Source: an uncultured virus (IMG/VR IMGVR_UViG_3300034777_000432) (Duplodnaviria > Heunggongvirae > Uroviricota > Caudoviricetes). From it: a DNA stretch of 64,000 nucleotides. Numbering within the stretch: position 1 is the first letter of the stretch; every line of letters begins with the position of its first letter. A program made the translations under genes and the position numbers. Positions 1-64,000 of this stretch are shown here, piece by piece. The notes below the pieces were generated by a model that saw only the letters and a list, made by a program, of their open reading frames with translations, ran no database searches and was not told the DNA's origin. Where the stretch lies: the IMG/VR virus record IMGVR_UViG_3300034777_000432; one strand, written 5' to 3'.

Positions 1-2
1 AC

Positions 3-353
3 CACGATGGTATTGGACACATTAGTCCATTGCTTATCGCTTTCTTCTACAAGTTCTGGCCTCGTCTATTACTTGAAAAGAAAGTCAAAATCACTCGTAC
101 TCCGATAATGATTTCTACTAAAGCTAAATCAGTCAAATGGTTCTATGCTTATGAGGAAGCGAGTAAATTTAAATCAGATCAAGCAGGGTGGAAGCATCGC
201 TACATCAAAGGCTTGGGATCTCTTCAAGAGGAAGAATATAGCACTATCATTAATGATCCAGTTTACGATACTGTTACTGTCGATGACGCCAAAATATTCG
301 AAATGATGTTTGGTCGTGACAGTCAGTTACGTAAAGATTATATGATGGCATAG
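3..353 (+). CDS. DNA topoisomerase II large subunit, C-terminal part (gp39/gp60-like); 5'-truncated by window
   Basis: Frame open from base 3 (HDGIGHI, end of the Toprim DxD motif), then TPI and RYIKGLGS motifs of GyrB/gp60; lies upstream of gp52. Confidence 0.9.
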   Translation, partial: HDGIGHISPLLIAFFYKFWPRLLLEKKVKITRTPIMISTKAKSVKWFYAYEEASKFKSDQAGWKHRYIKGLGSLQEEEYSTIINDPVYDTVTVDDAKIFEMMFGRDSQLRKDYMMA

Positions 354-369
354 ATATAAGGAAAACAAA

Positions 370-573
370 ATGGATATTAGAGAACAAATTCTTGAATCAC
401 TGAAGTCACATGCTATTGGTCATATCAATAAGCATAAGATGAATGTTGAGGTATACCTTACTAACCCAGTTGGTATTGGTGAACATCCTGATGTGATGGC
501 TGCTATCGAAGCAGAACTCAAAGTTATCGCAGAATATGAAGATCAACTGGATTTAATTAAAAAATACTTTTAA
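370..573 (+). CDS. Conserved hypothetical protein of marine T4-like phages
   Basis: AAGGA RBS; 'YLTNPVGIGEHPD' motif recalled from cyanophage-type myoviruses. Confidence 0.7.
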   Translation: MDIREQILESLKSHAIGHINKHKMNVEVYLTNPVGIGEHPDVMAAIEAELKVIAEYEDQLDLIKKYF

Positions 574-590
574 TTTGATGAAATTAACAG

Positions 591-619
591 TTGACATTTG
601 CTTCAAATTAGTATAGAAT
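591..619 (+). promoter_or_regulatory. Sigma70-type early promoter
   Basis: TTGACA-N17-TAGAAT preceded by AATTAACAG, a context repeated elsewhere in the window. Confidence 0.75.
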
Positions 620-644
620 GGTACTATAAAATAAAGGAACGAAT

Positions 645-2000
645 ATGAGTTTGGATCAATTTATGTCTGAAGAGAACAATAAGACCTCCCTAGGTGAATA
701 CCCTATAAGTCACGTAGCATCTAACGAGTGGAAGTCCTTCGCAATGTATACAGTGGAATCAAGAGCGATTCCCAACATGATCGATGGATTAAAGCCTGTT
801 CAAAGATTCTACCTGTACTCGTCACTTATCAACTCAAAGCGCGACTTCAAAAAAGTAAGCGCTGTAGCTGGTATCATTAGTGACTATGGTTATAACCACG
901 GGGAGGCAAGCGCAGCGGGGGCGGGTCAACTTATGGCCGCGACGTGGAACAATAACATCTGTCTAGTCGAGGGCCGTGGTTCCTTTGGTACCCGACTAAT
1001 TCAAGAAGCAGGTGCACCACGTTATGTGTATACTAGACTAAGTGAAAACTTTGAGAAGTATATCCGCGACATTGACCTAGCCCCCGCGCATGATGATCCT
1101 GAGCATGAACCACCATCATTTTATGTACCTGTAATTCCGTTAGTATTAGCTAATGGTACCAAGGGTATTGCTACTGGTTTTGCTACTAACATTCTTCCAC
1201 GTAGTCAGAAATCGCTTTCAAAAGCTGTAACTGAATATATTGCTACTGGCGATATTAAGAATCGCATTCCAATATCCTTTCCAGACTTTAAAGGTAAAGT
1301 CGTATGGGATGCTGGTAACGATCGTTATAGTATCCTAGGTGTCTATGAAAAGAAATCAAAGACAGTAATGGAGATCACTGAAGTACCATATGGTTTTGAT
1401 CGAGAGTCTTATGTTAAGATCCTTGATAAACTCGAAGATGATGGTGACATTGTATCCTATGAAGATCTATGTGATAAAGCAGGTTTCTCCTTTGAGGTTA
1501 AACTTAAGCTTGCTACTTCAGCAAAATGGAATGACGAAAAAATCATTCGCAAATTTAAGCTAAGTAAACCTGCTTCAGAAAATATTACAGTAATCGATTA
1601 TGAAGGTAAGCTTCGTGAATATGAAGATGAACGTCAGCTTGTTAAAGACTTTGTAGACTATCGCCTTGGTATACTACAAAAGAGAATCGAACTTCGTCAA
1701 ACAGAAGCAACGGAATTAGCTCGTTGGTTGAACATCAAAATGCAATTCATTCAATCAGTACTTGATGATAAGATTGTATTTAAAAATCGTAAGAAAGCAG
1801 ATGTTGGTAATCAAATCCTTGCTAACACTGAAGCTCTTGATACTGATGTGGATAAACTACTTCGTATTAACATTATGTCACTTACAGATGAGATGGTGAA
1901 GGAACTACAAAAGGAAATCAAATCTGCTAAAGCAGAACGCACATTCTGGAGTAAAGAAACTCCTAAAAATCAATTTACCGTGGACTTAGAGGAAATCTAA
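645..2000 (+). CDS. 52: DNA topoisomerase II medium subunit (gp52, GyrA/ParC-like)
   Basis: RAIPNMIDGLKPVQR, YNHGE, APRY (catalytic Tyr), GIATGF motifs. Confidence 0.95.
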   Translation: MSLDQFMSEENNKTSLGEYPISHVASNEWKSFAMYTVESRAIPNMIDGLKPVQRFYLYSSLINSKRDFKKVSAVAGIISDYGYNHGEASAAGAGQLMAATWNNNICLVEGRGSFGTRLIQEAGAPRYVYTRLSENFEKYIRDIDLAPAHDDPEHEPPSFYVPVIPLVLANGTKGIATGFATNILPRSQKSLSKAVTEYIATGDIKNRIPISFPDFKGKVVWDAGNDRYSILGVYEKKSKTVMEITEVPYGFDRESYVKILDKLEDDGDIVSYEDLCDKAGFSFEVKLKLATSAKWNDEKIIRKFKLSKPASENITVIDYEGKLREYEDERQLVKDFVDYRLGILQKRIELRQTEATELARWLNIKMQFIQSVLDDKIVFKNRKKADVGNQILANTEALDTDVDKLLRINIMSLTDEMVKELQKEIKSAKAERTFWSKETPKNQFTVDLEEI

Positions 2001-2002
2001 CG

Positions 2003-2179
2003 ATGGAATTTCGTTTTTACTTGTTTTGTTATGAACAGCATCAAAGACGTAGAGACAAAAAGATAAACTTTGCTTGGCTTATCAATTTATTCTATAGGAA
2101 TAGTCCAGATCATTGCCTTGAAGTATGGGTTGAAAGAACCTTAAACGATAGACATAAGCGTGAAAGACCGAGGCGATGA
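2003..2179 (+). CDS. Small hypothetical protein (58 aa)
   Basis: ORF fills the gap after gp52, GAGG upstream, overlaps next ATG (ATGA). Confidence 0.35.
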   Translation: MEFRFYLFCYEQHQRRRDKKINFAWLINLFYRNSPDHCLEVWVERTLNDRHKRERPRR

Positions 2180-2565
2180 ACATTGAAGTATCAGATCTCG
2201 ATGTAACACTCACAGAAAATTTTATTAATTTTTGCTGTGATGAACTTAACGTATTTCCTAGTCTTATTACTGTCGAAGGATGGGATAACAAATTTAACGA
2301 TGGAGCAACTGGTCTCTGTTACGAAGTAAACTTCAAAGATGAATACCTTATTATGGTATCAAAAGAAGGTCGTAACGTAACAGAAATCTATGATACCATA
2401 GCCCACGAAATGATCCACGTTAAACAATTTATGAAGAACAACCTTACCAAGCGATTGGAAGAATATCGTCCCGTATACAAAGAACGTTGGTGGGAGATTG
2501 AAGCAAAAGAAAATAGTTTCGATTTAGTTAAAAAATATGTTGACATTCTAATGAATGTAGATTAG
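2176..2565 (+). CDS. HExxH zincin-like putative metallopeptidase
   Basis: TIAHEMIHVKQ and WEIEA motifs; paralog of 12811..13245. Confidence 0.7.
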   Translation: MNIEVSDLDVTLTENFINFCCDELNVFPSLITVEGWDNKFNDGATGLCYEVNFKDEYLIMVSKEGRNVTEIYDTIAHEMIHVKQFMKNNLTKRLEEYRPVYKERWWEIEAKENSFDLVKKYVDILMNVD

Positions 2566-2588
2566 TATAAACTAATAGAGGGTAATCA

Positions 2589-2696
2589 ATGCAAGACATC
2601 ATAACAGCCAATATTTTATTTTGGATCTTTTGGTCCTTTATTTCTTATTTGCCATATATGTGGTTTCAAACGCAAATAGACTCTATTGAAGATTAG
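2589..2696 (+). CDS. Small membrane peptide (35 aa)
   Basis: MQDIITANILFWIFWSFISYLPYMWF; GAGG RBS; promoter TTGACA-N17-TAGTAT at 2540-2568. Confidence 0.45.
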   Translation: MQDIITANILFWIFWSFISYLPYMWFQTQIDSIED

Positions 2697-2772
2697 CGCC
2701 CGTAGCTCAGCCGGATAGAGCAGCGGTCTTCTAAACCGCAGGTCAGAGGTTCGAATCCTCTCGGGCGCGCCA
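2696..2772 (+). tRNA. tRNA-Arg (anticodon TCT)
   Basis: Acceptor GCGCCCG/CGGGCGC, anticodon arm GCGGT-CTTCTAA-ACCGC, GGTTCGAATCC T-arm, encoded CCA. Confidence 0.95.
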
Positions 2773-2775
2773 GAA

Positions 2776-2923
2776 AACTCCTCCACCATAGGGAGTTAAG
2801 CCTAGTAACATATGTACAATGTATACTAGGTGGGTATAGGCACTGGTACCGAATCAAACCCAGTCGGTCGTCGTATACGTGAAATACGAATAGAGGGAGA
2901 GGCACTGCAGAAAGTCTCTCCCT
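2776..2923 (+). ncRNA. Candidate structured RNA downstream of tRNA-Arg
   Basis: Tandem hairpins AACTCC/GGAGTT, CCTAGTA/TACTAGG, ACTGG/CCAGT, TCGTAT/ATACGA, AGGGAGAGGC/GTCTCTCCCT in a non-coding gap. Confidence 0.4.
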
Positions 2924-2960
2924 TGAAATAAAGAATTTAAAATTATTATTGAGGAAAATT

Positions 2961-3230
2961 ATGAAAGAGAATGATGTAGTAACAGTTGTAGCAGCCACCG
3001 GCGAGTATGTAGGTAGAATGCTAAAGTTTGATGAAACCGGTATTGTATTACAAAACCCACGGTTGATTACATATACTGAAGATGGTCAAATGGGATTTGC
3101 AGCGGGTATCGCTATGACAGGTAATCCTGATCCAAAGGAAGTAACCATTATGCAAGTTGTATTTGTAACTGAGTGTAATGAGGAAATCGTAAAGGCTTGG
3201 CATCAAGCTACATCAGGATTGATTGTGTAA
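2961..3230 (+). CDS. Conserved small beta-barrel (Sm-like) hypothetical protein of T4-like phages
   Basis: GAGG RBS before ATG 2961; VVTV...GEYVG...LQNPR and C-terminal TSGLIV pattern. Confidence 0.6.
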   Translation: MKENDVVTVVAATGEYVGRMLKFDETGIVLQNPRLITYTEDGQMGFAAGIAMTGNPDPKEVTIMQVVFVTECNEEIVKAWHQATSGLIV

Positions 3231-3406
3231 TGTGGGCTTTGGTGTTCATATACTTTTATGACGCAACTCCATATGTAGAAACATATGATGTATATACTTC
3301 AATGACCGAATGTTTTAGAGGTAGAGAAACATTGGCTGATGAAGTTGGAAAAGGCGGCGGATATTTTAAAGCTGGCCAACAAGCAGTTTGTATTAATATG
3401 AACTAA
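3230..3406 (+). CDS. Small exported hypothetical protein
   Basis: MWALVFIYF hydrophobic N-terminus, Cys pair, TAATG coupling. Confidence 0.55.
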   Translation: MWALVFIYFYDATPYVETYDVYTSMTECFRGRETLADEVGKGGGYFKAGQQAVCINMN

Positions 3407-3407
3407 A

Positions 3408-3492
3408 GCTCTCGTGGTGGAATTGGTATACACAACAGACTTAAAATCTGTCGCTTCACGGCTTACCGGTTCGAGTCCGGTCGAGAGTACCA
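3408..3492 (+). tRNA. tRNA-Leu (anticodon TAA)
   Basis: GCTCTCG/CGAGAGT acceptor, ACAGA-CTTAAAA-TCTGT anticodon arm, long variable arm, GGTTCGAGTCC, CCA. Confidence 0.95.
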
Positions 3493-3569
3493 AACAAACG
3501 GTTCTATTCCCGTTCTAAAACAATTGAATAGATGGTGCCCAGGAGACCTAAGTAGGTCAGGAAACTGCT

Positions 3570-3577
3570 TATAAATA
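3570..3577 (+). promoter_or_regulatory. T4-type late promoter TATAAATA
   Basis: Exact gp55 consensus upstream of ORF 3623. Confidence 0.6.
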
Positions 3578-3622
3578 ATAAGTGCATTGTAATTGTACAA
3601 TGTATCCTAATAGGAGAATGCT

Positions 3623-3817
3623 ATGAAGTTAGTATTAACAGTCGCAGCAAGTCTCTTTTTACTGGGTTGTTCTACCGTAGGTTCAGTAACTGATGGTGTA
3701 ACAGGTATCGTAGACGGTGTCATTGATGACGTATCAGGTGTAGTTACATATACACTAGATACTACGAGTGAAATCGTTAAGGATGCAACTCCAGAAAAAG
3801 AAACGCCTAAGGAATAA
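3623..3817 (+). CDS. Small lipoprotein
   Basis: Signal peptide with lipobox LLGC; AGGAG RBS. Confidence 0.7.
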   Translation: MKLVLTVAASLFLLGCSTVGSVTDGVTGIVDGVIDDVSGVVTYTLDTTSEIVKDATPEKETPKE

Positions 3818-3834
3818 GCTGCAGCCAAGGATGG

Positions 3835-4512
3835 CTATTTTTCTTCAATTACCTCTTCAATTAGTTCTATTTCTTTTTCAACTAATTCTATTTTCTTTTC
3901 CATTACAACGACTTCAATATTCTTATCTATAACTTCTGCAGCAGCTTTTTCTGCTTCAATATGACGAATACTTGTATCTATTAAAAATGCATCTGTTACT
4001 CTTCTGATACTTAATGCACGACTTACTGGATATGCTTTTACATTTACTGTATTGTCTTGATTACCACCAAGAATGTTATACACTTTAGCGCCATTACTTA
4101 ATGTAGTGGTACTCACATAGAAACCAACATGCCCTTGCCATTCTGTATTGCCTCTTTTAAATACTACAATGTCACCTTGTTCCGGTTCAGTTACTTCCTC
4201 TCCATACTCTAAAAAACTCCTTGCAAGAAGATAATTATCTGATACGAATTCTGATGTTGGTAATCTTTGTTCTAATAAAACCATATTAACAAATGCAGCG
4301 CACCATTCAGTCGTTACAGGATCTACACCCATAATCGATTTGATAAGTTCTCTATCACGCTCTTCATTTAAACCGTAGTAATAATACGCTTTGTGTGTGA
4401 GGGTAGTTTTAAGGGGAACCATTCGTTCTTCTTCGGTAAAGTTCTCTACAAGAGAACAAGCCATAAGAGGTAACAAGGTTAGTGTAAGAATAATATATTT
4501 CATTTGCTTCAA
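3835..4512 (-). CDS. TIGR02594-family (NlpC/P60/CHAP-like) putative peptidoglycan hydrolase, probable lipoprotein
   Basis: WCAAFVN, ARSFL, GDIVVF, GHVGF, LGGNQ motifs; LMAC lipobox; late promoter (TATTTATA on +) at 4534-4541. Confidence 0.8.
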   Translation of the reverse strand: MKQMKYIILTLTLLPLMACSLVENFTEEERMVPLKTTLTHKAYYYYGLNEERDRELIKSIMGVDPVTTEWCAAFVNMVLLEQRLPTSEFVSDNYLLARSFLEYGEEVTEPEQGDIVVFKRGNTEWQGHVGFYVSTTTLSNGAKVYNILGGNQDNTVNVKAYPVSRALSIRRVTDAFLIDTSIRHIEAEKAAAEVIDKNIEVVVMEKKIELVEKEIELIEEVIEEK

Positions 4513-4601
4513 TAATTAAGTGAGTTAACTATCTATTTATACATTGACATCTCAGCATAAATATGTTACAATATAATAAATTATTACAGGAGTGTAACAG
4601 T

Positions 4602-5471
4602 GTGAAAAAGGTTTTGGTAACAGGCGCAACAGGCTATATCGGTAGTCACGTCTGTAAACTGTTAAAAGAGAATGGTTACTATGTTGAAGGTTGGGATATC
4701 AACTTCCACGGTGAACATAACGATATATCAGAATATGTAGATCGATTCGAGAAGGTGGATGTTACAAATATTCCATATGCATATGCTGAATTTGATTCTG
4801 TCGTTCACCTCGCTGGAAGAGGGGTAGTACCACAAAGCCTTCGTGAACCGAGTGATTACTACAGAGTCAATACTATGGGTACATCCCATCTGCTTGACAA
4901 AGTAAAGACAAACAACTTCATTTTTGCAAGTACGTCAAGTGCTTGGGAAATGAAATCTCCATACGCTAGAAGTAAAGTAGCGGCTGAAGATATTATTAAG
5001 GAAAAAGCTGATGGGCACACTATTTTTCGTTTTTTTAACGTATCTGGTACTGACGGCATTAATCGGCAACTTGGCGCTCCCACTCATCTTATTCGTTTGG
5101 CTGCTATGGTTGCTGCTGGAAAACTTGCCTCAATTGATATATTTGGCGATGATTACGATACTCGTGATGGTACTTGCATTCGTGATTATATACATGTTGT
5201 CGATCTTGCTTCTGCTATAGTAAGTGCTGTCGAAATGGGCCCTCTGTTCACTGATTACGAATGCCTTGGTAGTAACATAGGGTTCAGTGTACGAGAAGTG
5301 ATTAACACTATGCAATCAGTTACAGGTAAGCCAATAAAGTGCAATATAGTAGGGCGAAGACCAGGAGATGCAGTATCAAGTGTGGTAGATAACCTATCAG
5401 AGTACTGTAATCTAACAAAGACCATAGAAGATATGTGCTTAGATCAATACAACTTAGAAAAGGAGACATAA
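4602..5471 (+). CDS. galE: UDP-glucose 4-epimerase (extended SDR)
   Basis: TGATGYIG, YxxSK, DGTCIRDYIHVVDLA, RRPGD; promoter TTGACA-N17-TACAAT at 4544-4572. Confidence 0.88.
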   Translation: MKKVLVTGATGYIGSHVCKLLKENGYYVEGWDINFHGEHNDISEYVDRFEKVDVTNIPYAYAEFDSVVHLAGRGVVPQSLREPSDYYRVNTMGTSHLLDKVKTNNFIFASTSSAWEMKSPYARSKVAAEDIIKEKADGHTIFRFFNVSGTDGINRQLGAPTHLIRLAAMVAAGKLASIDIFGDDYDTRDGTCIRDYIHVVDLASAIVSAVEMGPLFTDYECLGSNIGFSVREVINTMQSVTGKPIKCNIVGRRPGDAVSSVVDNLSEYCNLTKTIEDMCLDQYNLEKET

Positions 5472-5587
5472 TGGAAAACTTAGGTTTAATTATTGGAATC
5501 GGCTGTGTGATGTTATGTCCAATGGTATTTGGTGCAATCACCGCAATTAAATCACTAGAACATTCAAAAATGTGGTGGGAAAAGTAA
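5471..5587 (+). CDS. Small membrane peptide (38 aa)
   Basis: AGGAG RBS, TAATG coupling, single hydrophobic helix. Confidence 0.5.
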   Translation: MENLGLIIGIGCVMLCPMVFGAITAIKSLEHSKMWWEK

Positions 5588-5595
5588 ATTAACAG

Positions 5596-5624
5596 TTGAC
5601 ATTTGCTCTTAAATGATGTATAAT
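5596..5624 (+). promoter_or_regulatory. Sigma70-type early promoter
   Basis: TTGACA-N17-TATAAT, AATTAACAG upstream. Confidence 0.85.
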
Positions 5625-5650
5625 GTATCTAACAAATAGAGGAATACGTA

Positions 5651-5812
5651 ATGATAATAACAGCAGTAATTATTGGAATGGTTGCAGGAATCATAGCTGG
5701 TTCATTTTTCTGGGAGCCTAAAACTCCTGAAGCAGAACTTGGATGCACAGCCTGTGGACTTGTTGGTGTTATAGCAAGTGTAACTTTATTTAGTTTAATA
5801 GGATTAATTTAA
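5651..5812 (+). CDS. Small two-TM membrane protein (53 aa)
   Basis: GAGG RBS, two hydrophobic segments, sits behind its own promoter. Confidence 0.55.
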   Translation: MIITAVIIGMVAGIIAGSFFWEPKTPEAELGCTACGLVGVIASVTLFSLIGLI

Positions 5813-5820
5813 AAAAACAG

Positions 5821-5849
5821 TTGACATTTACTGAAAACTGTTATATAAT
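5821..5849 (+). promoter_or_regulatory. Sigma70-type promoter driving the ncRNA
   Basis: TTGACA-N17-TATAAT; predicted +1 near 5856. Confidence 0.85.
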
Positions 5850-5855
5850 AGTTCT

Positions 5856-6039
5856 ATATTAAGTTAATGGTGGGATAAACCGAGACGGCGAGAAGTTGTT
5901 CTTACGTTTGAAAAACAACGTATCATAACGTAACTTTTAGGACCCACGATGGAGAACTGCCTTAGGGAGCAACACCTGAACTACCGACATACTGCGTAGG
6001 AACGGAACGCCAAATAAGCGACCACCATTAATTTAATAT
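5856..6039 (+). ncRNA. 184-nt ncRNA with 18-bp terminal stem (6S-like candidate)
   Basis: 5856-5873 ATATTAAGTTAATGGTGG pairs with 6022-6039 CCACCATTAATTTAATAT (one G-U); begins at predicted TSS; followed by a T-run; no long ORF. Confidence 0.65.
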
Positions 6040-6060
6040 CTTTTTGGTTATGACTTGAGA

Positions 6061-6279
6061 ATGAAATATATGAAGTGGTTAGCTACAGCATTATTCTTAT
6101 CTGCAGGTACCTTACTATCTCTTAACATTGAGATATCCCGTTTTGGGTTTTTGTTGTTTTTATCCGGACACGTCTTATTAAGTGTATACTTTTATAAGGA
6201 AAAGGATTGGGCAATGACTACTCAAAACGGGTTTTTTATCTTTGTAGATGCGTTAGGTATATATCGGTGGTTCTATTAA
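6061..6279 (+). CDS. Small multi-TM membrane protein
   Basis: Three hydrophobic helices, GIYRW C-terminus. Confidence 0.6.
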   Translation: MKYMKWLATALFLSAGTLLSLNIEISRFGFLLFLSGHVLLSVYFYKEKDWAMTTQNGFFIFVDALGIYRWFY

Positions 6280-6413
6280 CCTTGGCCTCTGTATTTCTTA
6301 TAAGAACGCTTTTTTGACTTATTCATAGAAGCCATCTTAACATTCCTATTACCCTGTGAAGTTTTCTTATTATTTTTAACAGTTCTTACTGTTTTTGTAA
6401 ACGTTTTCGCCAT
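6276..6413 (-). CDS. Small basic protein (45 aa, KKTSQG...KYRGQG family)
   Basis: MAKTFTKTVRTVKNNKKTSQGNRNVKMASMNKSKKRSYKKYRGQG, GAGGA RBS; motif recalled from marine T4-like phages; below ORF-track cutoff. Confidence 0.7.
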   Translation of the reverse strand: MAKTFTKTVRTVKNNKKTSQGNRNVKMASMNKSKKRSYKKYRGQG

Positions 6414-6441
6414 AGTGTAGTCCTCGGTAAATTTTTATTAT

Positions 6442-6540
6442 GAGGTCGGCGTTTTAGGAACCAAGGGTAGCGAATCCTGGCTCCAAGGTGGCCGACCCAC
6501 CTACGCCTAGTTATCAGCCGATACGGCTAACGGTCCTAGG
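6442..6540 (-). ncRNA. Candidate pseudoknotted leader RNA
   Basis: GC-rich non-coding; minus-strand stems CCTAG/CTAGG, TTAGCCG/CGGCTGA, AGGTGG/CCACCT, GGAGCCAGG/CTTGGTTCC; GGTCGGC/GCCGACC pseudoknot. Confidence 0.5.
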
Positions 6541-6545
6541 TGATT

Positions 6546-6704
6546 CTAGTCTTCTGATTTTAGAAGAGTCCAAGCACCATATGCGATCATTGCATAAGCT
6601 ACTAGGTTGATTGGTGCGATCAGCATTGCTATGCCGCCACCAATGAGTAAAGCTCCGTCTAAAGACGTTCTTTCTTTTAATCTATTTTTAATAAAATTAA
6701 TCAT
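6546..6704 (-). CDS. Small two-TM membrane protein (52 aa)
   Basis: MINFIKNRLKERTSLDGALLIVGG...AYGAWTLLKSED; AGGAG RBS. Confidence 0.6.
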   Translation of the reverse strand: MINFIKNRLKERTSLDGALLIGGGIAMLIAPINLVAYAMIAYGAWTLLKSED

Positions 6705-6901
6705 TTTTTTCTCCTTTCGTTTAGAATTTCATTCATTATGTTTGATGCTGTATGCACGAAAAATCTCGGTGCAATAGCATGAAGCAGTAAAACTGGTACA
6801 AGTAACTGTAACTTAACCGCTGATTTAATAGCAAAATATGCATGCTGTAAAGCAGTTTCATTAACTTCCTCTAAGTGCAGTTTACACTTACGACTAAACA
6901 T
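6701..6901 (-). CDS. DUF6356-like hypothetical protein
   Basis: HLEEVNE..QH...HA..P..F.HTAS pattern. Confidence 0.55.
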   Translation of the reverse strand: MFSRKCKLHLEEVNETALQHAYFAIKSAVKLQLLVPVLLLHAIAPRFFVHTASNIMNEILNERRKK

Positions 6902-7237
6902 CTACTTATCATCTTTCTGACGTATGATCTTAGTCTTTTTACCATTTTCTAATGATTTAATTCTCAATTCAAGTACATTAATATGAGACGTAAGATCATC
7001 GATCTTTTTTGTTACCTTAGGGTAACGTTTACGCCATGCTTCGGGATCGTCCTGTAGAAAATCCCATCCTAGACGATCAACTAAATAGTCTAGAAATCTG
7101 TCAAACTTTGCCATAGCCCATAGTGCCATTTTTGTATTTCTAAACCAAGCTAGAAATGCTGCACCAAGAATTGAACCTGCTATAGCTGTATATATCCAAA
7201 GAGTATCTCCGAACATTGCACTAAGTGTTTCAGTCAT
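6902..7237 (-). CDS. Hypothetical membrane protein
   Basis: N-terminal TM, C-terminal coiled coil, overlaps the lipase stop. Confidence 0.6.
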   Translation of the reverse strand: MTETLSAMFGDTLWIYTAIAGSILGAAFLAWFRNTKMALWAMAKFDRFLDYLVDRLGWDFLQDDPEAWRKRYPKVTKKIDDLTSHINVLELRIKSLENGKKTKIIRQKDDK

Positions 7238-7937
7238 CGAGTTTCTCCGTGTGTTTCACGTAATTATTCATTCCGTGGTCTGATGCGCCGTCGAGGATAC
7301 CTGATCTCCAACCACGCCATTTATCTTTAACTGCTTGCCAATATGTAAGCTTACGAACATTACCATAAAAATTAATATATTGTAATAGTCCGTGATGCTT
7401 ATATCCCATTAACCATAATGGAACTCTAGTAACAAGATCGTTATTGTTTACGTATCTTTTATGCGGTGTAGTAATTGCTTTAACAAATTTGCGTGTACCA
7501 ACTCTTGGAGAACCAAATGTTATAAGCTGTATTACGTCAGTATATTCTTCAAAACGAGAAGTTGCTATAGTAGCCATCGCTGCTCCTAATGAATGACCAG
7601 TAACATATAGGTTTTTCTTTTGATGAGTTAATTGATGCTTTGATACATCACGCCATAATTTGTCAACTTCATTTCTAAATCCAGAATGAACTAAACCGTT
7701 TGTCATTGCTCCTCTAGGAATTGCATTAAGATCAGCCAATAGGTCAGAAATTTCTGCAGGCTCAGTACCTCGAAATGCGAGTACATATTCTGTTTTATTC
7801 CAAAATGCATGGCACTGTGCTCCATCATCTTCGAAAAACTTATGTCCTGTAAAACCTAATTCCTTTTTAAATGCCTTTGCTTCTTTGCTATCAAGATATG
7901 CAATTTCTGCAAGACGTGCCATTTTATGACTGCTCAT
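7230..7937 (-). CDS. Class 3 lipase (alpha/beta hydrolase)
   Basis: AFRGTE, VHSGF, TGHSLGAA nucleophile elbow, TFGSPRVG, DLVTRVP, DH. Confidence 0.9.
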   Translation of the reverse strand: MSSHKMARLAEIAYLDSKEAKAFKKELGFTGHKFFEDDGAQCHAFWNKTEYVLAFRGTEPAEISDLLADLNAIPRGAMTNGLVHSGFRNEVDKLWRDVSKHQLTHQKKNLYVTGHSLGAAMATIATSRFEEYTDVIQLITFGSPRVGTRKFVKAITTPHKRYVNNNDLVTRVPLWLMGYKHHGLLQYINFYGNVRKLTYWQAVKDKWRGWRSGILDGASDHGMNNYVKHTEKLDD

Positions 7938-8097
7938 ATTCTATTTCCTCGTTTAATTTATTTTATATTTATTAGGATTCAACGTCCTATCCATCGATGG
8001 ACCTATTGCCTCCCAATACTGTTCGCTTCGTTCTGATATTTCTGCAAACACCTGAAAAGATACCAGGAGAATTAAAATTCCTCCAACCCATAATAAT

Positions 8098-8214
8098 TTA
8101 CTCATCTTTGCAATCACACTTCGTACATACGTCGTTTACACATTTAGAACAGTCCGGACTATAACAATGGCAACGATGGCCACACTTCTTACAATACCGT
8201 TCTTGTCCCTTCAA
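8098..8214 (-). CDS. Cys-rich metallothionein-like micro-protein (38 aa)
   Basis: TTG start after AAGGAG; MKGQERYCKKCGHRCHCYSPDCSKCVNDVCTKCDCKDE (9 Cys, 2 His). Confidence 0.6.
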   Translation of the reverse strand: MKGQERYCKKCGHRCHCYSPDCSKCVNDVCTKCDCKDE

Positions 8215-8226
8215 TAAACTAACTCC

Positions 8227-8868
8227 TTAATTGGCTAATGGATTATCCAAAGCCCGTTGTAATTTTAGAGTTAATTCTTTCTCTAATACTTCCATTTGTT
8301 TTTCAAGAGATCTTCTTAAGTTCTCATTTTCTCTTTCGACCTTAGCTTCTAAATCTGTCATACGTGAATCATTTGAATTACGTAGACTATTTGCTTTCTT
8401 ATCATAGTCGTTAGATAATGAGTCTCTTTTATTTTCAAAACGTTCTTCAGCATTTTGAATAACATCTCTATTTTCTTCTTCTTGCGCTCTAATCTTATCA
8501 TCCATACGGTCTACTTGTTTTTCAATTCCAAGTATATCATCTCGTAGGCCTGATTTAATATCGCGTGTATATTCTATTGCTTCATCTATTCTTACTAAAG
8601 CTTCATTTAATTTGATAATTGTCTTATCATTTTCTGCCTGAATAGCTTCCACATCGATACTCTCTACAATTTCTTTCATAGCATTATAATCGTCGTAAAC
8701 TTTGAATGCTCCATATAAACCACCAAGTATAGTACTTAAAATGGCAAATAAAGCACCAATGGTCGTAGGTGTCAGAGTAATGCCAAATAGTTTAAACTTC
8801 TTATTCTTTAAGTTTTCGACCTCTTGTTCAAAATTTTCTATTCCTTCTCCAAGATCTTTGTCTGCCAT
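8227..8868 (-). CDS. Membrane-anchored coiled-coil protein
   Basis: One TM near N-terminus followed by long heptad-rich region. Confidence 0.7.
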   Translation of the reverse strand: MADKDLGEGIENFEQEVENLKNKKFKLFGITLTPTTIGALFAILSTILGGLYGAFKVYDDYNAMKEIVESIDVEAIQAENDKTIIKLNEALVRIDEAIEYTRDIKSGLRDDILGIEKQVDRMDDKIRAQEEENRDVIQNAEERFENKRDSLSNDYDKKANSLRNSNDSRMTDLEAKVERENENLRRSLEKQMEVLEKELTLKLQRALDNPLAN

Positions 8869-8881
8869 TTGATTATCCTAT

Positions 8882-9319
8882 TTAGTTTTCGAACTCTTCG
8901 CTATCACCGGATGCATTCAAACGTTTTAAAGCTTCTAATTCTTGTTGTAATTTAAGAACTTCTAGTCGCTTTTTTCTCAATTCCAATTGGTATAATGAGT
9001 TACAATTTATTCTTTCTTTTGGTTTATCGAGAGGAATGGTAATCCTAGCATAAACCCCTATATCTTTTTCTGTACGATCAAATGGATCTACCGATCCACC
9101 ACCGAATGGAGACTGATAATTATCAATAACTCCAGTCACACCAAACTCCAAGTTAGTAGCTCCACCAATAGAGTTCTTACAATCAAGATCTCCGGCTCGA
9201 ATACTATCTTGGCCATATGTCTGGCTAGTACCTGGCAAGTTAATGCCGATACCACTATTGCCATCAGCGTGAGCAGATCCTGCAACGCATAAAGCTAATA
9301 ACATCATATACTTTTTCAT
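8882..9319 (-). CDS. Exported hypothetical protein
   Basis: Sec signal (AHA), Cys pair, GVYARITIPL beta-strand, coiled-coil tail. Confidence 0.7.
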   Translation of the reverse strand: MKKYMMLLALCVAGSAHADGNSGIGINLPGTSQTYGQDSIRAGDLDCKNSIGGATNLEFGVTGVIDNYQSPFGGGSVDPFDRTEKDIGVYARITIPLDKPKERINCNSLYQLELRKKRLEVLKLQQELEALKRLNASGDSEEFEN

Positions 9320-9329
9320 TTTCTAACCT

Positions 9330-9716
9330 TTATTGTTTCACCCTTGAACAGATTCTAGATTTTACTGCCGTTCTTGTAATTTGCTTTTTTCTCAGTTTAG
9401 ACATTGAACATATAAAAGTTGCTCTTTTTTTATCTTCATTTCTTATATAAATCTCAACTGACACAGTGCTCAAATACGGTATCTTATAGATTTTGTAATT
9501 GGACACGAAAGCTATAGGTTCCCACTCTTCAGTGAACACTCCTACTTCATAATACTCTACTTCTGCTCTTTTATTAAAAATAGTCATAGTTGTCTTCTGC
9601 AACCCATCAATATGAGAAACACTCATCTTTGGATAAGTTGGTACCATCTCATGTGCATAGGCTGCAGAAGATATTAGTAATGCCATAGCGGCGATAATGT
9701 ATTTCATTTTAATCAT
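9330..9716 (-). CDS. Exported Ig-fold protein, PapD/fimbrial chaperone-like (tentative)
   Basis: Signal peptide AYA-HEMVPT, alternating beta pattern, Cys pair. Confidence 0.45.
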   Translation of the reverse strand: MIKMKYIIAAMALLISSAAYAHEMVPTYPKMSVSHIDGLQKTTMTIFNKRAEVEYYEVGVFTEEWEPIAFVSNYKIYKIPYLSTVSVEIYIRNEDKKRATFICSMSKLRKKQITRTAVKSRICSRVKQ

Positions 9717-9820
9717 AATCTTTTCATTTCGTTATTAGTGAGCTCTAGTTATGGACACCCAGGCCATCTTCTGCAACTTGCACCAGATGAACTACTGCCC
9801 GAACTACTGCCCCCGCCATT

Positions 9821-10342
9821 TCATTTAGCTATACAATCAGCCTGTACTAACGCAGTATAGTTACCACCTGGGAATGCTTTGTTACCACCCATAGTTGCTA
9901 CTGAACTTGTTTTAAACCAAGTTGAACCAGTTGCAGTTAGGTCATAACGATCCATCATTCCGAGTTCTACTTTACCAGACTCATAAGCGCCCATTGTAGT
10001 AGAATCTGAAACAGTTTTTACTTCAGTATCGCCAGTCCAAGTTACTTGATCTGGTAGTGAAGGTGCTGAACTGAATTCAGTAGGTGCAGTGATTTCTGCG
10101 TAGTAAGCATTTGCTAATGTAACATCAATACGAATTACTGCGTTTTCACCACCGTCTGCTGATGCAGTGGTAAGTGTATATGCATTCGGGTTACCATAAG
10201 TTCCCGCTGTATCTGTTTGAATGATGCAACGTGATTGAACGGTACCATTAATTGGTGTATCATTAGCTTGCGCTATTCCGGATTGTGCCGCTAACAAAAT
10301 TGTTAACGCCAGTCCTGTTGTTGTTATGTTTTTATTTAACAT
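9821..10342 (-). CDS. Exported pilin/fimbrial-subunit-like protein (tentative)
   Basis: Signal AQA; N-terminal INGTVQSRC strand; C-terminal GGNYTALVQADC; Thr/Ala/Gly-rich beta composition. Confidence 0.5.
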   Translation of the reverse strand: MLNKNITTTGLALTILLAAQSGIAQANDTPINGTVQSRCIIQTDTAGTYGNPNAYTLTTASADGGENAVIRIDVTLANAYYAEITAPTEFSSAPSLPDQVTWTGDTEVKTVSDSTTMGAYESGKVELGMMDRYDLTATGSTWFKTSSVATMGGNKAFPGGNYTALVQADCIAK

Positions 10343-10356
10343 GTTAACTCCTAATT

Positions 10357-11274
10357 TTATTTAGTTAAATTATATTGCATTGCAACCATTTGTTGATGTA
10401 ACAGTTGCTGCGCCAAACCGTTTCGTAAACCACTCTTTGCATCAGGTAAATCATTGTCGACTAATACTGCGGTATCTTTATAGACTCCACCCGGTATAGT
10501 CCTTTCAGTATATGAACGAATATTAAGTTGATTTGCATCTTTTAACTGAGCCGCGCTAAGTGCCAAGGCAAAAAGTTCTGCGCGTCCTGCTTCAAATAAT
10601 GCTTCTTCTTGTCGTTCATCTCTTTTATCTTCTTCATCGGCCTCTTTCTCAGCAAGTTCTTCTTCACTGAGTTCCTCGTCTTCATCAAATTCTTCTTCAT
10701 TTGGGTCCCATTGGACCTGTTCAGAGTCGCCCTCAGCGACAGCATCGTAAACATCTCCTAGATCAACCTCATATACTTCTGGCACTGGCGTTTTATAACC
10801 AGGACAGTTAGGGTCAAATTGTGGATCAAAACACGGTGTTACTTTATAAGTGTATACAACATTTGCATCAGTAACAGATCCATTTCCTTCAACCTCTATA
10901 CTTCCATCTCCCCATAATGCTCTAGGAAGATTACCTACAGGAACAGCTTTTTGAATTTGCGTTCCCGCCAAAGATCCAGGTTTCCAGTCATCTCTTTCTC
11001 TGAAGATATAACCTTCGCCTGCTCCTTCGGCAAATTCGTTTTGGACGTAAACAGTAACCCATTCGCCCGTTTCTTTTTGTATTCTATAACTGTATATAAC
11101 ATTTTGTATATCCAGTCCAGGTGTACCATCAGGCAGAACATTGCCCATCGACCATCTTAAACTCTGATCTGTAATAGCGTTACCCGTGTATCCGTAATAC
11201 GGGGCTATGCTATCAGAGTAAGAGTAAGAAGGCCAAAAGCCCAGCGCCAATAGCAGGAGCAGCTTTTTCCGCAT
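10357..11274 (-). CDS. Exported protein with acidic stalk
   Basis: Signal peptide, beta domain, CFDPQFDPNCPGY motif, Glu-rich segment. Confidence 0.7.
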   Translation of the reverse strand: MRKKLLLLLALGFWPSYSYSDSIAPYYGYTGNAITDQSLRWSMGNVLPDGTPGLDIQNVIYSYRIQKETGEWVTVYVQNEFAEGAGEGYIFRERDDWKPGSLAGTQIQKAVPVGNLPRALWGDGSIEVEGNGSVTDANVVYTYKVTPCFDPQFDPNCPGYKTPVPEVYEVDLGDVYDAVAEGDSEQVQWDPNEEEFDEDEELSEEELAEKEADEEDKRDERQEEALFEAGRAELFALALSAAQLKDANQLNIRSYTERTIPGGVYKDTAVLVDNDLPDAKSGLRNGLAQQLLHQQMVAMQYNLTK

Positions 11275-11782
11275 CTATAGGTCCCATCCCTTTTAATTCT
11301 CGTTCGGTTTCTTCTACGTGAGATTCCCATCCCAACTTAGCAGCCTCTCCGATTTGTCCATCATACGGGCATGGTGTTCCGGCTTGCATCATAGCGTCGA
11401 ATACGCCTTTATCCTGACACATTACTGATACCGCAGCAACTTTCATTCCCATATCATATAATACTTTTGCGTTCTTTAATCTCTGGCAGTTTTCTTCTGT
11501 AAAAGTCCCGCCTCCCGAGATACCTAAAATTTGTGTTTGTACAGCTGCAGACACGCCAATAGTACACAGATCAGAATTATTCCCTGCGCTAAATTGTGGT
11601 GCAATTGCACTTGGTGGTGTTTGCTTAATAGTGGTGGTCATATTCCCGTCAGTAGTAATCGTACTATCATTGTTTGACTTTGTACAAACATAACCTTCCG
11701 GGCATTCTGCATCCTGTGCAGCAGCGCCATTAGCAAATATCAATAACATTAAGCTGACAGCAGCTATAGCTATATTTCTCAT
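11213..11782 (-). CDS. Exported Cys-rich protein with C-terminal membrane anchor
   Basis: Likely start MRNIAIAAV at 11782; PPSAIAP, CQRLK, AGTPCP motifs; late promoter (TATTTATA on +) at 11823-11830. Confidence 0.7.
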   Translation of the reverse strand: MRNIAIAAVSLMLLIFANGAAAQDAECPEGYVCTKSNNDSTITTDGNMTTTIKQTPPSAIAPQFSAGNNSDLCTIGVSAAVQTQILGISGGGTFTEENCQRLKNAKVLYDMGMKVAAVSVMCQDKGVFDAMMQAGTPCPYDGQIGEAAKLGWESHVEETERELKGMGPIDAEKAAPAIGAGLLAFLLLL

Positions 11783-11910
11783 TTCATTTCTCCAGTAGTA
11801 TAACTTCATAATGCTTACATTATATTTATAATTCAAATCTTTCCACATGATAAATAAGTGTATTGCACTCATATAGTGACAATCATAAAACACTTTTAAA
11901 GGAACAAACC

Positions 11911-12414
11911 ATGAATATTAACGAATATGACGTCAAAGTACTTAAAGTAATTGACGGTGATACTGTAGATGTAGATATTGATCTTGGCTTCGGTATTACA
12001 TTAACAGATGAAAGAGTACGTATTATGGGTATTGATACCCCAGAGTCTCGTACATCAGATAAAGTAGAAGATCTATTTGGAGAAGCGGCTAAACTCAGAT
12101 TAAAGCAGCTTATGAAAAATGGCGGTAAACTTATCACCACCGAAGATAGAAAAGGTGAGGATATGAAAGGCAAGTTTGGTCGTGTTTTAGGCGATTTTAA
12201 AGTAGAATATAACGGTGAAATGAAAAAAGTAACTGAAATAATGGCTGAAGAAGGTCATTGTGTACCATATTTTGGTGGTTCTAAAGAAGAAACTCAAGCT
12301 GCTCATATGAAAAACCGTACTCGATTACTTAAAGAAGGCTTAGTTTCTCAAGATAAGTATGACAAAGCTGTTATTAAAATGGAAAAGAAACGAGCAAAAG
12401 AAGCTAAAAAATAA
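11911..12414 (+). CDS. Thermonuclease (SNase-like) family nuclease
   Basis: [25 protein letters not shown]. Confidence 0.88.
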
Positions 12415-12415
12415 T

Positions 12416-12736
12416 ATGATTACTATGTCTCCAACAGCTGAAGAGCACGTTACTAAAGCTTTATCTGCTCGTAATAAAGGCGCAGGTATTCGGCTTGGTG
12501 TAACTACTACCGGATGCTCTGGTCTTGCATATGTAATAGAATTTGTCGATATACCACAAGACGATGATTTAGTATTTAAATGCGGAGAGATAGATGTATT
12601 TGTAGATCCTAAGAGTAATGTATATCTCAAAGGAACACAGCTCGATTTTGTTAGAAACGGATTAAACGAGGGATTTGAATTTAAGAATCCAAATGTACAG
12701 GCCGAATGCGGGTGTGGTGAAAGTTTTACTGTTTAA
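12416..12736 (+). CDS. iscA: Iron-sulfur cluster assembly protein IscA/HesB
   Basis: TGCSGLAY and [14 protein letters not shown] motifs. Confidence 0.92.
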
Positions 12737-12749
12737 TTGAAATTAACAG

Positions 12750-12778
12750 TTGACATTTGCTGCAGAATGTTATATAAT
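12750..12778 (+). promoter_or_regulatory. Sigma70-type early promoter
   Basis: TTGACA-N17-TATAAT, AATTAACAG upstream. Confidence 0.85.
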
Positions 12779-12810
12779 ATATCCATACTAGTTAAAAAGG
12801 ATGTTGCCCT

Positions 12811-13245
12811 ATGAACATAGTATTAGTTGAAGGTGGTAAAGCCAAAGAAAGAGAATTGGTAGAAAAGGTAGCATGTTGGTGCGTCAACAAACTTATGCCA
12901 AGATTCAGTACTTTGGATATTGAGATTACAATTAAGAAATTCAATACAGGAGCATATGGTTATTGTCTCGAAGGTGACACAAAGAGAGAATTTCATTTAG
13001 ACATTAAAAAAGGTCTAAGCCTGTATGACTTAGTTAGTACGGTATGCCACGAAATGGTTCATGTAAAGCAGTATGCAAAGGGGCAACTCCTACATAGATC
13101 TGACGGAAGTCAAATGTGGAAAAAAGATCCTTCAATACGTGAAGGAAAAACAAAGTATGAAAATACACCTTGGGAAGCAGAAGCTTTTGGATTAGAAGAT
13201 GAACTTGCCAAAGAATGTTTTGAACAAATTAATTTTAATTTTTAG
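12811..13245 (+). CDS. HExxH zincin-like putative metallopeptidase
   Basis: TVCHEMVHVKQY, PWEAEA. Confidence 0.75.
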   Translation: MNIVLVEGGKAKERELVEKVACWCVNKLMPRFSTLDIEITIKKFNTGAYGYCLEGDTKREFHLDIKKGLSLYDLVSTVCHEMVHVKQYAKGQLLHRSDGSQMWKKDPSIREGKTKYENTPWEAEAFGLEDELAKECFEQINFNF

Positions 13246-13256
13246 TGAATTAATTG

Positions 13257-13285
13257 TTGACATTTATAAATAACTGTATTATATT
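13257..13285 (+). promoter_or_regulatory. Nested early and late promoter
   Basis: TTGACA-N17-TATATT with TATAAATA (13265-13272) in the spacer. Confidence 0.6.
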
Positions 13286-13310
13286 ATAACTTAAATAAGG
13301 AATTAAACAA

Positions 13311-13619
13311 ATGTCGTCTGAAGATTTAACAAGTCTATCATTAGAAAGACTAAACGAATTAATGGTAGAAATGGGTGAATCAGTAACTCTATTAAGTTCT
13401 TCATTTTTAGAGCTTAATGCCTCTGATGAAGCTCAATATGAAGTTACACATTTTTCTCCTGTAACTGGTGGAAATGTACAAAATCATGTCTTTGTAGATC
13501 TTGATTTACAAGGTGATATTGAATTAGTTTTTAATGATATTGAAGAAGGTGATATGTGGCTGCGACGTACTGAGGAAGAAATTGCCGAAGAACAATCAGC
13601 AGGATCGCCTGGTCAATAG
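13311..13619 (+). CDS. Acidic hypothetical protein
   Basis: AAGGA RBS, 102-aa ORF. Confidence 0.6.
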   Translation: MSSEDLTSLSLERLNELMVEMGESVTLLSSSFLELNASDEAQYEVTHFSPVTGGNVQNHVFVDLDLQGDIELVFNDIEEGDMWLRRTEEEIAEEQSAGSPGQ

Positions 13620-13624
13620 AATAT

Positions 13625-13821
13625 CTCTGCGACCAGCCTAAGACCAAAAATATTGGGTCAAGCGCAAACTACGCAGAGCGGCTAAGATAAGTTAGGCTGT
13701 TAATTATCTTAGACCGAAACCTAGGTAACGGCCTATACCTGTATTGCCCGTCGGTACAGGAATAAATCAAATGCTATTCGGAACAAGCAATCACCGAAAG
13801 TATAGGGCGGGCCAAATTACC
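13625..13821 (+). ncRNA. ~200-nt multi-stem pseudoknotted RNA in groES leader (possibly manA-like)
   Basis: CTCTGCG/CGCAGAG, CTAAGATAA/TTATCTTAG, loop-loop CAGCCTAA/TTAGGCTG, CCTATAC/GTATAGG, CCTGTATTG/CGGTACAGG, TTCGG/CCGAA, GGTAA/TTACC. Confidence 0.65.
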
Positions 13822-13841
13822 CACATACATTATGGAGACTT

Positions 13842-14102
13842 ATGAATCCCACAAAACGTAACGTGCTAGTAGTAGATGCTGGCGAAGATACGAAAACCAC
13901 AGCAGGTGGTATTATTCTACAAACAACAGTTGAAACAGGATCTAAACCAGGATTTGTTTTAGCGGTTGGTCCACAAGTTGAATGCGTTAAACCCAAAGAT
14001 AGAGTTGCTTTAGACTGGGGCAAAGGAATGCCGATAACAGTAAAAGGCGAAAAAGCTATACTGATAAATGAAGATTTTATTTTAGGTGTATATAACGAGT
14101 AA
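13842..14102 (+). CDS. groES: Co-chaperonin GroES (gp31-like)
   Basis: TTAGGIIL mobile loop, VLAVGP, EDFILG. Confidence 0.85.
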   Translation: MNPTKRNVLVVDAGEDTKTTAGGIILQTTVETGSKPGFVLAVGPQVECVKPKDRVALDWGKGMPITVKGEKAILINEDFILGVYNE

Positions 14103-14103
14103 C

Positions 14104-14141
14104 AAATAGGGAAGCTATTGATTTAGCCTCCCTATTTTTTT
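14104..14141. terminator. Intrinsic (probably bidirectional) terminator
   Basis: AAATAGGGA...TCCCTATTT hairpin plus T-run between convergent genes. Confidence 0.7.
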
Positions 14142-14146
14142 AATTC

Positions 14147-14476
14147 TTAACTTTTGTTCTTGATAGCGTCAGCACCAAAGAATGCTGCAACTAATGCTGA
14201 AATAGCAATAAAGTATGTTGGAGCAATATCTCCTACAATACCTGCCGCTTCATCTAAGCCTAAAAATGACGTTGCTACGATTGCAAACGGATATAATAAC
14301 ATTCCGAATAAAGCAAACCAAGTCATTTTACGCATAGCATCGCGTTGAGCGTCAGCATCTTCCATTTCTTTACGCTTAAACTCTAGGTGCATTGCCATTT
14401 CTTCTTTAGAAATGTGGCCGTCACCGTTAGCGTCCATGCCTTCAACTGCATCAGCGTCGATTGTTTTCTTTGCCAT
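14147..14476 (-). CDS. EF-hand plus two-TM membrane protein (holin-like candidate)
   Basis: DANGDGHISKEE EF-hand loop, two TM helices; late promoter on - at 14538-14545. Confidence 0.6.
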   Translation of the reverse strand: MAKKTIDADAVEGMDANGDGHISKEEMAMHLEFKRKEMEDADAQRDAMRKMTWFALFGMLLYPFAIVATSFLGLDEAAGIVGDIAPTYFIAISALVAAFFGADAIKNKS

Positions 14477-14537
14477 TAGTAATTCTCCTAATAAAATATA
14501 AAATTATTTAACATAACAAAGCTCGACTCAATAAGAA

Positions 14538-14549
14538 TATTTATAAATA
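14538..14549. promoter_or_regulatory. Overlapping bidirectional late promoters
   Basis: TATTTATAAATA contains TATAAATA on both strands between divergent genes. Confidence 0.65.
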
Positions 14550-14591
14550 GAAATAACACAACGCTAATAGTCAATTTAAGGAGAGACGAAG

Positions 14592-14783
14592 ATGGCAATC
14601 AAAGTATCAGGCAACACTATCATTAGTGATACACGAGAACTCAATAATATTACGGGTTCCGATACAGGCACAAATACGGTAATCAATGACGCAATTGCTG
14701 CGCAAAACAACATTCTCACAATTTATGATTCAAATAACGCTGTAGTTAGAACTTTATATTGTGGCATTGCTGCTGCACCTTAA
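14592..14783 (+). CDS. Small virion/tail-fibre attachment-like protein
   Basis: MAIKVSGNTIISDTREL resembles N-terminal anchor motifs of marine T4-like fibre proteins; late promoter upstream. Confidence 0.5.
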   Translation: MAIKVSGNTIISDTRELNNITGSDTGTNTVINDAIAAQNNILTIYDSNNAVVRTLYCGIAAAP

Positions 14784-14807
14784 TTATTTAACCAGTGAGG
14801 AATCAAA

Positions 14808-17279
14808 ATGGCTGTAAGAAGACCCGTATACCTGTTTGCTGATCCAAACGGGGTCCCAGTAACATCAAATTTTTATGAATATACCGATGCTTATATGGAA
14901 GATATTCTTTCATTTGCGTCTTATGTTCATGCCCAAGATCCAGCAGTAAAACTCGAATGTAATACTGCAAACGGTACTCAGATGCCGAATCAAAACTTTA
15001 CTGACACATATTATATTGCTGGTGCATCAACAACTCGAGTAGATAGATTTTCTACTGAAGCTGAAACACCAAACATTTCTATGTCAACAGACGTATATAA
15101 CAGAATACGTGTTATTGATAACCAAGGTACATTACCTACATCTGATACAAACAATCTAGAATATCCGCTATATCTAACGAGCCAGAGTCCAAGACAACTT
15201 AGGGCAATGACACGCCAAGACTTTATTGATACATTTGTTACACCTGCTTTACCTATGTGGGGTGGAGCAACTGCAAATGAACAAGGCGGTACATATTTCT
15301 TATCAACATCCGCAACTCCTGCAAATGCTACAATTATTGGATCAGTTCCTGTTGCAACAAACTCTGTTGCTAACCTAAGCGCATATTCATCGGGTGGAAT
15401 CGGAGAAACACCAAAGCAAACAACTGATATTGATTACTGGCTTGCTAAAGTTGATTATCCTGCTACTGAATTTGATCCTATGGAAGCATCTTTACCACTC
15501 TATTTTGATGCTGGTACTGAAACAATTAAAGCTCATACTCTTGCATCTTGGACTGCGTTATTGGGTCCTTTCTTAAGATATTATCTTGGTGGTGGCGATC
15601 CAAACGTTGAAATTTCATACAATATTAATGGCGCTGGTACAACCCAAGGTGCGATCTTTACAGATTCACGCCGTACTCCAACAGGTACAGGTTATACTAC
15701 AAGATTTGTTAACGCAAACGATTATCGAACTCAAGAATTTCCTACTGGCACAGAAAGTACAGTAGCTGGAACTGAGAAAAGATTGAAAATAGTTTATGGA
15801 GCAACACCTGTAATTACATTAAGTGGTACTTCAGCAAATCCAAACAGATTTATAGCATACGGTCCATTCGGAACTGAATCAATTGGTACAAATCAATATA
15901 CTACTAATGCTTCGCCAGTAGGTGAAGGTAATTATTCTTGGTATTTTGCTCAAGGAGATATGGAATCGTGGGATAACAACTGGAGATTAGAAGTTAAATA
16001 TAATGGTGTTACAGTATTTGAGTCGGGTACCGCCGGCGGATTTGATTATACTACTTCTGAGAAAAATCTTCTAGGCTCTGTTGTCGATCCAAACACCGGC
16101 ACTACGTATACTCGAGGCGCTCAACGCGGCTCAAGCACAATAGGTTATGCCGGTGAAGCGACAACATATTTATCAGATGAAGTTGCTTCTGAATCATATG
16201 AAGTTGCACAAAATACTACGTCTTGGAGCTTAATAAACGGATTTAAATTTACCGCAGCTGGTAATGTTGAAAAAGATGGTAATGATTACGACGCAACTCG
16301 AATTGCAGGCGGAATTAATCCTGGTGAATGGAGTAACATTATTCCTACGGGTAACTATTGGATAAGAGTTACTGATGATACTGCCGCAACTAATACCGGC
16401 ACAGCAAGATCTCCAGCATCCGGTGATAACTATACTGCGTCTGGACCATCTCAATACAGTTGGGTATTGAATAATAATAATATTACTGTTACTTGGAATG
16501 GTGATGTAATTTGGAATAAAGATTATTATCCTACATCAGAAGCATTAGCAACTGCATCTATCTTTATTGGTGACAGGCGATACGAAAGAGGTAACCTGCA
16601 AACAACAAACAATTATGGAGTATTCTACCAAGAAATTGGTGCAGATAGATATACTCCTACTAATGGTACTCTTGGATCTTGGACTTCGCTTGGCACAGAT
16701 CAAACAATTAACTGGAGTTCTACCGATGCTGAAGGATCGTATGGATCTCGATTTACACAAATTAAAGTAGAAATTGCTGACGATGCAGCTGGATCTAATA
16801 TTGTAGCTACTGGTTATTATAAAGTTAACTGGCATGGACAACAATTGATATTAGTAAATCTTGACGGTGCACTTACAGCGACAGCAAATAGTAACGGATT
16901 AAGCGGAAGCTGTAGTGCAAGGCTTGATTGGAACGCTACTACTGTTGCACCATCAGCATTGGGTAATCCAGGCTCGTCTTCTGCTTCTTATGACTGGATA
17001 GAGAATTCTGGAACTGCTTCAGATTATGAAGTAAGATTTACTTATTCTACTACAATGACTGGCGGCGGAAGTGTTTCTGGCACAGTCAACGGAGTTAGTG
17101 GAGTACCAGCATCTGGAACTTGGTATCCTGCAGAAAACACGCATGCAATACGTGTTTCTGATTCTGGAACCGATCCTGATTCTTCATTCGCAAGTGGTTC
17201 TGTATCTATTAGAGACCAAGCATCTGGAACAATATTAGCAACACGAGCGTTTTCAATTACAGCGAACAATGATCCATAA
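14808..17279 (+). CDS. Virion structural / tail-fibre-like protein (823 aa)
   Basis: MAVRRP N-terminus, G/S/T/N-rich beta modules, repeated VxYNG/WNG...YxRG modules, late operon. Confidence 0.65.
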   Translation: MAVRRPVYLFADPNGVPVTSNFYEYTDAYMEDILSFASYVHAQDPAVKLECNTANGTQMPNQNFTDTYYIAGASTTRVDRFSTEAETPNISMSTDVYNRIRVIDNQGTLPTSDTNNLEYPLYLTSQSPRQLRAMTRQDFIDTFVTPALPMWGGATANEQGGTYFLSTSATPANATIIGSVPVATNSVANLSAYSSGGIGETPKQTTDIDYWLAKVDYPATEFDPMEASLPLYFDAGTETIKAHTLASWTALLGPFLRYYLGGGDPNVEISYNINGAGTTQGAIFTDSRRTPTGTGYTTRFVNANDYRTQEFPTGTESTVAGTEKRLKIVYGATPVITLSGTSANPNRFIAYGPFGTESIGTNQYTTNASPVGEGNYSWYFAQGDMESWDNNWRLEVKYNGVTVFESGTAGGFDYTTSEKNLLGSVVDPNTGTTYTRGAQRGSSTIGYAGEATTYLSDEVASESYEVAQNTTSWSLINGFKFTAAGNVEKDGNDYDATRIAGGINPGEWSNIIPTGNYWIRVTDDTAATNTGTARSPASGDNYTASGPSQYSWVLNNNNITVTWNGDVIWNKDYYPTSEALATASIFIGDRRYERGNLQTTNNYGVFYQEIGADRYTPTNGTLGSWTSLGTDQTINWSSTDAEGSYGSRFTQIKVEIADDAAGSNIVATGYYKVNWHGQQLILVNLDGALTATANSNGLSGSCSARLDWNATTVAPSALGNPGSSSASYDWIENSGTASDYEVRFTYSTTMTGGGSVSGTVNGVSGVPASGTWYPAENTHAIRVSDSGTDPDSSFASGSVSIRDQASGTILATRAFSITANNDP

Positions 17280-17289
17280 GGAGTAGATA

Positions 17290-17865
17290 ATGGCAATTTT
17301 TAGTGACAAAATAGTGGATGTGGTTTATGCAAACCCAGAATATACTTTAATTAAAATCAGATATGAAGATCCTGAAGGTAATCTTTGTCCTCATGTTATA
17401 GACGTAGATCCTAATCATCCTGACTTTCAAGCTTTAGAAGCTGAAGGTTGGGATTCTGAAAAGATTAATGAATCAACCGCTGAATGGAAACGAGCTCAAT
17501 CGCAAGCTTGGAATATCGAAGTTAATACTGCAGCTAAAGAAATAGCAATGCAAATGGTTGGTTCTGATGTCCTCTTAAAAGAAAAAGAACGTTTAGAAAA
17601 AGAAACAGGCAAACTTACTGTAAAACTTGAAGAAGCAAATATAAATTATTCTGATACTAAAAGAAAAGTAGCTAATAGTTCAGATGCTGTTGTATATGAT
17701 CATATGCTTGAATTTAATGATAATGCAGATATATTATTTAAAGTAAAGCTTTGGGCATTGGAAACTGATATTGTAAAGAATGCTGATAAGGCTACAAAAT
17801 CATCTATAAGAAAAGCAAAACGAGTTACGCAACTAGTTAGTATTATAGATAATCTTATAGAATAA
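17290..17865 (+). CDS. Hypothetical coiled-coil protein, possible fibre assembly chaperone
   Basis: Directly follows fibre gene; LFKVKLWALE..VK..SIRKAK tail. Confidence 0.5.
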   Translation: MAIFSDKIVDVVYANPEYTLIKIRYEDPEGNLCPHVIDVDPNHPDFQALEAEGWDSEKINESTAEWKRAQSQAWNIEVNTAAKEIAMQMVGSDVLLKEKERLEKETGKLTVKLEEANINYSDTKRKVANSSDAVVYDHMLEFNDNADILFKVKLWALETDIVKNADKATKSSIRKAKRVTQLVSIIDNLIE

Positions 17866-17886
17866 AATATATTGTGAGTATGAATA

Positions 17887-18972
17887 ATGTGGAACAAAAG
17901 CTATGACCTTAGGTCACTAGTATTAGATGTTGAGTTAACTTCTTATTGTAATTTAAGATGCCCTCAATGTTCAAGAACAGATGAACATAATAACCTTGAA
18001 AAGAAATCTTGGTTGCCTCTTCATTCTGTATCTATAGATCAGTTTAAAAACTGGTTCCCTCCAAAAGTAATATGTACACTTAAACAAATACATTTCTCAG
18101 GAACGTATGGCGATCCTGGCATGTGCAAAGACTTAGCTCAAATAATAGATTATATTATTGACGAAGGTACTTGTAAAATATCTATTAATACAAATGGTTC
18201 TATGCGAGACTCAGATTATTGGTGGGATATTGCTGCAAAAGGTCAACGACGATTAAAGATCATTCTTGATATCGATGGTATTAATCAGGAAATGCATGGA
18301 TTCTATAGACGTGGTTCTGATTTAGAAAAAGTATTAAATGTTGTAGAGGCTATTAGCACTACACCTGCTGAGGTAAGTGTTCTTACTGTTATATTTAAAC
18401 ATAACGAAGATTACCTTGAACAAATACGTGATATGGTTAGAGATCGGGCTCATAAAGATATAACCTTTGATGAGGTTGAAGGTAATAATTTTCAAGGTGG
18501 ACCAATATATAAGTTTAAAGACGAAGATGGTAATGAACAACAATTAGAACAAGTAACTCGTAAAGATAGAGAACAAGGACTTGAACGAGAATCAAGACGA
18601 GTAAGAGACCATCGTCATATTGAAATCGTAGAACTATATAATAAAATAGATTGTCTAGCAGCAAATCAGCAAAATCTTAAAATACAATCGTCTGGTCAAG
18701 TAACACCATGTTGTTATATGTCAACTCCATTAGAAACAGCTTCATTATTTAAACCCGATAGTTTTAATCGAATGATTACTACGTACGGTGGTAAAGACGA
18801 AGATATTAATCCAGTTGCACAAGAGTTTATCGACAATCCTGATTTATTTAATTTAGATCATACACCTTTATTAGATATTATTAATGGTGAATGGTTTACT
18901 AAAACATTACCAGACTCTTGGCAAACAAAAAGTCCTTGCTTCGCATGCTCTAAAGTGTGTGGCGTAGTATGA
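17887..18972 (+). CDS. Radical SAM enzyme with SPASM/twitch domain
   Basis: CNLRCPQC, GTYGDP, NTNG, GQVTPCC, C-terminal CxxCxxxC. Confidence 0.9.
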   Translation: MWNKSYDLRSLVLDVELTSYCNLRCPQCSRTDEHNNLEKKSWLPLHSVSIDQFKNWFPPKVICTLKQIHFSGTYGDPGMCKDLAQIIDYIIDEGTCKISINTNGSMRDSDYWWDIAAKGQRRLKIILDIDGINQEMHGFYRRGSDLEKVLNVVEAISTTPAEVSVLTVIFKHNEDYLEQIRDMVRDRAHKDITFDEVEGNNFQGGPIYKFKDEDGNEQQLEQVTRKDREQGLERESRRVRDHRHIEIVELYNKIDCLAANQQNLKIQSSGQVTPCCYMSTPLETASLFKPDSFNRMITTYGGKDEDINPVAQEFIDNPDLFNLDHTPLLDIINGEWFTKTLPDSWQTKSPCFACSKVCGVV

Positions 18973-20093
18973 AGTGGGATTCAAATCAACTTAATGTATT
19001 TCTTGATATATCTACATATTGTAACGCAGGCTGTCCACAATGTCATAGAACTAATTCAAATGGACTTGGTAAAGAAGATTGGTTACCATTAATACAATGG
19101 TCTGTTGAAGAATTTAAAACTGCGTTTCCACCCGAAGTATTAGAAAATATTCATAGATTTAAATTCTGTGGTACTTGGGGTGATCCAATTATGAATAAAG
19201 ATATATTAGAGATTTTTGAATATATATCAAACCAAGGACCTTTATGTTTAATATCTGTAGATACAAACGGTAGTATTCGCGATGAAGATTTTTGGTGGAA
19301 GTTAGGTTGTATGTTTGGTACAAAACTTGCAGTAGTATTTGCTATCGATGGAATTGATCAAAAAATGCATGAAAGATATCGAAGGTTTACTGATCTCGAT
19401 AAAGTACTTGACAATATGCATACACTTGCGCAAACAGATGCTATGGTACAATCACAAACAATTCTTTTTCAACATAACGAAGATTATAAAGATGAGATAC
19501 TTAAGTTGGTAAAAGAATATGGTTCTAAAAAACACGAGTTTGTTATTTCTGATAGATTTCATAGTGGTAATACTCAACATTTTGTAGATGACAATGGTGA
19601 CGACTTTACTTTAACAAGAGCAAATTCCAAGTCATTACCAAAGGGTGTTATATCAGGAGCGTTTAAACGAGAAATAGAAACTATTCCAGTTAAAACAGTT
19701 AATGAACCGGTTCCAGCAGAAAAAGTTAAAGTTGTAATGAAACCACAAAAAACATTAGAGCATAATATTAAATGTAGGTGGGCTTTACCAAGAAACGAAG
19801 TCGTAGTAAATCCAGATGGTCAAGTTCTTCCTTGCTGTTTTCATGCTAATCATTACTATGGAAACTGGGCAAAGAATATTATTAAAGAAGATCCTACATA
19901 TAAGTATTACATTGAAAATAAAAATGAGTTTAATGTTTTTAAAACATCTATTATTGATATAATGAACTCTAAACATTTTACAAAAACACTACCTGAAAGT
20001 ATAAAGGGAGATAATCCAAATTGGTCCTGCATTAAAAACTGCAGCAACAGAATTAAATCCGAACATCAACTGAGAGAGCGACATGAAACCTGA
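18969..20093 (+). CDS. Radical SAM enzyme with SPASM/twitch domain (paralog)
   Basis: CNAGCPQC, GTWGDP, DTNG, GQVLPCC, CIKNC. Confidence 0.9.
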   Translation: MKWDSNQLNVFLDISTYCNAGCPQCHRTNSNGLGKEDWLPLIQWSVEEFKTAFPPEVLENIHRFKFCGTWGDPIMNKDILEIFEYISNQGPLCLISVDTNGSIRDEDFWWKLGCMFGTKLAVVFAIDGIDQKMHERYRRFTDLDKVLDNMHTLAQTDAMVQSQTILFQHNEDYKDEILKLVKEYGSKKHEFVISDRFHSGNTQHFVDDNGDDFTLTRANSKSLPKGVISGAFKREIETIPVKTVNEPVPAEKVKVVMKPQKTLEHNIKCRWALPRNEVVVNPDGQVLPCCFHANHYYGNWAKNIIKEDPTYKYYIENKNEFNVFKTSIIDIMNSKHFTKTLPESIKGDNPNWSCIKNCSNRIKSEHQLRERHET

Positions 20094-20679
20094 TAATATT
20101 ATTTTTGTAAAGCATGGTAAAAAATACGATGCTGAATATGTGAATAGACTAAGAGATAAGTTAATGCCTTATTATCCAACGGCTCAATACTTATGTTATA
20201 CCGACGATCCTATTGGAGTTGAAATAGAATGCATTCCTTGTTTTGAGAAACCAACATTAAAGTATTGGTGGAATAAACTTGCAATGTTTAGTAAAGACTT
20301 TCCTGTTGAAGGTAAATGCTTATACTTTGATTTAGATATGGATATTGAAGATGACTTTACTGATTTTATTAAATGGGATGGATTAACTGTACTCGATGCA
20401 TATTGGAAAACTGGTATGTATATGGCTCCACACGCATATGATGTACAAATCAATAGTTCAATTATTACTTGGACCGCCGGTGAACAGGATTATGTGTGGG
20501 ATAAGTTTATGTCGAATAAAGATTACTATATGAGAAAATATGCTGGTATAGATCGATTCTTAAAGCATGAAGATATTAAATTTAATACATTTGAAACTGG
20601 TATTGTTGATAGTGTTGCGAATCCTGCTGATTTTAAAGCACCGGTTAAAATGTTTAATGGAATTCAATATGAGTTATAA
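20083..20679 (+). CDS. GT-A (GT8-like) glycosyltransferase
   Basis: KHGKKY, CYTDD, WWNKL, YFDLD (DxD), INSS. Confidence 0.7.
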   Translation: MKPDNIIFVKHGKKYDAEYVNRLRDKLMPYYPTAQYLCYTDDPIGVEIECIPCFEKPTLKYWWNKLAMFSKDFPVEGKCLYFDLDMDIEDDFTDFIKWDGLTVLDAYWKTGMYMAPHAYDVQINSSIITWTAGEQDYVWDKFMSNKDYYMRKYAGIDRFLKHEDIKFNTFETGIVDSVANPADFKAPVKMFNGIQYEL

Positions 20680-21310
20680 AGAACAACTATATAAAAATGC
20701 GTTAAAGGAAATACAAAGGATCTATAAAGAATCTCAGTATAATCCTGCCGTAGATTTGTATCGTAGTTTTGATATAATTAATTCAGTAAATGATAATCAA
20801 ATAGCAAGTAAAGAATGGCTTGCAGATAAAATCATTCCTTACATAGAAAAATCAGATCATAAAAGAGTTTGTTTACTCGGTGGTTGGTATGGTGTATTAG
20901 GAATCATTCTTAAAACAAAATATCCTGACGCAGAATTAGCCTCAGTGGATTCAGATGAAGAATGTATTAATATTGGTAAAAAACTATCAACAGGTATTTG
21001 TAAGCTTAATTTTAAACATGAAGATGCATTGGATTATATGCTTGATATCGATGGTAAGCATGATATAATCATTAATACAAGTTGTGAACATATGGAAAAG
21101 AACGATATTATATTAATGAATAATCTCAAAGGAAAGCATACCATTGTATGTTTACAATCTAATAATTATCATTCAATACAAAGTCATATTAATACATACG
21201 ATAGTCTTAATGAGTTTGTTGAATCATTAAAGCTATCTGAAATATTTTATAAAGAAGAAATGGAAGCTCCTGGCGGAGAATATAATAGATATATGGTAAT
21301 TGGTCGATGA
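20669..21310 (+). CDS. Class I SAM-dependent methyltransferase
   Basis: LLGGWYG motif I, SVDSD, INTSCEH, RYMVIG. Confidence 0.75.
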   Translation: MSYKEQLYKNALKEIQRIYKESQYNPAVDLYRSFDIINSVNDNQIASKEWLADKIIPYIEKSDHKRVCLLGGWYGVLGIILKTKYPDAELASVDSDEECINIGKKLSTGICKLNFKHEDALDYMLDIDGKHDIIINTSCEHMEKNDIILMNNLKGKHTIVCLQSNNYHSIQSHINTYDSLNEFVESLKLSEIFYKEEMEAPGGEYNRYMVIGR

Positions 21311-23031
21311 AAAGAATTATTTTTACAGTATATGATGACTTAAACGAGGTCGATGATACTCATGATCTTGGCACGCCAGCAGTAAAACTTGTTGATGAAT
21401 ATTTCGATAAGCTTTTGCAAAACAAAAAAGATTATGCTGAATCAATTGGAGTTGATTTTAAGTTTTATCATAACACTATGAAAGATTTTGATTGTGATAT
21501 ATCATTAGAGTTTACAAAGGTTAATTTATATAAGCATCATATAATGTGTAAATTAGCAGAAGAATACGATGAAGTTCTATATGTTGATATGGATGTTGTA
21601 TTGAACACAAAAGAAAATATGTTTGATGAACACGATTTAGAAAAGAATGGTTACCATATTAAATATCAAGATGATCATGTTCAAAGCACACAAGTAAAAG
21701 AAGTATTATTTAATGAAATCGGATTAAGATCTCCTACTTTAAAATATCATATTACAAAAGCAATGCTTGGTGGAGAAGATAACGAAGATATACATGTAAT
21801 GAATACTGGTATTATGCTTGCAAATTCTAAATGGATACAGAAATTAGACTTTATTAATAATATGCAAGTTGCTTTAAATAGATTAGAAGAAATCAAAAGA
21901 AAAGCAATAAAGGAAAACGAACAATCATATATTACTCTGCATTTTTATCCTAATAACGAAGCTTTGTTTGCGTGGATGGTTTTAGAATACGATATACCGT
22001 TTTATAATTTAGATGATGAATGGCATTGTATAGTTGACCACTTTCCAAAACAATATAATTTTAATGATATGAAAGCAATTCATTTTATTAATAAAAAATT
22101 TAATTCGTTTTTTAAAGATAAAACTTATGCAATGTTTTCTATACATGTTGATATACCTGACGATAAACTCGATAATCCACGAGGCCATTTTAATGCGACA
22201 GTATCTAAGTCTAAGCATGTTAAAGATCAACTAGCAAAATATAAAGACGCGTTAATTGATAATCATAAACAACAGGCAGATGCTATAAATGCAACATATA
22301 TTCATTATGGTAGAGATGAACAATATGAAGAGTTTTACAAAAGGTTTCCTGATTTATCAGAATACGATGTAATCAATTTATATAAAATATGGCTTCTTGA
22401 TAAACTCACAAAAGAATACGACGGTGTATTGTACGTAGATTTAGATTGTTATTTTACAAAGATAGGTATTTCTATATTTGATTATGTTCCTTGGGAAGTG
22501 GCATTCTGTTGTAATTATAGTACTCCCCAAGATTTGTATATAAACAGAACCGGAAATTACTTTGAATCATATCGTTATGACTTCCGAAGTCCACATGCAA
22601 AATATTGGAACACACATGCTCTTTTAGCTGAAGATGAAATAGATCCTGTATGCGATGTTTATAATACTGGAGTTATGGTTGCAAGTCGAAAAGTAATGGA
22701 TAAACTTAATTACTTTTCTGATATAGATAAAGTATTATCTGTTATGAAAGAACTTAAAGAAGATGAGTATTCAATGTATCCACCTCAAATAAGAAAATCG
22801 TTTGGATATGATAATGAGACAATCACTTCTTATAAAGTTATTAAGAATAATGTGTTCTCATTTAGATTAAACGAGGATTGGCATTTTAAGCATAACGAAA
22901 ACTATCCTGAGTCTTATATTAAAGACACAACTACATATATTCGTGAAAAGGCAAAAATAGCCGATCAGTTAAACAAAAGACAAATCATACACTTTATTTC
23001 TAAGAACTTCTCGTTGGTTTTCGATAAATAG
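21307..23031 (+). CDS. Tandem two-domain GT-A glycosyltransferase
   Basis: Internal duplication: NLYK/YVDMD/NTGIM/NNE/WH/HF and NLYK/YVDLD/NTGVM/DNE/WH/HF. Confidence 0.75.
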   Translation: MKRIIFTVYDDLNEVDDTHDLGTPAVKLVDEYFDKLLQNKKDYAESIGVDFKFYHNTMKDFDCDISLEFTKVNLYKHHIMCKLAEEYDEVLYVDMDVVLNTKENMFDEHDLEKNGYHIKYQDDHVQSTQVKEVLFNEIGLRSPTLKYHITKAMLGGEDNEDIHVMNTGIMLANSKWIQKLDFINNMQVALNRLEEIKRKAIKENEQSYITLHFYPNNEALFAWMVLEYDIPFYNLDDEWHCIVDHFPKQYNFNDMKAIHFINKKFNSFFKDKTYAMFSIHVDIPDDKLDNPRGHFNATVSKSKHVKDQLAKYKDALIDNHKQQADAINATYIHYGRDEQYEEFYKRFPDLSEYDVINLYKIWLLDKLTKEYDGVLYVDLDCYFTKIGISIFDYVPWEVAFCCNYSTPQDLYINRTGNYFESYRYDFRSPHAKYWNTHALLAEDEIDPVCDVYNTGVMVASRKVMDKLNYFSDIDKVLSVMKELKEDEYSMYPPQIRKSFGYDNETITSYKVIKNNVFSFRLNEDWHFKHNENYPESYIKDTTTYIREKAKIADQLNKRQIIHFISKNFSLVFDK

Positions 23032-23062
23032 TAATGTAACCGCTGATTAAGGTATTTGTATT

Positions 23063-23620
23063 ATGACTCTATTATATTTTTATATGTTCTATTGGATCGT
23101 ATCCTTTCTAGGATTCACGATAGGATTTCATCGCGTAGTATCCCACAAATCTATAAACCTACATCCCGTTTTAGAGGCATTTGTTCTCTATGTTGGAGTA
23201 GTTGCTAGTGCGCTATCGCCGTTGGGTTGGGCAGGAATGCATCGTATGCACCATGCTTATGCTGACACACCAAAGGATCCTCATAGTCCGAAATATATGA
23301 AATGGTATTCAATACTCTTTTCGGCTTATAGAGTAAAAACTATTCCACGAAAGTTTGTACGAGATTTATATAAGAATCCAAGAGTAATGTTCTTTCACAA
23401 ATATAAATGGAATGTTTTATTTTCTACCTATGCAGTTACATTATTAATTAATCCATTGATTACTTTATGGCTTGTACTTCTTTTACCAACATCATTTATA
23501 TTCTTTGGTCTTATTAATGTAACAGGCCACGACTCAAACGGTAACCCAGTAAATAGATGGTGGATAAATCTATTTGCGCCATTTGAAGGGAATCATACTA
23601 AACATCATGAACCGAAATAG
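23063..23620 (+). CDS. Membrane fatty-acid desaturase (delta-9-like)
   Basis: His boxes HRVVSH, HRMHH, HTKHH; DPHSP; TM helices. Confidence 0.88.
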   Translation: MTLLYFYMFYWIVSFLGFTIGFHRVVSHKSINLHPVLEAFVLYVGVVASALSPLGWAGMHRMHHAYADTPKDPHSPKYMKWYSILFSAYRVKTIPRKFVRDLYKNPRVMFFHKYKWNVLFSTYAVTLLINPLITLWLVLLLPTSFIFFGLINVTGHDSNGNPVNRWWINLFAPFEGNHTKHHEPK

Positions 23621-24176
23621 CGATACTCGTTGGGTAAAGATGAATTTTGATGTACCTTGCGATAAAATAGAAAAAGAATACGAATCAGTAAAAGAATCAT
23701 TAGTTATTCATAGACCAGAAGATGGCCATAAGGATTGGTGTGCTATGACTTTATATGGTACAGGATCTGATAATACAAATAGTCATTGGGAATACGGTCG
23801 TAAATCTAAAAAGGATGTTACTGAAATAGGTTTACAATGTCCTGCAACTATGGAATTTGTACAGTCATTACCATATGCTCGTATTGATGACGTAAGATAT
23901 TTAGTTATTAAAGCCGGTGGTTATATTGCAGAACATGTCGATGTACCAGAACATAATTGGCTTGATCCTCTTAATATATCGATTACATATCCAGAAGGTT
24001 CAAGATTTGTACACGACGGAGAAGAAATACCTTATCATCCCGGTGGCGCATTTGTTTTAAATATACATTATGCTCATTCAGTACAAAATGAATCAGACAA
24101 AGATAGATTACATTTATTAATTCACGGCAAAAAGAAAAAAGAGTTTTGGAATTATGTTGAGAAACTCAAACTGTAA
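23607..24176 (+). CDS. 2OG-Fe(II) oxygenase, Asp/Asn beta-hydroxylase-like
   Basis: IAEHVD...HSVQN...DRLHL. Confidence 0.8.
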   Translation: MNRNSDTRWVKMNFDVPCDKIEKEYESVKESLVIHRPEDGHKDWCAMTLYGTGSDNTNSHWEYGRKSKKDVTEIGLQCPATMEFVQSLPYARIDDVRYLVIKAGGYIAEHVDVPEHNWLDPLNISITYPEGSRFVHDGEEIPYHPGGAFVLNIHYAHSVQNESDKDRLHLLIHGKKKKEFWNYVEKLKL

Positions 24177-24651
24177 AGTCATTACGTTCTTACCAGAAGA
24201 TCGTCCTGATATTCTAAGACGTTTACACGGTGCTGAATATAATCATATAAACTATGATACTATATCTTGGTTTGATTTTGATTGCATATCGATATTACAA
24301 GATGGCGATGATATAGTTGGGTTTAGTTCTATATGGCATAGAGAAGAACATTATGAAGAAGGTGAAGTAAGAATATTAAATCGTTATTGGGAAGATGATG
24401 TTTTAAGAAGAGGTGGAAGAGAATTAGCTCGAGCTCATATACTTACTATGGTATCTGAACAATTAAAGTTTGCAAAAGAACTCGGATATACTAAAGCGTT
24501 TATAAGTCGAGAAAAGAACCCTCGAGTTTTTAAAGAACTAATAAATAAAATTGCCAAAGGTACAAATACTGAATGGCATATACATGATAAGAGAGTACCC
24601 GTCTGTGAAGGAGATGGTTGCTTACAATTTAAAGGATATACCGAATTATGA
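24154..24651 (+). CDS. GNAT-fold acyltransferase-like protein
   Basis: IVGFS, RILNRY, AKELGYTKAFISRE. Confidence 0.5.
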   Translation: MLRNSNCKVITFLPEDRPDILRRLHGAEYNHINYDTISWFDFDCISILQDGDDIVGFSSIWHREEHYEEGEVRILNRYWEDDVLRRGGRELARAHILTMVSEQLKFAKELGYTKAFISREKNPRVFKELINKIAKGTNTEWHIHDKRVPVCEGDGCLQFKGYTEL

Positions 24652-25451
24652 AAACTCGTTATGAATTACCACCATTCTTAAAATTAGATATGCAATTTGA
24701 TGTCGCGAAGATTATTGAAGACGTGAGAAACATGCCACCTGAAACTGATGACTTAAAACAAAAGGATGGTTATGGAGATTTAGTTGGCGGTAAAACTGCA
24801 AAGCTACAAAAAGCATTTGGTTTAAAGTTTGATACAATCGAAGATGCGTATCAATTCCTACAAGATAATGATGTAAAAGAATCTGAGTTTAGAAAAGGCT
24901 TGGGTGGTAAGCGTATGGCTTGGGACTTTAGAAATTATGTAAAACCGTTCGAAGATTATATTGTTAAAGATGGTAAAGGTAAATTTGAAGTTAATGGATC
25001 GCCTTATAAACAAATTGCTTTAACTAAATATAATCCTGCCGAAGAAGATCGCATATATGATAAAAAGATTCCTAAGAGTAGGCTTGATGAACGTCATTAT
25101 AATCTCGTAAAAGATTGGGTCAAAGGTACTTATTTAGAAGAAATCCTTAAACAATTTAAAGGTGAAGTTACCCGTGCACGGATTGCTATTATGGATCCTG
25201 GCGCGTTTGTTGCAGAACATATCGATTATAATACTGATTATTCAATTCGTTTCCATATTCCTATTACAACAAATGATGATTGTGGATTCTATTGTGTTAA
25301 TCAAGAAGGTGAAAAGGTATATCAAACAATGGAACCTGGATCTTGTTGGTTTTTAAATCAAGGTATGAGACACTCTGCTTGGAATAAAGGAACTACTACA
25401 AGATCTCATATTATCATATCTGTTAATGGACAGGATGATTTAGATGTTTAA
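24648..25451 (+). CDS. 2OG-Fe(II) oxygenase, Asp/Asn- or proline-hydroxylase-like
   Basis: RARI...EHID...RFHIPI...HSAWN...RSH. Confidence 0.8.
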   Translation: MKTRYELPPFLKLDMQFDVAKIIEDVRNMPPETDDLKQKDGYGDLVGGKTAKLQKAFGLKFDTIEDAYQFLQDNDVKESEFRKGLGGKRMAWDFRNYVKPFEDYIVKDGKGKFEVNGSPYKQIALTKYNPAEEDRIYDKKIPKSRLDERHYNLVKDWVKGTYLEEILKQFKGEVTRARIAIMDPGAFVAEHIDYNTDYSIRFHIPITTNDDCGFYCVNQEGEKVYQTMEPGSCWFLNQGMRHSAWNKGTTTRSHIIISVNGQDDLDV

Positions 25452-25953
25452 AGAATGGCGCAATGATTCATTTATAGTAACAGATTTTAAAGTCGATCCT
25501 GAATTTTGGACTCCATATTTTACCGGTGAATGGCAAGACAGTAATCAATTATATTCAGAATATGTAAGTGATGCCACCGGCGGTAAAGAAATGAATAAGT
25601 TTTTTGTTCAAGAGATTCATAATTTTGATCGACCACTCTTAAAGTTAATTAAAAAGATATGGAATGAATTTGGTATTAGACCAAGAGAGTTTCGTTGTAA
25701 CTTTTTTAGAGTATTAGAAGGTGGTGAGCTGCCTGTACATGTTGATGTAAAAAGCGAATGCTCAGTATTAATACCAGTAACAGAGAATACAGGCGAGTTA
25801 TATGTAGAATCCGGGGCTCATCGGGATTCAATTGTATATGATTCACTTACAGTTTTAAACACAAAGAAACCGCATGGTGTACAATCACCAACAAAGGAAA
25901 GGATAGTTTTTCATATGGGCATCCACGATACTAAATTCGGAGACTTAAGATGA
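25444..25953 (+). CDS. 2OG-Fe(II) oxygenase
   Basis: LPVHVD...LNTKKPHGV...ERI. Confidence 0.7.
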   Translation: MFKEWRNDSFIVTDFKVDPEFWTPYFTGEWQDSNQLYSEYVSDATGGKEMNKFFVQEIHNFDRPLLKLIKKIWNEFGIRPREFRCNFFRVLEGGELPVHVDVKSECSVLIPVTENTGELYVESGAHRDSIVYDSLTVLNTKKPHGVQSPTKERIVFHMGIHDTKFGDLR

Positions 25954-26411
25954 TTAACAGATTAAATTTACCAGCACTAACATTACCATCACCTGCTCAT
26001 AATGCATTAGAAATTGAATACGATAGTTCAATTATTAATTATACAGCTTGGAATGTTACAGACGAAACAGCTACTTTAGTGGCTAATAATGTATTACAAG
26101 AAATTTTAGATAACGCTCAATTGCGATATCAAGAATCAGATAATACTAAAAACGACAGAATTTTTACAACAGAATCACGTTGGAGAATTCTATATATGAT
26201 TGATCCGGCAGGTACAGTATTGCATGCACATGATGCAGACGATAACATCACATCTTCTATTACAGCAGTAGCAGGAGAATGGTACCTTATTGATTCACAC
26301 GTTAAAAATTCTAATTCTGGAATTACCGGTACACAAACTGCTTTAACAATCAATCATAGCGCTGATTTCAATAGTACGGAGCAGGCTTGGATAGATGGCA
26401 AAATACTTTAA
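25950..26411 (+). CDS. Degenerate double-stranded beta-helix protein (probable inactive oxygenase paralog)
   Basis: LYMID.AG and WYLIDS layout, but no HxD or distal H ligands. Confidence 0.4.
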   Translation: MINRLNLPALTLPSPAHNALEIEYDSSIINYTAWNVTDETATLVANNVLQEILDNAQLRYQESDNTKNDRIFTTESRWRILYMIDPAGTVLHAHDADDNITSSITAVAGEWYLIDSHVKNSNSGITGTQTALTINHSADFNSTEQAWIDGKIL

Positions 26412-26997
26412 ATATGATGTAAGAAAATACTTTGAGCAATATGTTGATTTTGAAAATAAATCAGTATTAGACTTTGGTTGCAATCACGGTAACTTTGTAA
26501 GGTATCAGTCTCACCACGATTATACTGGTGTTGATATTAATAAAGCTATTATAGAACAAAACAAAGAACAATATCCTGGCTGCGAATGGATTCATTATGA
26601 TGGATACAATAAAATGTATAATCCCAATGGTACAGAAGAATTCGTACTTGATAGGGATTATGATGTAGGTGTGCTGTTTTCAGTTATTACTCATATGGAA
26701 AAAGATGAAGCAATAGAGACTATACAAAAATTAAAAGAACGTTGTAAAACATTATATGTTACATTCTATTCTCATACAAATCATCAAGCTTTAACTAACA
26801 TATGTCGATATCGAAAATTAGGAATGCCTAATTGGAGCAAAATAACAGAATCAGATGTATATTACTTTAAACCCGAAGAATACCTTTGGTCTTTTTACGA
26901 TGATGACTTTGCCGCAAAAACATTTGGTGGTAAAGTATATGATACAATCTTTAGTCCTAGAACATTAATGGGAATGCAAAAATGTTTAATAATATAA
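26395..26997 (+). CDS. Class I SAM-dependent methyltransferase
   Basis: VLDFGCNHG, YTGVDI, FSVITH. Confidence 0.85.
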   Translation: MAKYFKYDVRKYFEQYVDFENKSVLDFGCNHGNFVRYQSHHDYTGVDINKAIIEQNKEQYPGCEWIHYDGYNKMYNPNGTEEFVLDRDYDVGVLFSVITHMEKDEAIETIQKLKERCKTLYVTFYSHTNHQALTNICRYRKLGMPNWSKITESDVYYFKPEEYLWSFYDDDFAAKTFGGKVYDTIFSPRTLMGMQKCLII

Positions 26998-27446
26998 GTC
27001 ATTATAATCTTCCAAACTTTTTAACGCATCATCAGCATGCGCATTTCTTAATTGTTGCAAAGAACTTACATGAAGATCATTGGACTCCATATAAAACGTC
27101 TTCTGGTAGACCGGACGGATTCTCATATTATGATTTAAAAACTACTTTTATTGGTAAGAACGTTTACCTTCTTAAAATGAATCCTCATAGTCGTATTGAT
27201 TGGCATACCGATAGCAGTAAAAGAACTATAGCATTAACCTATCCATTATCAGAACAGTATGCGCCATGCCAATTTGAAAATAATGAATCAACATCTAAGC
27301 CGGCTTTCTTAAATACTCAACAACGACATGCAGTATTTAATAACGCTCAAACAAGATATAGCCTAAACATATCATTCGAAGAGAATATGGATGATTGTAT
27401 AGCATTATTCGAAAGCTTGAACGAATATGAATTTAAAACACCTTAA
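26982..27446 (+). CDS. 2OG-Fe(II) oxygenase
   Basis: WHTD...LNTQQRHAV...RYSL. Confidence 0.7.
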   Translation: MFNNISHYNLPNFLTHHQHAHFLIVAKNLHEDHWTPYKTSSGRPDGFSYYDLKTTFIGKNVYLLKMNPHSRIDWHTDSSKRTIALTYPLSEQYAPCQFENNESTSKPAFLNTQQRHAVFNNAQTRYSLNISFEENMDDCIALFESLNEYEFKTP

Positions 27447-27909
27447 CTTTAAAATAGATAAACCTCGCTTTAGAAAAATAGCTGAAAAGTGGAGAAGCTC
27501 TGGTAGGTATTACCAATGGAAACAATTCGATCAAGAAGATAAATGGTTCCAAACATATCCACCTCAAGGAGAAGATGACGCAATATCTGAAGTAGAACAC
27601 ATGCTTGGTATTCATATATTTCAGAATAAGCCTCGTTTCTATTGGCTTAAACCAAACTCTAATCTTCCAATTCATTTTGATGAAGATAATGTAACATCAA
27701 TACAAATTAATCTAATGGATCAAACACCTGAAATAGGAATCGAAGGCGTGGGTAATGTTCCATATGAAGCAATGATAATAAATAACGGATATATAAGACA
27801 CTGGGTGGATCCAGTACCTTATGAACGTTTACAATTAAAATTTGTAATGCGTGAATCATACGAGCAAATAATGAGGGTAATACCTAATGCCATATTACAG
27901 GACAGATAG
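27427..27909 (+). CDS. 2OG-Fe(II) oxygenase
   Basis: LPIHFD...RHWV...ERL. Confidence 0.7.
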   Translation: MNLKHLNFKIDKPRFRKIAEKWRSSGRYYQWKQFDQEDKWFQTYPPQGEDDAISEVEHMLGIHIFQNKPRFYWLKPNSNLPIHFDEDNVTSIQINLMDQTPEIGIEGVGNVPYEAMIINNGYIRHWVDPVPYERLQLKFVMRESYEQIMRVIPNAILQDR

Positions 27910-28759
27910 ACCATTTGCCGATCGTAAACTTCGAAATATGGATATTATTCATAATCCAAATACAACATTGTTTCAAGATCAATACGAGTCGTCATATTGT
28001 ATTCCAGACTTTATAACAGATAAAGAACGATTAGAACTGCTTGAAGTTTGGAACTATAGATTTGATACGATAGGTGAGATCATAAACGATCATATTTACC
28101 GTATTCCATATCCAATGCTTATTAAAGAAATATCTGATATTGTAAGGCCAAAAATCTATGAACATTTTGGAGATGATATAGTATTCTATTCAGATATAGC
28201 TGGTAATGATCCTATGAGTGTTGGAGATCAAATGTTTAAAGCTATACAACCGTATGGATTACACACCGACTCAGTAACTCACCTTGATGGATACAGACCA
28301 TATAAGGATATTATCATACCATTGCTTATAGATGGCCCAGGAACATATGTTACATTCAACCAAAGGTATCGTGGACATGCCACTATGTTTATGAATGGAA
28401 GAGATATAACCTCATATGCCAACTATCATAATATAGTCAAAATACAGTCGTATAAAGACTATGGTGTAGAAAATATAGATGAAACAAATCCAGATCAAGA
28501 TAGACTCGAAATGCTTATGCCTAAACATATACCTTTGTCTGTATATGATGGTCTTTCTATTGAAGCAATATTATTATGGCAACATTGTAATGCCATTGTA
28601 CAAGACACTTCAGTGCTTCATGCACCGACAGGATTCGCAGGAAGTAAGATAGGATTAACCCTACATCTTATGAAACGTGACGAGAGCTATAGAAATAGCA
28701 TCTCTGGCCACTATACTCCGTGGTCTCCACACACAAAACCAATAAAAAAATTAAAATAA
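27887..28759 (+). CDS. 2OG-Fe(II) oxygenase-like protein
   Basis: GLHTD...IIPL...DTSVLH...K. Confidence 0.6.
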   Translation: MPYYRTDRPFADRKLRNMDIIHNPNTTLFQDQYESSYCIPDFITDKERLELLEVWNYRFDTIGEIINDHIYRIPYPMLIKEISDIVRPKIYEHFGDDIVFYSDIAGNDPMSVGDQMFKAIQPYGLHTDSVTHLDGYRPYKDIIIPLLIDGPGTYVTFNQRYRGHATMFMNGRDITSYANYHNIVKIQSYKDYGVENIDETNPDQDRLEMLMPKHIPLSVYDGLSIEAILLWQHCNAIVQDTSVLHAPTGFAGSKIGLTLHLMKRDESYRNSISGHYTPWSPHTKPIKKLK

Positions 28760-28815
28760 ATCACAAGCCATTGATTTCGTTACTAATTTAATTTGCTTTT
28801 AAAGTGAATTAATTG

Positions 28816-28844
28816 TTGACATTTGCTTTAAGATGATGTATAAT
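28816..28844 (+). promoter_or_regulatory. Sigma70-type early promoter
   Basis: TTGACA-N17-TATAAT. Confidence 0.85.
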
Positions 28845-28873
28845 ATACATATAAATTAATAAAGGAATCAAAT

Positions 28874-29245
28874 ATGAAATACGCAATCTACCAAATTCAA
28901 CTCTCAGATGCTCAAGTTGATCTAATCAATGCAGAAGGTCACCACGCTGTACCATCACATATCGCTAAAATGGATATGTCAATGGACTTTAGAGGAGAGA
29001 AGATTGCAGATCAAGCATCAGATGCTTGGGATAAAGGTTACTATACTCACGTTTGTAATATCACAGCTGAGAACCTTAACCAAGTCTTTGAGATTGGTAA
29101 TATCGGTCCAGAAGAGAATATCGAAAGGCTTTCAAAAATGCATTCGATCTCAGTGGCTGACGTAATCATTGACGAAACCGGTGAAATGGTTGTTGTAGCT
29201 TCGGTTGGTTTCAAAATGTTTGGTAACTTAAAGGAGGCAGCGTAA
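28874..29245 (+). CDS. YodL-like early protein
   Basis: YAIYQI...LNQVFEIGN...HSISVADVI. Confidence 0.55.
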   Translation: MKYAIYQIQLSDAQVDLINAEGHHAVPSHIAKMDMSMDFRGEKIADQASDAWDKGYYTHVCNITAENLNQVFEIGNIGPEENIERLSKMHSISVADVIIDETGEMVVVASVGFKMFGNLKEAA

Positions 29246-29463
29246 TGAACTTAGCATATTGCGACGCATTCGCGTCATTCATCAGAAACGCTCTGGTAAC
29301 TATTAAGCCGGAGACTAAAGAGTTTCCTGTAATCAATGGTTTAGTAGGTGGTACTATGTACGATCTGCACCCTACAGAGGGTTACATGTTATCCACTAAG
29401 AAAACCATTGATGTTACAGATGCCAATGGTAAAGCTTACCGTATCTCAATAGAGGAGTTATAA
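29245..29463 (+). CDS. Hypothetical early protein
   Basis: AGGAGG RBS, TAATG coupling. Confidence 0.6.
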   Translation: MNLAYCDAFASFIRNALVTIKPETKEFPVINGLVGGTMYDLHPTEGYMLSTKKTIDVTDANGKAYRISIEEL

Positions 29464-29464
29464 G

Positions 29465-29647
29465 ATGCAAATTAAAGGTGCAACCACAATTCTTAAGAAG
29501 CAAAGTGAATTCCTTGGAATGACTATTGCTGAAGTAATCAAATTTGCTGATGAGTCTCCGATGGCTCAGCCGAACAATGTTCTTGAAGCAGTTAAGGTAT
29601 GGCGTGAAGAAATGCGCTATGCAGATAATTTTTTTAAAAATAAGTGA
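29465..29647 (+). CDS. Hypothetical early protein
   Basis: GAGGAG RBS. Confidence 0.6.
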   Translation: MQIKGATTILKKQSEFLGMTIAEVIKFADESPMAQPNNVLEAVKVWREEMRYADNFFKNK

Positions 29648-29656
29648 AAAAACTTG

Positions 29657-29685
29657 TTGACATTACCGTCTGACTATGATATAAT
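29657..29685 (+). promoter_or_regulatory. Sigma70-type early promoter
   Basis: TTGACA-N17-TATAAT. Confidence 0.85.
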
Positions 29686-29715
29686 AGTCTTATCAAAACA
29701 ACAAAAGGTTAAATT

Positions 29716-29976
29716 ATGAAATCAGCTTACGATCCAACTCCTACAGAAATCAAAGTGGCTAGCATTGGCCGTAAATTAATGGACATCTCTGTTAATATGC
29801 CAATGAAAGGTTTGAAAGATGAGGAGATCGCAAGATCAAATCGAATGAGTTCTTTTGGCGATGCCTTAACTCGTTTTGGATCAACCTTTGGTCCACGCAA
29901 TCTTAATGAAGTACTTAAACTTTCTGGAGTTTCTGTAGAAGAAGCCGAAGAATTCATGCAACTTGGAACTCAATAA
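29716..29976 (+). CDS. Hypothetical early protein
   Basis: First ORF behind promoter, AAGG RBS. Confidence 0.6.
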   Translation: MKSAYDPTPTEIKVASIGRKLMDISVNMPMKGLKDEEIARSNRMSSFGDALTRFGSTFGPRNLNEVLKLSGVSVEEAEEFMQLGTQ

Positions 29977-29988
29977 GAGGATTAATCA

Positions 29989-30429
29989 ATGAGTAATCGA
30001 ATTAACACAGAAGCTAACACCGTAGAGCGCAATGCTGAACTACAAGATATGTGCTTTTCTGATTTCTTTAAAGATATAAACGGATTTCGTCCGCGTGGTT
30101 CAACCTGGGATTACTACCTAGGTCTCTCTCCTGAAGCTCTTGAAAAAGCGCTCGATCGTATGGATGCTGAAATGGAAGAACAACTCCAAGAGTCTCGACG
30201 TCAAGAAAAAGAAGACGTTGCGGCTATGAAAGCTGAAATCCAAAATGCGATCGATCTTGGCGCTAAAACTGAGACTGATGCTTTGCGTTGGATAACTCAG
30301 AACGAAGACTTCTATTCTGGTCAGTGTGTCGAAAGCTTTGTATGGAGACGTGGTATTCTCTTTACTCCTTACGGGAAAGAGCTCGTCGAAAAAATCCTTG
30401 ATGTAGCAAAATTCAAGGAATTTGCATAA
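29989..30429 (+). CDS. Hypothetical early protein
   Basis: SDFFKDINGFRPR and GA.TETDALRW motifs; GAGGA RBS. Confidence 0.65.
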   Translation: MSNRINTEANTVERNAELQDMCFSDFFKDINGFRPRGSTWDYYLGLSPEALEKALDRMDAEMEEQLQESRRQEKEDVAAMKAEIQNAIDLGAKTETDALRWITQNEDFYSGQCVESFVWRRGILFTPYGKELVEKILDVAKFKEFA

Positions 30430-30734
30430 TGGCTGTAGTGAATAGAATTAGTTCATTTGATGAGGCATACCTATATAAAGGTTATGTTCTTGTCAATGAA
30501 CTGTATGAAGATCCTGAGGGCTTCTATAAAAACACTTGGATGTGGGCTAAAGTTGACGGTGAAAATTGTGTCGACTTAGTATCTCTTGATAACTTAAGTA
30601 GTAACTCTTATTCTCCGTTCGAAGAAGCTCACTCAGTGTTTATCGATATGATCAATGAAAAACTTGGTCTTACTGACGATATGCAATCATTCGATACTGC
30701 ATACGATTTCCTTGATAGCAGAAAAAAAGTTTAA
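30429..30734 (+). CDS. Hypothetical early protein
   Basis: TAATG coupling. Confidence 0.6.
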   Translation: MAVVNRISSFDEAYLYKGYVLVNELYEDPEGFYKNTWMWAKVDGENCVDLVSLDNLSSNSYSPFEEAHSVFIDMINEKLGLTDDMQSFDTAYDFLDSRKKV

Positions 30735-30752
30735 AAAAAGTGAAATAAACCG

Positions 30753-30781
30753 TTGACATTTCCTTTTAAATGATGTATAAT
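30753..30781 (+). promoter_or_regulatory. Sigma70-type early promoter
   Basis: TTGACA-N17-TATAAT. Confidence 0.85.
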
Positions 30782-30810
30782 GGTTATATAAATTGATAAG
30801 GAACTATACT

Positions 30811-31095
30811 ATGAAATACTCTGAAAGATCTACCGCTTACTACGCAACTATTAAAATGATTGATGGACAAGTCGCTCCAGAAGATCAAGCCGTTCTCGAT
30901 GGAATTAAAACGGTTGTAAAGCTGAATAATACCGCATTCCCTTTCGATAAGAAAAAGCGCGTAAAACTTCAAGGTCGTGGTCCAAGAGCTGCTCATTCAA
31001 GAGCAGATTACAATGGACGTAGCAGATGTTATGATCAATCCCTTCCTTTAAAATACGCTACTCACGCTGACGTATACGTTTACGATAGGTCTTAA
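30811..31095 (+). CDS. Hypothetical early protein
   Basis: AAGGA RBS; RVKLQGRGPR, ADVYVY. Confidence 0.6.
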   Translation: MKYSERSTAYYATIKMIDGQVAPEDQAVLDGIKTVVKLNNTAFPFDKKKRVKLQGRGPRAAHSRADYNGRSRCYDQSLPLKYATHADVYVYDRS

Positions 31096-31096
31096 A

Positions 31097-31333
31097 ATGG
31101 AAATTGAAACTCTTCAAAATCTTGATAAGATGCCGTTAGACGACGCTCGTACAGCGGCAGTTAAAATGATTAGTCCAAAGACTAAACCACTTGTTCTTAA
31201 TCGTCTTAAAAACGATATTGCAAAGGCTCCAAACTCCGGTGAAGTGTCTCGCATTATGTGGCAAGTCTATATGTCTGGTACTGGTCTTGGCATCATAGGA
31301 TCGTCTTGGAAGAAGCATTTTCGCGATGCCTAA
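31097..31333 (+). CDS. Hypothetical protein
   Basis: Operonic ORF. Confidence 0.6.
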   Translation: MEIETLQNLDKMPLDDARTAAVKMISPKTKPLVLNRLKNDIAKAPNSGEVSRIMWQVYMSGTGLGIIGSSWKKHFRDA

Positions 31334-31934
31334 AAAATACTACCTCCCTGAACCGCTCATTCTTGAATTAAACAAGGATGAGCTTTCTCATATAGAAACA
31401 ATGGCTAAAGAAATGTACTCTTGCGATGTACGTAGACGAGGACGTGATTACGATACCGTTTATGCTCATACAAAAGCAGGTGTTATTCTTGAATTTGCTT
31501 TAGTTCGACAAGGTGGTGTAATGAATCCTGCTGAGTTCGATCATACTGTTCCATCATCTCATAACTGGGATGTTGATTGGAAAGGCTTTAGATGCGAAGT
31601 AAAGAACTCTGCTGATCCAACACATAAACGTCACGTAACTAAATGGCTTACCATCTCAAACTATATGGGACAAAAGCTAGCGCGTAATAGAAAATTATAT
31701 CCAAATTGTGTTGACATTGTAGTGTTTGGATGTTATAATAAACTATCAGAAAATACTTATGATGTACGTTGGAGATGTGTTGCACCTTTTAATACTATTC
31801 GTGAAAACCTTAAAAAATGCAATCCAGAGTTCGAAAACAATTGGCTTGTCGATCAGTACGGTCAAAACAAAATTAAGTTTTTCTACAACCACAAAGGTGA
31901 TGAATACGCCGTCTATAATGAAAATGTTTACTAA
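31326..31934 (+). CDS. Putative PD-(D/E)xK nuclease
   Basis: GVILEFA helix followed by WDVDW...CEVK. Confidence 0.5.
   Translation: MPKKYYLPEPLILELNKDELSHIETMAKEMYSCDVRRRGRDYDTVYAHTKAGVILEFALVRQGGVMNPAEFDHTVPSSHNWDVDWKGFRCEVKNSADPTHKRHVTKWLTISNYMGQKLARNRKLYPNCVDIVVFGCYNKLSENTYDVRWRCVAPFNTIRENLKKCNPEFENNWLVDQYGQNKIKFFYNHKGDEYAVYNENVY
31711..31739 (+). promoter_or_regulatory. Intragenic sigma70-type promoter upstream of the DNA-modification genes
   Basis: Perfect TTGACA-N17-TATAAT inside ORF 31326. Confidence 0.65.
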
Positions 31935-31946
31935 GAAGGATATACT

Positions 31947-32273
31947 ATGAAATTTGATACTGGCAAACCACCAATTAATCTTGTACCGTCTGAAGCTATT
32001 ATTGCTGCAGCCGAAGTATTTGCATTTGGTGCAGTCAAATATGGCGAAAACAATTGGCGTAAAGATGTTAACAAGTTTCCATTGTCTCGTCATTACGCGT
32101 CTTTATCACGCCATCTCTTGGCTTGGAATGCAGGTGAAGATATCGATCCTGAATCTGGCCTACCACACACGCATCATGCTCTTACTCAGTTGATGATTCT
32201 TATAATGACTCAACGCGAGGCTACTGAGGACATAGATGATAGATTTAACAAAGAAACCGATTACAATAAATGA
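31947..32273 (+). CDS. DUF5664-type dNTP diphosphohydrolase (all-alpha)
   Basis: KFDTGKP, FGAVKYGENNWRK, IDPESGLPH..HA. Confidence 0.85.
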   Translation: MKFDTGKPPINLVPSEAIIAAAEVFAFGAVKYGENNWRKDVNKFPLSRHYASLSRHLLAWNAGEDIDPESGLPHTHHALTQLMILIMTQREATEDIDDRFNKETDYNK

Positions 32274-32276
32274 TTT

Positions 32277-32411
32277 ATGATTATAAAAATTGAAATTCAG
32301 ATCGACACTGAAAATAGAAATGATGTCGAAAAAATGCAAGAACTCTACAGAATTGTAGAAGACCTAGAACAAAGTTCAAATGAAGGATACCAATATGACG
32401 ATGAAAGTTAG
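32277..32411 (+). CDS. Small acidic hypothetical protein (44 aa)
   Basis: MIIKIEIQIDTEN... fills the gap in the operon. Confidence 0.4.
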   Translation: MIIKIEIQIDTENRNDVEKMQELYRIVEDLEQSSNEGYQYDDES

Positions 32412-33108
32412 TGACGTACGTGAATATTTCAAAAGCGAATTAGCTGCTGAAAGATTTACTACTGATAAAACTGGTGCTAAAACTATTGAGATGCTTGGTG
32501 CATCTTTTATTGCTGACGAAGAATCAATCTTCGGTAAGCCTGCTCCAAAGTATATTCAAGCTGAATTAGATTGGTATGAAAGCCAATCAACGAATATTAA
32601 TGATATTCACGGTGATGAAAAAGAACCACCACAAGCTTGGCAATACTCAGCAAATGATGCTGGCGAAATCAATTCAAACTATGGCCATATCGTATATTCC
32701 GATAAGTATTTCAATCAATTTAATAAAGCCTTTGCTGAACTATGGCGTAATCCTGATAGCCGTCGCGCTCAAATGGTTTACAATCGTCCAAGCATATGGG
32801 TTGAATTCAACGAAAACGGCAAGTCAGATTTTATCTGTACTAATGCTCAAACGTTCTATATTCGTGACAATAAGTTACATATGGTATCTCAAATGCGATC
32901 AAACGATGTAGTCTTTGGCTACAAAAATGATTATGCGTGGGCTCAATATCTTATGGATAAGTTTGTTACTGAATGGAATAATGCTGCTAATGAATTTAAC
33001 GTAAGTACAACTGTGCCTGATCCTATTCAAACTATTACTAAAGGCGATCTTATCTGGCAAGTAATGAACTTACACGTCTATGACCGTCACTTCAACTTGG
33101 TAGATTAA
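32380..33108 (+). CDS. 42: dCMP hydroxymethyltransferase (T4 gp42 homolog)
   Basis: DKTGAKTIE.LGASF.ADE, GEINSNYG, NPDSRR, SDFICTN, MRSNDVVFG.KNDYAW, LHVY.RHF.LVD match T4 gp42 as recalled, including the cytosine-specifying Asp. Confidence 0.9.
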   Translation: MKDTNMTMKVSDVREYFKSELAAERFTTDKTGAKTIEMLGASFIADEESIFGKPAPKYIQAELDWYESQSTNINDIHGDEKEPPQAWQYSANDAGEINSNYGHIVYSDKYFNQFNKAFAELWRNPDSRRAQMVYNRPSIWVEFNENGKSDFICTNAQTFYIRDNKLHMVSQMRSNDVVFGYKNDYAWAQYLMDKFVTEWNNAANEFNVSTTVPDPIQTITKGDLIWQVMNLHVYDRHFNLVD

Positions 33109-33109
33109 A

Positions 33110-33667
33110 ATGAGTAAAATGGGCGCATATGTTCTTGATCAACAAATCGAAGAATACGAATCGTACCACAATTATATGGGAAGAAGAATGAGAGAAGCAG
33201 ATCGTTACGAGTACGACAGAGATCAAAAATGGCATAATCGTTTTATGGATATGGCTTTGCTTATAGCCGACTGGAGCAAAGATCCATCAAGTAAAATTGG
33301 TGCAGTTGCTGTTAATGATGAACGTCGTATTCTTGCTACAGGTTACAATGGCTTTCCAAAGGGTATTGAAGATACTCCTGAACGTTTAGCCAATCGTCCT
33401 GAAAAGCATCAATTAGTTATCCATGCTGAAATGAATGCACTTATGAATGCGTTGTACTCAGGCGTAAGCCTTAAAGGTGCAACTATGTATGTGTATGGAT
33501 TACCTATTTGTCCTGATTGCGCTAAATGTGTAATACAAGCTGGTGTTAAACATGTTGTTATACCAACTGATAAGACCGACAAAGGCGAATGGCAAAAGGT
33601 ATGGGAAGAAAAAAGTTTACCAATGTTCAAAGAAAGTGGTGTTAAAGTTACAGTACTCGGTATGTAA
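33110..33667 (+). CDS. cd: dCMP deaminase
   Basis: [24 protein letters not shown]. Confidence 0.92.
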
Positions 33668-33669
33668 TT

Positions 33670-34005
33670 ATGTCGTATCTTGTAACTGACAACTGTGTTA
33701 AATGTAAACACACCACATGCGTATCAGTTTGTCCTGTAGATTGTTTCTACGAAGGAGATGATATGTTAGTAATCAATCCAGATGAATGTATCGATTGTGG
33801 AGTCTGCGTACCTGAATGTCCTGTTGATGCTATTGTAGCAGACGTTGATTTACCAGAACCAGAAAGAATCATTTGGATGGAAAGAAATGCTAAATATAGT
33901 CAGATATGGCCGAACATTGATGAAGAAAAAGCACCTAAAGAAGATGCTTATGAGTGGGAAAATATTCCACATAAATTTGAAACACACATCGAAAAAGTTT
34001 CATAA
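33670..34005 (+). CDS. fdxA: 7Fe ferredoxin (FdxA-type)
   Basis: [21 protein letters not shown] and [17 protein letters not shown]. Confidence 0.92.
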
Positions 34006-34038
34006 ATACAATCGTCCGGAAAACATTAAAGTTTTTTG

Positions 34039-34067
34039 TTGACATTTTTTGAAAACCGTGTTATAGT
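34039..34067 (+). promoter_or_regulatory. Sigma70-type promoter for ino1 operon
   Basis: TTGACA-N17-TATAGT. Confidence 0.7.
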
Positions 34068-34153
34068 ATATCTATACACAAAGTATATAATAGTGAGCTA
34101 CTCTGATCCAGTCAAAAAACTCACGTTAATAAACTGATATAAAGGAGACTAAT

Positions 34154-35449
34154 ATGTCAAAAATTAAAGTAGGCGTCATCGGCGTCGGTAATTGTGCTCA
34201 ATCCCTTGTTGAAGGTATTCAGTACTATAATGAAAATCCCAACGATCATGTAGGACTTATGTATCCAGATATTGGAGGATATAGTTCAAGTGATGTTGAA
34301 TTCGTAATTGGCTTTGATGTCGATAGACGTAAAGTAAATCGCCCACTCATCGAAGCGCTACGTGCTAGACCAAACTGTGCTATGAATCACGTTGAAGAAT
34401 TGCTAGAGTCTGGTAATAATACTCCAGGTTGTGTTACTCCTGGTGCAATGGTTTATTCAAGTCCAACCCTTGACGGTGTTGCAGAATGGATGGATTACTA
34501 CCCTGAAGAAGTTTCATTTAGAACAGGTGCAGAAGAAGCTAAATCATTTGATGATATCGTACAGCTTATTAAGGATACAGGTACAGAAGTTCTTGTTAAC
34601 TACTTACCAGTTGGTTCTGAAAAGGCAACGCGTTTTTATCTCGATGTAGCTTTAAAAGCAGGAGTACACTTTGTTAACTGTATTCCAACACTGATTGAAA
34701 CTAAAGAAACACAACAAATTGAACAAAAGTTTATCAATGCAGGTCTTACCTTCGTTGGTTCAGATATGCGTTCAGCTTGGGGTGCTTCAAGATTGTCTGA
34801 AGTTTTACAAGGCGCAATGATTGATGGTGGTTTGCATGTAACTTATCACACTCAAACAAATCGTATTGGTGGTGCAACTCAAGGTCGCGAACATATTCGT
34901 AACGGTGTTACATCAAATACAGACTTTATTAATATGGCTGAAAAAGAACGTCTACACAATAAGCATATCTCAAAAGAGAATGTTTTGAAAGGACAGAATA
35001 CTGTTCGTGGAGTTAATTATGCTGGTGATACATTGTATGCCGGTCCATCATTAACTGTTCTACAAAAACCAGGTGGTGACTATGTTGGATCTGATAATAA
35101 GATTGCAGATCTCGATATTGTAGCATTCGGATTTGGTGGAGCTCGTTATACATTACAAGCTAGACTATCTTGCCAAGACTCACCAAACTCTGGTGGTGTG
35201 GTTATTTCAGCAATTCGATTCTGTCGAGTGGCGTCTGAAATGGATATTGTTGGTATTCTTCGTGGACCAAGTGCTTATACACAGAAAACTCCACCGGTAC
35301 AGCTTACAACGGCTGACGCAAAGTTTGAATGTGATGCATTAGCTCGTAGAGAACTTACAAGTATGACAAGACCACAACTTGCATCAGCTAAGCCTAAGGC
35401 AAAAGAACTACCATATACTTACCAGGACGGAAAGACTGATTATGAGTAA
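34154..35449 (+). CDS. ino1: Myo-inositol-1-phosphate synthase
   Basis: IGVGNCA, NYLPVGSE, FVNCIP, NTDF.NM, KHISK, DNK, DSPNSGG. Confidence 0.9.
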   Translation: MSKIKVGVIGVGNCAQSLVEGIQYYNENPNDHVGLMYPDIGGYSSSDVEFVIGFDVDRRKVNRPLIEALRARPNCAMNHVEELLESGNNTPGCVTPGAMVYSSPTLDGVAEWMDYYPEEVSFRTGAEEAKSFDDIVQLIKDTGTEVLVNYLPVGSEKATRFYLDVALKAGVHFVNCIPTLIETKETQQIEQKFINAGLTFVGSDMRSAWGASRLSEVLQGAMIDGGLHVTYHTQTNRIGGATQGREHIRNGVTSNTDFINMAEKERLHNKHISKENVLKGQNTVRGVNYAGDTLYAGPSLTVLQKPGGDYVGSDNKIADLDIVAFGFGGARYTLQARLSCQDSPNSGGVVISAIRFCRVASEMDIVGILRGPSAYTQKTPPVQLTTADAKFECDALARRELTSMTRPQLASAKPKAKELPYTYQDGKTDYE

Positions 35450-35900
35450 AAGAAACGCATTTGCTGAACATGATAAACCACCATCAAAATTAATTAATTC
35501 TTACGATATTGATGGTGTAATCTTTATGGGTGATAAGTTTACTGGTGTAAACCCTGGCCCTGATGATATTATCATTACTGGTAGATCTAAAGATGATCGC
35601 GCAGAAACTGAATCGATGCTCCTTTCGAGGGGCATCACTAATCCTCTTTATATGAACAATAAGCCTGGAGATTTTAATGATCGTAGGCAGTCAGGTTTAC
35701 ATAAAGGTATGACTTTGTTCTACTTAGAGCAAATGGGATATCGAATTGGATGTCACTTTGAAGATGATCCAATTCAAATCGAGGCGATTGAACAAATGAT
35801 GCCACATATAAACGTCGTACACCTTAAGCATGATTTAGTTGATAAAGGTGTTGACACTCACGAAAATGTAGTTTATAATCAAACTATTCCATCATACTAA
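35442..35900 (+). CDS. HAD-family phosphatase (candidate inositol-phosphate phosphatase)
   Basis: YDIDGV motif I, ITGR motif II, K, FEDD motif IV; overlaps ino1 stop. Confidence 0.75.
   Translation: MSKRNAFAEHDKPPSKLINSYDIDGVIFMGDKFTGVNPGPDDIIITGRSKDDRAETESMLLSRGITNPLYMNNKPGDFNDRRQSGLHKGMTLFYLEQMGYRIGCHFEDDPIQIEAIEQMMPHINVVHLKHDLVDKGVDTHENVVYNQTIPSY
35851..35879 (+). promoter_or_regulatory. Sigma70-type promoter for the three DNA-modifying genes
   Basis: Perfect TTGACA-N17-TATAAT at the end of the HAD gene. Confidence 0.7.
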
Positions 35901-35910
35901 TAGGTGATAA

Positions 35911-37083
35911 ATGATTGATGCGACCGGAACAAAATTTGACGAAGCTGATGGCTTTCAGTCAATGCACGCAGATTATCCTTTGGATAAGTATTTTTCTATG
36001 TGCGACGTTGAAAAGTTTAGAGACTTCAAATATTTTGTAGAACAAGTTAACCTCAGAGCTGAATGGCAAAAAGGACTTGCCGAGTCGTATGAATTTGAGG
36101 AATATGCTCTTAATCCTGATACAGAGTATTTCCACCCTATGATTACATATGATGATCGTATGGTTTATATAGCAGAAAACATCGTGGGATTATCTGATGA
36201 TGATCTCTCGATGTATAACAAAATTGGTAATACTATTATCTCTCACTTTTATGGAGCTCGTGGTATTCACCAAATTTGTACACGTACTAATGATGTTAAA
36301 AAAGCACATGTCGATTTTGAAAACTATTTTACCTCTGGTGAAAGAGAACGAATTCGATATAATCTGACTCTTGCAAGACCTGCTGGACTCGCTATATACG
36401 GTTCTACAGAATTGCGTACTTCTCTATGGGGTGCAGCAAATAAGTACCAACGCGAACGGTTTGGTGATGATTTAGAAGAAGGTACTAATGCTAAACATCC
36501 TGGTAACGTGATGGATTGGGTTGCCGGTCTTGGTGAAGACGGTATGTTTGAACGCTTAATGAATTGCGAAACTATTAGTGATGCATTCAAAGAGCTTACT
36601 TCGCACGAGGGCATAGGAAACTATTATGGATTTCACTGTTCTACTTCGAACTCTGTTAACCCTGGCCTCAAATGGACAAATGATGATAACTTTGTCAAGC
36701 CAGGACCGGGAGCCCAATACACTTTACGACTACTCTTTCCAGATGCGCCAAACAGCGTAATTAACTCTGGTGATTTGGTTGTATGGTTTAGACACAATCA
36801 AAACTTCTTTGGATTTGATAAAATTAAAATACATGAATCAGCTCATAACGTCTTAGATTATAAAGGCGATAAAATGCTGCAAAAAGACCAAACTGAAATG
36901 ATGACTTATGGTTCTGAAGTTGGAATGTGTCAATACGGTATCTTCTGTAAACTACGTAACGATCGTAAAGCATGCGATAGACGAGTAGTTACACGTGCAG
37001 GAGATAAGGACATTGAAAAAATGCTAAATATAGCTGAGATGAACTTAAAACCACAACCCTCTCTTGAAGAATTTTTTATATAA
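35911..37083 (+). CDS. aGPT-Pplase / amino-acid:DNA-transferase-like (HhH glycosylase fold) DNA base-modification enzyme
   Basis: HhH-like EGIGNYYG, DNFVKPGPGA..TL..LF, E..MCQY; C-terminal SLEEFF. Confidence 0.65.
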   Translation: MIDATGTKFDEADGFQSMHADYPLDKYFSMCDVEKFRDFKYFVEQVNLRAEWQKGLAESYEFEEYALNPDTEYFHPMITYDDRMVYIAENIVGLSDDDLSMYNKIGNTIISHFYGARGIHQICTRTNDVKKAHVDFENYFTSGERERIRYNLTLARPAGLAIYGSTELRTSLWGAANKYQRERFGDDLEEGTNAKHPGNVMDWVAGLGEDGMFERLMNCETISDAFKELTSHEGIGNYYGFHCSTSNSVNPGLKWTNDDNFVKPGPGAQYTLRLLFPDAPNSVINSGDLVVWFRHNQNFFGFDKIKIHESAHNVLDYKGDKMLQKDQTEMMTYGSEVGMCQYGIFCKLRNDRKACDRRVVTRAGDKDIEKMLNIAEMNLKPQPSLEEFFI

Positions 37084-37093
37084 GGTAAATATT

Positions 37094-38197
37094 ATGAAAT
37101 CAGTTATTGCAGCTCCTTTTATTCCAATGTCGTTTCAGACAAGCAGCCACAGAGCAGCTCAAGGAATAATCTATGCCGACTTATTAAAACATTATCATAC
37201 AGATAATATCCATGCTAGCTTATCGCGCCCATCTGTACAGGGTGAGGGTGCTAAAGAAGCAAACAAAACTGAAGACTTTAATGAATACGATAGACTTTAT
37301 ATCTATCACGGTAACGATCGTAAAGCAGAATCTACAGATCTTAACTTCTTTGGTGGTACACGTAACTTTCCACATGCATATAATATTCGAAACATATCAC
37401 GTTTTAAAGGAGAAGTATATTCTTTAGAAATGGATATGCCTGATTATGCTACGATGCTTGAAAACAAATTCAATGGTCATAAGCGTAAAGATGGAACGCT
37501 TGATACTATGGTACCAGAGTTTCTTCAGGTAGATATTGATAATCTACGTAAAATGCAGGAAAGAGCAATTACACTTAAACCACAACATCCTACTTGGGAT
37601 AAGCTTTGTATTGGCGATAGTCATGCGATTTGTATGTACCGTGAAGGATGTAATGTTAATTCAGTACCATTTAAAACTCTATATGGCGCTTTAGAGATGG
37701 GTCTTGAAAAATTCATAAATAAAGATAATGTTAAACATATCGAGTGCTACTTTGGTAACATCGATATTCGACATCATTTATGCCGACAAGACGATACTAA
37801 ACAAGCAATACGAGATATTGTTGATCGTTATATAGAACAAGTCGGCGCTTTGGATATGGAAAGTAAAGTGATTTATGAACTACTCCCCATCGAAAACGAA
37901 AGACGTAATCTGCCAAAAAGCGGTTGGTATATGGGTGAGAAGTTTTATGGTTCTTGGGCTGAAAGAAATGATGCAAGACTCTATTTTAAAGAGTACGCAA
38001 TGCAAAAGGTTCAAGGTACAGGTATTGAATTTCGCGAATGGCTTACACCAAGCTATTATAATGAACTTGGAGAGCTTGATTTTAAAGCTATGGAAAAACC
38101 AAAATCTGTCCATCTATCACGTGAATACTATCCTTATTGGCAAGGATTGGAATACAATAATATTAAGAAAACAAGCTTAGAGGACTTTTTTGCATGA
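37094..38197 (+). CDS. Chimeric protein: T4 beta-glucosyltransferase-like N-domain plus SGNH hydrolase/acyltransferase C-domain
   Basis: DFNEYDRLYIY...LNFFGG resembles BGT DVNDYDRLIVV..INFFGG; IGDSH, FGNIDIRHH, SVHL; C-terminal SLEDFF. Confidence 0.55.
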   Translation: MKSVIAAPFIPMSFQTSSHRAAQGIIYADLLKHYHTDNIHASLSRPSVQGEGAKEANKTEDFNEYDRLYIYHGNDRKAESTDLNFFGGTRNFPHAYNIRNISRFKGEVYSLEMDMPDYATMLENKFNGHKRKDGTLDTMVPEFLQVDIDNLRKMQERAITLKPQHPTWDKLCIGDSHAICMYREGCNVNSVPFKTLYGALEMGLEKFINKDNVKHIECYFGNIDIRHHLCRQDDTKQAIRDIVDRYIEQVGALDMESKVIYELLPIENERRNLPKSGWYMGEKFYGSWAERNDARLYFKEYAMQKVQGTGIEFREWLTPSYYNELGELDFKAMEKPKSVHLSREYYPYWQGLEYNNIKKTSLEDFFA

Positions 38198-39405
38198 AAC
38201 ACGCGACAATCATTCCACTTATCGGTGGTGAGGCATTAGCTTCAACCGACGTATTTGGTTCTAGACCAGAATATATCTTATCATACGATGTTTTTAAAGA
38301 CAACGAAAAACATTTACTTAACTATTGGGATTACGAAGTTCCTTATCATGTACTTGATAAAGGTGGTTCTGCTCCACTTGGTGAAAAGATTGATGTAATG
38401 TCTAGTGTTTGTCCTTGTGCTGGTCTCAGTCAATATCATTCTAAGCCTGGTGAAGAAAATCAAAACAATCAATGGATGGAAAAAACTGCTCGATATGTTT
38501 TAGGCGAAGTAAAGCCAAACGTATTCTGGGGAGAGAATGCTCCTGCATTAGTTGGTAAGATTGGCGAGTTTATGCTGAAAAAGCTTAGACAGATTGGCGA
38601 AGAAAACGGATATTCAATGAGTCTATATCTTACAAAGAATATCAAACACGGTGTACCACAATTTCGTAAGCGTACATTTTACTTCTTTTGGAAGAAAGAA
38701 CGTTTTGGCGATCGTACTCCACTACTTACATATTATAATCGTCCTCATAAGAAGATCGAAGACATTATTGCTGGTGTAAAATCAAACTTCCAAGTAGAAC
38801 CAATCAATGAAAAGATTCCAAGTCAAGACGATCCTTATTATCGTTATTTGCTTGAAGAAGTTAATAATGGTATGACTCATCGTGAATATTACGATAGCCT
38901 TAATACAGAAAATGTACGTGGCAATGATGTAGAATCTATGATCGAAAAGGCTGGTCACGACTATAATGTAGTTGGTAAATGGATGGATAAAGAAGGATAT
39001 GAGCGTGAAGTTCCAAAATGCGAACGTAAATATGAAAAGCTTGCATCTGGTGGTAATATTATGAGACGTGGTACTATTGTTCCAAAGGATTACATTGGAG
39101 CTTTTGTTGGCCATTATCCAACTGTTCTCACGCATCCATACGAAGATCGATATATTAATTATCGTGAAGCAATGACTATTATGGGTTTACCTTCTGATTT
39201 CGAATTATTAGATCCTAAGAAATCAGTTAATCATATTTGTCAGAACGTACCTTATCAAACAGCTTCTGATATGTGTGAAGAAATTAAAGCAGTATTTAAC
39301 AATGATCGTCCTTGGGCTGATACAGATTTCTTATTCCAATCTAATATCAATCAAAAACATGAACTGTGGAACAAAGAAGAAGCAACTTTAGAAGCTTTCA
39401 TTTAA
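38194..39405 (+). CDS. DNA cytosine-C5 methyltransferase-fold protein with atypical motif I
   Basis: CPCAGLS (IV), GENAP (VI), PQFRKR (VIII), REAMTIMGLP (IX), QNVP (X); motif I is IPLIGG instead of FxGxGG. Confidence 0.8.
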   Translation: MKHATIIPLIGGEALASTDVFGSRPEYILSYDVFKDNEKHLLNYWDYEVPYHVLDKGGSAPLGEKIDVMSSVCPCAGLSQYHSKPGEENQNNQWMEKTARYVLGEVKPNVFWGENAPALVGKIGEFMLKKLRQIGEENGYSMSLYLTKNIKHGVPQFRKRTFYFFWKKERFGDRTPLLTYYNRPHKKIEDIIAGVKSNFQVEPINEKIPSQDDPYYRYLLEEVNNGMTHREYYDSLNTENVRGNDVESMIEKAGHDYNVVGKWMDKEGYEREVPKCERKYEKLASGGNIMRRGTIVPKDYIGAFVGHYPTVLTHPYEDRYINYREAMTIMGLPSDFELLDPKKSVNHICQNVPYQTASDMCEEIKAVFNNDRPWADTDFLFQSNINQKHELWNKEEATLEAFI

Positions 39406-39408
39406 TAG

Positions 39409-39437
39409 TTGACATTTGTACACATATAAGTTATAAT
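39409..39437 (+). promoter_or_regulatory. Sigma70-type promoter
   Basis: TTGACA-N17-TATAAT. Confidence 0.85.
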
Positions 39438-39461
39438 ATAATCTAACGTTGAAGGAATAAT

Positions 39462-40106
39462 ATGAAACACTTTATTATAGATTTTGAGACTATAGGTCAA
39501 CATGCTGCAGTTGTACCTGCTATTGATTGTTCCTATACTACGTTTGAATGGGAACGATTTATCGAGCAACCTTATTCTTTTAAAGAACTTGTTCTCGGCG
39601 TGACTCAAGATAAATTTGATATTAAAGATCAAATGGTTAATCACGGTTGTAAATACAATGAACGTGATCTTCAATGGTGGTTAGATCAGCCACCAGCGCT
39701 TCGTACAAATATGAAGCCAAACCCAGACCTTGATCTTAATCCTGTACAGTTTATGGAAAAGTTTATCAATTACTTAAGAGCTGAAGGACCAATTAGTCAT
39801 TGGTGGTCAAGATCAAATACTTTTGATCCAGTAATACTAGAACGTATTGCTCAAAATGCTGATAAGAGTTCATTGCTAAATGATTACCTTAAGTATTGGG
39901 CAGTAAGAGATACTCGTACATATATCGATGCTAAGTTTGATTTTAATGTACCGGGTGGAAAGAACGGATTTATTCCTGTATCCGACATTGCAAAATGGGA
40001 ATACAATTTTAAAGCACATGATAGTAAACATGATGTTGCTGCAGATATTCTGAGGTTACAAGCTATCGTAAGAGCTGAAGCAGATTTGGAGCAAATTGAA
40101 ATATGA
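39462..40106 (+). CDS. dexA: 3'-5' exonuclease DexA-like (DEDDh)
   Basis: IIDFET, WSRSNTFD, RDTRT, HDSKHDVAAD. Confidence 0.85.
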   Translation: MKHFIIDFETIGQHAAVVPAIDCSYTTFEWERFIEQPYSFKELVLGVTQDKFDIKDQMVNHGCKYNERDLQWWLDQPPALRTNMKPNPDLDLNPVQFMEKFINYLRAEGPISHWWSRSNTFDPVILERIAQNADKSSLLNDYLKYWAVRDTRTYIDAKFDFNVPGGKNGFIPVSDIAKWEYNFKAHDSKHDVAADILRLQAIVRAEADLEQIEI

Positions 40107-40960
40107 AAATAGAAGTAAGTATTGAAGAATTACGAAAACAAAAAATCTTTGTAGGTACACCTATGTATGGCGCTCAATGTGCTGGTACATATACCAAAGC
40201 ATCTACAGATCTTGCTACGATGTGCGCTACTAATGGTATTGGTATTCATTTCTATTACCTATTTAATGAGAGCTTGGTTCAGAGGGCACGTAACTATATC
40301 GTTGACGAGTTTCTAAGATCTGATTGTACTCATTTATTGTTTATAGATGCCGACATTGGTTTTAATCCACGTGACGTATTAGGTCTAATGGCAGTTAACT
40401 TAAAAGATCCAGAAGAATATAATATTGTTACAGGTCCTTATCCTAAGAAAACTATTGCTTGGGAAAAGATTAACAAAGCTGCAGATGCCGGCTTTGGTAA
40501 AGAAAACCCATTTGAATTAGAAAACTATGCTGCAGATTATGTCTTTAATCCAGTTAAAAAGCAAAATTCATTTAAGATGAATGAACCAATGGAGATTGGA
40601 GAAGGTGGTACAGGCTTTATGCTTATAGCACGTGAAACATTTACTAAGTTTGCTGCAGCTTACCCTGAACTTGAATACAAACCAGATCATGCTCGTACTG
40701 ATAATTTTGACGGAAGTCGAATGATTACAGCATTCTTTGATTGTATTATTGATCCAGAAACTAAACGCTATCTATCAGAAGATTACTTCTTTTGTAAGAA
40801 AGCACGACAAGCTGGTCTAAGAGTTTGGATGTGTCCTTGGATGCAATTACAACATGTTGGTACATATATCTTTAAAGGATCTCTTGGCCACATGGGGCAG
40901 CTTGGTACATCGCTTACTGCCGATAAATCAAGCAGCAAAAAGTCTTACAAGAAAAAATGA
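40103..40960 (+). CDS. GT-A fold glycosyltransferase-like protein
   Basis: TPMYG, NESLVQRARN, LFIDADI, GTGFMLI, YLSEDYFFC, L.HVG. Confidence 0.7.
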   Translation: MKIEVSIEELRKQKIFVGTPMYGAQCAGTYTKASTDLATMCATNGIGIHFYYLFNESLVQRARNYIVDEFLRSDCTHLLFIDADIGFNPRDVLGLMAVNLKDPEEYNIVTGPYPKKTIAWEKINKAADAGFGKENPFELENYAADYVFNPVKKQNSFKMNEPMEIGEGGTGFMLIARETFTKFAAAYPELEYKPDHARTDNFDGSRMITAFFDCIIDPETKRYLSEDYFFCKKARQAGLRVWMCPWMQLQHVGTYIFKGSLGHMGQLGTSLTADKSSSKKSYKKK

Positions 40961-40969
40961 AAATAACAG

Positions 40970-40998
40970 TTGACAATACGCAGATACTATGGTACTAT
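40970..40998 (+). promoter_or_regulatory. Sigma70-type promoter
   Basis: TTGACA-N17-TACTAT, AATAACAG upstream. Confidence 0.75.
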
Positions 40999-41029
40999 TA
41001 ATAAATAAACAAACTAGGAGCTTTATATA

Positions 41030-41692
41030 ATGAAATTTAGTGAACGTACTCTTACGATTCTTAAGAGTTTTTCGAGCATCAACAAGTCTATCCTAATGAA
41101 GGAAGGCAATGTTCTTAAGACAGTAACACCGGAAAAAACACTTGTAGCAACTGCTACAATCCCAGATCAGATCCCATCACAAGCATGTGTATATGATCTA
41201 TCTCGGTTCTTATCTATTCTAGGTCTTTACAAAGATCCAGAAGTAGAGTTTCATGATAAATACTTCATGATTACCGCGGGCAAACAACGTACTAAGTATG
41301 TTTATGCCGACATCTCAATGATTCATGCTGCTCCAGAGAAAGATATTACTCTTCCCTCTGCAGATGTTGAAGTGAATGTATCGTGGGAAGATCTTCAGTC
41401 AGTAATTAAAGCTGCTGGTGTTCTTCAATTTAGCGAAGTTGCTTTTGTTGGCCAAGAAGGTAAAATTTACCTGAAAGCTATTGACGGCAACAATGAAAAT
41501 TCTGATGATTATGGTGTTGAAATTGGCACAACTTCTGATGAATTTAAGATTATTGTGAAAACTGATAATCTCAAGCTTTTACCTCAGGACTATAAAGTTA
41601 CGCTTTGCGCAAAGGGTATCTCTGAGTTTAAAGGCGAAGGTGTCACATATTTTGTGGCAATTGATACTAAGTCGACTTATAAAAAAGGATAA
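41030..41692 (+). CDS. 45: Sliding clamp gp45
   Basis: TLTILKSFSSINKSI, YDLSRFL, NLKLLPQDY, YFVA. Confidence 0.92.
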   Translation: MKFSERTLTILKSFSSINKSILMKEGNVLKTVTPEKTLVATATIPDQIPSQACVYDLSRFLSILGLYKDPEVEFHDKYFMITAGKQRTKYVYADISMIHAAPEKDITLPSADVEVNVSWEDLQSVIKAAGVLQFSEVAFVGQEGKIYLKAIDGNNENSDDYGVEIGTTSDEFKIIVKTDNLKLLPQDYKVTLCAKGISEFKGEGVTYFVAIDTKSTYKKG

Positions 41693-41986
41693 ATGAATAT
41701 GAGTGAACAACAAAACCCGCAAGCTCAGGGTCAAGAGCAACAAGAACCAGTACAAATCTCTTTGCAAGATATTGCAACCGTAGTACAGCTAATTGATGTT
41801 GTATCACGTAGAGGTGGTATTGAAGGTAATGAAATGGCTGGCGTAGGTATGCTACGTAATAAGCTTGAAGTCTTCTTGCGTCAAAACGCGCCTGAAGGTG
41901 AAGCTCCACAGGGTGAAATGCCTGCAGACGCAGCTCCGGCTGATGTACCAGCGGAAGCTCCGCTTGCTGATAAAGTTTCAGCGTAA
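41693..41986 (+). CDS. Conserved hypothetical protein
   Basis: LQDI..VVQLIDVVSRRGGIEGNEMAGVG. Confidence 0.65.
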   Translation: MNMSEQQNPQAQGQEQQEPVQISLQDIATVVQLIDVVSRRGGIEGNEMAGVGMLRNKLEVFLRQNAPEGEAPQGEMPADAAPADVPAEAPLADKVSA

Positions 41987-42064
41987 AAGCCTTATGAACG
42001 ACCAAGGGCTCTCGTTGATAAACAAACCCTTATTTTATTTTTATATTATGATTGGTGAAACTAT

Positions 42065-43018
42065 ATGGCTATTGAATCAAAGGCAAATGAAGTGTTGTGG
42101 GTTGAAAAGTATCGACCTCAAAAAATTGACGACACTATCCTTCCTGAAAAAACCAAGGCTGCTTTCAAAAAGTTTGTAGAAGACGAAAGCATTCCTAACC
42201 TGCTACTTACTGGTGGTCCAGGCGTTGGTAAAACTACTATCGCTAAAGCAATGCTCGAAGAGCTAGGTTGTGATTACATTGTAAAGAATGGTTCCCTTAA
42301 CGTGAATATCGATACTCTTCGGTATGAAATATCTACATATGCATCCTCAGTATCTCTTACTGGTGGACGTAAGTACGTAATCTTTGATGAAGCTGATTAT
42401 CTAAACGCTACATCAGTACAACCCGCCTTACGTAACTTTATTGAAGAATACTCTTCCAATTGCGGGTTTATCTTTACATGTAACTTTAAAAATCGTATCA
42501 TTGAACCACTTAGGTCTCGTTTGTCTGAAGTAGATTTTACTATTGAGACATCACAACGTCCTAAAATGGCAATGCAATTCTTCAAGCGCGTAAATGCTAT
42601 ACTTGATGATCAAGGTGTTGAATACGATAAACCAGTTCTTGCTAAAGTTATTGAACGTCACTTTCCTGATTTCCGTAGGGTATTAACTGAACTTCAAACA
42701 TATGCTTCCTCTGGTCGTATTGATGAAGGTATCTTTGTTAATCTCAAACAAGAGTCTATGGACGAAATGTTTAAACTTCTTAAAACAAAAAACTTTACAG
42801 GTATGCGCAAATGGGTTGCATCAAACTCTGATCAAGATATGAACGAAATGTTCAGACGTATCTATGATATGGCAACTGATAAAGTTGAACTTAAATCTAT
42901 GCCAGGCTTCGTAGTTACTCTTGCTGATTATATGTACAAAGCAAACTTTGTAGCTGATCTCGAAGTTAATATGGTTGCATTTCTAACAGAAGTAATGTTG
43001 GAGTCCGAATACAAATGA
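42065..43018 (+). CDS. 44: Clamp loader large subunit gp44
   Basis: LWVEKYRP, GPGVGKTT, DEAD, PLRSR, FPDFRR. Confidence 0.95.
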   Translation: MAIESKANEVLWVEKYRPQKIDDTILPEKTKAAFKKFVEDESIPNLLLTGGPGVGKTTIAKAMLEELGCDYIVKNGSLNVNIDTLRYEISTYASSVSLTGGRKYVIFDEADYLNATSVQPALRNFIEEYSSNCGFIFTCNFKNRIIEPLRSRLSEVDFTIETSQRPKMAMQFFKRVNAILDDQGVEYDKPVLAKVIERHFPDFRRVLTELQTYASSGRIDEGIFVNLKQESMDEMFKLLKTKNFTGMRKWVASNSDQDMNEMFRRIYDMATDKVELKSMPGFVVTLADYMYKANFVADLEVNMVAFLTEVMLESEYK

Positions 43019-43233
43019 GTGAAATAGCAGCATCAACAAACGTACCAATAGTGTTAAGTTCCTATATGACTACAGAAGTAGTTAATGGAAAAACTATGCA
43101 AGTACATGTTCGACATGTTGAAAGAAATGGTGAAGTTGTAGTTGAAAAAGTTCAATACACCACTTATAATGCTAATGGTACATTAAACCAACCACTTGAG
43201 GACCACGGCCAAGTCGTGGATATTTTATTATGA
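43015..43233 (+). CDS. Hypothetical protein
   Basis: ATGA overlap with gp44. Confidence 0.55.
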   Translation: MSEIAASTNVPIVLSSYMTTEVVNGKTMQVHVRHVERNGEVVVEKVQYTTYNANGTLNQPLEDHGQVVDILL

Positions 43234-43400
43234 TTTTAGATTTATTTTATAACGTGTTTACAGGTGCAATTGCAGTCGCTATAATTTATTTTGGCTGTAA
43301 AGTTCTGTGGGTTTCTACATTAATACTCGACGAAAGAAAGAAAAACTGGCGAGCAGGTACTCATGACTACTACGGAAATCGTATCGAGGATCAAGATTAA
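43230..43400 (+). CDS. Small membrane protein (56 aa)
   Basis: ATGA and TAATG couplings; TM helix; GTHDYYGN tail. Confidence 0.5.
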   Translation: MILDLFYNVFTGAIAVAIIYFGCKVLWVSTLILDERKKNWRAGTHDYYGNRIEDQD

Positions 43401-43603
43401 TGTTCGGTTGGACTATCAAGAAAGTAAAAAAGACTGTCCAATGTTTTAATTGTGGAGTGGACGTTGATCCTGAGATCGCGTTTAATGTAAAGTTTAATAC
43501 TGCTGAAGGACTACATACTCTTAAATCATGTCAAGCATGTGCTGATGAAGTTAATGAAGTTCTTAAAGCTATTGAGGAGGCAAGAAATGACAATGCCATG
43601 TGA
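43400..43603 (+). CDS. Zinc-ribbon protein
   Basis: CFNC...CQAC. Confidence 0.6.
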   Translation: MFGWTIKKVKKTVQCFNCGVDVDPEIAFNVKFNTAEGLHTLKSCQACADEVNEVLKAIEEARNDNAM

Positions 43604-43793
43604 ACGCAAATGGGCTATTGACAATGCACGCATTTTTTTATATAATCTATTAGATCCTAAGAAAACACCTCGCATTCCTAAAGCAATAAGACTTGAAGCA
43701 GGTCGTTGCTTAAAACACTATCCTGGTGAATACTATATGGAAGAAGCTCAGAAGTTAGCACCCGAGGTATTTGGAGAATTTAAAGATGGCTAA
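43587..43793 (+). CDS. Conserved hypothetical protein
   Basis: GAGG RBS; MTMP.ER...FL..LLDPKKTPRIP...CLKHYP. Confidence 0.65.
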   Translation: MTMPCERKWAIDNARIFLYNLLDPKKTPRIPKAIRLEAGRCLKHYPGEYYMEEAQKLAPEVFGEFKDG

Positions 43794-44190
43794 AGATTAT
43801 AACCCGTTTGATTTTATGAATGCAGTATCTTTTACTAAAGAAGATCTGATTAAAAATCATGATAATCCAGATATGATTGAAAAGCAATATACTCCATATG
43901 TAGTCAATCGTGGATTCACTAACTTTGAAGATACTATTCTTCATGCGAATGAAATGAATATGAGACACCATCTATTCGAAGGTGCTCAATTTGATTATTA
44001 CCGAGGAGCTTTACGTAAGCGTAAGCGTTTCTCAAAGTGGCCAAAGGCTGACAAAAGTGTTGACCTTGATGCCATTCAACAAGTTTATAATTGCAATCGT
44101 ACAGTTGCTAAATTATATTATAAGGCGTTATCGCAAGATGATATGAAATCTGTTAAGAACAAACTCACAATAGGTGGAAGTTCAAAATAG
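43786..44190 (+). CDS. 62: Clamp loader small subunit gp62
   Basis: PFDF.NA, Y.PYVVNR, ANEMN, RKRKRFSKW, GG. Confidence 0.9.
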   Translation: MAKDYNPFDFMNAVSFTKEDLIKNHDNPDMIEKQYTPYVVNRGFTNFEDTILHANEMNMRHHLFEGAQFDYYRGALRKRKRFSKWPKADKSVDLDAIQQVYNCNRTVAKLYYKALSQDDMKSVKNKLTIGGSSK

Positions 44191-44266
44191 AATAAATATA
44201 TTGGATGCAACATTTGACGCATCGTGATAACAACAAAAAATAATTTAAAATAAGGTGCTGTACGTT

Positions 44267-44671
44267 ATGGAAACAGAAGACATTTTCAAAGGTGTCGGTA
44301 TAGAAGTTTCGCTTCCTTCCCCAGATAGTTTTTTAAAAGTTAAAGAGACTTTAACTCGAATTGGCATTTCTTCTCGTAAAGAAAAGAAGTTATATCAAAC
44401 ATGCCACATTTTGCATAAGCAGGGAAGATACGCAATTCTACATTTCAAGGAATTGTTTATACTCGACGGAAAAAAGAATACATTTACAGAAGAAGATAAA
44501 GCAAGACGTAATACGATTGTTAAACTTCTGGAAGAATGGGAGTTATGTTCTATTGTGCATGAAGATGCAACAGGCGAACTTGCTGCTCCTCTTAATCAAA
44601 TCAAAATTTTATCACACAAAGAAAAATCAAATTGGACACTTGAAGCTAAATATAATATTGGGAAAAAGTAA
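44267..44671 (+). CDS. regA: Translational repressor RegA
   Basis: FLKVKETLTRIGI, LYQTCHILHKQG.YAILHFKELF.LDG, RRNTI. Confidence 0.95.
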   Translation: METEDIFKGVGIEVSLPSPDSFLKVKETLTRIGISSRKEKKLYQTCHILHKQGRYAILHFKELFILDGKKNTFTEEDKARRNTIVKLLEEWELCSIVHEDATGELAAPLNQIKILSHKEKSNWTLEAKYNIGKK

Positions 44672-44674
44672 ATT

Positions 44675-45184
44675 ATGAATGTTTATAAGGTGAATGATCG
44701 GGCATCCGTGCCTGAATACGCAACAGCTGGATCAGCTTGTTTCGATATTAAAGCATGTATTACTCGTGGTCAGCGTTTAAGATCATATAACGCATTTAAC
44801 AAAGAAATGCAAATTGTAGTTAAGGGTGTTGGTGGAAATCCAGACTCATTTCAACTACCTCCAGGAATTCGAGTATTAGTACCAACCGGTCTTATCTTCG
44901 ATATTCCAGAAAAGCATGTAATGAAAATGTATATTCGCTCCAGTCAAGCTCTAAAGAAAGGGTTGACAATGGTAAATGGAGTTGGTATAATCGATTCTGA
45001 TTATGTAGAAGAATCTTTCATGATGCTGGAAAACATTTCAGACAGCATGGCTCTAATCGAGCATGGCGAGCGTATTGCTCAATGTTTAATCGAAAAAACT
45101 CTTCGTACTAAAATAGTAGAGACAACAGATAAACCAGGAATCAAAACTGACCGTGACGGTGGCTTTGGTTCAACAGATGAATAA
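44675..45184 (+). CDS. dut: Trimeric dUTPase
   Basis: GSACFD, PTG, RSS, GIIDSDY, ERIAQ, RDGGFGST. Confidence 0.93.
   Translation: MNVYKVNDRASVPEYATAGSACFDIKACITRGQRLRSYNAFNKEMQIVVKGVGGNPDSFQLPPGIRVLVPTGLIFDIPEKHVMKMYIRSSQALKKGLTMVNGVGIIDSDYVEESFMMLENISDSMALIEHGERIAQCLIEKTLRTKIVETTDKPGIKTDRDGGFGSTDE
44963..44991 (+). promoter_or_regulatory. Intragenic sigma70-type promoter upstream of hsp20
   Basis: Perfect TTGACA-N17-TATAAT within dut; late TATAAATA also at 45235-45242. Confidence 0.5.
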
Positions 45185-45243
45185 AGGTTATTACAAAAAG
45201 TAATAACTTTTTTTAAGAATATACAATTTTTGTATATAAATAA

Positions 45244-45344
45244 ATGTGTAAGAATGCTGAATTATCGGGTTCTTACATGTTAAACCGGTCGGATTTAATC
45301 GACCAAATATAAATCTTGCTTAATTTAAAGGAGATAGCAAAATG
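45244..45344 (+). promoter_or_regulatory. ROSE-like RNA thermometer in hsp20 5' UTR
   Basis: Hairpins TGTAAGAA/TTCTTACA and GGTCG/CGACC, then ATCTTGCT pairing with SD AAGGAGAT (UUGCU motif). Confidence 0.55.
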
Positions 45345-45800
45345 ACTAATACACGAAGAATGACAACAGACTTGCTTAGCGATCCATTTTTTATTGGATT
45401 TGATAGAGTTCTAAATAGAATGCAGAACTCGACTCCAGGTCAAACGAATTACCCTCCATACAACATTGTAAAGTTAGACGACGACAGATACACCATTGAA
45501 ATTGCTGTAGCTGGCTTTGATGAGAACGAAATAGAGGTGGAACTTAAAGAAGGCGTACTAAACGTCTTCGCAGAAAAAGATTCTAAAGATGAAGGTGAAT
45601 ACCTACATAAAGGAATCTCTGCTAGAGCCTTCAGACGCTCATTTACTCTTTCAGACACTATTGTGGTTAATGGAGCCGATCTAGTTAACGGGATCTTGGC
45701 CATTGAACTAGAGAACGTGATACCTGAAGAGAAGAAACCTCGTAAAATTGACATCGGCAAAAAAAGTAAATCTGGTAAGAGAACGCTTTTAAACGAATAG
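45342..45800 (+). CDS. Small heat-shock protein Hsp20 (IbpA-like)
   Basis: YPPYNI, IAVAGF, YLHKGISAR.F.R.F.L, NGIL, PEEKKPRKI. Confidence 0.93.
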   Translation: MTNTRRMTTDLLSDPFFIGFDRVLNRMQNSTPGQTNYPPYNIVKLDDDRYTIEIAVAGFDENEIEVELKEGVLNVFAEKDSKDEGEYLHKGISARAFRRSFTLSDTIVVNGADLVNGILAIELENVIPEEKKPRKIDIGKKSKSGKRTLLNE

Positions 45801-45825
45801 CCGGCCTTAAGGAGGGCCAAGCCAA

Positions 45826-45948
45826 ATGAACAGAGTAATTTCCTATATTAAGGAATGTGACGGCCACTTTTGTGATATGGTAGCTCAAACAGCATTAACA
45901 GTTATTACCCTTGGAGTAATGATATTATGCGTAAGCTCTATAGCATAA
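45826..45948 (+). CDS. Small membrane peptide (40 aa)
   Basis: AAGGAGG upstream; C-terminal TM. Confidence 0.45.
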   Translation: MNRVISYIKECDGHFCDMVAQTALTVITLGVMILCVSSIA

Positions 45949-45966
45949 GTTGATAACGAACATAGG

Positions 45967-45997
45967 AACGGGGATAATTTATTATCTCCGTTTTTTT
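45967..45997. terminator. Intrinsic terminator between convergent operons
   Basis: AACGGGGATAA/TTATCTCCGTT hairpin plus T-run. Confidence 0.75.
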
Positions 45998-48095
45998 ATG
46001 CGATTGCGCCAGTCAGCCCGTATACTCTTAACGATGTTCCATCTCCGCTGCCACCGCCAGCATTATAACTCACCTGAGTAACATCACTTCCGCCTTGTTG
46101 CATCATAACAGGTGCAATATTTGGAGCATTATTATTAACTACGTTTACTCCACCAGAACCAATTGCACCAGCGGCACCTAACATTGCTACTTGTTCATTT
46201 AATTTTACATTAGCACGGCCTTGGCCCATAAGCCCCTGTTCTTGGAGTTGTATTTCGTTTGGTGTATATCCGCCAGGACCTTGAGAACTGCCTGCCGCCG
46301 CCTCAGCATCTTTTAACTGCTGAACTGTTCTTCTTGTTTTATTTACTCCTGATCTATCACCACGGTTAGTTCCTTGTTTAAATACCTTTGGTGTACCGTC
46401 TTTATTATGTGTTTTGCCATATTTTTTATCCCATCTTATACGAGCAGCTCGACCACCGTGGCCTCCACCAGTAGGCATTGGAGGTGCATTTTCTCCAGGT
46501 GCTACAATATTGTCTAATGTATCAATATCCTTAGGTTTTGGATCTTCAGCAAATGCCCATTTTGCAACAATCTCTCCAAGATAACCACCCATAAACGCGC
46601 CTAAGATACCGCCTCCAATGCCGCCAATAAGTGTACCCCAGCCTGTTAAAGGAGGTATTGAACCCATAGCCGCACCAAGTGCAGCTCCACCTAAACCACC
46701 AACTATGTTACCAATTATTGGACCCATTGCTTTAATTTTATCTTCTTTAGTTGGGTAGGTATCGTCATCTTCTAAAATGGTATAAATCTCATACATAAGT
46801 AACACAGCGGCAGCAATTTTAACCATTTTAAATAAGGCTATAAGTCTACCAAACACTTTAGAATATCTTGAATCTAAGCTGTTTTCCATTGCTTTAAGCG
46901 CGTCTGCGTCATTAACAAATTTTCCAGCATTTGGTCCATCTTTGTATACTAATCTACCAGCGGCATTCTTAGTAATTGTACCCTTTCCACCAACATTCTT
47001 ACCAATTGAATCAGTTCTTATTTGAGGTTTTGATACCTGAGTACCTGCAGCAGTGGTTACCATTTTCGGTGTGGTTGAGGGAACTTTTGGACTCGTTATT
47101 GGCGTAACTGAACCTGCGCCGCTTGTGCCAACTCCCTTTGGTATTGTTGGCTGTTTTATATTGGTGGTATTAACTTTTGGACCTGCGTTTGCAGCTTTTA
47201 ATCTAGCTGCTTCAGCTTTTCTTGCTTCTACTTCAAGTGGACCACTGCCTCTTCCACCGCCTACTTGAGTTTTTACTGATCCATCTTTATTTAAATTAAA
47301 TATTCTTTGGAGCCACGTTCGGCCGCCTTGGGCTTTTCTAAACGCTTCCATGTCGGTGCTCATTCTATTTAAACCGTATCTAACAGATGCTGCGCCAAGA
47401 GTAATAAGCGAAATAGCTCCAATTGCTTTTGCTGCAACATCTACCCAAGTCATATCAGCAATCTCACGCATTTTGTCACTTAAATCGGAAATGTTATTGT
47501 TTAATTTAGTAATACTTCCGTCTGGTCCTGTAAGATCTTTAAGCGTTTTATTCATATCTTTTATGGTAGTTTTAATATCATCCATACCATCTAGACTAAA
47601 CTTTTTAAGTTCCTTACCAAAACCACCAAGGCCTTCTTCCATTTCAGTAAATGCGCCGTCGTACTTAGTATCTATGAAACCTTTTAATAGATTGTATCCT
47701 ACAAAGCCTGCGCCAGCTCCTATTGCTAAGTTTTTAAGACTAAGAGTTTTTGCAATTGCATCTCCCATTTTATTAATGGCTGCATTTGTATCTGCTTTTT
47801 TACCACCATCACTATAATCGTCTGTTTGGCGAGCAGTAGGTGTGGGAGGAGTAACTTCATCAAACTGTTCTTGAGTTCTAGCTCTTTCTTGAGCATCATT
47901 AGCAATACCTAATTGCATTTTTAGCATCGAAGTTTGTTCTATTACGTTCGCGTTAATACTTCTGAATAAACTATCAAATTTATCTAGTTTTATATTCATC
48001 GAGCGTATAGAATTAGTCCCAGTATTTCTATTGAGATCTCCTTCGGCTTTTAATCTATCGATTATAGCAATTGTTTCTTGTGACAACTCAGCCAT
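45996..48095 (-). CDS. Tape-measure / baseplate hub gp29-like protein
   Basis: Helical, Gly/Ala-rich GxxxG segment, C-terminal VVNNNAP; position downstream of gp26/gp51. Confidence 0.65.
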   Translation of the reverse strand: MAELSQETIAIIDRLKAEGDLNRNTGTNSIRSMNIKLDKFDSLFRSINANVIEQTSMLKMQLGIANDAQERARTQEQFDEVTPPTPTARQTDDYSDGGKKADTNAAINKMGDAIAKTLSLKNLAIGAGAGFVGYNLLKGFIDTKYDGAFTEMEEGLGGFGKELKKFSLDGMDDIKTTIKDMNKTLKDLTGPDGSITKLNNNISDLSDKMREIADMTWVDVAAKAIGAISLITLGAASVRYGLNRMSTDMEAFRKAQGGRTWLQRIFNLNKDGSVKTQVGGGRGSGPLEVEARKAEAARLKAANAGPKVNTTNIKQPTIPKGVGTSGAGSVTPITSPKVPSTTPKMVTTAAGTQVSKPQIRTDSIGKNVGGKGTITKNAAGRLVYKDGPNAGKFVNDADALKAMENSLDSRYSKVFGRLIALFKMVKIAAAVLLMYEIYTILEDDDTYPTKEDKIKAMGPIIGNIVGGLGGAALGAAMGSIPPLTGWGTLIGGIGGGILGAFMGGYLGEIVAKWAFAEDPKPKDIDTLDNIVAPGENAPPMPTGGGHGGRAARIRWDKKYGKTHNKDGTPKVFKQGTNRGDRSGVNKTRRTVQQLKDAEAAAGSSQGPGGYTPNEIQLQEQGLMGQGRANVKLNEQVAMLGAAGAIGSGGVNVVNNNAPNIAPVMMQQGGSDVTQVSYNAGGGSGDGTSLRVYGLTGAIA

Positions 48096-48105
48096 TTATT
48101 TCTTC

Positions 48106-48270
48106 CTAATTATTTTCGTTTTGCTTAGCAATAAATTCTACGATCATTCCAAAATATAATTCTCTTTCATATGGTAACATATTTTCAATCTCATTTAACG
48201 ACCAATTGTGGTGCTGTGCCATTGCAAAGATGATTTGATAATAGTCACCCAGCGAGGTATGACACAGCAC
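48106..48270 (-). CDS. 51: gp51-like baseplate hub assembly protein (possibly expressed as -1 frameshift fusion to gp26)
   Basis: VLCHTSLGDYYQIIFAMAQHHNWSLNEIENMLPYERELY matches the marine T4-like gp51 pattern; absent from ORF track. Confidence 0.75.
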   Translation of the reverse strand: MLCHTSLGDYYQIIFAMAQHHNWSLNEIENMLPYERELYFGMIVEFIAKQNENN

Positions 48271-48971
48271 TAGATAAAAAAACTGCGCATGCCCTCCACG
48301 ACAAAGGTCTTTTCATTTCCATCAGCATTAGTATATTTCATTTCATGTCTTAACCTAGGGATATTCTCAAAAAATTCTTGAATACCTTGGATAACATCTG
48401 CACCTAAATTATCTACAAAACCTGCGATATCTTCTTCGCTGTAGTCTTTAAAATGCGATACTTCATCTTCAGAGGCTACTTTATCCATACATGCAACCAT
48501 TAAAACATAGTTAACTAAAGGATCTTGAGTATCCATAACTAAAATCTTAGCATATTCATCTATTGATGGATACTTTAAATACAATGTGTATTCATCGTTA
48601 ATCTTAACTTCTGTTCTATTATTATCTGGTGTAGTTAAAGTAACACTTTCAATATCTAATTTTAACTCAACAATTTTATCTGTTTCAGGATCTGTAATCT
48701 GAAATTCAATCATATTATCAACTGATTTAGATCTTAATATTAAAAGAATATATTCTAAATCAAACATTGCAAGTTCTTCAACTTTTTTATCAACTAAACA
48801 ATTATTAACAACTTGTTTAACTGCCATTAGTTCTTGCTGAGCGTCATTTGATTCTTGCGCCACTAGCAATATTTTTTCTTCCTTAACAGTAAAAGGCCTG
48901 TATTTAACTGCCTCTCCTGTTGAAGGTAATTCCAATTCAAAAATCGGTAATTCGATTTTAGGTAAAGCCAT
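48270..48971 (-). CDS. 26: Baseplate hub assembly chaperone gp26
   Basis: MALPKI, YRPFTVKEEKILL, FDLEY...LRSKSV, LKYP, EGMRSFF. Confidence 0.9.
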   Translation of the reverse strand: MALPKIELPIFELELPSTGEAVKYRPFTVKEEKILLVAQESNDAQQELMAVKQVVNNCLVDKKVEELAMFDLEYILLILRSKSVDNMIEFQITDPETDKIVELKLDIESVTLTTPDNNRTEVKINDEYTLYLKYPSIDEYAKILVMDTQDPLVNYVLMVACMDKVASEDEVSHFKDYSEEDIAGFVDNLGADVIQGIQEFFENIPRLRHEMKYTNADGNEKTFVVEGMRSFFI

Positions 48972-48985
48972 AATTTATTTCTCCA

Positions 48986-49747
48986 TTAACCAAAAAAGTC
49001 TTTTATTCGACGCACTTTGTTATTTACTCTTGTATATTTGTTTACTGCGTCTTGCACCGATGTTGGTACAAGGTCAGCTCCGATTAATTGACCAACGGCG
49101 CCGATCTGTTGTATTAATCCTAGTAAACCATTTCCTCTACCGAATCTTGCGGTAGGTGATCCAATTCTTTCACCACTAAATTGTATTCTATCATATTGAA
49201 GAGATACTGGTAATACTGAGAATGAATCATTATTTTCCCACGCTAAATCAACATCACCAATCATCATTGGAAATGCATTATCTAATATTACTTCGTAATA
49301 CTGACCTGATTCTTCATAATTAGTAGAGTATTGTCTAATTACTACTCTACATGCGTAGTTGTCTTTATATCCTATTTCAAATGGTAACTTACCATCTACT
49401 TCTGCAAATGAGCCAGCGGCAGTACTTATATTAACTACATTTTGAGCCCACGAGTGGAAAAAGGATAATATTTGATGATCTGAATCAAGCATAAAGATTG
49501 CTTGAACCGGTTCAGTGTTAACACCCAAAGGCATTAATTTACGAAACTGAGCGACCTGATCATTCTGTACTGTATTAAATACAATACCTGGAACGGAGGC
49601 GTTTTTACAAAAGAATATAAGATCTCTTGAACTTGCTCTTGACTTTATGTTTGCTGGTCTTGATATTTGTACTTCGAATAAAGAACCGCGCGATGGACCA
49701 CCGAACCAATCTAATTGCGTTTTAAATTCTGATATGTTAAATGCCAT
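48986..49747 (-). CDS. 54: Tail tube initiator gp54 / gp19-like
   Basis: F.I.EFK, CKNASVPG, FF.SW, L.NAFP..IGDV.LAW. Confidence 0.75.
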   Translation of the reverse strand: MAFNISEFKTQLDWFGGPSRGSLFEVQISRPANIKSRASSRDLIFFCKNASVPGIVFNTVQNDQVAQFRKLMPLGVNTEPVQAIFMLDSDHQILSFFHSWAQNVVNISTAAGSFAEVDGKLPFEIGYKDNYACRVVIRQYSTNYEESGQYYEVILDNAFPMMIGDVDLAWENNDSFSVLPVSLQYDRIQFSGERIGSPTARFGRGNGLLGLIQQIGAVGQLIGADLVPTSVQDAVNKYTRVNNKVRRIKDFFG

Positions 49748-50370
49748 TATCTTCCTCTTACGATTCGTCTAGAATCAGCATATACTTGGGTAGCAGTAGC
49801 ACCAACAAACTGTTGAGTCGGTAAGAACAATGCAATATCCCATTCTGATGGATTGATATATGCTGGTTTAGTTCTTACATGTGCATTCAAATAATGTTTA
49901 ATAGTTGGCTGAAACTCTTTAAATTTTGCCGCACTATTAAGTACTTTATATGACGCAGATAGTCTCGTTGTTTCGTCGAATGCTTTATTTGTTAACACTG
50001 TATACAATTGATCCATTAATTTTGCTCTTAAAATCGGTGGCAAATAATGCATATTGATACCAAGAAACCCACCCTTTGCTTTATTTATTGGAAAAATAAG
50101 CGGAAACCGGTCATAATATGGTAAAGTGTCTTTATGTTTGGGATCATATGCAAATAAGTACATATTTCCCATCATAAACCTAGAATCTTGGCGTCTGCTA
50201 TTATCTTGTCTTAACTCTTTAATGAGTTTATCACCTTTGGATCTATTTCTATTTGTACGAGTTACACCTTTGGCTTGATCTCTATACCACTGTCTAGCTG
50301 CGTCTGTACGCGCTGGTGCTTTACCAGATCGTATTCCTTTAAGGAGTATGTCGTCGAACATTGATGCCAT
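49747..50370 (-). CDS. 2: DNA end protector gp2
   Basis: YDPKHKDTLPYYDRFPL, G.N.HYLPP, KHYL, W..ALFLP. Confidence 0.92.
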   Translation of the reverse strand: MASMFDDILLKGIRSGKAPARTDAARQWYRDQAKGVTRTNRNRSKGDKLIKELRQDNSRRQDSRFMMGNMYLFAYDPKHKDTLPYYDRFPLIFPINKAKGGFLGINMHYLPPILRAKLMDQLYTVLTNKAFDETTRLSASYKVLNSAAKFKEFQPTIKHYLNAHVRTKPAYINPSEWDIALFLPTQQFVGATATQVYADSRRIVRGR

Positions 50371-50834
50371 TATTTGATTCCTAGTTGATCTTCTGTATAT
50401 ATCTGAAAATCCCAGCCGCGTTGATTACAATATGCGCGAGCTGCTTTCCATTTTGCTTCATTAGTACCCCAAGTCTTAACCTCATTTAAATATCTTCTCG
50501 AGACTCGACCTGTTGATGTCTTCTTCTTATTTATGTCAGGTGGCACTGTCTGATATTTAGGTTTAATCTCAATCATTAAAGTCTTTTCGCCACCACCTTT
50601 TGATAATGGTACTTTACTATGTACTATAACATCTGGAAAGTATCTATGACGCTTTCCGTCGATCGGTGAATAATAAGGTACAATCACTTCTTCACTTTGC
50701 CACCATATTACGTCAGGATGTACATCTACATACCGAAAAAATTTGAACTCCCACATAGACCGATAAATAATCTTAGTAGGGTCACCTTTATATTTAGATG
50801 GATTTTTTGGTTTAAACCGTCCACTATAAGCCAC
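50370..50834 (-). CDS. 4: Head completion nuclease gp4
   Basis: GTG start AYSGRFKPKNPSKYKGDP, YRS.WE, WQSEE, RYFPD, EIKP, NEAKW. Confidence 0.92.
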   Translation of the reverse strand: MAYSGRFKPKNPSKYKGDPTKIIYRSMWEFKFFRYVDVHPDVIWWQSEEVIVPYYSPIDGKRHRYFPDVIVHSKVPLSKGGGEKTLMIEIKPKYQTVPPDINKKKTSTGRVSRRYLNEVKTWGTNEAKWKAARAYCNQRGWDFQIYTEDQLGIK

Positions 50835-50852
50835 CGACACCTCACAATTAGT

Positions 50853-50880
50853 TATAAATAGAAATAATAAATTATTTATA
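50853..50880. promoter_or_regulatory. Face-to-face late promoters for the divergent tail operons
   Basis: TATAAATA on + (50853-50860) and on - (50873-50880). Confidence 0.75.
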
Positions 50881-50898
50881 ATCCAAAGGATAGTACAA

Positions 50899-51969
50899 AT
50901 GGCAGAATCAACACGGCCAGAAAAAACAATAGATAACAACGAACGGATGAATGCCTCTCAGTCTCATCTTATTAGATTTCCAGACAAGCCTTTTCCTCAT
51001 AGCATGCTTATGATCTTTGAAGATTATTCTTACGAGGGTTTCAAAGATAAGTTCGGTGAAAGTGTATCTAATACAGGTTCTGGACTTATTGCTGAAAATA
51101 GATCAAGCGGTGTTGGCATACGTAGTACTAATTCTATTGAATTGCCGTTTCCAAAGCAATTACAAGATAGTACTGGTTTGATATATAATAACATGCAGCA
51201 AAATCCTTTAATTGAAGGAATGGTACAAACTGCTATAAAAGCATCTCAAGGAGATGGAGGTTCTATTAAAGAAATTCCAAAGGCGATACAAAATATGGGT
51301 GCAATGGCCGCTTCTGCCACGAGCGGAAGTAGTGGCGCAATAAATAATTTAATAAAAAGTATTACTGAAACATCTACAGCCGATGCAGCAAGTATGACTA
51401 GATTTATGTTATCTAAATTTATTCCAGATAGTTTAGCTGGAGCAGTAAATCTGTCGGTTGGTCAATCATTAAACCCAAGAGAAACAATTTCATTTGAAGG
51501 TGTATCACTTAGAACTCATACTTTTCAATGGGACCTATATCCAGATAATCCAAGAGATTCTCAAAGAATTCAAGATGTTATTAAAGCCTTAAAGTTAAAC
51601 GTATTACCCGAAGCAGTAGATATTGGTACAGGATCTGAAGGTATTAAAAAGGCTTTCTTAAAGTTTCCACGTACATGTAAGATATTTCTTATTGGCGTTG
51701 ATGATACATTTTATATGAAGTTTAAGCCTTGTATGGTTACTTCTATGACTGTTGACTATGCTGCCGGCGGAACATTGGCAGTAATGGCAGGAGGAAGACC
51801 AGCCGGAGTTCAAATATCGTTAAATCTACAAGAACTGCAAATTGAAACAGCTCAAGATTATGGTGCTCCATCATTACAAACTGACGGCGCAGTACTGGAT
51901 GAAGAAGAAGTTGCAATAAACTTTGATCCAAGTCAATATCCCGCGCAAAATAATTCAAGGACTGCATAA
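50899..51969 (+). CDS. 48: Baseplate tail-tube cap gp48
   Basis: IELP.P..L.D, LNP....FEGV.LR.H.F.W.L.P, V.Y, L.LQE. Confidence 0.8.
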   Translation: MAESTRPEKTIDNNERMNASQSHLIRFPDKPFPHSMLMIFEDYSYEGFKDKFGESVSNTGSGLIAENRSSGVGIRSTNSIELPFPKQLQDSTGLIYNNMQQNPLIEGMVQTAIKASQGDGGSIKEIPKAIQNMGAMAASATSGSSGAINNLIKSITETSTADAASMTRFMLSKFIPDSLAGAVNLSVGQSLNPRETISFEGVSLRTHTFQWDLYPDNPRDSQRIQDVIKALKLNVLPEAVDIGTGSEGIKKAFLKFPRTCKIFLIGVDDTFYMKFKPCMVTSMTVDYAAGGTLAVMAGGRPAGVQISLNLQELQIETAQDYGAPSLQTDGAVLDEEEVAINFDPSQYPAQNNSRTA

Positions 51970-52340
51970 TGAAATATTTTTCAAAATTTCCAACAATAAA
52001 TTATGAAGGTGTGCAGGTAAAAGATATTACTCGTAGAAATAGTTTTACGAATTTTGTTACTTCTAATCCTATGCTATATTTACCTTACACAGTTAAAGAA
52101 GGTTATAGAGCAGAAGATGTTGCAAACGCTTATTATGGTTCGCCAGACTATGTTTGGTTAGTTAATATATCAAATAATATTATTGATCCTTATCATCAGT
52201 GGCCAATGGCAGAAGCTGATTTTAACGCGTATTTAGTAGAAAAGTATAGAGAAGAATCTGGTAAAGTCGGTGATGAAGTTGTTGAATGGACAAAAGACGA
52301 TAATGGTGATAACATTATCTATTACTATAAGGTTGTATAA
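51969..52340 (+). CDS. 53: Baseplate wedge gp53, N-terminal part
   Basis: MKYFSKFP, RAEDVA..YYG, W...SNNIIDPY.QWP. Confidence 0.85.
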   Translation: MKYFSKFPTINYEGVQVKDITRRNSFTNFVTSNPMLYLPYTVKEGYRAEDVANAYYGSPDYVWLVNISNNIIDPYHQWPMAEADFNAYLVEKYREESGKVGDEVVEWTKDDNGDNIIYYYKVV

Positions 52341-52343
52341 AAG

Positions 52344-52601
52344 ATGGCAGTAGACATAGTAAAATTAGCGCCAGAATCTTTCCAAACGATTTATTTGCGT
52401 AAAGAAGATCGCATTATTCTACGAACTGAACAAGGTCGTAAGATTATTATTAAACGAATCATTCCTGAAGAGTGGAAAGAATGGAAAGTTTACGATCAAG
52501 AATTGGCCGAAAACGAAAACAAAAAAGAAATATTCCTTATTGATAAAGGTTATCTGCCACTTATCACAAAAGAATTTGCACGGAAAATAAAAGACAGGTA
52601 A
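52344..52601 (+). CDS. gp53 C-terminal-like module
   Basis: YDQELAENENKKEIFLI..YL resembles gp53 C-terminus; same frame as 51969. Confidence 0.6.
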   Translation: MAVDIVKLAPESFQTIYLRKEDRIILRTEQGRKIIIKRIIPEEWKEWKVYDQELAENENKKEIFLIDKGYLPLITKEFARKIKDR

Positions 52602-54053
52602 ATGGACGATTTTAATCCCGGAACAGTCGAAGTAACTCGAGTAGAGCTTATTTCATATGACGGTAATACTAGACGAGATTTATCATCAAACTATGTTTAT
52701 GGGTTTGAGATTAATCAGTCTATGGATGCCGTTGCTTATAGTGGGAGCATTAATATTCTTGATTCTTCTAATGTATTAGAAGGTATGCCCATTAGAGGCG
52801 AAGAAACATTAAACCTTACTTTAGTTGGAATGGATTTTAAGACAGAAGTATTCATTGCTGCACGTGTGCATAGAGTATCTAATATTATGCCAAGGCCAAG
52901 TTCTAATGCTGTAACATATACTATTCATTTTGTTTCAAAGCAGTCATTTAACGCGTCTACCAGAAAAATTCTCACATCTTATCTTAATACTCCAGATGCT
53001 ATGGCGCATGATATGTTTACTAAAGGCTATGCTAAATTAAGACCAGCCGATATTGTAGACCCAAAATTAAAAAAATCTAAAATACCACTTCCTTATGAAA
53101 CTAAAGTTTATGATTTAATTAAAGATGGCAAATCTCAAGACGATCCCGATAGATCTCTTTTTGTTCAGAAAACAAAAAACCAAACGCAACTTATTATTCC
53201 AGATTTAGAACCATCTGAAGCAATGTACTTTGCAGCATCAAGATCATATAATCCTTCAACACCTTCTCAAACATTTAGATTTTTTGAGACAATTGAAGAT
53301 TTCTATTTTTGCACAGACGAATTCTTTATTAAAAGAGCAAATAATTTGTATGCTGAAGATAAACTTAATATTGAAAAATTATTCTATGCGCCAGTTGTAG
53401 ATTTAGATGCTAAAAACGTAGAGGCGCAATTTAATCGAATAGAAGATTTACAAGTTTTATCAAAAGGTATTGATACATCAACTGATTTAACTTCAGGAGC
53501 ATATGTAAATAGAGTTATTCAAGTTGATTTACTTAAAAAGAGATTAACAGATTCAATGTTTGATTTCTCAAAAACATCATATGTTGATATGACTGGTAAG
53601 CCTCGAGAAATAAAAGATAATCCACATACCGAAAAGTTTAGAAAAGATACGTTTAAACAAGAAAACGCAAGAACGTTTATGGTATTTAAAGATTATAATG
53701 GAGACGGTGATAGTCCATCTAATATTAAACATGATCAGCGCTTTGCTGATATTGTACATAACAGAGTTTCTTATTATCACCATCTTCATAATACAAACAT
53801 TATGGCTCAATTAAAAGGTCGATTAGATTTACGACCAGGTCAAATTATAATGTTAGAAATAAAAGCTTTGGACGGTGTTGATTCTGTAATTAGTATGAAC
53901 GATACATTATCAGGCAGATATATGATTAAATCAACAAATCATAAAATGACTGAAGGTACTTTACATACAACTATTAATATTGTTAAGTTTGACCATAGTG
54001 GCCAAGAAGAATTAATTGAAAGTGAAACTGCCGATATTGGAGTAAGTATATAA
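52602..54053 (+). CDS. Baseplate hub gp27-like protein
   Basis: PIRGEE, F.FFET, GRLDLRPG, SGRYMI; located between gp53 and gp5. Confidence 0.7.
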   Translation: MDDFNPGTVEVTRVELISYDGNTRRDLSSNYVYGFEINQSMDAVAYSGSINILDSSNVLEGMPIRGEETLNLTLVGMDFKTEVFIAARVHRVSNIMPRPSSNAVTYTIHFVSKQSFNASTRKILTSYLNTPDAMAHDMFTKGYAKLRPADIVDPKLKKSKIPLPYETKVYDLIKDGKSQDDPDRSLFVQKTKNQTQLIIPDLEPSEAMYFAASRSYNPSTPSQTFRFFETIEDFYFCTDEFFIKRANNLYAEDKLNIEKLFYAPVVDLDAKNVEAQFNRIEDLQVLSKGIDTSTDLTSGAYVNRVIQVDLLKKRLTDSMFDFSKTSYVDMTGKPREIKDNPHTEKFRKDTFKQENARTFMVFKDYNGDGDSPSNIKHDQRFADIVHNRVSYYHHLHNTNIMAQLKGRLDLRPGQIIMLEIKALDGVDSVISMNDTLSGRYMIKSTNHKMTEGTLHTTINIVKFDHSGQEELIESETADIGVSI

Positions 54054-56182
54054 TGCATGAACACGGCGCAGGAATTAGAAATCCACTATTTTTTATTGGT
54101 GTAATCGAAGGAAATGTTGACCAACGATTAGAAGGTAGAGTGAGAGTTCGTGCCTTTGGAGTACACGGAACAGTTGATGAGGTTCCCACAGATATGCTTC
54201 CTTGGGCTATTGTTGCTCAAGGTGGATATGATCCAAACGTAGTTCCTAAGGTTAACTCTTGGGTATATGGAATGTTCTTAGACGGTAGAGATGCCCAACA
54301 ACCAATGATACTTGGGCTTATTCCAACACAAGCAATAGATGAAATTGATCCAAAGAAATTTGGCTGGGGATGGATTCCTCCAAAGGATGGAGATCTTTTA
54401 TCAAAAGGTTCGGGTCCTGAAGACTCAGGTAAACCATCAAATAGCGATTTATCCCGTGGTGAATATATTCAAGATTCATATGTTCTTCAACAAGAAATGG
54501 GTAGAGCAGTTAATGTTCCTATTGGTGGTACTGAATATCAATGGGATGAGCCAGGAGCAGCATACGATACTGAATATCCACATAATAAAGTTATTGAATC
54601 AGGTTCTCATACTATCGAATTAGATGATACTCCTGGAGCAGAAAGAATTATGATCCATCATAAATCTGGTTCCTTTATTCAAATCGATGATCGTGGTACT
54701 ACTACGCAAAAAACTAAAGGCGATCATTATGATGTAATGGATAGAAAACAACATGTCGTTGTTGGCGGTATGAGTACAGTTACTATTTTAGGCAACTCAT
54801 ATGTTTATGTAAAAGGTAATAAGATCGAAGAAGTCGAAGGTGACTTACAAACACAAGTACACGGTAACTATATGTTATCAGTTGGTGGACAAGCAACAAT
54901 TAATGCTTCAGAACAAGCTCAGGTACGTGGAGCGGATGTTAAACTTGACGCAAATGTTGGTACAATGTCTATTAAATCTGCAAAAGAAACAAATATATCT
55001 ACAGGTCTTGTAGGTGGTGGATTCCCTCCAAAGTATGGTGCTATTTCAATTAAGGCAGAAAAAATTCAAGTAGATGCTACAGATAAATTACATTTACGCG
55101 GTAATACACAAGTTAATATTCAAGCAATTGCTGAAATGAACGTAAGTGCATTAGCAATTAATCAGTTAGCAACAACTTGGAACGTAAAATCAGTTGGAAG
55201 CTCGTTTATATCGTCGGGTATTAATACAGACATTGATGCTGGAATAGATTTGGCAATTAACGGTGGAGTACAAACAAACGTTGGTGGACCAGTTGTTAAT
55301 GTTGGTTCTGGTATGGTTAATCTTGCACCACCTATTCCACCAAGACCATCTCTTGCAGCAGCTACTACTGCAGTTATAACACCAAAATTTGCGATACCAC
55401 CGATAATGCAAAAACCATTTATTCCTGGATCAGCAATACCAGAAATTGCTTGGGGAGCAGGCGGCGTTGAAGCTCCAGAGCCTGTTGGTAAAAAGACATC
55501 TATTGGTCCTCGTTATGATATGGGTTCATTAGGTAGTTCAGGTTACTCTGCAAAAACAAGAGGATCTCAATTCCCGGCAAAACCAGTACTTTCTGAAATT
55601 ACTGCGGCAACTCAAACTGCAGCTACGCCACTACTTGATTTTATTGGTAATAAAGAATCAGAAGGCTATGACGATATATCAGGACTTGTTTCAAGATCAT
55701 TATATCCAGCTAAACCTCTTACTAAAATGACTATACAAGAAGTTTTAGATTGGCAAGAAAGCATTGATCAAACTCAACTATCAGAAGCATCAGGTCGTTA
55801 TCAAATTATGGAAGATACTTTACGAGGTTATAATAATGATTCTACCACTGGGCCAGGTAATCCATTATATACAAGAGCTGGTATACCTGCTTCTGATTTA
55901 TTCAGTCCAGAAAATCAAGACAAGATGGCTATTGTTCTTCTTGACCAAAGAGGTTTAAGTAAATTCCTTGATGGTACAATGTCAAGAGAACAATTTGCAA
56001 ATAACCTTGCATCTGAATGGGCATCATTACCGTTGGTAACAGGTCCAAACGCAGGTAAGAGTAAATATGCTGGTGATGAAGCAGGCAATAGATCTCTTAC
56101 TTCAGTACAGCAATTCTTAAATGTACTTGATGAAGTTAAATCGGGTGGAGATAATATTGGCAGTGGAGGGTTGGTAAGATAA
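54053..56182 (+). CDS. 5: Baseplate hub/spike gp5 with C-terminal lysozyme-like domain
   Basis: GRVRVR.FG.H, LPWA, YPHNKV, ELDDTPGAERI, beta-helix repeats; C-terminal KES.GY, ASGRYQ, FSPENQD, EWASLP. Confidence 0.9.
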   Translation: MHEHGAGIRNPLFFIGVIEGNVDQRLEGRVRVRAFGVHGTVDEVPTDMLPWAIVAQGGYDPNVVPKVNSWVYGMFLDGRDAQQPMILGLIPTQAIDEIDPKKFGWGWIPPKDGDLLSKGSGPEDSGKPSNSDLSRGEYIQDSYVLQQEMGRAVNVPIGGTEYQWDEPGAAYDTEYPHNKVIESGSHTIELDDTPGAERIMIHHKSGSFIQIDDRGTTTQKTKGDHYDVMDRKQHVVVGGMSTVTILGNSYVYVKGNKIEEVEGDLQTQVHGNYMLSVGGQATINASEQAQVRGADVKLDANVGTMSIKSAKETNISTGLVGGGFPPKYGAISIKAEKIQVDATDKLHLRGNTQVNIQAIAEMNVSALAINQLATTWNVKSVGSSFISSGINTDIDAGIDLAINGGVQTNVGGPVVNVGSGMVNLAPPIPPRPSLAAATTAVITPKFAIPPIMQKPFIPGSAIPEIAWGAGGVEAPEPVGKKTSIGPRYDMGSLGSSGYSAKTRGSQFPAKPVLSEITAATQTAATPLLDFIGNKESEGYDDISGLVSRSLYPAKPLTKMTIQEVLDWQESIDQTQLSEASGRYQIMEDTLRGYNNDSTTGPGNPLYTRAGIPASDLFSPENQDKMAIVLLDQRGLSKFLDGTMSREQFANNLASEWASLPLVTGPNAGKSKYAGDEAGNRSLTSVQQFLNVLDEVKSGGDNIGSGGLVR

Positions 56183-57795
56183 TGGCTTGCGAATGTAAAC
56201 CAGGAAAAGGTCTTTGTAGAAGTTGTTTAAATAAACAAGCAAAACCATATATCGGTAATCCAGTTAATGGCAGAGGAGAGTTTACTACTGCTCAAATAGA
56301 AACATTCAGAAAACAGTTTGAAGGTACTATTGAAGGAGATACTAACGGAAATTCTTTAAGTAGTATGGTTAAAACTTACGGTAGTACAACATTTTATGAA
56401 GCCGTAGATAAAATAAATGCTGACTTCTTTAAAAGACAATCAACACTTGATGCTTTAGCAGCTAATAACGGAAATGATTATGAAGTTCTTAATTTTAGAA
56501 TTGCAAAAGGTCCGCTTACTGCTTTAGAAGTTGCATCATTCTTTGAAAGTTCTAATTATACTCCTGCAACAGCAATTGAATCTTCAAATGCAAATGGTCC
56601 AAGATTCTTATCTGAACTTGACGGTTATTATAACGGTGATTTTAGTACAAGTATTCTTGGTGGATTCTGTTCATTGTTTAATAATATCTTTGCAGCAATT
56701 AATGGATTCTTTGATTTACTTGATACTATTGATGGTGTATTACAGGATGTATTTGCACTTATTGAAAAGATTAAAAATATCGAAGATCCTATTAAAGCAT
56801 TGTTTGAGAAGATTAAAGTTAAAGCATTAATTGAATCAATTAAAAAGAAAATTAAAGAGATGATCGAAAAGACTATTCAAAAAGTCTGTAGATCTATATC
56901 TAACTTTAATGTTGAAGCAATTACTGGTCCAATTACAAGTCCTGTTCAAGCAAAAATAGTTGCAGATACTGAAGAAAAGAAAACAGCATTACAAACAGTA
57001 TGTGGACCAGAAGAAGCAAAGAGAATAACAGACAAAATTGAAAACTTAATTAATTACGCAGTAGGGTTATTTGAAAATCCATCAATAGAAGAAATTATGT
57101 TTTTAATATCTCGCCTTTGTGGACTTGCAACGGGTATTGAAGGACTGCTTAATGGTTTAAAAGATCCACTTAATGATTTTGCTAATAGATATGACGAAGT
57201 ATTTAATACATTATCAAACGCATCTAATAGGATTACTGGTGAAGCAATACGTGGCGGAGCTGCAAGATTATCCGAAGAGGCAAGACGAGAACAAATAAAT
57301 AAAGCAAGAGACGCATTTACTTTAGCAGGCAATTTTAGACCAATTTCTGCATTTGAATATAGAGACTTACCTGATTTCGACGCTCTTGTATTTGGTGATG
57401 ATTCAAGATTAGAAGTAGATGGCGATTGGGTGTTTGATATGAAACCAGCTGCAGAAGGCTGGACTATGCTTAATATAGATTTAAGGGTTATGCTTTTACG
57501 ATTGCACAAGAGAGCTACAAAAGAAAATGTAATTAATGGCAAGTTGATTTTAAAAGAAGGATTTACAAGCGTTCAATATAATCAAGAAATAGGTGGAGAT
57601 AAATCAACAGCTTATACACATGGTAATGCAGTTCTTTTAACTTGGAAAGGATTTGATCCTAAACGATTAGGAGAGTTTGAGCTTTTAGCAAGAAAAGAAG
57701 GATTTAGAGGAATAGGATTACATGATAAAGCCATACATTTGGATGTAGGCAGATCAAAATTCTGGGACAAACGTTCAGAAGATAACAGGAGCTAA
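56182..57795 (+). CDS. Baseplate-associated protein with helical region and degenerate peptidase M15-like C-domain
   Basis: YNQEIGG, FRGIG, IHLDVG; first His/Asp ligands appear missing. Confidence 0.55.
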   Translation: MACECKPGKGLCRSCLNKQAKPYIGNPVNGRGEFTTAQIETFRKQFEGTIEGDTNGNSLSSMVKTYGSTTFYEAVDKINADFFKRQSTLDALAANNGNDYEVLNFRIAKGPLTALEVASFFESSNYTPATAIESSNANGPRFLSELDGYYNGDFSTSILGGFCSLFNNIFAAINGFFDLLDTIDGVLQDVFALIEKIKNIEDPIKALFEKIKVKALIESIKKKIKEMIEKTIQKVCRSISNFNVEAITGPITSPVQAKIVADTEEKKTALQTVCGPEEAKRITDKIENLINYAVGLFENPSIEEIMFLISRLCGLATGIEGLLNGLKDPLNDFANRYDEVFNTLSNASNRITGEAIRGGAARLSEEARREQINKARDAFTLAGNFRPISAFEYRDLPDFDALVFGDDSRLEVDGDWVFDMKPAAEGWTMLNIDLRVMLLRLHKRATKENVINGKLILKEGFTSVQYNQEIGGDKSTAYTHGNAVLLTWKGFDPKRLGEFELLARKEGFRGIGLHDKAIHLDVGRSKFWDKRSEDNRS

Positions 57796-57797
57796 TT

Positions 57798-58214
57798 ATG
57801 GTAGCCAACGTATTTACGGCTAAAACTAAAAAAATTAATTTATATCAAGATTTTAAGAAGAATCTTGAGATTAGTCCTGTATCCTCAGATATAACAGTTT
57901 GGAAAGATGAAGATTCTGTTAAAGAATCTATTAAAAATCTTATACTTACAGACCGTGGCGAAAGATTAATGCAGCCAAATATTGGTGGCGATATTAATGC
58001 TTTATTATTCGAAAATATTACACCAGCAGTTCTAATATTAATTCAAAACCAAGTAAGGAACACGATTGAATTATATGAGCCAAGAGCAGAACTTATTGAT
58101 GTAACAGCAACTTCCAATATAGACGATAATACAGTCCGAGTCAAGATTGTATTTTATATAACAAACGTACAGCAGCCGATTAAGCTAGATGTATTCTTAG
58201 AGAGGACACGATAA
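57798..58214 (+). CDS. 25: Baseplate wedge gp25
   Basis: SIKNLILTDRGER..QP.IG, YEPR. Confidence 0.92.
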   Translation: MVANVFTAKTKKINLYQDFKKNLEISPVSSDITVWKDEDSVKESIKNLILTDRGERLMQPNIGGDINALLFENITPAVLILIQNQVRNTIELYEPRAELIDVTATSNIDDNTVRVKIVFYITNVQQPIKLDVFLERTR

Positions 58215-60011
58215 ATGGCTAAATTAAATATTTCAGAGTTGGATTTTGAATCAATCAAAGCCCAATTTAAAAACTATCTGAAAGGCCAGACGCAGTTCAA
58301 GGATTATAACTTTGAAGGTTCGAACATGTCAGTGTTCTTGGATGTCTTGGCTTATAACACATACCAAAATAACTTCTATACAAATATGGCAGTTAATGAA
58401 ATGTTCTTAGATTCAGCAGTGTTAAAAAACTCAGTGATGTCTCATGCAAAAGAACTTAATTATCTACCAAGATCACGACGATCAGCCAGAGCATTAGTTA
58501 CAGTTACTATTGTTGATACAACTATTGTGGGTCAAACAGTTACAATTCCTGCATATTCTGATTTCACTACTTCATTCCAAGGACAACAATTTAACTTTGT
58601 AAACGATAAAACATATGTTGCTCGTAAAACTGACGTTGGAACATTTGTTGCGGAAAATGTAGAAATCTTTGAAGGTGAAATGTTATCATCATTTGAAAGA
58701 GAAGGTTATTTTATTGGTGATGACGGTATTCTACGAGTTATTCTTACAAACGAAAACGCAGATACAGATTCAATCGAAGTATTCGTAGATGCTGAAGCAA
58801 CAGAAGATGCAAATAAGTTTATTCGTAAAGATGACTTATTTGGTGTAGGACCAACAGATAAAGTATTCTATGTAGAACCATATTACGATGGTCGTTATAC
58901 AGTTTACTTTGGTAATAACGTATTTGGTTTACAGCCCGAAGCATTCGAAGATATTCGAGTAAGATATCGTATTACATCAGGCACCGAAGCAAATGGAGCA
59001 GAAGCGTTTAATCTTGGCTCAGTAAGTCCTACCGCAACTATTGAGTGTCTTACTAAAGATATAGCTCAGGGTGGAGCAGACCGAGAAACATTAGAAAACA
59101 TTCGTTACTTTGCTCCTAAGTCTTTACAAATTCAAGAAAGAGCAATTACAACTAATGATTATGAAATCCTCTTAAAACAAAACTTTCCAGAAATTGATGC
59201 AGTAGCAGCTTATGGTGGTGAAACATTAGAACCACCTCAGTTTGGTAAGGTTGCAATATCTGTTTATCTAGGAGAAGGTCGTGAAGGATTAAGTCAAGTG
59301 TTAGCTGCAGCATATATTAAATTCTTAAAAGAAAAGAGTCCTCTTGGAATTGAACCAATCTTTATTGCATCAGAATTTATTTACGCATGTGTTGAAGCAA
59401 ACGTTTCATTCAATACTAAAGTTACTAAGAAATCAGCTGGTGAGATTGAAGCAAATATTAGAAATACAGTTCAAACTTATAACACAACTTACTTAGATGA
59501 CTTTGATACAACTTTAAGATTATCTAAACTATCTTCAAACATTGATGCTACTGACGAATCAATATTGAGTAACGAAATTAATGTTTGTCCTTACGTTGTT
59601 TATTCACCAGCACTTAATATTGCATCCTCACCATCATTTAAATTCTATACAAAACTTGTTAAGCCATATCCGTTTAAAGATTCTAATGGATTCAAAGATT
59701 ATAAACCAGCGGTCGTAAGTGGTGCATTCTCATTTAATGGTGTTGAATCATATTTCCAAGACGATGGTATCGGTAATATTCAAATTGTAACTTCAGATGT
59801 AGCTAACCCACAGATCGTTAAGCCAATCGCCGGCAAAGTAAATTACGAAACGGGCGAAATCAATTTGGTTGACTTTAAAGTTGATGGTTATAAAGGATCA
59901 GGAATTAAAGTTATGGCAACTACTGCGGCTGACGATATTAAATCTCCTGCAGGAAGAATCTTTATTGTACTCGACGATGACGTAACAATCAATATGGTAG
60001 AGGTTAGATAA
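58215..60011 (+). CDS. 6: Baseplate wedge gp6
   Basis: LDFE.IK, DYNFEGS, LAYNT, EMFLDSA, FG.NVFG, RAITTNDY, GKV. Confidence 0.93.
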   Translation: MAKLNISELDFESIKAQFKNYLKGQTQFKDYNFEGSNMSVFLDVLAYNTYQNNFYTNMAVNEMFLDSAVLKNSVMSHAKELNYLPRSRRSARALVTVTIVDTTIVGQTVTIPAYSDFTTSFQGQQFNFVNDKTYVARKTDVGTFVAENVEIFEGEMLSSFEREGYFIGDDGILRVILTNENADTDSIEVFVDAEATEDANKFIRKDDLFGVGPTDKVFYVEPYYDGRYTVYFGNNVFGLQPEAFEDIRVRYRITSGTEANGAEAFNLGSVSPTATIECLTKDIAQGGADRETLENIRYFAPKSLQIQERAITTNDYEILLKQNFPEIDAVAAYGGETLEPPQFGKVAISVYLGEGREGLSQVLAAAYIKFLKEKSPLGIEPIFIASEFIYACVEANVSFNTKVTKKSAGEIEANIRNTVQTYNTTYLDDFDTTLRLSKLSSNIDATDESILSNEINVCPYVVYSPALNIASSPSFKFYTKLVKPYPFKDSNGFKDYKPAVVSGAFSFNGVESYFQDDGIGNIQIVTSDVANPQIVKPIAGKVNYETGEINLVDFKVDGYKGSGIKVMATTAADDIKSPAGRIFIVLDDDVTINMVEVR

Positions 60012-60012
60012 G

Positions 60013-62346
60013 ATGGCTGATAATACCGTTACACTAGTCGAAAAGAATATCGCGTTTAAAATCGCGCAACAGTTCCCTGCTTATTATAGAGAGTATGGGT
60101 CTGAGCTAGTTGCAATGGTAGAACACTATTATAAGTTCGTAGAAACCCAGCCTAATATGGGTGTTTATAACTCACGTAGGTTATTTGAATATAGAGATGT
60201 TGGTACGACTCTTTCTGAAATGTTAATTTTCTTTAAGAAGAAATATATGGCAGATATGCCGCCAATTGAAGATGATAAAACAGTAAAATTTGTTATACGT
60301 AATATTTTAGATTTATATCGTCGAAAAGGTACAGAAGCAGGTTTAATATTATTCTTTAGAATGTTCTATAAAGAAGACATTCAAGTAATGTATCCTGCAA
60401 AGTATATGTTAAAAGCATCTGATTCTATTTGGAAAACCGGTACTTACTTACAAATCCTTCCAAATAATAATAGTTTTGTATCGAGATTAGGATCAAGATA
60501 TGAATATAACGATTTATTAAGTAGAAACATTTATGGATCTATTTCTAAAGCAAAAGCTATCGTAGATAAAATTAACTTTGTTTATTTAAATGGTACATTA
60601 ACACCTATCATTTATATTACAGGAACAAAAGGAACATTCGTTAAGTTCGATGATATTATGTGTAGAATCGGAAGCGAAGATGTTGCCTTTGGTAAATTAA
60701 ATGGTTCAGCAAATGAAATTGCAATCGATTTAGATTATGGTGGAACCACAGGTAATAACGTTGGTGATATTTTTAATATTAAATCAGAATACGGTAAAGG
60801 CGGTACTGCGATTGTAACTGAATTGCAAACTGAATTTACTGGTACAGTTGATTATACTATTAAAGACGGTGGATTCGGTTATACAATTGACAATACAAAA
60901 TTATTAGTATCAGATTTAGTTGTTGTTTTACCAAACGAAGATTTTAGATTCCGAGAACTCGAAGTATTAAGAGATAATCAAGGTAATGAAGGTACAGTTA
61001 TAGGCCAAAACTCTATTGCAGTTGGCGTTAAAATGGAACCTGGCGATACATTTGCAATTGGCAGACCAATTTCTACAATAAATCGCGAAGACGAAAACGG
61101 AAATCCTGATAACTTTACAATTACTGCATATGATCCTGAAGATGGAACCGGAGATATATTCGGTGTATCGGCAGTAAATAACTCTTCACCTGGTGCTTTA
61201 TATGCAAACACAGGAGTTATAACTGACGTTAAAGTAGAAGAGTTAGAAAACATTGAAAGTGTTTCTTTAATTACAGATATTGTTGGAAACTTTACTGCAG
61301 TACCAATTAACTCATCTGATTATAATGCAGTTCCACCGGCATTAATTCCAATGTCAGGTACCGCTTCTCCAGTAACTCTTTCAACACCTTTAAATCAAGC
61401 ATTCGATTTAACACCATTTGATATTGGTACTATTAAATCTTTTGAAAATATAAATCCTGGTTCAGAATATGTTAATGATACATTTAGTATTGCAATAGAT
61501 GAACAAATGGCAGCGTTTGAAAGATACGATCAAATTATTATTGTTGATAATTTCTCTGCCTCATTCTCAGTTGGCGATACAATTACCCAAGCATTAACGA
61601 GTACTACTGCTGTTATTAATAAAGTTGATAATGATGCTGGTATTTTATATGTTACACCATATAGTTATTATGGATTAAGAACAGCGGCAGCCAATGCAGA
61701 GTTTGTTCATAAAGGTAATGAATACGATATATTAGCAGTTAATAGAGATTATGGTTCTGAAAAGTTTGGATTAAATGCCGATATTGAAAACAGAACATTA
61801 TTCTCTGAAGGAAGAATTAAAGCAGCAGAAATAAGAAACTCTGGCTTTGGTTATATTGATGGAGAAACTGTATTTTTAACTAATGATCTCGATGAAATTC
61901 AAGCAAGTGGAATATTAAGTGCAAGGACACAAGGTATTACAGCTGGATTCTGGGGAAGCAAAAGCTCTCATATCAATGGTTATTTTACTGATCCAATCGA
62001 TAAAGTATTTAAATACTATGATTCAGATATGAAGGTTCAAGATAGTGATTACTATCAAGAATATTCTTATGTAATTAAATCAACGGTAGATCAAAAGAAA
62101 TATGATAAGGTTGTAAAAGATACAATGCACCTTGCAGGATCTAAACTATTTGGTAGATTTTCATACGAACAAACAACAGGTCCTAAGGTCTCATCTCGAT
62201 TCCAAATAATACGTAAAGATGATTATGTTAAAGGTGGAGATCCTATTGTTGGTCCTAATCAAGATACGGGCGACCAAACAGTTAGGGCAGACAATTTTGT
62301 ATATACAGTAGACGATACACTTACGTTTACTGTCGATAACGGTTAA
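60013..62346 (+). CDS. Baseplate wedge gp7-like protein
   Basis: QFP, Y.RKGT, QDSDYYQEYSYVIKS, H.AG. Confidence 0.75.
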   Translation: MADNTVTLVEKNIAFKIAQQFPAYYREYGSELVAMVEHYYKFVETQPNMGVYNSRRLFEYRDVGTTLSEMLIFFKKKYMADMPPIEDDKTVKFVIRNILDLYRRKGTEAGLILFFRMFYKEDIQVMYPAKYMLKASDSIWKTGTYLQILPNNNSFVSRLGSRYEYNDLLSRNIYGSISKAKAIVDKINFVYLNGTLTPIIYITGTKGTFVKFDDIMCRIGSEDVAFGKLNGSANEIAIDLDYGGTTGNNVGDIFNIKSEYGKGGTAIVTELQTEFTGTVDYTIKDGGFGYTIDNTKLLVSDLVVVLPNEDFRFRELEVLRDNQGNEGTVIGQNSIAVGVKMEPGDTFAIGRPISTINREDENGNPDNFTITAYDPEDGTGDIFGVSAVNNSSPGALYANTGVITDVKVEELENIESVSLITDIVGNFTAVPINSSDYNAVPPALIPMSGTASPVTLSTPLNQAFDLTPFDIGTIKSFENINPGSEYVNDTFSIAIDEQMAAFERYDQIIIVDNFSASFSVGDTITQALTSTTAVINKVDNDAGILYVTPYSYYGLRTAAANAEFVHKGNEYDILAVNRDYGSEKFGLNADIENRTLFSEGRIKAAEIRNSGFGYIDGETVFLTNDLDEIQASGILSARTQGITAGFWGSKSSHINGYFTDPIDKVFKYYDSDMKVQDSDYYQEYSYVIKSTVDQKKYDKVVKDTMHLAGSKLFGRFSYEQTTGPKVSSRFQIIRKDDYVKGGDPIVGPNQDTGDQTVRADNFVYTVDDTLTFTVDNG

Positions 62347-62389
62347 ATAAATAAGCTATTAAAGCTATATAAAACTTATAGGAGTACAC

Positions 62390-63460
62390 ATGGCTAAATT
62401 AATAATTAACATAGGCGAGGAAGCCAATGACGGAACGGGTGATCCAATTCGTTCAGCCATGTCGAAAACCAATGCTAACTTTACTGAACTGTATGACAAT
62501 ATTGGAGATTTAACATTACTAGATCTCGATATTGAAGACGGTGAAGATGGGCAGGTGCTTACGGCAAACGGCGACGGTACTTTCTCTTTTGCTGCTGGTG
62601 GTTCTGGCGGCGGTTCAGCATATGTAGATGCTGACGTTGACGTACATTTAAATACATCTACTGCAAGTTCAGGTCAAATTTTATCCTGGGATGGTAGTGA
62701 TTATGATTGGATTGCTGCAGCAAGTGGCGGTGGATCATATGCAAATGCTGATGTAGACGCTCATTTAAATAATTCATCTACTCCATCAGGAAAAATTCTA
62801 AGTTGGAATGGATCTGATTATGCGTGGGTAGATCAAGCAGGTTCAGGCGCTTCATATTCAGATTCTGACGCAATTGCAGCGGTAGTTGGCGCAGATTTAG
62901 ATATGGGTGGCAATAAAGTATTATTTGGTAACGTATATTCTGCAGAAGGCGATTTACCAAGTGCTTCAACATATCACGGTATGTTTGCACACGTACATGG
63001 AACAGGCGCAGCATATTTTGCTCACTCAGGTTCTTGGGTAAGATTAGCAAATCAATCAGAAGTTGGTGGCGGAGGTGGTTTACCATCTCGTTCAGATAAG
63101 TCAGCCGCAACAGCTTCTATTGCAAACGGAGTATCAACAGATATTGATATTACAGGATTTAAAGGATACGGATTATATACAATCACAACATCAGCTGCAG
63201 CTTGGGTAACAATTTATGCTACCAACACAGCACGTAGTGCAGATAATTCAAGATTAGAAACTACAGATCCTGCTCCAGATTCAGGTATTATTGCAGAAGT
63301 AATTACAACCGGAGCTCAAACAGTAATGATCTCTCCTGGTGTAATTGGTTATAATTTAGAATCAACACCAACAACAAACATACCTGTTAAAGTAAGAAAT
63401 AAAAGCGGTGGCACAACGGCTATTACAGTAACACTTAATGTTCTTCAGTTAGAGGCTTAA
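62390..63460 (+). CDS. gp9/gp10-like fibre-connector or fibre protein
   Basis: IGEEANDGTGDPIR.A..KTNANFTELY N-terminal motif; two DVD.HLN..S.GxILSWxGSDYxW repeats. Confidence 0.7.
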   Translation: MAKLIINIGEEANDGTGDPIRSAMSKTNANFTELYDNIGDLTLLDLDIEDGEDGQVLTANGDGTFSFAAGGSGGGSAYVDADVDVHLNTSTASSGQILSWDGSDYDWIAAASGGGSYANADVDAHLNNSSTPSGKILSWNGSDYAWVDQAGSGASYSDSDAIAAVVGADLDMGGNKVLFGNVYSAEGDLPSASTYHGMFAHVHGTGAAYFAHSGSWVRLANQSEVGGGGGLPSRSDKSAATASIANGVSTDIDITGFKGYGLYTITTSAAAWVTIYATNTARSADNSRLETTDPAPDSGIIAEVITTGAQTVMISPGVIGYNLESTPTTNIPVKVRNKSGGTTAITVTLNVLQLEA

Positions 63461-63463
63461 TAA

Positions 63464-64000
63464 ATGCTACAGGAATGGATCATCACACTTCATAATAGAG
63501 AAGATTTAGAATCTTTTTATGATGATATGGAAACAGAAGGCGGTGATTTGTTTATTCCAAACAGAGCGGTCGGGCTTACCCATAGAAGAGAAATAAGTCG
63601 TAACACTCATTACATGTTAGAACATGCTGAAGCAATGCTCATTAAACAAGACGATAGAGTAAGAGCTGTTGAACTCGTAGAAATGATAGAACTCACAACG
63701 CGTCCTGCTGGTTGGAAAGTAACTGAAAAGTTTTCTAAAGATTGGTTTACAGATGTAGACGACGTAAACTGGGGTTTGCTTAGACATTCCGAAGAAGCAA
63801 ATAGAAGTAACTGGGGCTCTGACGGTAGTAGTCCAAATATAACTGATACGCTAACAGTTACTGCTTCAGGTAAAAATGTTGATGTTGTAATTGTAGATGG
63901 TCATATTAATCCTGCCCACCCAGAATTTGCAGCAATTGGAACTGGGATAGATTATTCAAATGGTGCACTTGTAAATGACTCATCTAATGGAGCAGTATTT
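63464..64000 (+). CDS. Subtilisin-like (S8) serine protease, virion-associated; 3'-truncated by window
   Basis: Open to window end: SRNTHY, NWGL.RH, GKNVDVVIVDG..HPEF (catalytic Asp region). Confidence 0.75.
   Translation, partial: MLQEWIITLHNREDLESFYDDMETEGGDLFIPNRAVGLTHRREISRNTHYMLEHAEAMLIKQDDRVRAVELVEMIELTTRPAGWKVTEKFSKDWFTDVDDVNWGLLRHSEEANRSNWGSDGSSPNITDTLTVTASGKNVDVVIVDGHINPAHPEFAAIGTGIDYSNGALVNDSSNGAVF

What the first reader, a model, noticed from the sequence alone, without database searches (positions are those of the whole stretch)
5821..6045. Stand-alone 184-nt phage ncRNA, 6S-RNA-like candidate
Seen: a perfect sigma70 promoter with predicted +1 exactly at the start of an 18-bp stem pairing the 5' and 3' ends, then a T-run. 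Internal helices include GTTGTTCTT/GGGAGCAAC, ACGTT/AACGT, GGCG/CGCC and CTAC/GTAG. No ORF. Established: 6S RNAs are ~180-190 nt with a long closing stem and sequester sigma70-RNAP. Inference: a phage RNA decoy that could help switch host RNAP to gp55 late transcription. The interior looks more branched than a canonical 6S rod, so identity is uncertain.
Basis: partly seen in the sequence, partly recalled or inferred. Interest (0 to 1): 0.75.

Follow-up and report, generated by a model that had tools for sequence, protein, structure and literature searches.

The report
New folded RNA of ocean phages
This stretch of a marine T4-like phage is a small gene for a folded, non-coding RNA of a family that matches no catalogued RNA family; it is not a 6S RNA, and what it does is still unknown.

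Summary
A perfect sigma70 promoter (5821-5849) puts +1 at about 5856. That is the first base of an 18-bp stem (5856-5873 / 6022-6039), and a T-run follows the stem.

The 6S reading does not hold. No Rfam family matches, even at E<=10. The fold that covariation supports is branched, not a rod with a central bubble.

The RNA belongs to a conserved family in uncultured marine T4-like (pelagimyophage-type) phages. My covariance model scores the window at 94 bits, E 9e-21.

- **Supported helices:** compensatory changes support P1, a variable hairpin P2 and P4. They also support a 4-bp pseudoknot that was not in the model.
- **Modules:** the RNA has two modules. Some relatives keep only module B (92 nt), and one contig carries the modules in swapped order.
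- **Link to S21:** in 63 of 74 assessable loci the RNA lies just after the phage ribosomal protein S21 gene. Only 39 of 80 S21 loci carry it, and in this window it sits elsewhere.

Best reading: a stand-alone early RNA that acts in trans by binding a partner, possibly bS21 or the ribosome. The function is untested. This scan noted the same family before on other DNA (e1-5800231).

The parts
5821..5826 (+). -35 hexamer TTGACA of the RNA's own promoter
   Evidence: 12 of 12 match, 17-nt spacer. 40 of 53 distinct family members have such a promoter 5-14 nt before the model match.
5844..5849 (+). -10 hexamer TATAAT
5856..6039 (+). Predicted 184-nt ncRNA, from the first base of P1 to the last
   Evidence: Model R1 matches 5864-6031 at 94 bits, E 9.3e-21. 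The transcript ends are inferred, not measured.
5856..5873 (+). P1, 5' arm of the closing stem
   Evidence: Family-wide, the inner 10 bp are 96.6% paired and 8 of 10 pairs change on both sides. A 90-95% relative in RNA-library contigs shows 5866A>G with 6029T>C and 5872G>A with 6023C>T.
6022..6039 (+). P1, 3' arm of the closing stem
5874..5952 (+). Module A: conserved strands 5874-5890 and 5939-5952 flanking hairpin P2. It is missing in the mini variants L391-L393 and closed by its own stem in L279.
5891..5938 (+). P2, a variable hairpin, long form in this lineage. Relatives carry a 5-bp GNRA-capped hairpin or a different 30-nt hairpin.
   Evidence: The base 5 bp are 96.6% paired and 3 of the 5 pairs change on both sides. 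GUU/AAC becomes GUC/GAC in L006.
5887..5945 (+). Tentative K-turn-like motif: GGCGA (5887-5891) opposite a 3-nt bulge, then GA and CC (5938-5945), around the base of P2
   Evidence: The pattern is present in 41 of 43 members scored. The K-turn consensus is recalled, and no structural test was made.
5953..5969 (+). P3 hairpin. It is weak in this window (C5957-G5966, U5958-G5965). The invariant GGGAG forms its 3' strand.
   Evidence: 70-79% of cells paired family-wide. The L042 group has a fully Watson-Crick version.
5961..5964 (+). Pseudoknot, 5' strand (CUUA in the P3 loop)
   Evidence: Found by a column-pair scan. 4 of 4 pairs change on both sides and 96.2% of cells are paired. It was not part of the model used to align.
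6015..6018 (+). Pseudoknot, 3' strand (UAAG), 3 nt before the P1 3' arm
5981..5999 (+). P4 hairpin (CUAC/GUAG) with the conserved loop CGACAUACUGC. Some relatives insert a GNRA-capped extension here.
   Evidence: 4 of 4 pairs change on both sides, 94.5% of cells paired..
6040..6045 (+). CTTTTT run after the closing stem, the likely transcript end
   Evidence: A run of 4 or more T lies within 25 nt in 39 of 53 distinct members. The simple terminator scan did not call it.
6067..6279 (+). Downstream 70-aa membrane-like ORF. It is the conserved neighbour of the RNA in this lineage only. No promoter lies between it and the RNA.
   Evidence: 90-100% identity in L002, L006, L056, L058. No Pfam or PHROG family.
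5651..5812 (+). Upstream 53-aa hydrophobic ORF with its own perfect promoter at 5596-5624

Best explanation
Shown. Window 5856-6039 is a gene for a structured non-coding RNA. It belongs to a family that is conserved in uncultured marine T4-like (pelagimyophage-type) phages and matches no Rfam family. A closing stem P1 encloses two modules. Module A has conserved strands around a variable hairpin P2, possibly forming a K-turn. Module B has hairpin P3, whose loop forms a 4-bp pseudoknot with the strand just before the P1 3' arm, and hairpin P4.

Inferred. The host sigma70 RNA polymerase transcribes the RNA early from a consensus promoter, and the transcript ends at the closing stem plus U-run. 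The RNA then acts in trans as a folded particle that binds a partner, most likely a protein. The best candidate is the phage-encoded ribosomal protein bS21 or the host 30S subunit, which would make it part of the phage's take-over of translation. I put that specific partner at only about 0.2. It is not a 6S-type RNA polymerase decoy.
For: **Real RNA gene**
- Fold z -3.87, with 0 of 200 shuffles as good.
- Model R1 found 80 matches in 85 sources, and the window scored 94 bits.
- R1 found 0 matches in 100 unrelated loci that had matched only a short pattern.
- P1, P2 and P4 carry 8, 3 and 4 pairs with changes on both sides. Overall 91% of cells are paired, against 25-52% when partners are slid.
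- The pseudoknot was found independently of the model, and 4 of 4 pairs change on both sides.
- G-U pairs fit the + strand only: pair 33-101 is G-U in 35 of 42 sequences.

**Stand-alone unit**
- 40 of 53 distinct members have a consensus promoter ending 5-14 nt before the match, and 39 of 53 have a T-run after it.
- The RNA occurs in at least three gene contexts.
- In 8 distinct variants (L042, L043, L044, L047, L057, L061, L062, L082) a promoter follows the RNA, before the next gene.
- In L279 the terminal stem is a different one, yet a U-run still follows it.

**Phage-specific:** among G001 and 100 of its relatives, only G001's phage contigs carry the RNA.

**Link to bS21**
- S21 lies directly upstream on the same strand in 63 of 74 assessable loci, and downstream in 1.
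- 39 of 80 loci fetched through S21 alone carry the RNA.
- bS21 has been shown to bind a structured ncRNA, OLE, outside the ribosome (PMC12054373: abstract and sections 6 and 7 read).
Against: - No transcript ends or abundance were measured. RNA-library contigs of a 90-95% relative run across both ends of the RNA (X15 5655-6169, X16 5600-6158). That fits read-through transcripts or carried-over DNA and does not show a discrete 184-nt species.
- In this window and most relatives, no promoter lies between the U-run and the next ORF 22-42 nt away. That ORF must therefore be read through the RNA, so a leader role is not excluded.
- The S21 link may only be synteny inherited among related phages. 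41 of 80 S21 loci lack the RNA, and 10 of 74 RNA loci, this window among them, have no S21 in the flank held.
- No S21 was found in four partial records that I queried for carrying the RNA; one of them, the record of L009, later gave no match to the model.
- No RNA was found in five partial S21 records.
- The RNA shows no similarity to 16S rRNA beyond shuffles.
- All RNA-anchored loci were retrieved with patterns taken from the family itself, so the counts are biased towards close relatives and include duplicates.
Confidence: 0.5

Rival explanations
1. Cis-acting leader or attenuator, riboswitch-like. The folded RNA is the 5' leader of the downstream ORF. When a ligand or protein stabilises the pseudoknot and P1, the closing stem plus U-run terminates transcription; otherwise the polymerase reads through into the ORF.
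For: - The order promoter, structured RNA, stem plus U-run, ribosome-binding site and ATG, with the ORF 22-42 nt away and no promoter in between, holds in the window and most members.
- The pseudoknot's 3' strand lies 3 nt before the P1 3' arm, a geometry that could couple folding to P1 formation.
- Junction nucleotides are highly conserved.
- RNA-library contigs continue from the RNA into the ORF.
Against: - The downstream genes are unrelated: a 136-aa basic protein of unknown function, a 70-aa membrane ORF, S21, or a 447-aa protein.
- In 8 distinct variants a separate promoter sits between the RNA and the next gene.
- Mini and module-swapped forms exist.
- I recognised no conserved alternative (antiterminator) pairing.
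- No Rfam riboswitch family matched.
Confidence: 0.2
2. Anti-defence decoy or sponge. The RNA is made early and in bulk to soak up a host immune protein or a small signalling molecule.
For: - It has a strong early consensus promoter.
- It behaves like a moron: a self-contained unit inserted at different genome positions.
- It has an aptamer-like conserved core with a pseudoknot and no fixed downstream gene.
Against: There is no direct evidence. I saw no resemblance to a host RNA that could be mimicked: there are no repeats, ARAGORN found no tRNA or tmRNA here, and no Rfam family matched. The host and its defence systems are unknown.
Confidence: 0.12
3. Ribozyme. The conserved core catalyses a reaction, either self-cleavage or processing, or a reaction on another RNA.
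For: - About 60 nearly invariant positions, many of them outside the helices.
- A pseudoknot.
- Peripheral GNRA-capped stems that come and go.
- Tolerance of rearranged connectivity between the modules.
Against: No known ribozyme family matched in Rfam. No cleavage site or processing product is known. The mini form lacks half of the conserved core.
Confidence: 0.08
4. 6S-like RNA. The RNA mimics an open promoter, sequesters sigma70-RNA polymerase and helps the switch to late transcription.
For: The length is about 184 nt, there is a long closing stem, and expression comes from a sigma70 promoter.
Against: - No match to any Rfam family at E<=10 or at E<=1 in six relatives.
- The covariation-supported fold is branched and pseudoknotted, with no central bubble flanked by long helices.
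- Family members range from 92 to about 190 nt, and the closing stem is only 9-11 bp in most.
Confidence: 0.03

Closest known systems
The structured RNA beside phage bS21 noted earlier in this scan (finding e1-5800231, another genome)
   Same: It is the same family. That stretch shares short words with my relative L059. My model R1, built from such S21-adjacent copies, matches the window at 94 bits. Both analyses found that no catalogued family matches and that most copies have their own promoter and terminator.
   Different: In this window the RNA is not next to S21. It lies after a sugar epimerase and two small ORFs and before a 70-aa membrane ORF. It has a longer closing stem (18 bp) and a long P2.
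6S RNA (Rfam 6S and 6S-Flavo families)
   Same: Similar size, a 5'/3' closing stem, and a stand-alone gene with a sigma70 promoter.
   Different: There is no model match. The fold is a branched junction with a pseudoknot rather than a rod with a central bubble. The family is found only in phages.
OLE RNA with bS21 (PMC12054373)
   Same: A structured ncRNA tied to ribosomal protein bS21 outside the ribosome. In OLE, bS21 binding is coupled to formation of a K-turn. Here module A carries a K-turn-like sequence pattern, and the gene usually lies next to the phage bS21 gene.
   Different: OLE is about 600 nt, occurs in Bacillota, and its binding was shown biochemically. Here the only evidence is gene adjacency. 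There is no sequence or model match to OLE, and no duplex mimicking the SD/anti-SD pairing was established.
manA and wcaG RNA motifs (orphan structured RNAs of marine T4-like phages; lead from e1-5800231)
   Same: They are orphan, conserved, structured RNAs carried by marine T4-like phages, of unknown function.
   Different: Both are Rfam families and neither matched. That they lie upstream of particular gene classes is recalled, not tested here.
T4 stable RNAs C and D, and phi29 packaging RNA (both recalled, not tested beyond Rfam)
   Same: They are phage-encoded small stable RNAs. Circularly permuted phi29 pRNA is said to remain functional (recalled).
   Different: The T4 RNAs sit in the tRNA cluster and are processed from it. 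Here the RNA is a separate unit 2.4 kb from the tRNAs. Packaging RNA belongs to phi29-like podoviruses, and T4-like packaging needs no RNA (established knowledge). No Rfam family matched.

Membership tests
6S RNA | Match to the 6S or 6S-Flavo covariance models | tested here: not met
   0 Rfam matches at E<=10 on 5780-6100. 0 at the gathering score in the window apart from 2 tRNAs. 0 at E<=1 in six relatives.
6S RNA | Rod-like fold: closing stem, large central bubble, terminal stem | tested here: not met
   Covariation supports P1 enclosing three hairpins and a pseudoknot. A 92-nt mini form exists.
6S RNA | Length of about 180-200 nt | tested here: met
   184 nt in the window. The family ranges from 92 to about 190 nt.
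6S RNA | Binds sigma70 holoenzyme and templates product RNA | not testable with these tools
   Needs a gel shift and an in vitro transcription assay.
Phage RNA family defined here (model R1; same as e1-5800231) | Significant match to the covariance model | tested here: met
   Window 5864-6031, 94 bits, E 9.3e-21, all 135 model positions. The model found 0 matches in 100 unrelated loci.
Phage RNA family defined here (model R1; same as e1-5800231) | Pseudoknot between the last four nucleotides of the P3 loop and the strand before the P1 3' arm | tested here: met
   Window CUUA 5961-5964 with UAAG 6015-6018. Family-wide, 4 of 4 pairs change on both sides.
Phage RNA family defined here (model R1; same as e1-5800231) | Position directly downstream of the phage S21 gene | tested here: not met
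   No S21 match in the 64-kb window by tblastn or Pfam. This feature is typical of the family, not defining: 63 of 74 assessable loci have it.
Riboswitch (generic) | Conserved aptamer upstream of a consistent class of genes, with an expression platform | tested here: not met
   There are four unrelated downstream genes, and in 8 variants a promoter lies between the RNA and the next gene. No Rfam riboswitch matched. Ligand binding cannot be tested here.
K-turn motif (in module A) | Helix, 3-nt bulge, tandem G-A pairs, second helix (consensus recalled) | tested here: inconclusive
   The sequence pattern fits in 41 of 43 members. The other 2 would have only a 2-bp stem. The G and C positions never vary, so there is no covariation, and no structural test was made.
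Known self-cleaving ribozyme classes, OLE, manA, wcaG, tmRNA | Match to the Rfam model, or to ARAGORN for tmRNA | tested here: not met

The most novel reading that the evidence does not exclude
The RNA is the RNA subunit of a particle the phage builds together with its own ribosomal protein bS21. This would be an extraribosomal bS21-ncRNA complex, comparable in principle to bS21 on OLE RNA. It would load, store or redirect bS21 and so reprogram host ribosomes towards phage messages. The K-turn-like module A would be the protein-binding arm, and the pseudoknotted module B the functional core.
Probability: 0.15. Interest if true: 0.9.

Novelty: categorically new. Interest (0 to 1): 0.7.

Why it matters
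T4-like phages of the abundant streamlined marine bacteria are among the commonest viruses in the sea. A 2020 survey of pelagimyophages reported finding no regulatory RNAs in them with Riboswitch Scanner (PMC7029224, passages read).

This RNA has the marks of RNA classes that later proved to be riboswitches, ribozymes or RNP scaffolds:
- about 60 near-invariant positions;
- a pseudoknot;
- GNRA-capped stems that can be swapped;
- a two-module build.

It is short enough for direct biochemistry. Its frequent position beside the phage bS21 gene gives a concrete way to test what virus-encoded ribosomal proteins do, which is an open question.

If it proves to be a decoy, sponge or ribozyme instead, it would be a new kind of phage take-over tool. 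As an RNA family it lies outside all 4227 Rfam families. Whether its function is also new is unknown.

Tried and rejected
- **GenBank phages.** blastn with the window RNA, with 6 kb around it, and with relative L059 gave no match. tblastn with phage S21 hit only unrelated records.
- **Genome contigs pattern scan.** By nhmmer, 0 belong to the family; they are chance hits in G+C-rich genomes.
- **Metagenome-contig scan.** The model found 0 matches among the 97 of them that I scanned with it, or in L007-L009.
- **Search for more module-swapped copies.** L279 therefore remains a single example.
- **rRNA mimicry.** Local alignment to a 16S rRNA scored no better than shuffles: 39 of 200 shuffles matched or beat it for L018, and 85 of 200 for the window.
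- **Expression.** RNA-library contigs from 4 runs of a 90-95% relative cover the locus at low depth, and two of them bridge both ends of the RNA. Contigs cannot show transcript ends or levels, and DNA may be present in such libraries.
- **Genome-level co-occurrence of S21 and the RNA.** No S21 was found in 4 partial records queried as RNA-bearing (18-83% complete; one of them, the record of L009, later gave no match to the model), and L279's record is not held. No RNA was found in 5 partial S21 records (22-30% complete). Neither result is informative.
- **GGCG/CGCC helix.** It never covaries, and 8 sequences mismatch there.
- **A helix between the segments flanking P4.** The segments are correlated (CC with GG, UU with C/A-U), but the UU class does not form Watson-Crick pairs.
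- **RNAalifold on a MAFFT alignment.** It recovered little beyond P1, P2 and P4.
- **The 136-aa protein downstream of the RNA in most relatives.** It matches a PHROG family of unknown function only, has no Pfam family or PDB relative, and has no clear Atlas neighbour.
- **Literature.** Five text searches found no description of this RNA.

Full report
**1. The observation.**
- Promoter and stem: window 5821-5849 holds TTGACA, a 17-nt spacer and TATAAT, a 12 of 12 match. Seven bases after the -10 hexamer, at 5856, an 18-bp stem begins (5856-5873 with 6022-6039, one G-U pair). It encloses 148 nt and is followed by CTTTTT at 6040-6045.
- Fold energy: the + strand folds at -49.7 kcal/mol, against -34.9 +/- 3.8 for shuffles (z -3.87, 0 of 200 as good). 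The - strand gives z -2.01, with 8 of 200 as good.
- Promoter type: this is the phage's standard early type. The window holds 18 such sites with at most one mismatch, against 1.57 expected. Under the looser definition, promoter-like sites are not enriched (22 found, 18.5 expected).
- Coding: the only ORF inside is a 27-aa minus-strand frame.
- Terminator: the simple terminator scan does not call the 3' end, because the stem's loop is far too long for its rule.

**2. What the genome is.** The window encodes topoisomerase II, the gp45 clamp, the gp44/62 clamp loader, RegA, and baseplate proteins gp25, gp6 and gp53. It also encodes Hsp20, Cpn10, two Asp/Asn beta-hydroxylases, radical-SAM enzymes and two tRNAs. 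It is therefore a T4-like phage of the marine pelagimyophage kind; PMC7029224 names S21 and the hydroxylase as core genes of that group (passages read). DNA runs that hold the stretch are seawater metagenomes. The nearest held assembly, G001, carries the identical locus. It also carries a 72% identical copy on a second phage contig.

**3. Relatives.**
- No Rfam family matches. At the gathering score the window gives only two tRNAs. There are 0 matches at E<=10 on 5780-6100 and 0 at E<=1 on six diverse relatives.
- GenBank phages give no blastn match.
- Pattern scans of IMG/VR contigs with conserved stretches returned 3, 6, 21 and 68 loci. A metagenome scan added 11 family members among 120 loci.
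- A genome scan returned only chance hits in G+C-rich genomes: 0 of 119 belong to the family.
- I built a covariance model from 10 clean seeds with helices P1-P4. It found 80 matches in 85 sources, 43 of them distinct sequences. The window scored 94 bits, E 9.3e-21.
- The model found nothing in 100 unrelated loci. Among G001 and 100 of its relatives, only G001's two phage contigs matched.

**4. The fold.**
- On the model alignment, 91% of cells pair, against 25-52% when partners are slid by 1-3 columns. 18 of 24 pairs show changes on both sides.
- Per helix: P1 has 8 of 10 pairs with changes on both sides, the base of P2 has 3 of 5, and P4 has 4 of 4. P3 is weaker, at 70-79% paired, with a conserved A-G in the middle; one subgroup replaces it with a fully Watson-Crick stem. 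These counts lean towards the model, because the alignment was fitted to it.
- A scan of all column pairs then found a helix that was not in the model. The last four nucleotides of the P3 loop pair with four nucleotides lying 3 nt before the P1 3' arm. All four pairs change on both sides, one of them with four pair types (GC 19, UA 10, CG 7, AU 3), and 96.2% of cells are paired. In the window this is CUUA 5961-5964 with UAAG 6015-6018.
- A 90-95% relative seen in RNA-library contigs carries two more compensatory double changes in P1: 5866A>G with 6029T>C, and 5872G>A with 6023C>T.
- P2 is a swappable arm. It is a 48-nt hairpin here, a 5-bp GNRA-capped hairpin in the second G001 phage, and a different 30-nt hairpin elsewhere. 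P4 takes an optional extension, GNRA-capped in most cases.

**5. Two modules.**
- Three S21-adjacent contigs (L391-L393) carry a 92-nt form that has only P1, P3 with the pseudoknot, and P4. I call this module B.
- The missing part, module A, is the pair of conserved strands around P2. One metagenome contig (L279) has module B first and module A second. Each module can be closed by its own copy of the P1 sequence, and a promoter lies before the pair and a U-run after it. A circularly permuted pairing is formally possible, but the centroid fold favours two stem-closed modules.
- Around the base of P2, the sequence fits the recalled K-turn pattern (helix, 3-nt bulge, tandem G-A, helix) in 41 of 43 members scored. 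This is a sequence pattern only.

**6. Context.**
- Among 78 loci with the RNA, 74 hold enough upstream DNA to judge. In 63 of these the phage S21 gene ends 13-69 nt before the RNA on the same strand. In 1 (L279) S21 follows the RNA. In 10 there is no S21 in the flank held: the window's lineage, 6 loci, and a second lineage, 4 loci. S21 identity was confirmed by Pfam and PHROGs.
- These loci include duplicates and were found through the RNA itself. In the reverse test, 39 of the 80 best phage-S21 loci carry the RNA directly downstream. The other 41 have S21 followed at once by uvsX or by the 136-aa protein.
- G001 holds a phage-type S21 next to uvsX on another contig with no RNA beside it. The window's phage may therefore encode S21 elsewhere, but this is not shown.
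- 40 of 53 distinct members have their own consensus promoter. The others follow S21 without one, and 8 of those have a promoter after the RNA instead.

**7. Reading.**
- What is shown is a real, phage-specific, structured RNA gene of a family outside Rfam.
- The rest is inference. A self-contained promoter-to-U-run unit that appears at different genome positions, before unrelated genes, and with a rearranged build argues for a product that works as a folded particle in trans.
- Its frequent position beside bS21 makes bS21 or the ribosome the best candidate partner, and bS21 is known to bind OLE RNA outside the ribosome with a K-turn rearrangement (PMC12054373: abstract and sections 6 and 7 read). 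I put this partner at about 0.2, because the adjacency could be inherited synteny.
- A leader or attenuator role is not excluded, since the next ORF has no promoter of its own here.
- The 6S reading fails two of the three defining features that could be tested.

**8. Novelty.** Five text searches found no description of this RNA. The pelagimyophage survey reported finding no regulatory RNAs with Riboswitch Scanner. This scan had already flagged the same family beside bS21 in another genome (e1-5800231), and my results agree with that note.

Noticed in passing
window 591-44991 (18 sites, e.g. 5596-5624, 12750-12778, 28816-28844): There are 18 near-consensus TTGACA-N17-TATAAT promoters, against 1.57 expected. 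17 are on the + strand, and many share the extended form CAGTTGACATTT. They look like the phage's early promoter set.
   Followed up: partly
window 31947-39402: A cluster that looks like a DNA base-modification module: the dATP/dGTP diphosphohydrolase N-domain, a thymidylate-synthase-like protein, dCMP deaminase, a 5-hmdU DNA kinase-like helical domain and a C5 DNA methylase.
   Followed up: no
window 17887-28756: A run of radical-SAM and SPASM proteins, a fatty-acid desaturase-like protein, two Asp/Asn beta-hydroxylases and a methyltransferase, among proteins with no family. It may be a peptide- or lipid-tailoring cassette.
   Followed up: no
window 50373-50939 (-): A TnsA-like endonuclease N-domain protein sits inside the baseplate gene block.
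   Followed up: no
L279:481-662 (metagenome contig): This variant has the two RNA modules in swapped order, each closable by a copy of the same stem sequence, and it lies upstream of S21 rather than downstream. It is a single example.
   Followed up: partly
L391:1527-1618, L392, L393: A 92-nt mini form of the RNA that lacks module A. It has its own promoter and lies directly after S21.
   Followed up: partly
L342:1423-2753 (G001 contig C47): A phage-type S21 (91 aa) immediately followed by uvsX, on a low-G+C contig of the same assembly that holds the window's phage. The same S21-uvsX order occurs in many of the S21 loci that lack the RNA.
   Followed up: partly
L059:2638-3045 and homologues: A 136-aa basic protein (PHROG 27048, function unknown) is the constant downstream neighbour of S21 or of the RNA in this phage group. 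It has no Pfam family or PDB relative.
   Followed up: partly
window 2696-2772 and 3408-3492: tRNA-Arg(TCT) and tRNA-Leu(TAA) lie 2.4 kb upstream of the RNA gene.
   Followed up: no
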